A stretch of 57,222 nucleotides of DNA, filler included, from Dirinaria sp. TL-2023a (Eukaryota): assembly GCA_051941275.1 (NCBI GenBank). It is 6 parts of 6 records of this genome, joined end to end, with 100 filler letters (N's around TTAATTAATTAA, not from the genome) between each part and the next. Parts side by side here need not be neighbours in the genome. Positions count along the whole stretch, not along the records: positions 38,236 to 47,686 come from JAVEBF010001054.1; 5 more parts are not named here. One strand, 5' to 3'. The translations under genes were made by a program, and so were the position numbers. Of this stretch, positions 1-57,222 are shown piece by piece. Numbering within the stretch: the stretch's first letter is position 1; each line of letters opens with the position of its first letter. The notes beneath the pieces were generated by a model that did no database searches, was not told the origin of the DNA, and was given only the letters and a program-made list of their open reading frames with translations.

Positions 1-699
1 GTATGATACCACTATGTTTTTATTATTAGTATTAGTTTCATAATCATCATCATCATCATAATCTAAAATCCTCGAAATTAACATCCATCCATCCACCCAT
101 CCTTCTCCTCTTTCATCTATAAATCGAATCCCGCCTACCGTCAGAAGAAAAAAAAAAAAAAAAAAAAAAAAGGCAAGCACTAATCGCCCACACCATCGTA
201 CTTTGCTCTCTCTCTCAAAAAAAAATCTTCTTTTCTAACAACCTTTTCAAACTTACTTTCACGATTCATCTATCTGACGATGACACATTCTCATGAAACC
301 CCCATCTCGTAAAACAATCATCCCACAAACTCATTATTTTGCTCGAAGGAATTGAAACTGCGCACTCTGATAGAGCTGCAAGAGAGAGAGAGAGAGAGAT
401 CGATAAATAGACATTTTATAAAAAAGAAAGCTTCGAGGGATCGATCAAAGAGGATCGAATGACATTATCATGCGAGAATGTGGAGTAGTTTAGTGAAATA
501 GTGAGGAAGGGTGGATATGTGTCAGTTAGAGTAGAGTATATAGGGTGATGTGATGTGAGCGGCAGTGAGATTCTATCTATATAAATTAAATCATATATAA
601 ATGCGCTATAAAAACACAGTGCGATGCCCTCTCCATTAATAACCAGTTCAGGACAGAAAGTAGACTAGGACTCCTCCGCTTGCAACCAACCCACGCTTC

Positions 700-737
<38 letters not shown>

Positions 738-744
738 CCCACCT

Positions 745-3700
745 CTATCCAGTTCCAGTCGCATACCTGCTGTCCCAATGCTCCAGCACCTCCTTCAACC
801 GCTCACTCTTCGTGATCTCATATACCTTCTCAAAGCTCTCCTTCGAAACATCGAACGGCCGAGCCGTGACATTAGGCACGTACTTGCCGATCAACTTCCG
901 TGGATCAATCGCCTCCTGCTTGATATTTTGCAACAGCACTTCCCTGAACGCCGGCAGGTTCGGTAGGAGGAAACTGGAGTGGAAAGGCACGTCGATGCCT
1001 GCGATCGGGATCGTGGCTTTGCCTCGTGTAAGGGTTATCGGCTCGGTGCGAGCGGCGTCTTTGGTGATGCAGTCGCGAACCAGAGCCGATAGACCGGTGG
1101 AGTCCAGAGATTGCGAGGCTAGCGCGTTGGCGGCCTGGGAGAGGATGTCGAGGGTTTGGAGGGTACCGGCGCAGACGTATTGCTGGAGTTCGACGTTGTG
1201 GTTTACGATTTCCAGCAGAGAACCGGTTTCATGACCGATGATTTCCACAAAGTTTTCCAGGCTCGCCATGTCGAAATCTGCCTTTCATTAGCTCATTGCT
1301 CGTAAGGAAAAGGTAAAGCGCTTGCGCAGGTGCACTTACCTTTGGAAATGCGGCTCGGATTAATAGCCACCATGGCATAGTCTGATCGCCCTTTACTGTC
1401 CCGGGTAACAGCGACTTGCATAGAAAGCCCACGATAGAAGACAATGGATAATAGCTGCTCAAGCGGCAAGATATTTGCCATAGCTGCGAGGGCAGAATAT
1501 TCGCCCAAAGAGTGTCCAGCAAATTTACTACCTTCAGGAACCAATCCTTTGTCTTGCATATCGTCGAAGGAAGCTTTTTCCATGACTGTGAGCGCAGGCT
1601 GGGTGAACTCTGTTGAATTCAGTAGCCCCGTTGAGGCGCGGAAAGTATACGATGGACTGTGCTCATCAATGTCAAAGAACCTTGTGGTAATAGTAGAGCC
1701 ATTGGCCCCTCGAGATTGATAAGTCAAGTTGAGATAGTTCCGGCGAATGATGGCTCCTCGACGACCACCGAAATGGATGGTAAGTGTCTTTGGATTTGTC
1801 TTCACAATATCACTGAGTCGGAAGCCTGAAGTTCCGTCAGTTTATCGTGGCTAATAAATCAGTCTTGTGAATTTTGGCTTACCATAATTGTCGTCGAAAT
1901 GCTTGTCTGCTCGGTCCCACACTTCCCGAGCGACCTTACTCGTGGCGTAGAGATCCATACCCATCTTGGCTTCCTGACTACCTTGCCCGGTGAACAAGTA
2001 GGCGGTTCGAGGTTCGTCGACCTCGCTCTCAGCTGTAAGTACGACCTCTTCAGTACGCTTGTTTCGTGCTTTGACTGTGATTACTTTCCGCCCCTCGATC
2101 ATTGCTATATGGTTTATCTCGACAGATATCTCGTCACCTGGTAGGACCATACCGCAGAATGATGCATCGAATGTTCTCATTGCTCCTGCTTTTCCTTCGG
2201 CAGCCACAGCTTCACACAGCCCACGCACAATTGCGTTAGTGTGCATACCATGAGTAATCGTGCCAGGTAGATCCGCGTAGTTGGCGAAGGCAGTAGATAC
2301 GTGGATTGGATTGAAGTCTTTTGACTCGCGAGAGTAAAGAATATTTGAAGCTGGTGCGGTAAAGACGATTTCTTCCGCATCTCCGAGAGACACAGGCTGT
2401 TCGAGAGGAAGTCGACGTTCCAAAGAGTTCCCATGGCGCTGCAGGTATTCAAGCACTGGATTTTTTGACACTGATTCATTTTCAGAGCCTCTAAATCGGT
2501 AATCCACAGTGGCAACTTGGACAGCTTTGTGCGAGGATGATGTAGATGCATTGACGAAGACCTTTCCAATAGTCCGAATACTAGCGTAAGCTGCGTTTGT
2601 CTTGTATTTTACGATATTCTTCAAGTCGAACGTTAGCTTTGCTCCCAGGATGACCGCATGACGTCCAGCAATGCCCTTCTGCACGAACCATTGCTTAGAA
2701 GTCAAGAGCTCTACCTGACTAGCAGTATCCAACGACAACTCCATGGTGGGTACCGTCCTGGCCTCAAAAGTCTGCGAAAAGTCGGTATAGGTACCGCGGT
2801 ATAGAAACTGAGAGACAACCTCTTGCACAGGCACCCCGTCCTGTGTGAGTGTGCATGTTATCTCCACAAGCTTGCCAGAGTCTTGAATTAAAATGGCAGT
2901 AACCACCGAGCTGCTGCAGACTTCGTCGCCAGGTTTGAAGAGTCTAGCTCCCGGTAAAAGCCTGTATTTGTTTGACAGGTGGACCAGCCTGAGAAGGTCA
3001 CCGTCAACCGAGAGGAGAGCTTGGACGATGCTTTTCCACCCTGCAACAATTGCAAAGTCCATAGGAGCCAAGACGGTTTTGCCTAGTCGTTCGATATAGT
3101 CTTCCCCGACGTTACCAATGGCTTGTGCAAATTGCTTGATCATCGTGTTGTCAATGACCGTCCTCTGACCAGCACCTTGACTGGCCATACCAGTTTCAGT
3201 TACTTTGCTGCCATGGTCACTACCCAGCCAAATACGATTGTAAAAGGACTTGATCCGCTCATTACGGCCTTCCATAACTTCATGTACTAGTGCATGGGTG
3301 GTTTCGGGTCTGTAATCGAAGATGAAATCCAATGGTACTGGCTGTCCTTCGGCGGTTTCGGCACTGATGAGACTGACAATTATTCTTTTATCGGCACTAA
3401 TTTGGACCTCGACTGCGGGGCAGAGAGAGTCTGGCGAATTCATGCTGATCCTTATAGCGTTCGGATCGGCGGCGAGAGCAACATCCACGGAGATTCCGTG
3501 TTTAGGGGCAAACATACGCCGTACAGGGCTATTCACTAAAAGCGACCTCTGCACTACATTGTCGCTCCTGAACAATGCATGTCTCCACGTTCCCGGATCA
3601 CCCGCAAGTAGGTTGAGCCAAGATTCGGTGGTAGGTAACTTTGCTTCTGGACTGCTATGCAGCGTATACGTGGTTCTGTCACCCACTTGATGCACCTCAT

Positions 3701-6700
3701 ACTCAGCTGCATCTGGAAGATCTTGGCTTGCGCCACGGAAGTAATCGATCGTAGGGATTGAGGTGGCGGAGCTTTGACTCCTGGACTCGCAGAAACGTTC
3801 TATGTACTCACTGTTAATGCGGTCGAGGATCACTTTAGCGGGCTCGTTGACATGCGCCAGGGTCAAATTCCTGGCGGCGACAGGGCCTTGCAAGATACAT
3901 GTTCGTTGGACATCTTGATCAACGACGGCATCTAGATCCTCGGATTGCCATAAAGAGTCTTTCTTGAACCAAGTCTCGAATTGTTCGTCTATTACGGGAA
4001 TAAAGGTTACTGGCTTCTGGCCGCGCCGTCGGCATAAGGTTAGAAAAAATTGCGCATCTTCGGCGGAAATAAGTTGGGTGTCTGCGTCGGGATAGGCGTC
4101 CAAGAAACTGTCTATCATCGAAATAGGGTCCAAGAAATCATCTGAGCTTTGGAAAATCGGTATTTGATGTTGCGCAGTGGTAGAAGATAGCCTTTCTTCG
4201 ACTCGATGGACATAGTCTTTGACCAGTATACAGTGGGATTCGTGAACCCACCGAGACTGATGTTTGACGTAGAGAAGTTCCACCAGTCTCCGCAATACCT
4301 CAGAATACGTCATATCTTCCAAATCTACAGCTTCGCCCTCGAAGTTGCGACCAAACCAGACTTTCTGTGAGTCCTTGTTGAGCTTCTGAATATAGTAGTC
4401 CTTCCGTCTATTCAGTTCTGCGACTTGCTTGGCTTTGGGCAGAGAAAAGATGGTCTTGTCAAGTTCAGCCCACAGCAAAACACCACGAGTGGCAATTTTG
4501 TGTATCGGCTGGCCTAATTCGGAGTTGACCGTGACAATGCCTCCAGCAGCACGTTTGTATGTCTCTTGCCATTTCCCATCTTCCAGACCCGGGGCGTTAG
4601 CAATCGCGATCTTAGCAGCCTCAGATGTATGGGCTTCTTTGGCCACCATCATGCGGCTACCAAACAAGCATCCGTCAAAGGGCATGTCTGGGCGACCAAA
4701 CTTTCCGGACCAGGTACCGCTGATATACGGATAAGCTTCCGCCTCGCCAAAGCCGCTACCAGCGACAAGAACGATGTTAGAGCACTTTCGTATTTTGCCG
4801 TACGTTTGTAAGATGGGCTCATGGAAGTCCTCGAAGGAATGATGACCACCCCCTCGTCCTCCTGTCCATTGCAACATGATAGGAAAGCTGGGATTCGCCT
4901 TTGCAATTTTTATAACATCTTGGATTGTGTCCACCATACCTGGTTTAAAAGAGATGTGCTTCAGACCAAGATTTCGGATGTAGTCGGTAGCTACATCAAG
5001 AGACGGTACACCAGCGCCTAGAGTGATACCATCGATCGCAAGTCCTTCTGACTTCAATTGGCGTATGAGAGGGATTTGCCATTGCATCGCTCGCGGATTA
5101 GAGTAAATGAGGTTAATAGTGATTCCTCTCCCCACTGGAACTGCCTCTTGAAGCTGCTTGAGAGCTTTAGTGAGCGCGTCAGGGTCGTTGTATCCGCCGG
5201 CTGCTATTTCCACGTGGTAGCCAGCATTCATAATGGCTGCAACGAAATCGTAGTGAACTGTGGTGGGAGTCATGCCAGCCACCATTAGTGGCGGGACACC
5301 AAGCAGCCTACTCATTTTCGTAGCCAACATTTCTCTACCAGATGTGTCCTTGAGTAGGCTAGGAGCATGGTCTCTCGACCAGTCTGCACCGTACTTTAGG
5401 GCACGCGATGGCTCAAATAACTGTGCTTTGTAGCCAACCAAAGAATTAGTACCGTTGAGCGTGCCCCCCAAAATCACATGGACCCCAGTTCCCTCTTTAC
5501 TTCGTTGCAATAACGTTCCAACTCCAGAAGTCCCGCCGGGCCCGAAATCAACTATGTGGGTAGCGCCAGGAAATGTAGTTGCCCGTGGCCAGTCGACCAT
5601 CTTCGTCATCACAGATCGACCTAACTCTGGCAAGAGATCCCCAATTTCCGCATCTTGAAGGTCTTGGCCTGTGTTGGTATGATAGACCGGTATCTTGAGG
5701 TTGCTCGACTTGAGGGAGATTTTGTGCCTCTTTAGATCATCCTCGACGAGTGGTTCTGCGGTTTCGAGGTAAGAGCTGTGAAATGGGACAGTAATAGGTA
5801 AGAAGCGAGAAGAGAACTCGAGCTTTCTTTCCCCGAAAGGAATTCGACTCTGATCGGCTCCTTCGGCGACCTTAAGACGGCGAATTTGATTATTGAAGCT
5901 GACTAAAGACAGCGGAGGACCTCCCACAACGATATTCCGGGCACCGTTAATTAGGACGATCATAATCTGTTTTTCATGAGAGAGATACTTGTTCAACTCA
6001 TTCACTTGATCTTGAACTTGGGATCGGCTAAGATTCATAACATTCAGCATTGGCGACGGGACACCCTCGCCTGCACTGATGGAGTCTTGGACGATCTGCT
6101 GTGAGAGTACAGTCTCTGGATATATCTGTTGACTGCGATAGCCGATATAGAAGAGCGTAGTCAGAGCTGATTCGACTGCTCGATCGAAGCCTTCCCATGT
6201 TGAAGCAGTAGCAATAGCAGCCGCAACAACGGTGCCTTGACTATGTCCAGTCAAGCCTGTGAACCGGCTTAATAGCTCTCCCGGCGATTTGCGAAGGACT
6301 TTGCATGTCACGCAGTAATGTACGAGCTGAACGAGACCAATCAATGGAAAACTGACGGGTGCGGAAAGTAGATAGCTCGTAGGCGGTGTGGACTCTGGCT
6401 GGCGTAACCAACGCATAAAATCCAAGGCTTTAGGATACTGCTGTGCTCTTGTCGTATCTGCTTTTGCAAGGGAGGATAGTATTGTCGATGCTCTTTCGAG
6501 CATGTCTTCGAGGAATGAGGGATACGTAGCATAGGCGTCGCGAAGCTCCTCGAAGTAGTGCTCCGTGTTTCCCTGACCGCCGAACACCATGTAAAGACAT
6601 CTCCGATTCTCGTCATTCGAACCTCTGAGCAAGGCAGGCTCGCGATATTTGGGAGGTCTCTGAGTTAGGAGGATGGCATTATAATATGAACGAATGATTA

Positions 6701-7091
6701 ATTGCTTGACCGTATCCTCACAAGCCAGCTCGGAGGCAAAAGTATGAATATCTTCCCCCTTCAGATAAGTTATTTCGAGTACCTCTAGAAGAAGCCGGCT
6801 GAGCTCCGCACGGCCATCAAGAGGCGCCGAAGCTCGCGCGTCAGCTCCTTCGACGACGTATGCGAGGAAACGAGCAAAGAGCTCCGGCTCCGAGGACGGT
6901 GAGGGTTGCGTCGGAGAGGAGTGGGCGGAGAGGAAGTTGAAAAAGCCATCTCGTGCACGTTTAGTAGGTGAGCGCAGCAAGTCCGGTACAGCAAAAGAAG
7001 TCTCAATGTCCCGATAAACCAAAGAGAAAGGTGACAAGGCCACCAATGGCGACCGCTCCGACCAACCTGTAAAGCTGTGTCTGTTATGCAT
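745..7091 (-). CDS. FAS1: Fungal type I fatty acid synthase beta subunit (AT-ER-DH-MPT), divergent, probably a secondary-metabolism paralog; 3 exons (7091-1883, 1825-1340, 1277-745), ~2075 aa
   Basis: Motifs: AT GHSQG, ER QWTGGRGGGHHS, MaoC/DH DFNPIH..TITHGM, MPT FTGQGSQ and FAGHSLGEY, C-terminal GIDVPFHS. GT-AG introns at 1882-1826 and 1339-1278 join the three ORFs in frame (6228 nt). Confidence 0.95.
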
Positions 7092-7895
7092 TATGCCTGA
7101 TTGGCAATTGAAAAGAAGAGAAAAGAATGTCTTGAACCTCGGCACGAGACAGGTTCAAGTCACAGAAGAAAGTCAAGGAGGATGCCAGGAATCATTGCCA
7201 GGAGATGTTTGGTAGGAGGTGTAGTTCATCTTCTGATAGATCATGTACCCCATACCGTAGTTATTTGATTGCTAATTACAGCAGCTGAGTATGATCGCTC
7301 AAACTACTGCACTGCACAGCACCAGCAATACCGCTGTTCTAGACCTATTTGCTGGATTTCTCTAAATTTTGCGAAGGAGCTGGCTGAGCTTTGTTGGCGG
7401 TACCTTAGAATGAGCTGACTGCGGCCGCCAAGACCAGGGGACTGTGCCAATCCCTGTACAGGACTACAGGTATCAAAACGCTGATTGGGACTACCAAAGG
7501 TAAGGTAAGGTAAGCGAGCTAAGCTACCTACCTGAGGCTATCTGATTAGCGTCTCAGATATTAATGGCATCGGTTTCATATCGTAGTCCTACCTATGTAT
7601 GGCTCCCTTGCGAGCCTCAAATCTGCAACACCTGCAGAGTCACCGCCTGTCCCTACGGGGTACCTGGCATACCCATGCCAAAGGGACCCTGGCACCATGT
7701 CGAGGATGCCCCGAACGCTACGGTGTAACACATGCTGAGCACCACCATGGACTCAGCTATGCCTATTCACGTACTGAGGGCAAAGATAAACGCTAGATGA
7801 TTAAAATCTGCCACCATGCCCTCTCATCAAGCGAAGCTAAAGGCACGACCTTCTCACTCTCAGCCATTGGATCAAGACCGTGAAACTTCTTCACA

Positions 7896-9257
7896 ATGTT
7901 TCCCCCAGCACCTCTGGAGACCATCAGTATGTCTGGCCTCAATCACTCAAACACAGTGGCATCCCATAGCTAACACTGTTAGATTGGAATAAGCTGGGCA
8001 TCGCAGTCAACGACAGCGGTGAGTACTACTTCGCTTCAATCTCAAGGAAAATAAACTGAAGGGCAAACAAGTCAATGGCCACGTCGAATCCCACTACCAC
8101 GTCGAGACCGGAGAATGGAGCGAGCCGACCTTCGTCGCAGACCCCTACCTGCGTATCCACGGCCTGTCCCCCGCCCTGAACTATGGCCAACAAGCCTACG
8201 AAGGCCTGAAAGCTCTTCGCGGACCAGACGAACAGATCAACATCTTCCGGCCCCACATGCACGCCGCCCGGCTCTCTTACTCCGCGTCCTACGTCTCCAT
8301 CCCCGCGATCCCCGAGGCGCATTTCCTGAAAGCCGTCAAGCTGGCTGTAGCCCGCAATGCCGCATTCGTCGCCCCCCACGCCTCCGAAGCCTTGCTGTAT
8401 ATTCGCCCTCTGGTCTTCGGCAGCAGTGGCCACCTGGCGTTGACCGCACCGACGGAATTCACATTCGCCGTGTACGCGCAACCGGGCACCACTTACCATG
8501 GTGTGCAACCACTGGATTGCCTCGTGCTCGAAGAATTCGACCGAGCGGCCCCGCACGGCACGGGGAGCGCCAAGGTCGGAGGCAACTACGCACCGGTGGT
8601 GAAATGGAGCGATGCGGCGCGAAGGCAAGGGTTCGGGATCACATTACATCTGGACGCCGCGACGCACACGCAGATCGAGGAATTCTCCACCTCGGGCTTC
8701 ATCGGGGTGAAACAGAGCCAAACCGAAGGATCGGAAAAGAAAGACTCCATCACGCTCGTCGTGCCCGACAGCCAGAACATAGTCCAAAGCGTGACATCCG
8801 ACAGCTGCATCACGATCGCCGAGTCCTTGGGCTGGAAAATCGAGAAGCGAGCAGTAAGCCTTCCCTCCCCTACCCTAAGTCCCCTCAACTAACCTCTCTC
8901 TCTCAAAAAAAGATTCCCTGGTCCGAATGCTCCACCTTCAGCGAAGTCATAGCCGTCGGCACCGCGGCCTCGCTGCTGCCCATCAAATCCATCACGCGGC
9001 GGTCCACGGACCATAAATTCGTCTACGGGACCGAGATCGGGCCCTGCACGCAGGAACTCGCGAAGCGGCTGAAGGAGACGATGAAAGCCGTCGTGCCGAA
9101 TGCGTGGGACTGGCTCGATCGGGTGGAGGAGAAGGATTTGCTGCTGCTTAAAGAAGAAGAAGAAGGAGGAGAAGGAGGGGATTCCGCGCTTGTGGATGGT
9201 GGTGATGCAGATGCGGTTGTGAATGGGAATGTGGAAAAGCCGGTTATTGGTGCTTGA
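7896..9257 (+). CDS. Branched-chain amino acid aminotransferase-like (PLP fold type IV); 4 exons (7896-7926, 7983-8018, 8072-8853, 8913-9257), ~397 aa
   Basis: LNYGQQAYEGLKA, LYIRP, FDRAAPHGTGSAKVGGNY (catalytic Lys), IEEFSTSGF, GTAA. Canonical introns give a 1194-nt in-frame CDS. Confidence 0.93.
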
Positions 9258-9467
9258 TCTTTCTTTTGGGGAAGGTAGTTGTTATAAGGTATTATAGATA
9301 ATATATTCAAGAAAGATTCTTTCTACACCCTTTTTTTTGGGTGGGCATCCACAACCGCCCTGCCCTCCCTACCCACTTACTACTTCCCATCTATTCCATC
9401 TATCTATCAATAACACCTCTCCCCCATTTTTTTTTTCCCCCCCCAGCACCTTCAACCTCCTTTAACG

Positions 9468-9567
9468 NNNNNNNNNNNNNNNNNNNNNNNNNNNNNNNNN
9501 NNNNNNNNNNNTTAATTAATTAANNNNNNNNNNNNNNNNNNNNNNNNNNNNNNNNNNNNNNNNNNNN
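9468..9567. other. Artificial contig linker (44 N + TTAATTAATTAA + 44 N)
   Basis: Same 100-bp spacer recurs five times; TTAATTAATTAA gives stops in all six frames. Confidence 0.98.
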
Positions 9568-9677
9568 CGATCTTTACTATTTTACTTACTTTGCTTTCCC
9601 CCACCAGTACTACTGATGTCAGGAAGGGAGGGAGAGAGAGAGAGAGAATAATGGGACTGTGTTGGATTTATAATAAC

Positions 9678-12576
<2,899 letters not shown>

Positions 12577-13410
12577 CGTGTGCCCACCAGCCCTTCCGGG
12601 CGTGCCTGACTCTGAGGAACAGCTTCTTTTACGTTGGTGGATGAATTACGCAGACCAAAATGGAGGCCGCGACAAAAATGAAGCGCTCAAAACGTGGAGA
12701 ATCGGGCTAGTTTCATGAGATCAGGATGATTGTGGCAGTGCAGTGTCGTTGACTCTCCTGGGTGCCTGTTCGCCGCACAGACGAGACAAATACTGTACTC
12801 CGTAAAATTTTGCCAAAGGTGTTGTCGACAAACCATGCAGACGCAAGTCTGAGAAATAGGCGCGGGTTTGGCAACAGATCGTTCATGCGTCAAGTGGGTG
12901 GTAGCACTACTGACTGTACCTTGGGAAGTGTCTGTCTCACTGTTGGATGCGGGGGGGCCAAGCTGGTCCAGAGTTTCACCTACCAAGAATAAGTAGGGCG
13001 CTACACCCACTAATTGCACGCAAAAAGAAAAATCAATCACGACGAGAATAATATTAATGGCTTCAAAATTTTGGCAATTTTATCTTCTACAGTCCCCAAC
13101 TTCCAAGTCACAGGATTAAAAATATGTGTGATATAAGGTACTATAGTTAACACAAATATGGCATCGGCACCGCTCCGTCTATCCCAAGGAGAACACGGAT
13201 TACAATCCACCCCTCGATCTCAAGATTTGGGCTGGTTATTATGTTCTGTCAAATATTTCTGTTCTCGAGAGCGCGACATGCTCCTAGTGACTTGCTTACT
13301 GAGGCGGGCTCTGGAACTGTGCATGGATAAGACGCCATATTTTGGGGAATCCGAAAAAGTCACATCACGAGTACACACGTCTAATCACCCAGCTGTCTTC
13401 TCGCATTCTT

Positions 13411-14292
13411 TCAGTAAGGCGCATAACCCCTAGGTCTGCCTCGATAGCCACCACGATAGCCGCCTCCGCGAGGAGCATAACCGCGATCATAGCCACGGTC
13501 ATATCCTCCTCGTCCAAACCCACCTCTTCCGCGAGGTCCCCCACGTCCTCGGCCGCCACGGGTCATACCTGGAAGGTTGGTGCGCTTCGGTACAACCTAA
13601 GCCAAGGCATGTCAACATTGTAGTAGTGCGTTCAAGGCATGCGGATGCGAACCTTTAAATTTCGGCCCCGGAACATGCTCTCATTCAGCACAAGAGCGTG
13701 GGCAACCAGATTTGGCTCCGTGAACTCCACGTACGCATACCTGCATCGTTCCATTAGCCATCCATCTCTTGCCAGGTAGCGAGAATGTGACGAGAATCTT
13801 AAAAGTGGAGACGGGCGTAGGACGTCAGGAGAAGGTTCCTTTGGGGATGACCAACCCTTTGGGATGTCCAGTGAATTTATCCAAAAGTATCGTGACTCGA
13901 TTGATGGAGCCGCAACTCTGGAAGTGAGATTGGATTTCCTCCGGCGAGGCGCCGTAGTCGACGTTTCCCACAAATATACTTCGCGCATCAATGTCCTCCT
14001 TGTCCTCACGCAGACCGTCATCGCCTTGATCCAGAGATGCTTGCATTTCACGCAACTTGGCGGCTTCGGCCTCCATCTCCGCTACTCTTCTCTTCATTGC
14101 CGAGATTTCCTCCTATGATGAGCCGTCAGTCACCCTTACCAAGAAGATTTCAAATGGGCATCGCGAAGAATTGATACGACAGTGTTCGATGCTTCGCGGC
14201 TACCAAAGGGGCAAAATTCCTACCTCGTCATCTCCGCCTTCTTCGCGAGGTTGAAAATGGTCATCTTCGGCTTTAATGCCATTGTCGGACAT
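13411..14292 (-). CDS. PAB2: Nuclear poly(A)-binding protein 2 (PABPN1/Pab2-like; coiled coil + RRM + RGG tail), multi-exon
   Basis: [77 protein letters not shown]-rich tail ending GYAPY*. Confidence 0.93.
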
Positions 14293-14761
14293 GATGTTTG
14301 ATCTTGCGATCTTTGGGTGTGAGGGCGTACCAAGTAGTAGGGACCTGTGAAGTTGCTGTGTTGGGATTAAGCAATTCCGGGCACTTCAAGCTCCGGGGGT
14401 TGTAGAGGGTAGGAAGGTGAGTCTAGCGAGAGTACATACTCGCATGAAGTAGTTACAGGGTGATGGACAAAGGGACTCTCTGGGTGCAGATTGACAGGAG
14501 GCTTGAGCTCTCGACGTTTCGGCGTTTCTTGAAATATTCGGCAACGCTAACGTTTAGCGCGATTGACCGATTCACGCTTAGTGTGACACGCTCGAACATG
14601 GATGGAATGAAGCGAAGACATCTGACATCGTCACTTTGCTTTTCCCAAGTTTCAGGCCCTTCCCTTTCTTGAACACCCAGCCCTTCACAACCCCTGTCAA
14701 TCCTTTCGGACTGTCAACATTCAGGTCCTCGAACTTCAACACAGATCACCCTCACAATGCC

Positions 14762-17238
14762 ATGTCCGGTTCCGTTCAGCGTACAGGACTCATTCCTGCC
14801 AGGCTTTCGTTCCTAGCTATCTACAACCCTTCCTTAGGCAGGTCGGAGGACACCTTGCACGAGCAGATAGTATATTATTACTCGACCCCCGGAAAACGGC
14901 AAGGTACGCAGGGCCATAATGGATCGAGTCAAGCAGAGCAGGATGCCGAAGATAGGAACGAAAGATTACGACAGATTGGGTTAGCCCAGGGCATGGTGGA
15001 ATTCGCAAAGTAGCTTGGTCTAATTCTACGCTGCTCCGAGATAAACGGGCGCTGACCCGTGGACAAAGGAGCTTCTCGGATGGCGAAGCAGTTGACTCCA
15101 TTGAGACAGAAAAATCTAGGCTCATTCTGCATGAGCTAGAGCCGGGCTGGTGGATTCTTGCGGTACGTACAAGAACCAGATCCCGTCCACCGCATCTAAC
15201 AGTGTCACAGTCGATTGACCTCACACGCCTCATCAAATCTCACAGTGATGCCTCGAGCCCTAGCGGTTTCCAGAGCGATGTGAATGTCGAGTATTCAGCC
15301 CGTGAAGTCTCGCCTCCCGCTTTAATGTTGCGGCAAATACTCCGTGCCCATCGAATCTTCCTACTTCACCATGGTTCAAGTCTAGCCGATCTGTACGGGC
15401 GGACAGCCAGAACCAAATTCTGCAGCGTCTTAAAGCGCTTTTGGAACGGTTTCGTGTCAGATTGGGACGTCCTGCTCAACGGCAACCCTGCAGTTGCAAT
15501 ATTCAATGGATTGAAGCTTGCGGCTGGAGGCGAACTGGGTGTCGGCGTAGGAGAAGAGGAATGGGGAAGTGGAGAGCGCGAAGTGCTGGAAGATTTCGTT
15601 GGTAGGACGGAAGGTCTGGTCGACCTATTGGTATCCCGCTTCGGCGATGCTCCTGTTCCGGAGCATTTGGTAAAGGGGAATCCAAATGCAGGTCATAGCC
15701 CAAACGCAAACATACCAATGGATCAGACTTTCAATCGTCCAGCTCCTAGGCCATCGGACGGTGTTATATTCTCAGGCTTAGGCGCAATCACTCGACCATC
15801 TGTCAAAACTATTTCGCATTGGGCTGAGTCTATCTCCGTTTACGGGCATGATGCGTATGGTGTTCGAGACAACCCTACATCGACCCGCCGACGAAAGCGT
15901 CGTAGGGGAAGCTCGAATATGGATTCGGGCCAGAAAAGCTCTCAAGATCAGCATCTGTCAATAAAGTCAACGGTAGGCGATGGAGATTTTCCAATAGGGG
16001 TCCCACCTCCACTCGTGGGTGGACGTACATTCCCATCTCAGCTTGTAAACGGTAAGCAGTCTCTGGAGGATGATGGTAAGAATAGTCATGAAAGAATACT
16101 GCCTGAAAAGACTGTGGAGGGCGACGAGACGGGTACAGAGACCATGATGAAATATCTCACTCTGGGTGTATATGGGTCCAAGTGGGGCATCCCATTCAAA
16201 AAGCGGCCAATGTCGCGGCAGATCTCGACTTTACGAGAAGAAGCAAAAGCGGGCTCGAGCGTCACGCGAAGTAGCTCTTCTGATACTAGCATTAGCGGAT
16301 ACCATGAAAGAATGCCTGGAAGTTTCCTAGTTGGCTATCGGGGCGAGCTTGAGGCTGAGTACGAAGACGACGACGCTGAAACAGAAACAGGCACGGAGCT
16401 TGAGGATCGCGAAGGCGTTAGGACTCAAGAGCACAGAATCATGATCAGGACACTGCATGTTGATAGGAAAACACCCCAAACCTTGGCAGTAAGCGATCGT
16501 CCAATTGATGAAAATAATCCTTCACTTAACGAAAGCTACCCGGATCGTCTTCGAGTAGTGGTGTACCTGCGCCAGCCTTTCATGTTCATCTTTCTCTTTG
16601 AGCTCCACGCAGACTCACTCAGGATCCCCGCCTTCTATCGCTCGCTTCATCACCAACTAGGCCCGCTACAGCGCCCGCTCCTGACATCGACCTCACCAGA
16701 GAAGGTGTCAGAGCGTCTTGCAGAAGCTTCGCTCCCAAGAAGTACGGCATCCACCAAAAGCGCACAGCCAATCTGTGACTTAGTGTACGACCCAATGAGG
16801 CTCACCGTTCACACCACAATACCTAATATCCCCGAGCCAGGTGCAGCCACGCCAGAAGCGTTGAAGGTCGGCGAGGGGGGTTGGAGTCGGGTGGAAGCAT
16901 TGAGTGTGCACTCGCAGATCCTCAACACTTTCACATCGACACGCCGCGCCAAATCGGAGCTTGAAAGGACGTCTAAGATCAATCGGGGTTGGTGGGTGGT
17001 ATGGATGCGCCTCCCTCATGCTACAGATCCCAAAAATGTCGATTTGTATCGTGAGGCCTTCCTGATCAGAAAAGCGAGCGACTACACGCCGTCCAATGCG
17101 AGAAAGACCAGCGCTATGTTTGGTCGCGATGTGAGCGAATCCACTACCGGCGCAGGCTGGGGCCCTGGAAAGCTAGCTGAAGGTATCGGCATTGATGCCA
17201 GGCAATACATTGAAGGACTTTTGAGCTTGAACCGCTGA
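14762..17238 (+). CDS. CCZ1: Vacuolar fusion protein Ccz1-like (longin domain), two introns near the 5' end
   Basis: N-terminal IPARLSFLAIYNPSLG..EQIVYY..NERLRQIGLAQGMVEFA, LHELEPGWWILA, GGELGVGVGEEEWGSGEREVLE; C-terminal GIGIDARQYIEGLLSLNR. Confidence 0.8.
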
Positions 17239-18677
17239 GGCTCCGCTTCCTCATTAGCCTTGTGTCAGAATGCAACGACTTGACAGCTTGTCCAACTGCC
17301 TGTAATGATTGGGAGGCTTATGGGAATCATCCTTCATTAAGGCACGGTAACGATGGAAAATCTTCTCCAACACCTGCTCCTCTACGCTACATTATAGCAG
17401 GTCAGGAGCATTGCTCGTGTTTCCGCTTCCGCTTCCGTAATACATCCACGAGCAGTGCCATGGGAAAGCAAGAAGGGTTTGCTCTGCGATTCTAGGGACC
17501 TCGGAATGCCGTTGTTTCGGATAGCTAATACCTGCAAGCTCTGGAAGAATACACCTGTACGCCGATCTTCGATACAAGGGGATGCAGAGCCTCGAAGGAA
17601 CCGAGGATGGGATGCGGACTTAGCGCCGGAAGGTAAGCGGCATGACTGACACATCCAACAAACGCAAGTAGATGTACGTAATCCACATGCATGCAGATTA
17701 ATGTACGTACATACAGTACCTTATGGGTGGGGAGTGTAAGACGAGAACTTGGGGGGCAGTGGATATCAGCCAGTCAATCCAAGACAACTCGCGGCGAGAA
17801 CAGATTCCTCTGCGGGCGATTTTGCATCAATATAATAAGGGAGGGTCGGCAATTCTGTCACGCTCCTTCGATCAGGACCAACATTGCGTGCTTTGGGTCC
17901 CCTCTGTCCTGCAGAGTACGAGTACTTTCTGAGCTAAAAATATAGACTTCTTTGCACCGATAGAATAAAGCAGGGAGTAGAAGCAGGCATTATTAATAAA
18001 AATATGGTCGACAATATGCTTTTGTCGTCAACGAATTTGATTGTTTGAATGGAAAGTTGGGAAGGAAGCTGAAGCAGTAGAACGAGAATCAATAACGAAT
18101 GAGGCGGCAGGAGGAGGCGACGGAACAAAGAGGCGTCTTTGGGGCCGAATAAAGGCCGAGGCAAGTCGGAGTGTATGATTGGCCAAGACGAGATTTCCGA
18201 GCCCAGAACTTCGAAGTAAGCGGGGGAGGCACCTGGACACTAGCCGGATTGACCCCTGAAACAGCCTGTGAAAGCCCCTGCCCCTGCTTCTTCCCCCAGG
18301 TACGAGAACCGGTAGCGGTACCGTACAGTACCAGTACATTTGCGGCTTCTACGCGATACCAATAAAGACTCCTTTCATCCCCCCGGCTACTCGACCTCTT
18401 CTCCTCCTTCTCTCACCACCTTCTCTCTCTCTTCACAATCTTCTGTGATCAAGCTGCGCTGCGGGCAAGTCCCTCATTTGTCCACGACACTCATTTTTTT
18501 TGCTGTTCCTAGAGATCAGCTTCCATTCATTTGCAGCTTGGTTTCATTCTCTCCCTTCCACAAGTACTAGCACCGTGCCAGAACACTTCCAGAAAGAACA
18601 TCCTGCGAACAAAATCTGCATCACACCATCTTACCGAACAATCAATCTACCGAACAATCAAACATACATTATTCAAG

Positions 18678-19024
18678 ATGAAGACCTCCAATGTCATCGC
18701 CATCTCCTCCCTCCTGACCCTGGTGTCAGCGACTCCTCTGGCTAAGCGCGTCCTGGTCGTCGAAACCGTAACTGACGAAGTCACCATGACCGTCGACACT
18801 ACCACTACCATTTGGGTTCAACCTGGCAAAGCTACTGCTGCTCCTCAGCAGGCGTATCAGCAGCCTGCACAGCATGGACAGGTCCATCAACACCTCCACC
18901 ACGCCGCCCCTTCTTCGAAAGCCCCGGCCCCTGCTGCCATCTCCCCGGTACCGGCACCTGTTGCGCCGGCGCCTGTTGCTCAAGCGCCGAAGGTAGCACA
19001 GGTCGCCGCCCCATCCTATCAAGC
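18678..19024 (+). CDS. Secreted Pro/Ala-rich protein, N-terminal fragment (resembles Asp f 7/expansin-like cell-wall proteins), truncated by contig end
   Basis: Signal peptide MKTSNVIAISSLLTLVSA, KR site, VETVT..TVDTTTTIWV motif, PA-rich linker; the frame runs into the gap. Confidence 0.55.
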
Positions 19025-19124
19025 NNNNNNNNNNNNNNNNNNNNNNNNNNNNNNNNNNNNNNNNNNNNTTAATTAATTAANNNNNNNNNNNNNNNNNNNN
19101 NNNNNNNNNNNNNNNNNNNNNNNN
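19025..19124. other. Artificial contig linker
   Basis: 44 N + TTAATTAATTAA + 44 N. Confidence 0.98.
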
Positions 19125-19350
19125 GGGGGAGAGAGAGAATTGGAAGATGTTCTTCCTTTCACAAAGAGAAAAAAAAAACAGAAATAAGAGAGAGAAAAGG
19201 GGGGAAGGGGGGTTTTTTTTTTGCAGCAAATGGAACTCATATCAATCCACAACGTCGTAGCGAAAACTGCATTTCCATTGGATCAAAACAACCCGGCAAC
19301 CGCTTCTTATTTATCCAAGATAGAACGTCTAACATCTCCATTTAAATGGT

Positions 19351-22011
19351 TTACTCTCCGGAGGCTTCCTCTGCTGCTACGGCGCTACCACTACCCACGA
19401 CCCTATCCCCCACCATGATAGTTTCTGATCCACCAGCATCCCTTCCCTGCCGCGCCAGCCCACCATGAACCCCGAACCAGACCTTGCCACGGATGCGCCT
19501 CGTCTTCGCGAGCGTCGCGAACGGCTCCTCGTTCTTCTCCGCCGTCGTCTGGTCCACGCAGACCATCTGACATCGGCGGCAGCTGCCTAGCATCTCCAAT
19601 GTCGTCGTCGCTGTGGTGGTGGTGGTGGTGGTGGTTCTTCCCCCATGCGTACCCTGCTGGGGGAAGATATGCATGTATCGCCACGTGTCCTCGACGTACG
19701 GTTGTTGCGGCGCTGCGGCGCTGTCTTGCGCGAGGACGATGTTCGCGCGGAAGACGGAGTGGTGGGCGATTTTTGCGGTGGGGTTCCGTCGGGCGATATC
19801 GGTGTTCAAGGCGTCGAGGCTGGAGCGGGTGATGGTGAGGATAGGGGATTCGTTTGAGAGCAGGATCGGTCTTTCGAGGTTCGAGACCGCAGTAGTAGTA
19901 GTGGTAGGAGTGGGTTGAGCGGGCTTTTCACCACTGGGGAGATGGGATATTTGATGGGGCTGAAGGTGGGCTTTGGAGTGTCTTCCTGAGCCTGAAGATG
20001 GGCTGGGCGGCAAACGGGCTAAGGTACAGGGCGTGCCGAGAATGTTCGTGAAGAAAGATGCAATGTTCTTCGAGGCATAGGTATTCGCGGATATGGAATC
20101 GCCGCAGACCGTTGACAGTGCCGGAGAAGGCCTTCGTTCGTACAAATCCAGAACAGTGGGATCTGCGGACAAAGGGACACTGATCTCGTGAGGAGCCGAG
20201 GCAGGCAAACGACCTTGGTAGCGAACGCGCAAAAGTCCGCGGCTGAAGTCAATGGAGGGTTTGATCAAAGCCATTTCTGGATACCGCTTTTGGCTCAATG
20301 AGTCGCGGGTGCCTTGGTGCACGAGGCACCATTCTCGATCCCAAGCCAAGCCTTCCGGCTTGATGCTCCAAGCGGTGCCTGACGGTATCGACCAACCACC
20401 GCAACTTTTCACAGGATACACGGTCAAAGACTCGACGTAAAAGTCGCTAGGAGCAGGCAATTGACGTGGAATTTCTGATGAGAGGTTCGATTGACGATCG
20501 ACGAAGAACTCTTCGATGAAGCTAAGGAAAAGCTGGATGTCCCGCGCGTTGCTCATAGCGCCTAAGCTGACCCTGATAACTCCTGCCGGTTTTCCGCCCA
20601 TTGTAAAATTGTCGCCGCCGCATCTTTGTCCGGCTGAGAAGTTTCGCATCATTTCCCATGGTGCCAAATCCAGACAGCCCGCTATGCCGCCAGGGTTGCA
20701 AAGACCGCCAGTCCTGAGTTGAATGTTTTGGATGTTCGCAAGCTTCTCGACCTCGGCGTTGCTGATCCACTCACCTTGGCTGTTTCGGAGGTTGAAGGCA
20801 AGTATAGGACCTTGAGTTTCACTCTTGTCATAAGATGCCGACGCGGCCTTGTATATTGTACAAACTTGACGTCCGTTGAAGTGACGGAGCCTGCTTAGCT
20901 TCTTATAGAGCTGTTTCGCGAGGTACGCTGTATGAGACGATACATGTTCCATAGACTTGAACAATCTCGTGTGCACGTTCAAAGCGCTGTCGAGAGCTAT
21001 AATGCTGTGAACAGGTAAAGTACCGTCTTCAAACTGCTCAGCGAGGGTCGTCTGCTTTTTGATGTGCCACTGCTCTTGCAGACAAGCCACCAGCTCTACG
21101 GTGCCCCCACCAAAATATTGTCGGCATTCAAGCACATGGCCTGCTTCTTTGCGTACGATGAGAGCTCCCAAGTCTGGGAAGCCAAAGATCTTGTAGAAGC
21201 TCAAGACCGTGAAGTCAGGAGCTAAAGACGGATTGCTGAGATCAAGCGGAGACGTAGAAACAAGGGCAGCTGCGTCAATGAGCGTGTATAGGCGGCGTTG
21301 CTTTGCAGCGCCTAATGCTCGTACGCGGCTTGGCCAGGATAGAGGCAGCCGTCGGCCATTCATGTTCGATTGGGCAGGATATGCAAAGAGTCTGAGAGAG
21401 TTTTCGGCTCTTCCATCAGGACATCCTTTGCCTGAAAGCCAATTCTCAATCTCTGCGTCTGATTCGAAGCAGTGGTGTCCACTGGAAGACAACTCGCGAG
21501 CACCCACCAGACTTGTATGAGCATCCTTGTGATATCCATACCAAAAGCCGTCCTTGTCCGCCCGAAATGCTTCCGATACCAATTTGATTCCTGCTGTTGC
21601 GTTTGCCACAAAAATAACCTCGTAATCATCCGGGTCCGCTTTGAAGAATTGGAGCACTCTCAGCCGAACGTTTTCAATTCGGCGAGTTGAGGTCTGAGAT
21701 GAGCTGGACGCAGAGTGAGGATTACCCAGCAAATCCGTCATCATGTCTCTGGAAAAACTTTGGACAAGAGATTTTGCATAGGGCGTCGTACCAGCATGGT
21801 CCAGATATGTTGTCCCTACAAACCTTCCTCAGTCAACGGTGATTATGTATGTACAAATTTCCCAACCTTTGAGCATTGGATACTCTTCTTCCCTAATGGT
21901 ATCGATTGCCTTGTCATAGTGCGAGATATCTCGAGCATGTCCGAGCCCTGAGTCGCTCCCATCCAGCATATGGCGCTGCTTCGAAATGGTCATGGTGGCC
22001 ATCGAGGCCAT
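19351..22011 (-). CDS. hxB: Molybdenum cofactor sulfurase (NifS-like PLP domain + MOSC domain), one 5' intron (~21868-21817); exact start codon uncertain
   Basis: IREEEYPMLK/GTTYLDHAGTT, GNPHSAS, DFTVLSFYKIFGFPDLGALIV (PLP Lys), LRTGGLCNPGG; MOSC N-terminal LTVYPVKSCGG..AWDREWCLV and FRANIV..CRRCQMVC. Confidence 0.95.
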
Positions 22012-22869
22012 ATTTGCTTGCTGTATGTCCGAGAGTGTACGAAGGAAAACATCGAGTTGACTTCAAAGATTATAAATTGTAGGGGAATCAATCGGATCCA
22101 TTAGCTGGCAAGGGCCGGTTTGATCAATCGGTGGACGCCGATATCATACTAAAGTACCTTATGTCATGTTTGCGAGAAAGAAGAGAGGGAAAGCTTGGCA
22201 CTTGGCACTTGGCACCGCCGCACTCAGCTAGGACTCCTGTCAGCAAGATGTCTTCACCTTGCGATACCTACCCAGGAGCCCAGGAGCCCAGGTACTAAGG
22301 TACTTTATAATAGTAAACGTGGGTAATCTTTCCTTTACACCTTTTTTTGGATCGAAAGCGTGATAATAATGATCAACACAGTAGATGTTAGCAGTATTTC
22401 TCATGGACTGGAATGGTTTCTCTTGAAACAGATTTTGGCTATGTGCTTGCGCACCATATGCCGCTATATACATTTCGCCGACAAGGCTCTGTTTCCTGCC
22501 CTAACGAGGCCCATTTTTGGGTTGGGCTCATACGTGGTCGTCAAAACATCATGCCACAGTCACCGCTATGAGGGAGAGTCTCGACCTCCGGTGCTCTTTC
22601 CCAAACTCCTGTCTAATATGCCTTGGCCCTGCAATTCATAGCAGAGGCGTCCATGCTCCTCCAGAATAAACGAAATGGGTATAGAATTCGAATGTGTCAA
22701 AGATTCCAACGCCGAAGACTTGCTGGCCGCTGACTGTCAACCATATGCGCCATGCTGTTGTCCCGACTAAAGCAGAGCCCCGCTATGCACGAAGAAGCAG
22801 ACCAGGACGCGCAAATTATTATGGGAAATATGACCCTCGCTAATGCGATCAATCGTCAAGATCAATCGA

Positions 22870-24929
22870 TTATATTAGCAAGAAGTCCCAGCCCTTTTGC
22901 TGCATCACGTCCCGCCAGTGGACGCTCTGCCTCTCTCGTACTTGTTGCTCCCCGTCAGCTTGGCGCCAGACTTCTCGAAGTAGGCGCACCATCCTCCCGA
23001 AACTGCCAAATGCTGCGTGCTCGCCAAGGCTTGCGATCCGATCTGCAAAGACTTGGCGGAACAAGGAACCGGGAATGCTCTGAGATCCTGCGATGAGCAG
23101 TGGCCAAACGATTGAGCGATCGAAGCCATCTGGGCCACCGGGGATATATTCTAATGCATGAGCAAGACGCTCAACGAGGCCGACCATAGAAGGGTCCCGC
23201 CTTGAAGCACCCGGCACTAAGCTGCAAAGAAAGATCCGAGCCGCGATGCGAAACATGGCGGTCATGTTCCTTGAGAGCTGCTTTGGCCGAATGGCACCAG
23301 TGGAAGAGAATGCGTAGTCCAGTGTCCCAGGTGGAGGCTCTGTAAAATCCAAATGCTCACCCAAGGTTTTGATGTGGTGACACAATTGCATGTCATCAAT
23401 GCCGCCTCCAGACTTCAGAGCGTCCAAGCATGCAATTTCTGATATCAGATACATCATGCGGTCCTCGCAACCCATAAGCTCACATAAGCCCGAATGCGAA
23501 CCACTGTCGTTCTTCTCCCGGTAGGTGTCGGCGAACTTTGGGGCGCGCCCAAGCATTGTCGCTCCCAGTATATCGATCCAAGACGCGAGAGTCATGTTGA
23601 ACGGCGGATGCATCCTCTCGTTATTGACATGTATCATGGCGTGAGGTAGGTCAAGCTTCCTTACCAGACTTCCACCAGCTTCGAAATGCTGATGCCAAGG
23701 AATGTCCGGTAAAGAGTCATCCGGGCCGCCAACGGAACACTGGAAGAATATCATGCCCAAAGTCGCCTCCAGGATTTGCGCGTGCTCGGTATCTCGATTT
23801 AAAGCTGCGCACAACTCCGATATCGTCGCGTATCGGTGTCGCATGATGTCGCTGTCAATTTGTTCGCCAGATATGCTTTGCGTTGATTTTAGGTGGATAG
23901 CGGCAATGCTGAGACAACAATGCAGATAGCACTTGTTCGACTCCAACGCAGGAAGAATGACATCCGACCTTGCCGATCCACGTTGGTTGACCTCAAGAAC
24001 TGGAAAAATGAGTCGCAAGACATTGTCAACAAAATGATCCAGCAACGGGCGATCGCATTCATCGACCTGGACAACGGTTTGCTGAGATTCCTGTGGCCCT
24101 CCATGCGAGAAATCAAAAAAGTCAAAATCCAGCGCTTCCTCGCCACTGAACATGCCTCCTGCAGGCTCATAAATACCCTCGTGCAACCATTCTTCTTCAG
24201 GATAGGACATTAGAGGAGGGTTTGATTGTGGAGGTTGGTAAGTGCTAAATGTTGATATGGTCGAATCCCTTCGGGTTGGCACGTCGTTGACATACATCTG
24301 TCGCTCCGTCTTAATGTCCACTTCGTAGGGCGCGGCTGCGTAAGGGTTGTAGTGCGCGTCCACTGGATCGTATGAAGGAGACAGCACGTGAGGTTGGTAG
24401 ATCTCATAGTGTGAGGCTGGTGGTTGGTTGAAGTCGCATCCTACGGAGCACTGCGAATCCTCCGATGGTGCGCGCGTGCGGACGGTAGCGTCTGAATAGG
24501 TCGCTGATGTTGGTAACGAATGCGATAGTCCTGGGGGAGAGCCCGCACCAATCGACGCCATCTGCGCCGTCTTCTCCGACAGCTTCGTCCGTTTTATACT
24601 GTTTTTGATGAGCTCTTTCTGTTCTTTCCTTTGCTCATTGTTGCTCCACCACATTGGCCGCTTATAGTCGCACTTCAGGCCCAAATGCTTGCACGCTTTG
24701 CACTGGCCTTTGCCCTCGTCGCACTTCTTCCTTCGAAGTCGGCATGTGAAGCAGCCTGCGAACGTCTGTCAGTCAATGCGACTCTTCCACCCGATTGTTT
24801 TGTTGGCGAACCTGAGCGCGATCTCCGATGCATCTTTGTTCCACCGGTCTTATTGTGCTCGGTTGATTTTGGTGCAGCCATCGCTGTGACTTTGCTACTC
24901 TGTCCACTTTTACTTGTTGCGTTTGGCAT
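22870..24929 (-). CDS. pro1: Zn(II)2Cys6 developmental transcription factor, PRO1/NosA/RosA family; one intron just before the zinc cluster
   Basis: MHRRSRSG / CFTCRLRRKKCDEGKGQCKACKHLGLKCDYKRPMWW, APYEVDIKTERQMYVNDVPTRRDS, GFDRSIVWPLLIAG, VHWRDVMQQKGWDFLLI*. Confidence 0.92.
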
Positions 24930-25645
24930 CCCGTCGCAATTTCTGAAATGCAATGGCAGATCTGATCGTTTGGAGGAGGGAATATCGTAGGGCGAGATCT
25001 CGACGTCGTTCCGAGACAGGTGGTAGGACGGGACTGGTAGTATGAGGAGAGGAAAGGAAGACAAAGCCCGACCAGCTGGCTTTGATGTGAGAAGAGGAGG
25101 GAGGAGGGTATGAGAGTTAGTATAGCGGCGATCTATGGCAGCAAGCCTTGAAGAGAGACAAGAATGGGCATTGTGGGATATATGTAAACATATTTAGACC
25201 ACTTTCGCTTCCATGTCCTGGACAGCAAGCCACCAGTTCTAAATTTGAACCTGGGTGCTATGTGGGGTGTTACTACGGTTTTCCCACGAGACCAAGAAGC
25301 AAAGTAACCACTAACCACTAAGCCGGAGCCAATGCTACAGGCAAGACTAAGCTGATGCAGGAGAGACAGCGGTGATTGGTGATTGGCTGCAAGGCGGAAA
25401 TTGATAGTGCGGCCGTTCAACGTTCATAGCGAAAAGGGCAGATGAGGGGTAAATTGGTAACATTAACCACTGTGTGGGAGCACAAGGGAAGGAGCCTCGT
25501 TCACGCATCCACCAAGTACGGTAGTCAAGCACCAAGCGAATCACGTCCTATTTTTGCCCGGGTACGCGCCCGACCCCTGCTTGCTTCATCAATCTTACCA
25601 AATAAAGCTTATTTCGGGCAGGATCTGCCGTGCAACTAAAGGCAA

Positions 25646-25776
25646 AGCAGGAAGCAGAGGAAGCAGGAAGCAGAGGAAGCAGGAAGCACTAGGTACCGAC
25701 TCTATCGTACTCTACTTACCTTAACCACTCTACCTTACCTTACCAGTACCTTACCTTCCCTACCTTACACCTTACC
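25646..25776. repeat. Low-complexity tandem tracts upstream of pro1: GGAAGCA(GA) repeats followed by a degenerate (TACCT)n tract
   Basis: gcaggaagcagaggaagcaggaagcagaggaagcaggaagca, then taccttaacc..taccttaccttacc..taccttacaccttacc. Confidence 0.8.
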
Positions 25777-28581
25777 GTCCCCTTCCAGAGCTACCCCTGT
25801 TCGGTCGTGCAGCGGGCAAACGTTCCAACCGTTCAAAGATGCGATAACCTCATGCAATGCCAGACGCTTCAATGTACGAATCCTTTCCTAGCCTCTTAGT
25901 CTCCGCCCACATCTTCGCTCTTTGCCGTCAAAGCTCTGCAATTCTCGGTACTCCCCCATACCTGATAGCTGCACAGCGACCTTGAGCACAGATTTGGCCG
26001 TCATTCATTCGCTCGCTTCCACAGCTTCAATGGGCAGCTCCCCCCAAGGTCCAGCTCCACTGTGCATGAAGCTAGCCTCGAGCTTGGGAGACGAACAGGT
26101 CATCGAATTGAACAACAGATTTGCTCAACTCGCCTGGGTCGTGGGGGCCGGAAGAAAGTCCCAGAAGAGACCCCTTGTTCTATTGTACTGTACCTCCTTC
26201 CCACCGTGACTCGCCCGGGCCTCTCGTCATTTTTATTATCATGATCCCATCTTGCTGCTAAAGGTCCAAGCCAACGCTACTCCGTAGTCCGTACCGTCCT
26301 CCCGCCGATGAGATATATTTGAGGTAAATGCACCATTTTGGGCGCGGTGGTTAGCAGAGGTGACGAGAGAGCAATGACTGGGTGTCAGCGATCGCTTTGG
26401 GCGAAACTAAAGCTTGGCGCTGTAGTGTGATACTCAGGGCGCTTTCTCTGGTTCGTCCCGCTCCACCACGCTAAACATCCTTCTATGCCGGTCGGACGCA
26501 TTAAGCTGACAAGGATTCCTTCAAGGCGACCGTGACACGAACGGCACGCTGCAGCATGCGTCATGCAGGACAGAGCACAGTGCGGCAAGCAATCCCTGGG
26601 TGATGAAATTAGTGCACTTTTCTTACCTTCTTCGCCCGATGAAGCAAATTAGCTGCATTTCGAGGCAGGCTGTTGCGGAGACAGATCTAAGAATAAACAT
26701 GGCTAATTAATGCGCAAAAGCATCCAGAAGTCGACCAAAATACCCCGTTACAGACAAGCGACGGTAATAACCGGATATAGGTACTTTAGGCTTCAAAGGT
26801 GGAGACAGCTCCTGGTGCACCTGACCTACATGTGATCTCGGACCAGGTGACCTCGCTAGATGGTCGCGAAACTTGCCCCTCGCAAAGTTAACCCTCTTTT
26901 CTTTTCAATAATGGCCATCAAGTCCCGTTTCTAGCCGCAAGCTCTTCATCACGAGAGCCAACAGACCAGCTCCGATTCTAGTCGCAAGTTCATTCATCAC
27001 GAGAGCCAACAAACAGGACTCGACCAGACCAGCCGTGTTCATGTCGTTCAATGGCTGGCGTAAGGAATGGAAATGGTCCAATCCGCGCTTTCACGTGGTG
27101 CAGAGAGCTTACAAAGCATAGCGACAGTGACTGAATACTGGTTGGGAGGTCGTCTACATGTAATGAGGGAGCAAAGCTACCGCAATTGACCTTCCTGAAA
27201 ATGCGTAGCGATCTACATTCGGCCAACGATCTCTGGGTAGCGGGAAATGTGCGCTCTTGCTATCGATCGTGTATGGTGCTCGCACCACCTCGAAGGATAT
27301 CTGGATCATTCGAGGGAACATGATTAATGTTTCATACCTAGGCATGTTGTATTCAGATTTGCTCGGGAACATTTACAGCTTGCCTTTTGGGTAACTGCAC
27401 ATGGATACAGACATCCTACGATCTTCTACTTGGCCATATTCATGGATTGCCAGAGAAAAAAAGGATACTTTTGATTCTCATTGTTTTCGTGTTGGGAGCA
27501 AACTAAGACCATCAATCGCATTGTCCCTCTCAATCCCGAGATTTGCCTCTGCAGCACGTATCTGTGGAAAGCACGTAGCGCAGTGCTTCGTTGCATCTGG
27601 CATTGATCTGATCTGTCTGGCCCAGGGCGACGGAAAAAGATCTTTGAAGGACCTGGAGCAGAGTACTGTATGTAGAGTGTAGACCTCCAATGAGAGCCCT
27701 AGTTGCATGTGACTCCAATGCGCATTCTCCACTTGAGTGCTTTGTAGACGCACTCGTACAGCACACGAGCATCCCAGGTCACTAAAAGGGAAGACTCGAG
27801 GTGAGGTGCAGGATTGGCGACATAATCTTCTGCCAGGAATAAGCTGTCTGGGTCCTTGGGTGGATCTCCGTACCGTTCCGAAAGCCTGCTGATCCACGGT
27901 CCGCACCAAAGCATCTCCACCTGTCAAAACCCAAATGTGCAGTCTTGCAAGTATAATTCGCACACTCTGACCCGTGAGATTAATTGTGCGATCCTCGTCA
28001 GCCCGCATGAGATTCCGGTCATGTGAGTTCAGCAATGGGACGAGGAGGAGTACCTATTGGACACCACCGAGAGGCAGTCACAGCCCATCAGAGAGTAGAG
28101 AAGCATTCGCTTCCCGATGGACTTGGGAACCCCGCGCCGGCGAGAGATTAACGGTGTGTGATAGCAGCCGTAGAGGCATACGAGTGTTCCACAAAACAAC
28201 GGAGGGGAAGGTAAGCCGATGCAGCGATTGACCTATATCGGACGATACTTTTTCGAATCCTGCCGCATTTATTTATTGCGTGCAGCAGGTGGAGCAATGT
28301 TTCCCCGTTCTGTCCCGCGGCGGCGCCGAGACTCGAGAGGAGACAAGGACATCCTTCATTCTTAGAACTACCTTAGATTTCGTACCAGACGGGCTCCTAT
28401 GATCTGCATCCTCGATTACCGAGAATACTTCCAGGGCTGAGTGAGATGAAACTAAGCATCATTGTGGCATCAGTGGCACAGAAGGTAATCTTACATAGCA
28501 AGGCGACCATGGCTTGGAGGAAGGAGGTTCGCGGTTCGCATTAAGGTATTATTATTATTCACATCATTCACATCATTCGCA

Positions 28582-28681
28582 NNNNNNNNNNNNNNNNNNN
28601 NNNNNNNNNNNNNNNNNNNNNNNNNTTAATTAATTAANNNNNNNNNNNNNNNNNNNNNNNNNNNNNNNNNNNNNNNNNNNN
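28582..28681. other. Artificial contig linker
   Basis: 44 N + TTAATTAATTAA + 44 N. Confidence 0.98.
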
Positions 28682-29115
28682 ACTACCCACCTAACTACCC
28701 ACCTAATTACCTACCGAACTGCCTACCTAACTACCTACCTAACTGCCTATCATAGGAAAAAGCATGGGAAAAAAGCATGCGAAACACCTTATTACTCACC
28801 TTACTGCCTGTCATAGTGACTGTCATAGTGACTGTCATACTGTGTTGATTTTCATTTCTTATCTTAACTTGAGATAAAAGATTATGTCAGGGTTGTACGA
28901 TTTTTGTGATCTAACCCTAATTTTTTCACCTTGAGAAATGAGATAAATAGATGAAAACGAGTATCGCAGACAGTATAGCAGACAGTATTACAAGCATTAT
29001 GACAAGTATTATGACAGATGATGTTGTGGCTGTGCGAAACAAAAGATGTAAAAGTGAAGTGAGATTTTCAATTTTGGATTTCGGATTTTGAATTTTGAGT
29101 TTTGATTTTTTGCCG
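28682..29115. repeat. AT-rich contig-end region with short tandem repeats: (ACTACCCACCTA)-like, (CTGTCATAGTGA)x~3, (GACAGTAT)-like, (ATTTTGR)n
   Basis: Tandem units visible at 28682-28750, 28808-28839, ~28960-29015 and ~29064-29110. Confidence 0.7.
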
Positions 29116-29894
29116 CAAAATAGGTTTGGTCGACCGTACACCATTATTGAACTTTTTCTATTCCTTCTTGTTTTACTCACAGAATGTATGCAGCCTATAG
29201 CCATGACAATATAGCTGCGTTATCTGCGAACAGGGTCCTCATTTACCTAAGGTATACTTGATCATTTTCACCTGTTTTTCATCCCATCTCGGTGCTGGTG
29301 TCATCGGAAATGCTTCTTCATTGCGCATTATTTGTAAAATTGCCAACGCGTTCTCGAAATTCGAGAATATCATGAGGCTTTTAAAATAATCGACTCTCTA
29401 ATATAAGATTTGGAGCTTCCATCGGCTTGACCGCTTCGAATTCGATGGCATTGGGTATGCCACTCCTTGCACCGAATATGTCGGTAAGCTGAATTGTGCC
29501 GCTCCTGCTCCACCCCTCGGGACGAAGTATGCAGATCTTGTGGATCTAATCCTATCCGGGACCCTCCATCCTCCGTACATGCAATGAGGTCAGGTCATTG
29601 TTGAGATACCTTGTCATGGGCTGCGGTGGTACGCTGCAATGTGACTCTGCATTGTGATGCAGCGAACTTGACGCCTTAAATGCCTTGTACCTGACAGCAA
29701 AATGGATATCTTTTAGCCGTGCTCAGCTGAGGGTGCTATACGAGAAGGCTAGACCGCCGAGACCGCGTCATGGGACGAGAGGATTCAATTTAGCTGACAT
29801 AGTCTCCTTTCGAATTTCTCCCTCGAACACTCTCTTCTGTTAAAGAGATTAGTCCGAGTGATGTGTGGATGAAGGTCTCGTGATCTACCTCCAC

Positions 29895-31231
29895 ATGGAC
29901 TCGAAGGATGCTCCGCGTCATGGCAATCAAGACCGGGGTCCGACTTTGGATGCTTTGTCATGGAGCCTAGCAGTGGTCTCGCTGATTTCCTGTACTGCTA
30001 GGATATATGGCCGAGTCAAGTTGACACGGAACATGTGGTGGGATGACTGGTTTATCCTTCTCACCATGGTACGTGAGGAAACAACCAAAGGGATCCGGAA
30101 AGCCTAATATGGGCACAGGCTATGGCCTTCGCCTTCACCATAATTGGCACGGTCTACGCCCACGCTGGTGGGGGCCGTCACGCCTTCTACTTGTCTCAGG
30201 CTACTCGAGAGTTTGCCCTCAAACTGAACTGGATCTCCCAGTCTCCCGGTATTCTAGCCATAGCGATGGGCAAAATCTCCGTGGCTTTCCTGATATTAAG
30301 AATTGTACCTCAAGACAGACTGCGCCGATGGCTGCTCTGTATTGGCGCTGGAACCATTGCCATATTGCTTAGCTGCCAATGCATCATGATATACGCGCAG
30401 TGTCGACCGCCGCGGGCTCTTTGGATGTTCAATGTCGATGGAAAATGCTGGCCGCCAGAAGTCATAGCTGATATTGGCATGGTTCTCGCCGGTTGGCTCG
30501 GGGCCCATTCCTTACGAAAGTAGCTGCTAAGCCTGAGCTAGGGTATAGCGCTGTACTAGATATTGCTTTCCCTGCCATTGCGATATCCATGTTCTGGAGC
30601 TCAACACTGCCTACGCAAAAGAAGATCAGCTTGACTCTAATAATGAGCGCTGGAGTATTGTACGAGACTTTCGCCGCATTTATGTGGGAAAATCAATCAG
30701 TTAATCCTTATAGAGCATGTGTAGCCGCGATCATCAAAATAACGAAATTACCAGACCTCAACGCAAGAAGTGATTTTACATGGAACACCGTGGACTTGTT
30801 TGTCTGGAATACGTACGTTCTATGGTGTTCTGTAACCCACCATGAAGCTTTATTGCTTGACCACAGTATGCTGACAGAAAATGAATGATAGCGTTGAGGT
30901 TAACACCACCATCATCGCAGCCTGCATTCCCACGCTGAAACCAGTCTACCGCGTGATGACGGGAAAGCCCGGTGCTGAGGTCTACACACGAAGATACAAG
31001 GAGTCTCGTCGCACTCCCTCATCTCGGCGCGAACGTTTCACAGAGCTCAGAGACATGGAATACGTTGCATCACAAGGGCTCGCACATGACGGTACAGAGC
31101 TTTCGTGCGACCATATCGTTTGCCGGCCCGAAAGCATTCGGCATACATTTGATGTTGAAGTCGTAACTAACGATAGCAAGTATCCTAGCCAGAACGAAAG
31201 CACTGCAATTGAAATGAGCAGCATCGTATGA
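29895..31231 (+). CDS. PTH11-like / fungal rhodopsin-domain 7-TM integral membrane protein (no CFEM domain), multi-exon
   Basis: DRGPTL..RIYGRVKLTRNMWWDDW, G-G-GRH, KISVAFLILRI, QCRPPRALW..GKCW, KKISLTLIMSAG, ARSDFTW, VEVNTTIIAACIPTLKP; canonical introns between the ORF pieces. Confidence 0.88.
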
Positions 31232-32906
31232 TGCAATGAGCTGGGTCTGGATATGATAGGGTATAGTAACATAAAATCTGATTGATCCAGCACACTAGCA
31301 ATTGCATTTCAAAGTGCTACAGGCTTCGCCGCGGCTCAATTCCATGCAGCAGTTCCAGCTGTGTACCATCATTCATTGAGGCAGGTATGATAGACATCTT
31401 GATGCAGAGACCACTGAGGAATCGAGGAGACTAAAGAATCGCTACCAGGGTCGAATGTTTACGCATAGTCCGACGGTCACGACATGCCTCTTGCTCTTTC
31501 GTCTCATGGTCCCTTTCCATGATCTTACGCTCATTTCATATGTGCTGTATCGAAATCGGAAGAGTCGGCGACATTGAAGTCCTACTTGGCCTCTCTAGCC
31601 ATCCTTTTCACCATACAGCAGTGCCATGTGGGTATAGAGGTGGTAGCGCAGCCGATCTAGGCCGAACACATTTGTTTGCGATCATCTCGTCGAGTCGAGA
31701 GGTAGTATTGTAGGTAAGAAGGACAACGAACGTCAAACGATCTGGCTGCTGCGGTCAATGCCGGGCTAGTTGAAAGATGCTCGGCGTACCATGTATAACA
31801 CGAGCCGCACCAACCCAAATTGCGACCGACAGGAGGGCGCGCTCGTGCTCGGCGGGTAGCTCGCCAAGGGGTACCTGCAGTCACTTTGGTAATCTTAGGT
31901 TAGTCCTGGCATTGATAGTGCCCGCTTTCTGGCATTTCTCTGCGTCATCTTCTCTACACGTACTGTAAGATTTACTTCTGGCCATTTGGACGAGTGGTAC
32001 GCAGACACGCTAACAATCAACTTGGTGAGCATCGCAGGCCAGAACCATCTGTAGGCGACAGTTTTGGACAGCAATTCGAGCTGCTACGATCAAGGGACGT
32101 TTTCAGCCGCCAACAGGGCTTACGCGTAAGAGAGTTTCTCTCTCCAGCAGGGATTGTATCATATTGCAGAAGCCTTGGCAAAGCACAATTACTGTACTAC
32201 GTACAAGGGGGCCAAGCAAGAACAACCAGAAAGAGTGGGTAATTCGTGTGAATATCAACTATTCAGTTCTGGGACACTCGTCCCCTGGCAAAGAGACAAT
32301 CACTGGTACTGAGATTGAAAAGTGGCGAGACGACGGACCGACCGACTTCTAATATGCTCAATTCTAAATAGGGTCTTGGTGGTGCCGAGAGAGAGGCAAG
32401 TCTCACAGACGTTCGCTGGTCGTCCGTCTCTGATCGGGCCCGTTACTCTGGCCTCGAGTACCAGATTATCAACTGCCTTCTAATCTATGCTCTCCTGAAC
32501 TCTATGAATATACAAGAACCTCAACGATTACCATTCCTCGCTAAACGATACTCCTTTGAATGCGACGCTAACGAGCGTTGACTGTACAATACAAGTATAT
32601 CATAGCTGAGATACTAATTACATACTAGATTTACAGGATCCCAACAAATCGAGTCTTTCCGCTCTGCACCAACACCGGCGAATGCAAGATACGGCGTCAA
32701 ATCCGCTGATTAAGGTAGATGACGCCACCAATAATATGCGTTGACGATCAACAAAATCGTGTTCATGACGCTTCGTAACGACTTGGTGGGCTGAATAAAC
32801 TTTTGAGAAAATCATCCGAGCGACTTTTTATGCTTAAAAGGAGCTTGCACCCCTCTGCTTCAGTCAAAGCAGACTTACTTCTAAATCTCAGCCCGCCTGA
32901 GCTCCT

Positions 32907-34326
32907 TCACACATTGTCAAATGCACGAGGCGACTCTGTCAGACTTCTTGACCGGCTTTCATCCTCGTGGTGATTGATCTCAACTTCATAAGTTCTTCGA
33001 ATTCGATTCGGCGGCAGAATGTGCTCGACGCTGTCTGGTACGCTGTCTGGGACGCTCTCTGGCCTGACGAGATCAATCGTGTCCGTCGGATATGGCTCTT
33101 TCGGACCTTTCTTCTGCCGACCAGTTGAGTCTTTGGACACCTGCTGCAGCCTATAGCTACTTCCTCTTTGTCCACCGGAATTTTTTGCGTTGGTTGCTGA
33201 GCGACCCATCAAAAGTAGGAAGATGGGACGGAGTGTAGGAAGATTTGCCGCTATTATGATGAAGCTCGACTCAATACTGTGGAGGTGTCAGCCAATGGTA
33301 GTGGAGAGCTCGCTTTGCGGAAGAGAGGTACGTACGAGGTCCATATGAGGATATCAACGGTGGAGTCTGGCTATCGTTAGATATCTAATCGCCACGCTGT
33401 GTTGCTGCTCGTCGAACTCACATGTATAGTCTGACCGGTCATAGACGCCCTGAAGTCTGGTACATTTATAGATGGCGATTACGGTAGCACTACATCAAAC
33501 ATGAGCTCGGAAAGCTGACACGTTGGCCAGACAGTACTGACATAAGTCCAAGGCTCAATACTGCATTGAGGCCGACTTTTTTCCTTACGCTGATATTAAG
33601 CTTGTACAAAACAGCACATGGATACGCGGCGAGATAAGCATCCGTCGCTGCCGAGAAAGCTGCTCCCTGTCAAAACATTCTCTTGGATAAGCAACAGAAG
33701 ACAAGGACCTACCAGAGACAAAAGTGAACCAATTAATGGTGATCGAGGGTTTCCAGCATTTGCCTTTAACGTTAGGGTCCCAAGCAGTCTGGGGTGGATC
33801 GCACTGCCGCCAGAGCAGAATCACGCTGATGGTGGACCCAAGGATGACACCGATAGTCAGACAGTACATGAAATACTTCTGGAATTTGCTCGGGTTTAAA
33901 AGCCTGACCAACAGAACCGCGACTCCCAGTTTGGGGACAGAGAAAGACATAATGCCGGGAATGAAAGCGATTGTGTTCCATTTTACGGCGTTAGAAAACT
34001 TTTCAGGCCCTAGATAATACGCATGTCTCCCATTGCCTTCGTGAACGGCGACAACAATGAGGATTTGGTAGGTGAGATTGAAAAGCTAGATGGCGACAGA
34101 ATCAGCCTGGGTGGCATAGTGGCAGAGCGGCGACGATATTCACCATGCCAAGTACTATCCAGAAATCGTCCCATGCTGGGTTATAGGTTAATCGGAAACG
34201 GGTCAAGAGTCGAAGGGAAACGGTGAACAAGGCAATGGAGGTGAAGACCCAGGTCACTATCTCAACCGCGGTGCCTCGATTTCTGTCACCACCAGGCGGC
34301 GCAGGCAGATTCGGGGTGCCTGACAT
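32907..34326 (-). CDS. Second PTH11-like / rhodopsin-domain 7-TM protein, multi-exon
   Basis: PPGGDRNRG..LRLLTRFRLTYNPAWDDFW, VPKLGVAVLLVRL, QCDPPQTAWDPNVKGKCW, DRSDYT, IESSFIIIAANLPTLRP, hydrophilic C-terminal tail. Confidence 0.88.
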
Positions 34327-35410
34327 GGTTGAGGAACTTTAGACGTCCAGAGGCTAAAGAGCGAAGATGGCCGCCACGAACCTTTTTCTGTGTGGAGAGT
34401 TTTCGGTAGGGGCTGAGTGGCTTCGTTAGTGTGCTCGGGTCTGTAAGTCTTCCACGAAGCGCAAGCGTCGTGTCGCTGATGACGCCCGTGACCGCAGAGT
34501 GCATCATCCGTGCCTCCACCAGCGAGATGCTGAAATCGCTGTTTCCACAACGTCCGGAGCGCAGTGCCAATCACAAGAGCTCCACCTGAAAGCACTCCAG
34601 CAGGTGATACGGTCGCGTCTGTCCGTGCGTCTGCATTGAGCGACGTCGGCACTCGGGGAGCTGGTGCATAATCAAACGAGTAGCGCGTGCATAAGTGTCT
34701 TGAATCTTTGGCAGGACAGGATTGCCCCGTCCCAAAGAGGAAGAGAAAAAGAAAAGAACAAAAGGAAAAAAGGCAAGAAATGAGAAAAGGGGACAAAATT
34801 CCGAGTCAAACGCGCTGTTGATTGGAGACTTCTACACTGGAACCTTGTTTCCAAAACGCTATTTTTCGTTTTGAATATTCCTTCCGCTACTAACCCCGGG
34901 TATGTACCAACGTGGCTCGGCAATGATGAAGACCCCGATTTTCAACGTTGAAAAGGATGGGATCGTCGTCAATTTCCCATCCGTCGTCCCAAAGCCGTTT
35001 CACCGGCCCTTGTGTAATCGTGATCCACGGTTACAAGGAAGAATGGAGTGCAGTCGCAACACCCGTCTGGCGCTACTGTATTCCATAACCCCGTACGAGT
35101 ACAGTACGCTGTGACGCTGGCTCGATTTTTGCCAAGCAGTCCGGAGAATTATGCACACCATATGAGCAGCGCCGAGCGAGATGGAAAAAGAGGCCGAATC
35201 GCGATTTCGCTCTCACCCTCTCGATTCGATTCGGTTCGTCGTTGGGGGCGTACTACTGCGAAATCTCTCTCTTGGGGTCGGAGATTGCTTGATGCTGACA
35301 GGCTCGACAGGCTAGCACATACATGCTTTAGTAAGTTAGTACATCCCTTAGAAGCGTTAGCCGGGACCGAGGCGGGCCGACAGTCCCCGCATGACGGTTG
35401 AGCCGAAAAG

Positions 35411-35456
35411 ATCCCTGGTTGAATCCCTGGTTGAATCCCTGGTTGGATCCCTGGTT
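35411..35456. repeat. 12-bp tandem repeat (ATCCCTGGTTGA) x~4
   Basis: atccctggttga atccctggttga atccctggttgg atccctggtt. Confidence 0.9.
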
Positions 35457-36250
35457 CAATGACAATCCCTTCAAATCCCTTCACTCTCGTCGATCCTGGT
35501 CATGCCGACTTCTTGTCGTTCTTCTAGATGCATTAGCAGCTTCCTTCCTTGGTAAGCAAGAGAATCCTTCAAAGCTGCTATCCGCACTTGCACGTGGAGT
35601 GATCAAACTCAATAATGAATTGGGAACGGGTACTCCGTAGGCAGAGTTGGAGCTATACCTATCCAAGCAAACTGACATACATATGTACAGTACTGTATGT
35701 CCCGCCCATGCTGTGACGCTGGTTCCTTCGTATGGAGGGAACGTAAAGTGCGGAACATTGGGGAACTCCTTCCACGCTGTGCTTTATTAATGCGGCTTTT
35801 ATTACTTCGTCGTCAGCTTACGAGTGCGGTTCGGAAATGCTCCGCATTTCTGTGAACACAGATTCATCGTCCTCGTTGTCGCTACCTTCGGACGTGTCCC
35901 GATCAGTGAGGGCAAAAAAGGTTTACAGATCTTTCCTAGACCGTAATAACGGACCGCATGGCAAAATCATCGGATGAAGGCGATTCCCCCCTGGCAGCTG
36001 ATTGGCCCGACCCGAGTCGTTGCCTCGGTGGCTGCCTTGTGGCGGCACGCCCCCTAGCGGAAGCGAAGATGAGCCAAGCGGAGAATGTTATCGCAGTGGA
36101 GTGTCGCTGCAAGCCGCCCTAGATGGCATTCAGCTCGTTTATAAAGTCGTCTGGCGCTTCCACCACCTTCGTCATCGTTTGTTCGGCGACTTTGGGTGAA
36201 ATCTTTCTTGGCGCTAAGTTCTATCTTTGCCCTCAATTGCTCTATTCGTG

Positions 36251-37717
36251 ATGAACTCCACACTTTATGATATCCCCGCCTTAGTGGAGAAAATCAATAG
36301 TACGAGCAACAACATAAGCAAGGACGGCGAAGATGCGCGACGACAGTGTTTAGATGCTGCACGGGGCCTCTGTATGGCCTTGCAAACGCCTGTGGAGTCA
36401 ATATGGAACTGCTGGGCTGGGGTGTGTGGAAATTCTGCTGCTTGGGAATTCTCCTGTTGATCAATAGCTTGAAATATTAGCAAACACATTACTCGGCCCT
36501 GCGTACTGGGATCCAATTGGAACTCTTCCACCGATTGGACGAAGGCAACGGGACTCCCAAAAGCAGCACTGAACTTGCCAAAGCAACAGGCGCAGATCCG
36601 ATTCTTATGCGTGGGTCACAGCGATACTCGAGCCGGCGCGTTGGCTCACCTGGACCGTACCTTTTGCTGACGAGCCCATAGGGCGGCTACTGAAGCATTT
36701 GAACTCGATGGGGACTATTTACGAGACTGGGCCTAATGAATACATTTCAACTCCGATATCTAAATCGCTGAAAGAGCCCGTGCATCGAGACGCCTATCCT
36801 ACCATGTCCGCGCTTGCCCACTACCCGGCTTATCACGTCAAGAGCTAACTCTTTTGACAGGGTCGAGCAGGGCGGTCCCGCTATATTTGCGCTACCAGAA
36901 TTTCTGGCCAAGACCCAATATAAGAACCCTGAAGACCCAGCAGATAGTGCGTTTACACTCGGCCACGGCACAAAGGATCAATTCTTCGTATGGTTAACCT
37001 CCCGTCCGGAACGCCTATCCCAATTTCAAAACCACATGACAGGGAAAGCCCAAGGCCGGTCGAGTTGGATGGATCCTCACTTCTTCCCGGTTGAAGAGCG
37101 CCTCGTCAAAGGCGCGAAAACGGGGGAAGATGCAGTATTCCTGGTAGACATAGGTGGCGGAAAAGGCCACGACTTGGCGGAACTTCACCAAAAGCACCCG
37201 AATTTGCCAGGCAAACTGGTACTCCAGGACCATCCAGACGTGATCAAAGAAGCTGAAGCATCGGGTCTGGACAAGAAGATCGTACCGATGGGATACGACT
37301 TCTTTACCCCGCAGACCCTTATCGGTATGAATATCCACACCCGTGCTTTTTTAGAGAAAAGAGGGGTGAAAGGCTCGTTTCGCTGATATTTTTGATTGAC
37401 TAGGTGCGCGAGCATACTTCATGCATACTGTTCTGCACGACTGGCCTGATTCGAAAGCCCATGAGATTCTCACGAACCTCAAGCCCGGCCTGACGAAAGG
37501 ATATAGCAAATTGCTGATCCATGAGATTGTGATCCTGGATCAAAAGGCCCATTGGATGGATACCGCGATGGATCTGATCATGATGTCTGTGTTCTCGTCA
37601 ACCGAGCGCACAGAGGAAGACTGGCATTCGCTGCTGGAAGGAGCAGGGTATAAGATTGTTCGGATATGGTATGCTGAGCCGGGCACGGACGCTCTCATTG
37701 AGGCTGAATTGGCTTAA
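36251..37717 (+). CDS. SAM-dependent O-methyltransferase (COMT/Methyltransf_2 type, secondary metabolism), multi-exon
   Basis: N-terminal ARRQCLDAARGLCMALQTP and ELAKATGADP dimerisation region; SAM motif LVDIGGGKGHD; VLQD, YDFFTPQ, YFMHTVLHDWPD (catalytic His), ERTEEDW, LIEAELA*. Confidence 0.92.
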
Positions 37718-38135
37718 GAAGTGTCTTGATCGATAGAGGACACTTTTCTAGCCACAAGTCTGCGGTTTATCAAAAAAGGATATCCATTTTAGATGATGCG
37801 AGAAACGATTTGCTACACGATGATCGTTGTCCGGAAGAAAAGAGTATCGTTACTGGATTAGAGAAGTACAGTTTACGGTCACCCTCAAAACCCCCTTTTA
37901 CAATTCTGCCTCTCCCCCGCCTAATGTAACTTTTCTCTACTCTACCGTATCTTACTTCACATTACTCTCTCCGCCCCCCCTTTCCCCTCTCCCCAATCAA
38001 AACACAAAAAAAATCTCGATATAGTCGAGTCGCTTCGCTTCGCTTACTCCCCGATACTTAAGCGCCTACTTAGGCCCACATAACGTCATACCTTAACCTT
38101 ATAGTAAGTACTTCTCATGAACATCACTATGAAGT

Positions 38136-38235
38136 NNNNNNNNNNNNNNNNNNNNNNNNNNNNNNNNNNNNNNNNNNNNTTAATTAATTAANNNNNNNNN
38201 NNNNNNNNNNNNNNNNNNNNNNNNNNNNNNNNNNN
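38136..38235. other. Artificial contig linker
   Basis: 44 N + TTAATTAATTAA + 44 N. Confidence 0.98.
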
Positions 38236-38798
38236 ACATGGTCATGTAAAGGCGTAAGGATAGCGAGTTGATTATGATTGAACAGGTTATGTCAGGGGCG
38301 ATGGAAGGGTTGGTGGGTGGTAGGATATGTGGAAGTGTCTATCAGCCGGTGTTTAGTTTATAATGAGGGAATGATATATCGTTGAAAAAAATATCTGAAG
38401 TAAGAAGCGGTCAGCTTGATTGTTGGACGGAGAGCACAGGACGACTGGGCTGGCGATTAATGTTTCAGTGGCCTGCAATTAAGTTAGATGCGGATTTGAA
38501 ACGGAGGGAACAAGGATTGTACTCACCATCAAGAGCCCTTGGTGTGGCATTTGTGGGCCTTAAAATCAAATCATTATCATCGCCTCCATAGTCTGTAGTG
38601 ATATAGTTGCTTGATGACATACTCGTAGAGCCAAAAAAGCTGTAAGACATTACGAATGAGGGCCATTACAGCCTCGAATCACGGTGGCGCGTGAGCATCC
38701 CGAGATTGACCTAGAAGCACGCGCCTGAGAATCAAAGACACGTATCGTAGGCCAAACATACAAGGCAATGGATGGGCAATTCAAAAGTTCCAAATAAC

Positions 38799-39006
38799 AA
38801 AAAGATTCATCAGGTCCTCGAGAGCAACCCTTCAACTCTCGATTTCCGTGACTATAGAAACCCTCCTCTGGCCACCACAGCCGTCGGAAGTTTGCTGTGG
38901 AAATGTAGGACATCGGCGCGGTTCGAACACTCCACCTCTCAGCACTCCATCCTTTTATAGGAGTCTGTTGTGGTCTTGACCCTTAAACTATCGAGGATTT
39001 GTTAGT
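38799..39006 (-). ncRNA. Putative Pol III-transcribed structured ncRNA with a tRNA-like head, copy 1 (family unidentified)
   Basis: Clearly homologous to 52099-52310. On the minus strand: A-box-like TAGTTTAAGGG (38990-38980), B-box-like GTTCGAACC (38928-38920), 5' TCCTCGA complementary to 3' TCGAGGA, T5 run at 38803-38799. Confidence 0.6.
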
Positions 39007-40610
39007 GGGAAACAAGGTTTATTTACCCCTATAGAAAATGATCAGGGATGCAGGACATGGCAATAATGCTCTGCTAATCATTTACCACGACAAATCGTTA
39101 CATAATCTTATGGTTTATTATTTCTTTTGCCTTTCGACTTTTCGTATGAGAAAATGGACTTTGACAAAGTCTGAGAAGGTGGGTAACGGCTCAGGCTTCT
39201 CTAAGAAGATATGTGACCCACTCTTACGCTCTTGACAATACCTCAAATTCTTTGCCTTCACTCTACACATACGCTTCGATTTCTTTGCTTTTACTCATAC
39301 TACCAGTGCATGTTTCAAAGGCTGCACGTCATTACTCTCAATCATCTTCGTGCCCATGATCGTATGATGGTTTCTATGAGACGAGCGTTTCTTCCCAAGC
39401 CAACACCACATTTGAGCAGGAAAGAGGCTCAAAGAGCTTTGACGTGGAGTCGGTCTGTCCTGAGTGATTGGCATCCGCAGATCTATATCTTTAGCTTTGG
39501 GGAAAGATGTGTCTTGTTGGCGAATTATGCTGATTAAGAGCTGTATTAGAAGACGACTGACAAGCGCTGTATCGTATCGTCTTTCTCTGAATGCATGGCA
39601 CATTTCATATATACCTCGAGTGCTACTTGAAGCAGGCATTACAGGTGTTACCATGTGATAGATATCATGCAAAACTCAAGTATCTTGGAAGCTAAGAACA
39701 AATTCCAGGCATTATTAACGCCGTGCCGATGCCCGGCCGTACTGTGCATGTCAGATCGTTTTGCATATCGTTTCAGTTATTCCGTTATGGAAACATGTTT
39801 GCGTGTCTCGGTGATACGAGCTGGAGAAATATGGAAAGAAGAGGAAGATTACAGACGATAAACTGCACAGATTGTGAGCGATAAGTTTGAAGGTTGAAAT
39901 TAAACTCCCAATATTAACTAATCTCCAAAGCTTACTGGCGTATTCATGTTCTTCAACTGGTCAACTTTCTAGAATATGGCTGATGCGAATTTTGAATCTC
40001 TCACTGGCAATGATTCCACTTCCTTCTTCGGCATCTACTTGAGTCGTCAGTGCATGGATTGGGTGTTTATTGTACATGAACGCAGCTCAAACCCCTTCCA
40101 TCGATTATAGCTTCCTTCAAGTTGTTCTGTGTAGGCGAGCGATACCTGCGGACAGCATCGTGGCATATAAGTGGTCGTCTAACAACGCTGGGTGATATCG
40201 AGGGCCCGTTTGCGTGACTATTATACTAGATTGCGAGAGGGCCAAGATGTATGACCTGTCGATATTCAAGCTTCATCCGTTCACACTTTTTTTTCAGTAT
40301 CTTGCTAGGTGTGCCGGACTCCTGTTATACTGTCCTTGATTGTCTGGCATCTTTTTCATTCAACCTGCTGAAGCCGTGATCTCTCATCAACTTTTTTCAG
40401 TCGCATCTCGGCATAACTTCGGGCTCGGCTCCTTCGATGACTAAGCATACTAGCGTGTCATTGCGTGACGTCAGATTTTGCAGACACTTGGCCATCAGCC
40501 AAATGCACAAGTAAACAGAGGATTCACTTCTCCTCATCAGCCTGTTGTCCTTCAGGCATGCAGGCCTGATTGGGCCAGTCGAATGAAACTGTTCTAATGA
40601 GTATCGAGAT

Positions 40611-43600
40611 CTAAGAGAATACAACGCCCTCATGTTTTCTGCTCTCGAATTGCTCATGGGATCTGGCTGCCGCCAACGCCTGCCAACGTCTGATGAGTCG
40701 GCCATCCATCGCTGCAGCTTCCTTTTCTTCGACATGTCGTTTGATAAGCTCTATGTCAAATCCACTTTGCCTGATCCTCGCCTGACGCACCGGATCTCGC
40801 ATCTTGACAGTGTGGCTATCTTGCTTCACAGACCCATTGACACCTTGTCCGCCGAATACCGATACCAGTATTCCATTTAAAAATCCAAGTATGAGACTTA
40901 TCAAGCTGGTCACATTACACAGCGTGTGAACCCAATCTAGCGGCGTGGAAGCTGCCTGCCATCGTTTGGCCCAATCTATACGAGGTTGCAAGTCCAAATC
41001 CTCCCAACTCAAGATTTCGCACGACGCCAGGCACGCAGCGGCAGCACCTGAGAGCGGCAATCCGGACTCCGTGTGTTGCCAGTGTGCTGTTAGCGCTGGA
41101 ATCACGGAGCAAGATGCATTCATCTCCGGCGGCGCCAGCTCTCGCTCAATCACGTCTGCCGCCACGTCGGCTCCGTTCCCCTCCGCCTGGACTCGCATGG
41201 CTATCTTTGCGCAGCGCTCACGATACCTATTCGAAAGAAGGTCCCGTAGACTGGCTGCTAGCTCTTGCGCAATGAGGGTGCGGACTTCCAGAGGCGGTGG
41301 ACCTAGCCCCAGTTCATAGACCTTGGCGGCCCAAAAATACTGGTCGAGCAGGAACGGTACGAGCAGCATCGGTACGCCCGCTGTCAGGCCTGCAGCGGTG
41401 TGTCCTGCGCCACCATGGTGAACGAAGCCGTCCACATGAGGAAGGAGCCAACTGTGTGGAATGGAGTCGGCGAGATAAAGGTGGGGAGGAATAGCGATGC
41501 CCTTCTCGAGTTTTGCAGACCAGCTTCTACACACGACAGCCGTTGCTTCGTTTCTTGCAACAGCGGACGATAGAGTGGAGAGGAGTTTGAGAGGGTCAGT
41601 GATAGTCATTGAGCCGAAGCTAATGGCGAGGACGGGCTTGTCTGTTTCCAGGAACGCCTTCAGTGAGTCAGGCGGCGTGTATTGCGTCTCTTGGTCTAGG
41701 GACGTGTAGCCTCCGATTGCGACGTTCTGACCCCATTCCGATGGTCTGGGAAGGATATGGGAGGACCATAAACATACAGTGGGTAATCTGGCCTGTAGAA
41801 AGTCTCTCGTGGCCCAGGCCCAAGAAAGGGAACGCATTCCATACTCTCTAACACGGAGGTGGTTGAGAAACGACCCAAGGGCCAGCCAATTCCTACCACA
41901 GTTAGCTTCGGATCCCACAAGAGCTGCGTCCGTCAACGGAGACAGGCCGGGGTACTGACAAAAGATCCAAGCAAAAGTACAATGTGTAGTTCCACCATCG
42001 ACCCGGAGAGAACGTTGGCTTCGTCATGGTCAACACTGGAGGGAAATCTCTCGTTGGAAGAGCTGGCTGCGCCGAGATAAGCACGAGAGGAATTTGGAGC
42101 TTCTCAGCTGTATGAACATGTACTGTGGTAGCCGCGCTCGAAACGACTACGTCGGCTAAAAAGGGGCGTTTGTCTAAAATGGGATCCTTCTTGTCGCTGA
42201 CTTGCATCCGGTGTGTCGCAGCGCCAGGGTTGTCTATGCCAGCCTGCCAAAATCTCCGGAATGTAAGGCACAACGACCGTCGCAGCGTAGTAAGGTCGCC
42301 ATTGAGGATTGACAGCCAAACATTGGGCTCCCGGCCGAGGATACGAGCAAAATCGTCCGGGCTGCCACCCACATCGTAGAACTCGAACCCATATTTTTCC
42401 ACCAGGGCCTGATGGGTAGGATGCGTGGCAACGCGCACACGGCACCCTTGCAGTCTTTCAGCGATGCTAAGGAAGACTTGGATATCTCCGCGGCTGCCGA
42501 GCACCATGAGAAGAACACTTGGGCGGCACAACTCTGATACGATGTGAGGTGCAAGCTGTAGACCCTGCTCAGCTGTCTGCGTTTCTTGGTGGCGTGAGCA
42601 ATCGAGGTATCGGGCCAACGCCTGGATAGGGAAAAGATGGTGATAGAACGGGTATCCAAGATACAAGACGTTGGGAAAGCCCGTCCCTACGTACATTTCA
42701 AACGACCAGGTGGCGCCTTCGCGCTTTCTGTAGTGCTCTGTCTCGCCGCTCTGGTTTGAGACCAGCCATCGCATGCCGTTCTCAATAGCTGGGTCAGACG
42801 ATGGACGGAACCGTAGCAAGGAATCGACAGCCCACGCTGTCTGCGCAGCCGTGCTTATACCTATCCCAGCCAGACTAGGATCCACATAAGATTGCAGCGT
42901 CTCGCCCCAGCCTCCGTCCTTATTCTGGCAGTTTTCCAGCCAACGCACGCCGCGCATGGCCGCTCTATGTGCATCGGCATCGCTTTGGAAGAACCAAGAA
43001 AGACCACGAAGGACATTGGTGGAGCCATAATTGTAATTGTTTCCCCAGCGGCCCCACCATTCGCCCGTGGCTTTTTGTTCTTTCATCAAGAATTCGAGTC
43101 CCTTTTTCCATGATACCTGCAGGCGATCCCTGAGCGGGCGGTTCAGACGCCCACCCTTCCGCCGCGCGAGCAACAGCCCGAAGCATTCTAACAGCCGCCC
43201 TGTGACATCCGCGGTACTTGGGTCCACGAGGCTATCCATATCACTGAAAGGAATCTTGTGCAGCCAGCGTGCGTCATTATTGATGTCGAAGGCTCCCCAA
43301 CCACCGTCGCGGTTCTGCATGCCCAGCAGCCATTCGAGGGCATTTGAGATGCATTCAGAATTGATACACCCAGGATCCTGCTTTACTAAAGTCATCACAA
43401 CGACTGCTGTGTCGTCTGTATCCGGATACCACGTGTTGTGATACTCGAAGCTCCAACCACCCGCCTGCGAGGTGTTGGCATAGAGGCGCCAGTCGCCATG
43501 AGGAACCATCAGTTGTGCTGCGCGAAGCCACTCCGTTGCTCGGATCACGCGCTTATCCTCTCGCAAGCCTGCGTCGCATAGTCCGTTCACCATCAGTGTC

Positions 43601-44616
43601 GTGTCCCAAACAGGTGAAACTGTTGATTGCAGCCATTTTCCACGCGGGTCGTTGATGGCCAGGCGTTCTATCGCTTCTAGTCCAAGGCGTACCGCCTTAT
43701 GGTGTAGTGGAAAGCCTTCCAATATCAATGCCCACACGCTGCCATGCATGGGCGGGAAGAAGCCTGCCCAATCGCCCGCCTCCTCTTGGTGCTCTAAGAG
43801 CCACTCAATGCACCGTTTCAGAGAAAGGTCTCGCATCGGTCCCCTTTTGAGGCCTCCAAGCTGGATTAAGACCTTATCCCCCAGCGTAAACCCGAACTTG
43901 ATTATATCCCGATCACGTCCCCAGAACAGATCCCACAGCGGCGGCGCATACGGCACATGTTTCCGTGTGGGGTCGCACCACAGCTCGTCCAGGAAATCGT
44001 TGTCTTCACTACGGCCGTTCGGCAATGCGTACACGGGTTCGTGGTGGCGCACCACCAGTATTGGAATCAGCGTGCTGCGTGACCATGATGAAAGCACATA
44101 GATATTAAGAGGGGCCCAGTCTGGCAGCAGGATCAACTCCGCTGGCATCTGAGGGATAGCAGCCCAGGGAACCAGCCCGAATGTAGCGAGAAAGAAGCGC
44201 GTGAAGAAGCGTACTTTAGCGATGCCGCCGCTGCGGAGCACAAACGCGCACGCCCGTCTCATAGCCTCGTGCGACGCCGGTACACCAAGGATTTTGAGAG
44301 CAAGGTACGACTCGACGGTGGTGGATAGGTTGCCCCCGAGTCGAGGTGCCAGGCCCCATGATCCATCCGCGTTTTGGTCGTTGAGGAGCCATCGCTGCAG
44401 AGCAGGCCCATCGTCAGCTAAGGAGAGTCCCGGTATGGCATACTTGAACATAATATACTGCGCCGTGAAGGTTGCATCGGCAGAGACTGGGGCAACCCAA
44501 TGACCGTCTGGTTGCTGGCAGCTCATCGAAAACTCGATAGCTCGCTGCAGCGACTTGCGGACACCTTCCCTGAGTTGTCCCTCGCCTTGCGGTTTTTCCA
44601 TGTTGGAGGACTGCAT
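40611..44616 (-). CDS. efuA: Squalene-hopene-type triterpene cyclase fused to a GT1/sterol-glucosyltransferase-like domain (EfuA/FsoA-like triterpene glycoside synthase); exons 44616-41960 and 41892-40611, ~1312 aa
   Basis: Cyclase: QW repeats (CQQPDGHW, DQNADGSWG, MQNRDGGWGAF, CQNKDGGWGE), SPVWDT, catalytic WYPDTDDTA, GTGFP..YLGYPFYHHLFP. GT: GSRGDIQVF, RVRVATH, ISFGSM, HSWLLPHVDGFVHHGGAGHTAAGL..VPFLLDQYFWA. A 67-bp GT-AG intron with GCTAAC branch point joins the two ORFs in frame (3939 nt). Confidence 0.93.
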
Positions 44617-45628
44617 TGTCTGTGACCTCTACACATTTGAGAGCATCAAGACTTAACATGAGTAGCAAGGCACTGATGGACAGTTCCTTTCCATTTTCTT
44701 GCCTTATACCATGCCCCTGAGTAGCCCGATTGGGCTTGATACGCAGAGCTCCATTGAGCTCGCCTCTAATTTCTCACCTCTTCTTTCGAGACTCTGATCC
44801 ACGCAGTCCCCTACTAAACACTGAGCCATCCGCAGCTTTACCATTGGAGTAAGCACCCAAGACCATGTTACACCGTCTTCTTTGGTCGACAGGCATAATC
44901 TGCCCAACGTTGGCGCTATTAGTCATCTACACGATGATGCTGTACACCCTAAATTTTCTCACGTTACATCAGGATTCCGCCTATGGTGTAGTTTACGATT
45001 CTACCACTATTCTGCATCTGTTTTGGTTTTAGTCTACGAGAAGGCCTAACAATCCTGAAGGATTCCGTTGGTTGCCTTGGCATCGCATAATCGAGCTGAC
45101 GTGAGAACCAGGGCTGATTGAAGATCGCCAGACCTGAGTCGCGACATATTTTTTCCTCTGAGCGGACGATGATATCTAGAAGTGTCGAAAATGTGCTAGG
45201 TCGTTCTACTGACCCTTGCGCAAGCACGAGCCAGTCAAAGGTCTGTCTCGCCAAGACCTTTTTCTGCGGGTGAATATTAGATGCATGCCTTGAGCTGCGA
45301 TATCTCGATCACCGACTCTTCGGACATTGCCTTTTGCAGCCTTGCTTTACCTTCTGCAGACTTGCCGAAAGTTGAGACTAAGTCTCGTTCTCGTTTACGT
45401 TTACGTGTAATAAACAGATAGCTATCAGTTTACGAAATTAATCAACGATACTGCGTGATCGTAATTCTCGCAAGCCCACCCCCGGGTTCTGTCCAGTCTG
45501 GCACACATCTCCATAGTACAAATTACGTTGAGCTTTGCGCTGATAATAGACCAGATGCGCATAGCGTGTCTGAGAGGCTTTCAACTACTCTTGTACTCCA
45601 AGGATATATTCCAAAAGTCGGTTCCAGT

Positions 45629-47452
45629 ATGGAGATCTTGACACTCATCTCTGGATCGCTCCTACTTCTGGTCTTCTATCGCTTCACCTCTACGCTCAAA
45701 TTACTGAGGAACCAAGTTACCTTTCCTGAGACTATTCCCATAGTGGGCGTCCAGAAACAATTCCTTAGCATAGCCAGAGCATCATTGCGGCAGCTAACCA
45801 ATGGCATCACGACTTTGCTGGATGGATATAGTCAGGTAATGACATCCGCAGCAACAACGTCAAAAAGCGACATACTCACTGGTACAGTACGCCCAACATG
45901 GCCGACCTTTCATTGTCTACGATCCCAGCGCGCAGCAAGAGCTCCTCCTGCCTGGAGAGCACATCAAGTGGTTCTCGGACCAGCCCGACTCCAAATTGTC
46001 CAGCTACGGTGTGCGGCAGGAGCGTCACGCAGTACGTTATCTGCATATGGGCATCGAGCTCTCCACGACGATGCACTTCCTGGAACGCATCATAGGTGAA
46101 CGTCTCACTCGCCATCTGGATTCCGTGAATCACGACATGCATGACGAGCTCCGGCTTTGTATCGACGCAGTATTTGGCACAAATGACCAGGAGTGGAAGG
46201 AGGTCAATGTCTACGATAGTTTGCAGGACATCGTCATGCCCACCATGAGCCGCGTTTTTCTTGGGCTTCCGCTTTGCCGCGATCCGCGCGTGTCCACGGC
46301 GCTCCGCCGGTACATCTTAGCGCTGGGATTTGGAACCATCATTGTTGGGGAGCTGCCACGGATGCTGAAGGCGATCGTTGCGCGTCTCGTCAAAGTGCCA
46401 TTAAGGTACTACCGAAACAAGACGTTGGGCGTTCTTAAGCCCGTGGTAGAACGTCAATTAGCTCAGGGAGCAGCAAATGGGGCCAACGACCAAGTGGAGG
46501 GGTCAAATTTCATCCGACAATGTGCGAAACTTTCCGAAAAGAACACTGTGGGCGGTATCGGTAATATGGCCAAGCCGGAAGTAATTGCTGAGTGGATCAT
46601 GTCATTGGTATGGAACAAAGTTTCCTGCATCTCAGTCGAGTGCTAGTTGAAAAGAGTGGACTGATTGATAGCGCAATAGGCTTTTGCTGGCTCCTCTTCC
46701 ACAGTGATACAGGCGACTCATTTGCTTCTCGACATCGCCAATTCGCCAAAAGAATTGCAAGTCTCTCAACAGCTTCGGCAAGAGGCAGAAGAGACTCTTC
46801 GAACCGACGAGGACTGGGCCAAGGGCATATCGTTCAAAAAGCAGGTTCTCTCCGACAGCGTGATCCGAGAGTGCCTGCGGTTTCATCCTATCCTGATCAA
46901 GGGTCTTACAAAGGAGGTGGTACCGTCTTCAGGCCTAAACCTCCCTGATGGCACCAACATGCCGAAAGGAGGCTGGGTCGGTATTCCTGTACTCGGGATA
47001 CACAGGGATGAAAGATTTTACGCCGATCCATATGTCTATCAGCCGTTCCGCTATGTCAAAGAGCGCTCCACGGACGAGAAGCAGAAAGCCGCTGCCTGGG
47101 AGGATGAGCTCGAGGCTTCGAAGCCTACGACCACATACCTCGGATACGGTTATGGACGGCATGCATGGTACGTAAAAACCGATATCCTCAACCCTTCCCC
47201 CCCTCTTTTCTCTTTTCATTGGCTTTTTTTTTTTTTTTCTTTCGCTCAGGATTTTGACTTTTGGGCAGCCCCGGACGGTGGTTCGCGACCCTGATGCTGA
47301 AGATGATTTCCGCGTATATCGCCATCAACTACGACATCGAGGCGACCGCCCCGCCGCCAAGCATGAAGGTCATCGGCGATGCGGCGCTGCCTCCAATGTC
47401 AGCCACGATCAAGGTTCGGAGGAGGAGGAGAAAAGAAGCCGCTAAAGTCTAA
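45629..47452 (+). CDS. Cytochrome P450 monooxygenase, 4 exons, divergent from the cyclase-GT gene; probable triterpene tailoring enzyme
   Basis: N-terminal TM anchor, SRVFLGLPLCRD, ExxR (RECLR), PYVYQPFRY, heme motif YGYGRHA-C-PGRWFA completed across intron 47168-47268. Confidence 0.93.
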
Positions 47453-47686
47453 GCGTGCTACGGTGTGTTGGGCGATAGCATTATTGCTAAGCAAATTCAA
47501 GGCATCCTCCACTGAAGTAGGTGTACCTAGACCAGGGAAATAACAGGAATTAGTGAGAAGCTTGACTTTTGGGGTCAATGAATGAATCAGCGAAGTCCCA
47601 CCCCTGAGCTAGCTCTTGCTCCGTCCATGAGTCAAACCTTACACTCCCTCCCCTCCCTAAACAGGAATCAAATAGAACATTCATTA

Positions 47687-47786
47687 NNNNNNNNNNNNNN
47701 NNNNNNNNNNNNNNNNNNNNNNNNNNNNNNTTAATTAATTAANNNNNNNNNNNNNNNNNNNNNNNNNNNNNNNNNNNNNNNNNNNN
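47687..47786. other. Artificial contig linker
   Basis: 44 N + TTAATTAATTAA + 44 N. Confidence 0.98.
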
Positions 47787-49035
47787 GAAGACTTAAGGTA
47801 TTTGAGAAGACTTTCATTCTAAATACAGCATACTCGAATTTGCCCCAAGGATAAGTATAGCAGCTGGTATTTGGTATACTCTGCTGATTAATCCATATAT
47901 GACGTGGATCCGCGGCTGTCGCTTCCTCTCACCTTTGGGACTCGAGATACATTAAGGTACTGTACAGTATGCCTGCAACCTAAGTACGCAATCCTGACCT
48001 AATGTTACACAAGCATTCTTCCAAACCATAAGGTTGCAAGGTATTGCTGCCCAAATAACAGGCCGACGAAGAGTCTCGATCAAGGGTTGCCCATGTCGAT
48101 GGGGCGTAAGTGCGAGGCGCCAGTGGCGGATCTTGAACCAGATTGTGTTCGGGGGGGGGCATCAGAAAGTCAGTTGACGACGTGTCACTACGAATGATCG
48201 CTTCTCGGAGAGCCTAGAGCGGACGGAGAAAACGGCGATTGGCCTTCCCAGATTTTCTTGAGTGCATTATTGAATTGACGATCCATGCTGGCGCTGAAAC
48301 AAATCCTTCATCCCCACGTCATTGCTCAAACCTGCCATGTCCGTATGAATTGAGCAACGTTTCTGCCCGATCCGCACTGAGACAGCTTGAGATTCTGAGA
48401 GAGCCATATCTCTGCACAATAATAGCATGCTGTGCATGATCGATATCTCCCAAGTCATCGGGTGTACTGTATGTGGGTTGATTACTGTTATCTTACCTTA
48501 GGTGCTGCTACTACCTACTGTTGCCGGACAGCCATTACCTTATTATTGCTGGCTTTTTAGTAAGGTATTATTCCGTGTGTTTCGCTTGGCTGGCGTCAGC
48601 AGCAACGGTCCAGCGGCCAAGGGGCCAAGCAGAACTACAAGCAGCCAAGCAGTCAAGCAGCCAAGGTGCCCTCTCGTAAGCCTGCCTCCCTCCCTGCTCG
48701 CCCTGCGGTCGAGGGGGTGCAGCAGCTGCAGCAGCATTTTTTATTTAGCGGGGTGGGTTTTTACTTACACGTAGGACCAACCTGGAACCTCCATCTCCTG
48801 CGCCAGATAATCACACACTTTTCAGCTGTCTCAGGCAGGCAACACATGTAACAAGCCGTGAATACCTTATCCCTTGGCAACGTCGCCTTGTTATATCCTA
48901 CATCCACCCCTCCATTTTCTTCCCCGTTGCCATTGTTGGCGTGCTCAGGGCAGCCTCGTTAAAAAGATCCAGTTGAAGTGCACAACAACTTGCTCATCTT
49001 ACGATCCCTTGCTCAGTGCTGAAAATTTTTCTACA

Positions 49036-51414
49036 ATGGACCCAAGATTCGCCAGGCCCCCTTCGCCAGGCACTCGGCGCATCGCTGCGCAGCCTACGCG
49101 GTCGTCAACTGGTACCCTAGTGTATCCTTCATCTTACGATCCCTACTACGGCCCTGCTCGATCTACCGGAAACGTTGCAGCTGGTCCCCGTATCAGCGCT
49201 GACCGTGTAGCTGCCCCTCGAGTAGTCACAAAATACCGGCCCGACAGCCCACCCATCCGGAAGTCCTCGCGGGACGACTATGTGGTCCCTGTTCGGCCTC
49301 GAAGAATGACGCTGGAACCAGAAGCGGCTCAACCCCGACGACCTCTGAGCATGATAGGGCCCACCTCACCATCTCGTAACAGGCCTATCATCACCAGCTC
49401 CATCGATAGGCCCAGCAGCCCGTCGACCAAGTCCGGTCGCGCGCGTCAAGATGACGGGTATTACCTGCAGCCAGCGTCTTCGTTGTCTCGACGTGAACAC
49501 CGTCGCGGCTATACTATTGGTTCTACGAAAGATTCAGACCGACTCGTGGCTGGCGACAGAGAAACCAGAGACAGAGTAGACCGTGGCGGGTACAGAAGCT
49601 CAGGTATAGGGGGCGGTCGTGGCGGGTACTATCTGGACCAACCTTTGGTTCGGCAACCCCAGGGTGGGGATGACCGCGCATTTGGCTACGAGTACAATGA
49701 TCGCAGAGAGCAGATGTACAGAGACGTGGGGCCCAGATCGAGGAGAGATAGCTACAGTGTTGCAAGGCCGGAGCGGCCCTCTAGCATAACAGGGGTTGAA
49801 GACCTCCAGCGAGTACCGGTTTCGGGGAGAGAGCCAGGGCCACCAGTCTCGATGAGAGGTTTCGACAATCTCGGTCGAGCGAGCAGTCTGAGGCAGGACC
49901 GGCGTCCCAGGGAGGAATACATACCGCGAGAGCAAACCCGTGACGACTTCAGCGAATCGAGTCGAAAGCCTGCTCGTGCCCAGGTTGCCTTGCACCAACT
50001 CGCTGATGACCGTCACGGACCATACTCCTCGGAAAAGGATTATGAAGTTCGGCAGCCGAAGCTTCCCAAACCGGTTGTTGAGCCCAAACTGGTAGTGGAA
50101 CCAAAACCCGTGGTCGATGAGAGAGAACGAATCGATGCAAAATCAAGGGATCCTTATGACGATCAATATAGTAGAGGCGGTGACGACCGCTCTAGAAGAC
50201 ATCATGAAAGGACTCACAGAGATCGCGATCCCATCGACGACCGTGACCGAAGAAGAAATGATGACCGGGAGCGCCGGCGAGAGGAGCGTCATCGGGATGA
50301 TCGTCACCGAGATATTGAACCAATTGAAGATAGAGATCGTAGGAAAGAGGAGCGAACTAAAGATCTGGATTCTCTCGATAACCGGAACCGCAGAAGAGAG
50401 GATGGGCACCGACAAGCTGAGCCCTATTATGAGCGAGAGCGTAGAAGAGAGAATCGGCATAGGGACCTTGAGCCTGTCGATGACCGCGATCGCAGGAAAG
50501 ACGAGCGTCAGAGAGAGAAACGTGACCATGGCGATGACAGCCGCCGCGGAGATGCGGCGATGCTCGGTGCTGCTGGTCTTGCTGCTACTGGTCTTGCTGC
50601 AGAAGGCGTACGACAGCACAGGGCACACAGAGATGACGCCGACCGCCTTGCAGTCCCACCGGATCCTTCTGAGAGTACCAGCGTCAGCGCCAGCGTGGAA
50701 GGTAGTGATGAAGAACGGCGTGAGCGCCATCGGAGGCGTCGCCGAGAACGAGAAGAAAGACGGGAAAGAGAAGAACGGGAGGAGAAAGAGCTGCGAGAAG
50801 CAGAAGATCGGAAGCGACGTGAGCATGACGAGCTGCCGCCGCGAGAGTTGGCGCCTCCTCGAGATCAAGAAAGCAGTCTTCGAGAGTCCATATCGTACGA
50901 GAGACATCCTCATGACCGGGAGATCCCGGCCGCGGAGTCTTCTCGCGGCTCAAGCCGTCGTCACCACTATGCTCGCACTCAGGACAAGGATTCCTACTCC
51001 GAGTCTTCACGTAGCGACTCTGAATTCGAAGATCGTCCGCGCCAAGTGCGTGTTGTGACACCCACAAACGAGCCCAGCGAGCCCAAGGAGCCGCCCAAGT
51101 CGATCTTGCGCCCGCCTCGCGAAAGATTTCCAGAAGACCCGGCGCCTGTGCGTGAAGGTGTCGCACCCCTCAAGGACGCAGGCAAAAAGGGCATCCCGCC
51201 CAACGCGCGCTGGACCAAGATCGATCGCAAACTGGTCAATCCGGAGGCGCTGGAGCAAGGCAATGAGAGATTCGAAGAAAGACCCGATTATGTAATCGTG
51301 CTGAGGGTATTGACCAAGGAGGAGATCGAACAGTATGCCTTGAAAACGTCGGAGATTCGAGACAAGAGAGGCTTGAGGCCGCCGGAAGAGAGAGGCGAAG
51401 GGGAGAGCTCGTAG
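49036..51414 (+). CDS. Conserved fungal hypothetical protein: long R/D/E-rich disordered region plus a conserved-looking C-terminal domain
   Basis: Single-exon 792-aa frame from ATG 49036; C-terminal FPEDPAPVREGVAPLKDA..GIPPNARWTKIDRKLVNPEAL..ERFEERPDYVIVLRVLTKEEIEQYA. Confidence 0.8.
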   Translation: MDPRFARPPSPGTRRIAAQPTRSSTGTLVYPSSYDPYYGPARSTGNVAAGPRISADRVAAPRVVTKYRPDSPPIRKSSRDDYVVPVRPRRMTLEPEAAQPRRPLSMIGPTSPSRNRPIITSSIDRPSSPSTKSGRARQDDGYYLQPASSLSRREHRRGYTIGSTKDSDRLVAGDRETRDRVDRGGYRSSGIGGGRGGYYLDQPLVRQPQGGDDRAFGYEYNDRREQMYRDVGPRSRRDSYSVARPERPSSITGVEDLQRVPVSGREPGPPVSMRGFDNLGRASSLRQDRRPREEYIPREQTRDDFSESSRKPARAQVALHQLADDRHGPYSSEKDYEVRQPKLPKPVVEPKLVVEPKPVVDERERIDAKSRDPYDDQYSRGGDDRSRRHHERTHRDRDPIDDRDRRRNDDRERRREERHRDDRHRDIEPIEDRDRRKEERTKDLDSLDNRNRRREDGHRQAEPYYERERRRENRHRDLEPVDDRDRRKDERQREKRDHGDDSRRGDAAMLGAAGLAATGLAAEGVRQHRAHRDDADRLAVPPDPSESTSVSASVEGSDEERRERHRRRRREREERREREEREEKELREAEDRKRREHDELPPRELAPPRDQESSLRESISYERHPHDREIPAAESSRGSSRRHHYARTQDKDSYSESSRSDSEFEDRPRQVRVVTPTNEPSEPKEPPKSILRPPRERFPEDPAPVREGVAPLKDAGKKGIPPNARWTKIDRKLVNPEALEQGNERFEERPDYVIVLRVLTKEEIEQYALKTSEIRDKRGLRPPEERGEGESS

Positions 51415-52098
51415 GTCAAAATGAGGCTCGTCATAACGCGGTTTGGGTCTAAGGGCGTGGAAGGGAAAGGTATACAATGCCCTATCATCCGACATGATAC
51501 GGGGATTGCCTAATAAATGTGTTGTATGTATGTACAGATGAGTTACGAAGAACGAAGGCACGGAGGTAGATAGAATGCCACTGTTTGCAACTTTTCGATC
51601 TGGTTCACTGATCTACTTGCTCCATTGCGCTTTGGATGAATTGCATCCAAAAATTTGCCTCTCATACGACGGATGTCTGTAGGGTTCCTTAGAGTAACAA
51701 AAATAAATATGCAGCAAACATCTCAGAGCACTGATGAGACGAAAAAAGGGATGAATGTATCCTTCAGTTAAGGGATGGAAGAGAAAAACGGCTTGAGGGA
51801 CAGGGAGCATATCAGTACTGTACTGAAACCGGAAAGACAAATTGAATGAGCAGGTGCAAAAGCGAGGTCTAGGCAGACGCAGAAAACCAGACACGATACG
51901 TATGTAAGATACATATGTGGACAGAGCCCATCAAATATGATGGCGCGTATAGGAGCGAGCGAGCGAGCGGGCGAGCGCCTTGACTACCAAAATCGAAACA
52001 TACAGACCTACACTAGCATCAAATGGAGCACATAAGGCAGCAGGACGCTACCATATACATACAAGTGATAAGACTCCAAAAAAGATAAAAAAAATAGC

Positions 52099-52310
52099 AA
52101 AAGATTCACCAGGCTCCCTCGAGAGCAACCCTTCAACTCTCGAGGTTTTGCTGGCTATAGAAACCCTCTGTTCTGGCCACCACAGCCTTTCAGAAGTTTG
52201 CTGTGTAGGTAGGTCTCGGTTGGGTTCGAACGCTCCACCTCTCAGCACTTCATTCCTTTTACAGGAATCTGTTGTAGTCTTGACCCTTGCGCTATCGAGG
52301 ATTTGTTAGT
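52099..52310 (-). ncRNA. Putative Pol III-transcribed structured ncRNA with a tRNA-like head, copy 2 (family unidentified)
   Basis: Homologous to 38799-39006. A-box-like TAGCGCAAGGG, B-box-like GTTCGAACC (52231-52223), terminal TCCTCGA/TCGAGGG pairing, T4 then T8 runs downstream, CTATATAA upstream (52342-52335). Confidence 0.6.
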
Positions 52311-53625
52311 GCTTCAGGAGGGGGTTATTTAGCGTTATATAGATGATAATCGGAATTGCGAGATTGGGGGATGATGCCCTTGGAAACCGTTTTTGACATG
52401 ATCAAGAGGTTATTTGCTGTTTAGTTTGTTTTGCTTTTTTTCTTCTTCTTCTTTCCTACTGGTGGTATAAGAAAAGAGGCTCGAGTGCAGCCTGAGTATG
52501 CAAATTGCAAAAGGAGATCTTTTACCCACTCTCACTCTTTGACCAAACGTTGAGATTTTCTTCTGCCACTTTTCCTTTGCACACTGTTCCATCTTCTGCT
52601 TTCAGTCAGATGCTAAATAGGTGCTTCAAAGGCTCTACAGCTTTTTCTTCAATCTGTCCCCGCGCTCATGTTCAATTTCTCTAAGCATCAAAATTTGCTG
52701 GGACTACGCTTCGACAAGAGGCTCGTTTCCAAAATTCACCACAAGCATCGGTAGCAATCGATAGTATCCACATAAAAAATAAAATCTATCCCAATACTCC
52801 CGTACTTGGTTGAGATTTATATAGCCAAAGACCAGACTGCTCAGCACCCGGTGGGCGTCGTCAGTTCGCCAAGCCCTCTAGCTGGGTGTATGTGGGCTTA
52901 GGTAAGCTTTCGCAGCTCAGGAGTTTCCGATTGCCAGAACAGCTCCACCAAGCACCATCTGCTGGGGAATCGGTTGCATTTGATGGAACTCGGAAACATA
53001 TTTCCCACGTTAATCTCAGGGACTAAGGTATGATTCTGCGGGAAGAGAACGAGGGGAGTTGTTTCCGAGTCAGTACCTTAGTCTCCTAGTGAAATCCGAG
53101 GGCTCTTGCTTCCGGGGGAGGAGGCCGAGAGAGAGAGTAAGGTAGCCTGGTAGGTAGTGTAGCCGCCGACCCTCAAGCAAGCTGCAGCGAATCAGGATGA
53201 AGAAAGGGGTTCTAGACGAAGGAATCCTCCCGGTTAGGCATCCCTTCGAGCCCTCGTCACAGCAATCTACGCACGCTCACTGGCTCTCAGCATCCCTCTA
53301 CTGCAGCTGTAAGCACTACAACCGCTGGGCCTTGTCGCTCTTCTGCAGCGTCCCCGTCACACAGCGATGTCTCACGCCCTCTTGACGCCTCCCCAGGCCA
53401 GCTATGGCTGTCGAGTTGCAGCACTGGCGCGGTTAACCTCGTCCATGAGTCGAGAGCGTCAGTCAAAACGTCTTGCCTGCCCAGACAGACAGCTATTCTT
53501 ACCTTCTCCTTGATCTCTCGTTGTCGCCCAGTTTCATCGCGAACGAACCTCATTATTAGAAACTTATCGACCTCTCTGCCTCCGACAATAATATCGTTGA
53601 TTGTTGCACCGCCAGTCTGACCACC

Positions 53626-54465
53626 ATGATCCGGTTTGGTCTGCGTGGCGCCTTGTTCGTGGCCGCAACATGTCTCTTCGCCCTCGTCTCCTCGCACACC
53701 GTCATCACATATCCAGGTCAGAGGGGCAACAATCTACATACTTTCGGAACCCCTGCCGACACCGACGGGCTGGGGGAGACGACTCTGGGGGCCAACGATA
53801 CGAATCCGTTTGGACTTTATCCGTATGGGATGCAATGGGCATATCCATGTATGGGGGTTTTTTCGCCGAGGAAATCAATACGGTAGCTAATTTGTTTTAA
53901 AGGTGGAGGCATGAAGCGCTCAACGAACCGCACACTCTGGCCAGTTAAGGGCGGCGCTGTCGGCGTCCAGCCCGGCTGGTTTAATGGTCACAAGAACGCC
54001 TTTATGTACATCAATCTCGGTCACGGCACTCTGCCAGAGAACTTCTCAATGGTCATGCAGCCGGTCTTTGAGATTGTCGGTCCCACGAACTTCCTCTACC
54101 CAGGCAGCATCTGCCTCCCACAAGTACCATTGCCCGTCAACTACACCGCGGTCATAGGTCAGAATGCCACTATCCAGGTCATTGAGGCGGCGCAGCATGG
54201 CGCAGCATTATACAATGTAAGCCAGGATGCATCTTTTACCTTGACCCAGTTGCTAATAAGGCGCCCTCAGTGCGTCGATATCACATTCGCCGATCCCAAA
54301 GACGTGCCTGAGGTCAACGATACCAACTGCGTGAACACAACGAATATCAGCTTTGAGCTTGTCTTCAGCACCGACGGCTTGAAGTCAGGCGCGGAAAGGC
54401 TTGCAAAGTCTGCGTCGTGGCTGGCTTCGATAGCATTGATAGCGACAGTCCTGTGGGCTCTCTAG
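53626..54465 (+). CDS. GPI-anchored secreted protein, copper-acquisition factor BIM1-like; 3 exons
   Basis: Signal peptide followed directly by His (SS/HTVITYPGQRGNNL), GMQWAYPCGG, NRTLWPVKGGAV, YINLG, GQNATIQVIE..HGAALYNCVDITF, hydrophobic C-terminal GPI signal. Confidence 0.78.
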
Positions 54466-55379
54466 CATGAAGAGCCTTTCGGCCTGTGTTCTGGTGCCAC
54501 TTGCGTAAGAGAATTGCATTGCTTGGTTAGGCATTCGGGCGGCGTTTGGGCAGAGCAAGGGCTGCTCCTGACCGGGTCTACTTTCAGGATCCAGGGTGGC
54601 TGCAAAGGACGCTCGCCATTTAAAACTATTCGTTATGCTATTTATGATCATTTTAATTGTATCACTATGTACAATGTGCCATCTCGGTCATAGAAATCTA
54701 CTCGGTACAAGCTATTTGGCAGCCATACAATCCCGTCTTCGAAGATTCTTGATCAAGACTGTGGTAATATCAGGCAGCAATATGTAGATTCATCATCTGA
54801 ACATGTGACTCGCAGCCGTGACTTCACTTCTGTAGATTTTGCAGTCATCCTTTACGGAGTAGTGGGTACCTTACTTTATGGATGTAGGCTACGTTAGTCT
54901 ACGCCAAGCAATGTGGGAAGAGCAGACTTGAAACCCACCGAAGGCCTACTTTACGAGCGGTGTATGTACATGGATGGTAGCCTCATCTATAGCTGCCGGA
55001 AGCCAAGAAAGATTTGTTGGTCTGTATCGCGGCAGTGTTCTGTATACGGGTGATGTTATTCATCGATGCAAGACCTCAATATCGCGACTTACCGTGCGGG
55101 CTCCATCGTGGCTCAAGGATGAGATACGTAAGGTAAATTTTCGTCCGGGAGAAGGCAAGACTCGCCACGGAAAACCCATCACTGCAAAGAGTAGCTGGTA
55201 TTCGATACTCACGCCTTTTTCTACACCTCTCTCTCCGTCGCAGGATTGGTGCTACTTTGCTACATTTGACTCGTGGGCGTGACTACATGTCTTAGATTTT
55301 GTCGAGTGCAACTCCATCCTATCTCTTTCTCCCTCTCTCTCTTTTTTTTTTTTTGGCCAAAACAGTCTACGCTAGGAAC

Positions 55380-56342
55380 ATGCCACATACCTCCCGCAGG
55401 AAGCCCAGAGGCGGCCAGCAGAAGCGCCTCGAGCTTACTGATTCCTCGGGATGGACATATATCACCAAGGGGACCAGTGCGCAGAGGCATCAGCTACCGC
55501 CTGCCAGCGGACATACCTTGCCTTCTCCGGTGCCGCTGGGTTCGAGTATTGTAAAAGTCCATCACACTTATGATCGATACCTAAAGGCATGGAGGAATTC
55601 AACTTGTTTTACGGAGACGGTGGAAATACTTGAGCGGATTCTACTCACTTCCGAGCGCGTGAAGATCGATCGGTGCGTCTGCCTAGGTCTGGGAAGCTTC
55701 ACCAGTGGCCCAGCCGTGGAGGCAAGCATGTACGAGCTTGTAGCTCTGACATCGATCCTAGATTTCCTATGTGCGTGCCTCTATCTCTTTCTTTTTTTCT
55801 TGCAATTTCGGAAACACAACTAAACCTTCCATCCAGCTCATAAGCAATATAAGATCTCTGAGATATACACTCAAGACCCAGTCTTCAACCACCTGGACGA
55901 AGCTTTCCTCCGAGAACGCGGCTACACGGTGCTCCCCACTCCACAAGCCTTCGGCAAATTGACACCCACCACTTTCCTCTTCGCGCCGCACCTCGAGTGG
56001 CCGTTCTACATCCAAGCTCTACAAACTACGATCCCACCAGCTCTATGCATCGGTAACTGCGTACGAGAGTACATGGACCCTATCCACTCCAACACGCAGC
56101 CAGGGTCGCGGGAGATCCTGTCGAGGTTCCTGGAATCGACTTCTGGAGTCGATATGCCTGACTTTGACCGCTCGTCATGGTGCACGAGCACGAGTATCTA
56201 CTGGAGGAAGGCACGCGGCGAGCACGACCCTTCTTCGCCTGGTTCAGAGGCAGAAATCGATAGTAGGCAAGCAATAAATGCCATCGCGGAGGGGCTCCAG
56301 GACGTGAGTTTCGAGGACGCCGGCAAGGATAGAAGTCCCTGA
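55380..56342 (+). CDS. SRR1: SRR1/Ber1-like protein, one intron (~55771-55836)
   Basis: CVCLGLGSF, YTQDPVFNHLDEAFL..GYTVL, TFLFAPHL, LCIGN, TSIYW, which match the SRR1 domain pattern. Confidence 0.75.
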
Positions 56343-57222
56343 ACCATCGAGACTCCGCACCATATGTCTCTAACACCGAATACACAGCTTTGCCTGCCAG
56401 CAGGCATAGACAACAATCATATCCCTCAGCCTTTTGTCTGGAGAGGTCAACGAGCAGGTCACTAAATCAGTCAGCGCATAAAACGCCTTCCTTCGCAAAA
56501 CATGACAAATTGCCTCCCCAAATTATCTCTCCACCAAACCCCTCAACAACCCGTCTTTCCAATCCCTGAAAGTCTCAAAGACAAAAATCTACCTTACCTT
56601 AAGGTAGGGTTACCTTCTGCTAAAGGAGAAAAAACTTGGGGCAAGGGTTAGGGCACTCCCTTGATTCCACAACGACCGGGTCGGAACCTCGATGGAGTCT
56701 AGTGGGCTAAGGGTTTTGCTGTAAGGTATACAAAAGTACAGTAGTCCGACTCGAAGAAGGCGACAATGGAAACAGGGTTTCCTCTACTTTATTGATCCGA
56801 GGGCAAATCGTCAGCGCAGCTCCTCTTACCACACCACCACCACTGACTCGAACGAAACCACCCAAACCAAAACAAAGCAATTCTCTCTCAAATCATCCTC
56901 TCGATACCTTACCTCCCTACCTACCTATCTACCCTACTTCACAGTATTACGAGAAATAGATGAAACCGAGTGAGTGAGTGAGTGAGAAAAGAAAAAGAAT
57001 TTGAGACCAATTCCATGATCCCAACCTTCTCTTCTACACTCCCCCCCCCCCCCTCCTCTCTCAATCAATCAAGAGATAGATAAATAACTAGCCACCTTAA
57101 CCAGATCAAACAGAATTTCTTACTTTAACATTCCCAGTCCCAGTTCTAGTCCCACTCCAAGTCCCCAATTCCATCCCACTCCCAATCCCAATCCAATCCC
57201 ACCATCTCATCTCTCTCTCATT

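Follow-up and report, generated by a model that had tools for sequence, protein, structure and literature searches.

An apparently undescribed tRNA-derived, Pol III-type family in Dirinaria: maintained small-RNA genes slightly favoured over a SINE

Two copies of one conserved unit

The window, that is the whole 57,222-nucleotide stretch of DNA analysed, comes from a fragmented fungal assembly (Dirinaria sp. TL-2023a, GCA_051941275.1) and consists of six pieces of 9436-9467 nt each, with N44-TTAATTAATTAA-N44 spacers between them. It holds two copies of a dispersed element, one (copy 1) in piece 5 and the other (copy 2) in piece 6. A sequence-only reading had placed these copies on unlinked contigs and listed long identical blocks shared by them; every listed block is found in both copies and, because the window is made of six joined pieces, "unlinked" is correct for copies 1 and 2, which lie in separate ones. 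Positions 38792-39033 and 52092-52339 are homologous, with 80.95% identity over 252 nt (blastn, E ~1e-53; 39033-38792 pair with 52339-52092), and a MAFFT alignment of both copies, flanks included, has a mean column identity of 85% over 315 columns. The two paralogs are separated by 15-19% divergence and six indels. A third copy is absent from the 57-kb window according to nhmmer and blastn, all remaining matches having E > 0.2.

The conserved unit first outlined is real but was drawn too short, as it takes in ~35 nt of upstream sequence and some T-rich sequence downstream. Beyond it, the downstream flanks of the two copies align with a local score at chance (121/300 shuffles), and the sole upstream match consists of low-complexity A/G-rich sequence at different offsets (4/300 shuffles). 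By eye, the words TAAATAA (left) and TTATTT or CTATTT (right) are roughly inverted, with ~6 A/T pairs. The features of the two copies are these:

38792..39033, minus strand: copy 1, whole conserved unit (promoter, ~200-nt RNA and T-rich trailer, all putative), delimited by blastn/nhmmer homology
39019..39034, minus strand: copy 1, CTATA and TAAATAA, putative -30 TATA elements; TAAATAA begins 28 nt before the tRNA-like 5' end
38908..38998, minus strand: copy 1, degenerate tRNA-like head; ARAGORN cloverleaf at the 80% threshold only
38991-38997, minus strand: copy 1, acceptor-like UCCUCGA in the head
38980-38990, minus strand: copy 1, A-box-like TAGTTTAAGGG in the head
38920-38928, minus strand: copy 1, T loop and B-box-like GTTCGAACC in the head
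38850..38882, minus strand: copy 1, predicted central hairpin GGCUGUGG-U-GGCC...GGUU-U-CUAUAGUC, with five G-U pairs
38818..38842, minus strand: copy 1, predicted 3' hairpin UCGAGAG-UUGAAGGGUUG-CUCUCGA, identical in copy 2 (52119-52143)
38797..38849, minus strand: copy 1, predicted A-rich/U-rich helix around the 3' hairpin, ACGGAAA (38843-38849) with UUUUUGU (38797-38803)
38799..38803, minus strand: copy 1, T5 run, candidate Pol III stop, from sequence
52092..52339, minus strand: copy 2, whole conserved unit, delimited by the alignment and blastn/nhmmer
52325..52341, minus strand: copy 2, TATATA and TAAATAA; TAAATAA begins 30 nt before the head
52208..52303, minus strand: copy 2, degenerate tRNA-like head; ARAGORN cloverleaf at the 70% threshold
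52295-52301, minus strand: copy 2, UCCUCGA in the head
52284-52294, minus strand: copy 2, TAGCGCAAGGG in the head, at the A-box-like position
52223-52231, minus strand: copy 2, B-box-like GTTCGAACC in the head
52096-52152, minus strand: copy 2, predicted A-rich/U-rich helix, AGCAAAA (52146-52152) with UUUUGCU (52096-52102)
52099-52102 and 52087-52094, minus strand: copy 2, T4 followed by T8, from sequence

Type-2 Pol III genes with an upstream TATA contain an A box, a B box 30-60 nt downstream, a TATA box near -30 and an oligo-T terminator. An anatomy like this, recognised in the first reading, is present in the sequence of both copies, upstream TATA included. The A-box to B-box spacing is slightly long: the B-box motif placed ~50 nt after the A-box does occur, but at 62-63 nt in both copies. 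The TAAATA/TATA-like sequences reported upstream on the minus strand were located in each copy, TATA at 39030-39033 (copy 1) and 52336-52341 (copy 2) and TAAATAA at 39019-39025 and 52325-52331, and may act as promoter elements. The head, which we take to resemble tRNA-Asp, yields a degenerate cloverleaf over the first 91-96 nt of both copies in ARAGORN at relaxed thresholds (70-80%) only, in keeping with the proposed tRNA-like head; A-box-like and B-box-like motifs are kept in both copies. The bare B-box motif is no rarer than expected by chance (16 matches in the window vs 13.2 expected), and since it is palindromic it fits the plus strand equally well.

Known families and the predicted RNA

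The element is not a protein-coding exon, as the reading frame is not kept between the copies: the body indels measure 1, 3, 1, 2, 2 and 2 nt, and five of the six break the frame. No Pfam family passes the cut-off in stop-to-stop frames across the element, the best E values being 0.088 and 0.39, which agrees with its earlier description as non-coding. A canonical tRNA gene is likewise rejected. ARAGORN at default settings predicts no tRNA in the window, and none on the element with introns allowed, while a 104-nt scan with the Rfam tRNA model, run up to E = 10, gives nothing. Rfam at gathering thresholds has 0 matches in the whole window. When the limit is raised to E = 10, four local scans return weak, irrelevant matches only, namely TeloSII_ncR49 (E 0.46), outside the element, three structure-less or unrelated models (E 1.1-7.8) and the 15-nt Fungi_SRP match taken up below. 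The strong Rfam match that would have spoken against the sequence-only reading was thus not found, and its view that the element neither folds as a canonical tRNA nor shows the signatures of the RNA families it named agrees with both programs. Its "possibly undescribed" gains support from this absence from Rfam and from the literature found, which holds no description of the element.

Scans with conserved blocks gave 0 matches in metagenome and viral contig collections. In a genome contig collection one scan gave 0 matches and the other a single 20-mer match in a Prevotella MAG, which is rejected: 21 nt are alike and the rest is unrelated, with ~1 chance match expected for a collection this large on a rough estimate. 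Inspection by eye finds no box C/D, box H/ACA, Sm site or Helitron-type end common to both copies; the CUGAUGA that copy 1 has near its 3' end is CUGGUGA in copy 2. A remnant of a Fanzor/TnpB-type guide RNA was considered, with nothing in its support, and the WEIRD RNA of Magnaporthe, 1.1 kb long in the account given, is unrelated in kind (PMC2104539).

The body of the minus-strand RNA would form two hairpins, a central one rich in G-U pairs and an invariant 3' one that the A-rich/U-rich helix clamps. The 7-bp stem previously proposed to close the 5' and 3' ends can be drawn but competes with the 3' hairpin, and is disfavoured both by pair probability (<=0.018 vs 0.86-1.0 for the hairpin) and by energy, the penalty for enforcing it being 3.2 kcal/mol (copy 1) and 10.2 kcal/mol (copy 2). 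In the A-rich/U-rich helix, RNAalifold finds two pairs changed on both sides, one changed on one side and none broken; because this involves two sequences only, the support is suggestive. Should this helix exist, the RNA would not end at the first T-run. The 3' T-run noted earlier is indeed present in both copies, but its reading as a plain terminator is not supported, as it forms the 3' strand of this predicted helix with its two compensatory pairs. The folding energies do not stand out, with z-scores of +0.17 (copy 1) and -2.45 (copy 2).

Copies in related fungi and selective constraint

Contigs of two public runs, X1 and X2 (lichen metagenome; "organism A"), were compared over 38789-39033. 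X2 has 43 contig records on the element and X1 has 13; they represent many distinct variant copies, some with internal deletions. At 38848, two different letters foreign to the window occur among 12 X2 contigs, and three contigs skip 38-123 nt within the element. Long contigs, of 1.7-18 kb, end inside it, and the X2 loose ends listed comprise at least nine contigs on the 3' side and at least three on the 5' side. Judging by these contigs, the element recurs in related lichen-associated fungi, and the multicopy state claimed from two copies holds for far more than two once the X1 and X2 relatives are counted. Short-read assemblies of these genomes fragment at members of the family, which merits an entry in repeat and RNA libraries.

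The two upstream motifs reappear at loose ends of X1 and X2 contigs. One further X1 contig leaves copy 1 at 39007 and still carries them, the spacers varying, and an X2 contig matches to 39015 and then has the upstream motifs; in one pair of X2 contigs the TATA motifs are absent upstream. Motifs that are kept while their spacers drift behave as a selected promoter would. At the other end, a T-run follows GAAUC in both window copies, and GAAUC or GGUUC in five of the six 3'-side loose ends listed for X1 and X2, the sixth being the contig taken as the copy 1 ortholog.

The X1 contigs taken as that ortholog match the window up to 39033 and from 38789. Over the 51 letters of 38983-39033, the X1 contig departs from the window by two substitutions and one gap (94% alike), whereas its next 30 letters agree with 39034-39063 at 22/30 (73%, counted by hand). 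On the other side, the loose end agrees with the window in its last 10 letters and then drifts. The X1 locus thus appears to be an ortholog of copy 1 whose element and promoter have changed less than its flanks. This argument draws on ~60 flank letters from metagenome contigs, and the same pattern could arise by gene conversion among copies.

Between copies 1 and 2, eight pairs are changed on one side (all via G-U), two on both sides, and none of the 61 is broken; such two-sequence covariation counts are without power, being equalled in 137/500 shuffles. X1 and X2 have 40 listed single-letter variants, 20 of which sit on predicted paired columns. Here transitions keep pairing in 10 of 11 cases on the minus strand vs 3 of 11 on the plus strand, and transversions would break the pair in 9/9 cases if the partner is unchanged. 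For example, G instead of A at 38851 (nine contigs) turns a G-U pair of the central hairpin into G-C, and variants at 38841 and 38837 keep the pairing of the 3' hairpin via G-U. Together with the one-sided changes via G-U, these transitions support the minus strand as the RNA strand, the one favoured from the outset. For the selective constraint asserted alongside it, the ortholog comparison and the pair-keeping transitions provide some evidence.

Small-RNA genes or mobile element

Overall, the element represents an undescribed tRNA-derived, Pol III-type family, for which maintained small-RNA genes are slightly favoured over a SINE. The specific reading that we hold, tentatively and at a little under an even chance, is a dispersed family of Pol III small-RNA genes born from a tRNA, whose promoter-bearing copies are kept by selection. 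Each full copy would be its own transcription unit, with TATA/TAAATAA ~30 nt upstream, A- and B-box-like motifs within a ~90-nt decayed tRNA-like head, a ~110-nt body unrelated to tRNA and then oligo-T runs, and its product would be a ~200-nt minus-strand RNA. What the analysis shows is the anatomy, the multiplicity of copies, the strand and, at one locus, better conservation than in the flanks; transcription by Pol III, the ends and fold of the RNA and a host function are inferred. Selection would act on both RNA and promoter in the promoter-bearing copies, including the two in the window, and the remaining copies in related genomes would be decayed or deleted relatives. The promoter-bearing copies would have the status of BC1 or the 4.5S RNAs, which have a SINE-like build and are maintained genes. 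A bolder version is rather unlikely: an unrecognised class of host-maintained Pol III small RNA of lichen-associated ascomycetes, with a -30 TATA for each gene, conservation at orthologous loci across species and a function of its own. If true, the RNA could be an RNP scaffold or regulator of a status comparable to the animal BC1, 4.5S, Y or vault RNAs.

Head, unrelated body and T-rich tail are also exactly the build of a tRNA-derived SINE. That the family is an ordinary selfish one, in which the two window copies are ancient insertions or sources and serve no function in the host, is a quite possible, if doubtful, alternative; the mechanism, held to be just as possible, would be that Pol III transcribes the sources from the internal A/B boxes and that new copies are spread through the genome by the reverse transcriptase of a LINE, for which the invariant 3' hairpin and the T-rich tail serve as recognition signals. 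The variable length of this tail (T5; T4+T8; T5+T5; T20) speaks for it, and the distinct variants, internal deletions and contig breaks in X1 and X2 resemble a repeat family with dead members. In addition, the 3'-side surplus of the listed X2 loose ends would fit 5' truncation, and the pair-keeping substitutions could reflect selection on subfamily-defining source genes. Fungal tRNA-related SINEs of 140-493 bp are on record (PMC5063351), and Mg-SINE is described as mimicking the 3' end of its LINE (PMC2104539). However, target-site duplications are lacking in both window copies: in each copy, the flanks on the two sides (114 nt upstream, 131 nt downstream) have no word of 7 or more letters in common, and the 6-mers they share are at chance (seen in 483/500 and 415/500 shuffles). 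Such duplications could have been lost from old copies. The upstream flanks themselves are related, homology reaching ~35 nt 5' of the head with two TATA-type motifs within it, all of which would be missing from an RNA copy whose start lay near the head. The apparently orthologous locus, which keeps element and promoter better than its flank, also argues against a SINE, as does the tail, which is not A-rich and lacks short repeats of the kind described for AfuSINE2-1a (ACT repeats; PMC5063351). No LINE lies within the window. An ordinary SINE had been named at the start as the finding that would overturn the gene reading, and the outcome is divided: many variants and deletions in relatives on one side, no target-site duplications and a promoter region shared by paralogs on the other.

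A repeat at the DNA level rather than an RNA gene, whether a non-autonomous DNA transposon, a fragment of a larger element or a regulatory module, is improbable. The repeated unit does extend upstream of any plausible Pol III start, the copies have no target-site duplications, and the short A/T-rich end words look roughly inverted by eye. Yet these ~6 A/T pairs are not beyond chance in A/T-rich DNA, neither copy adjoins a transposase or other element, and the strand-asymmetric behaviour of G-U changes points to selection on a minus-strand RNA. A repeat search found no inverted pair at the element ends. The copies lack the terminal inverted repeats and target-site duplications of a MITE or DNA transposon. 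Least probable by a wide measure is a diverged known RNA (SRP, RNase P/MRP, snRNA, snoRNA or intron tRNA) or a non-coding exon between introns. The exon would be suggested by the start of the element, ACTAAC-N13-TAG, like a branch point and 3' splice site, and by CTTGTATGT 33-34 nt past the unit in both copies; the downstream GTATGT is not kept in the loose end of the X1 ortholog, however, and the downstream alignment score is at chance. The exon reading (ACTAAC...TAG before, GTATGT after) was rejected on these grounds. As to SRP, GGUGGC and CUAUAGUC presumably resemble words of its Alu domain, and the start of the Fungi_SRP model matches 15 nt located 125 nt downstream, but with E = 7 and nothing behind it. 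The Rfam and ARAGORN results given above, the latter with introns at default settings, tell against any known RNA, and a dozen or more variants per genome are unlike a single-copy housekeeping RNA.

To our knowledge, very few Pol III transcripts of filamentous fungi have been recorded beyond tRNA, 5S, U6, SRP and RNase P/MRP, and we know of essentially no catalogue of non-coding RNAs and SINEs in lichen-forming lineages. If the copies are maintained genes, they would represent a new fungal small-RNA family of dispersed paralogs, each with its own promoter. If the family is a SINE, the lack of target-site duplications, the upstream promoter common to its copies and the T-rich tail would make it atypical. 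It would then be relevant to the survival of Pol III retroelements in fungi where Pol III promoters depend on an upstream TATA.

Several known systems share parts of this architecture. In Neurospora and other filamentous ascomycetes, the 5S genes are dispersed Pol III genes with a TATA near -29 and unrelated flanks, and evolve by birth and death with pseudogenes. Unlike these, the element has no Rfam 5S match, a tRNA-type internal promoter and far more diverged paralogs. In yeast RPR1 and SNR52 and in plant tRNA-snoRNA dicistrons, a tRNA-like 5' part with A and B boxes drives an unrelated RNA; leader genes of the RPR1/SNR52 type are single copy, and the body of the element differs from theirs in having no conserved RNase P, box C/D or box H/ACA signature. 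The rodent 4.5SH, 4.5SI and BC1 RNAs have a SINE-like build or a tRNA origin, yet their genes are maintained; BC1 is single copy, and the 4.5SH genes lie in tandem units.

Among fungal tRNA-related SINEs, which include AfuSINE2 of Aspergillus fumigatus, the A. fumigatus screen as reported also sought an oligo-T tract behind the body (PMC5063351), and Mg-SINE of Magnaporthe is cited there with ~100 copies. These SINEs are described with target-site duplications of 4-14 bp, and at least some share their 3' end with a Tad1-type LINE (PMC5063351, PMC2104539). As far as these descriptions go, AfuSINE2 and Mg-SINE are like the element in having a decayed tRNA head with A/B boxes, an unrelated body and dispersed copies in low to moderate number. 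The same descriptions set the element apart, as no duplications were found in it and ~35 nt of TATA-bearing upstream sequence are repeated. The rodent 4.5SH, 4.5SI and BC1 genes are, in the account consulted, type-2 genes that need a TATA-like box at -31/-24 (PMC7279448). The element belongs to a different kingdom and has no sequence relation to these RNAs, and its copies are dispersed and 15-19% diverged.

Two copies on separate contigs

The window strings together six small, separate contigs rather than covering a single locus. Its pieces (9467, 9457, 9457, 9454, 9451 and 9436 nt) come in descending order of size, which would fit adjacent entries of a fragmented assembly sorted by length, and they are joined by artificial spacers, N44-TTAATTAATTAA-N44, at 9468-9567, 19025-19124, 28582-28681, 38136-38235 and 47687-47786. 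Judging by the fungal proteins encoded in the large reading frames (FAS beta subunit, fungal-specific transcription factor, squalene-hopene cyclase/glycosyltransferase fusion, P450), the source is a filamentous ascomycete. Piece 5 carries copy 1 of the element (38792-39033) and piece 6 carries copy 2 (52092-52339); the copies are therefore unlinked as far as the assembly shows, as the sequence-only reading held, and both are intergenic.

The copies are homologous beyond doubt: blastn aligns 39033-38792 with 52339-52092 at 80.95% identity over 252 nt (E ~1e-53), mean column identity under MAFFT is 85%, and every identical block listed in that reading is present. Sensitive blastn and an nhmmer profile found no third copy in the window. 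The bodies differ by six indels (1, 3, 1, 2, 2 and 2 nt), and the open frames crossing the element match no Pfam family and shift from copy to copy; the element is non-coding, as had been proposed.

Several neighbouring features were also recorded. A squalene-hopene-cyclase domain protein (41902-44616, minus) is fused to a GT28/EryCIII-like glycosyltransferase (40611-41936, minus) and adjoined by a P450 fragment (46704-47294), so that by its predicted content 40611-47294 looks like a triterpenoid-glycoside gene cluster. The 1764-aa fatty-acid-synthase beta-type protein at 1851-7145 (minus) is a hit to the SAT (starter unit:ACP transacylase) model, whose name points to aflatoxin biosynthesis, so this FAS may belong to secondary metabolism. 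An 850-aa open frame (48862-51414, plus), very rich in R/D/E repeats (RDR/RRE runs) and without a Pfam match, ends ~700 nt from copy 2. Piece 1 has two long A-runs close to its start, of 24 nt (148-171) and 33 nt (703-735).

Anatomy and predicted fold

The motifs of copy 1 are listed below; those of copy 2 have the same order and spacing.

Features of copy 1 (position, strand, description)
39034-39030, minus, CTATA, furthest upstream motif
39025-39019, minus, TAAATAA
39007-38998, minus, CACTAAC-AAA
38997-38991, minus, acceptor-like UCCUCGA
38990-38980, minus, A-box-like TAGTTTAAGGG
38928-38920, minus, B-box-like GTTCGAACC
38882-38850, minus, central hairpin
38849-38843, minus, ACGGAAA
38842-38818, minus, invariant hairpin
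38803-38799, minus, T5 following GAAUC

TAAATAA starts 28 nt upstream of the head in copy 1 and 30 nt upstream in copy 2, the classical distance for a TATA box, whether of Pol III or Pol II. The A-box-like and B-box-like motifs are 62-63 nt apart. The bare B-box consensus is uninformative: the window has 16 matches where 13.2 are expected, and the motif, being palindromic, fits both strands. ARAGORN reported no tRNA at default settings, with introns on or off, and the Rfam tRNA model gave the head no score. With thresholds lowered to 70-80%, ARAGORN fits a decayed cloverleaf to the first 91-96 nt of each copy, with GTTCGAAC as the T loop. The "B box" would thus be the T loop of a head derived from a tRNA, behind which comes a body of ~110 nt unrelated to tRNA. 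The putative likeness of the head to tRNA-Asp claimed earlier would fit the sequence of that tRNA.

Pol III transcription, RNA ends, fold and any function of the element are putative. Folding of single sequences is unremarkable (minus strand, z = +0.17 for copy 1 and -2.45 for copy 2; plus strand, 0.00 and -1.34). RNAalifold gives the two copies 61 pairs, with eight changed on one side (all via G-U), two on both and none broken; these counts carry no statistical weight because there are two sequences only, and 137 of 500 shuffles equalled the result. Both double changes fall in one helix, ACGGAAA/UUUUUGU in copy 1 and AGCAAAA/UUUUGCU in copy 2, which encloses the invariant 3' hairpin and takes the "T-run" for its 3' strand; should this helix be real, the RNA extends past the first T-run to a later one. 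The 7-bp stem proposed between the 5' end and UCGAGGA was not borne out: its pair probability is at most 0.018, against 0.86-1.0 for the competing 3' hairpin, and forcing it carries a penalty of 3.2 kcal/mol (copy 1) or 10.2 kcal/mol (copy 2).

Relatives in two public runs

A search of public runs gave two, one per study and each with a small share: X1, labelled lichen metagenome, and X2, labelled "organism A"; no RNA run came up. When their contigs were compared with 38600-39200 at 80% likeness, 13 records from X1 and 43 from X2 fitted, all inside 38789-39033, and many (share 0.49 in X1, 0.24 in X2) go on into dissimilar sequence. Assemblies typically stop at repeats, and long X2 contigs of 1.7, 5.3, 6.6, 7.5 and 18 kb end inside the element; several contigs differ in letter at single places (at 38848, T in ten X2 contigs and C in two), and three skip 123, 93 and 38 nt within it. 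Judged from these breaks, variants and skips rather than from summed contig depth, the X2 family has at least a dozen sequence-distinct members, some with deletions. Conserved-pattern scans of metagenome, prokaryote-genome and viral collections yielded nothing besides one 21-mer, in a Prevotella MAG, dismissed as chance.

Loose ends were compared by hand. Of the six listed on the 3' side, five read GAAUC or GGUUC and then T-runs (T5 then T5; T4 then T5 and T10; T5; T20), and the sixth belongs to a contig read as the copy 1 ortholog. The trailer of copy 2 (GCUAU, T-run, AUC, T-run, GG) is common to the consensus of five X2 contigs. Upstream, a further X1 contig diverges from copy 1 at 39007 and, after a different spacer, carries TTTATTTA and TATATAG, and an X2 contig fits to 39015, beyond which both upstream motifs recur; one pair of X2 contigs has neither. 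As the motifs recur in these loose ends, the upstream 35 nt (two TATA-type motifs at fixed spacing, with variable spacers) are common to paralogs.

One X1 contig differs from 38983-39033 by two other letters and one gap in 51, and its next 30 letters agree with 39034-39063 at 22 of 30; another fits from 38789, the last 10 letters of its loose end equalling 38778-38787, with likeness of about half to two thirds beyond. From this likeness, both are taken to represent copy 1's ortholog, carried by a related fungus. In this apparent ortholog the element and promoter are ~92-94% alike, against 65-73% for the adjoining flank. A 9-mer, CTTGTATGT, lies 33-34 nt past the unit in both copies (38756-38764 and, approximately, 52056-52064, minus); it contains GTATGT, a fungal 5' splice-site word, is not kept in the loose end of the X1 ortholog, and is probably common to the copies by chance.

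The 40 single-letter variants listed for X1 and X2, with one variant lying outside the listing, were mapped onto the RNAalifold structure of the window copies, each counted once regardless of contig number and with the partner letter in the same contig assumed unchanged. Paired and unpaired columns hold 20 each, at 16 sites in 87 paired and 14 in 55 unpaired columns. Among these listed variants, transitions at paired sites keep a standard pair in 10 of 11 cases on the minus strand versus 3 of 11 on the plus strand, by C-to-U opposite G, A-to-G opposite U, or G-U becoming Watson-Crick; all nine transversions at paired sites break the pair if the partner is unchanged. This asymmetry supports a predicted minus-strand RNA with helices that would matter.

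A gene family or a selfish repeat

Rfam returned no match for the whole window at gathering thresholds and nothing relevant in four local scans at E up to 10, so the expectation that neither copy belongs to a known RNA family held. A known family or an exon that was missed is very improbable. No description of such an element was found in literature on lichen-forming or other ascomycetes; relative to Rfam 15 and the literature searched, the element is undescribed. Separately, AGGCUGUAAUGGCCC at 38660-38674 (minus), which shares the strand of copy 1 and lies 125 nt downstream of it, is identical to the first 15 positions (first hairpin) of the fungal SRP RNA model at E = 7; being 15 nt long at that E, with nothing SRP-like behind, it is taken as chance.

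We tentatively favour, at a little under an even chance, a family of small-RNA genes that are SINE-like in build, carry promoters and are maintained, alongside relatives that have decayed. That the element is a plain selfish SINE is only slightly less probable: head, body and variable T-rich tail are the build of one, the copies are many, dispersed and partly deleted, the X2 loose ends listed comprise nine contigs on the 3' side and three on the 5' side, and comparable fungal tRNA-related SINEs have been described (PMC5063351). Mg-SINE mimics its LINE (PMC2104539). Target-site duplications, set beforehand as a SINE sign, are however absent from copies 1 and 2, and paralogs have in common a promoter region that lies ahead of wherever Pol III could plausibly start, which counts against a SINE because an RNA copy would not carry it. 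A repeat propagated at the DNA level is unlikely, and any other explanation is the least probable of all.

TATA-like boxes at -31/-24 matter both in type-2 Pol III genes and in copies of SINEs (PMC7279448). The apparently better preservation of one locus than of its flanks across species also speaks against a plain SINE. In Neurospora (5S) and in fission yeast, Pol III genes require an upstream TATA, so that a dispersed Pol III family with a TATA in each working gene has precedent.
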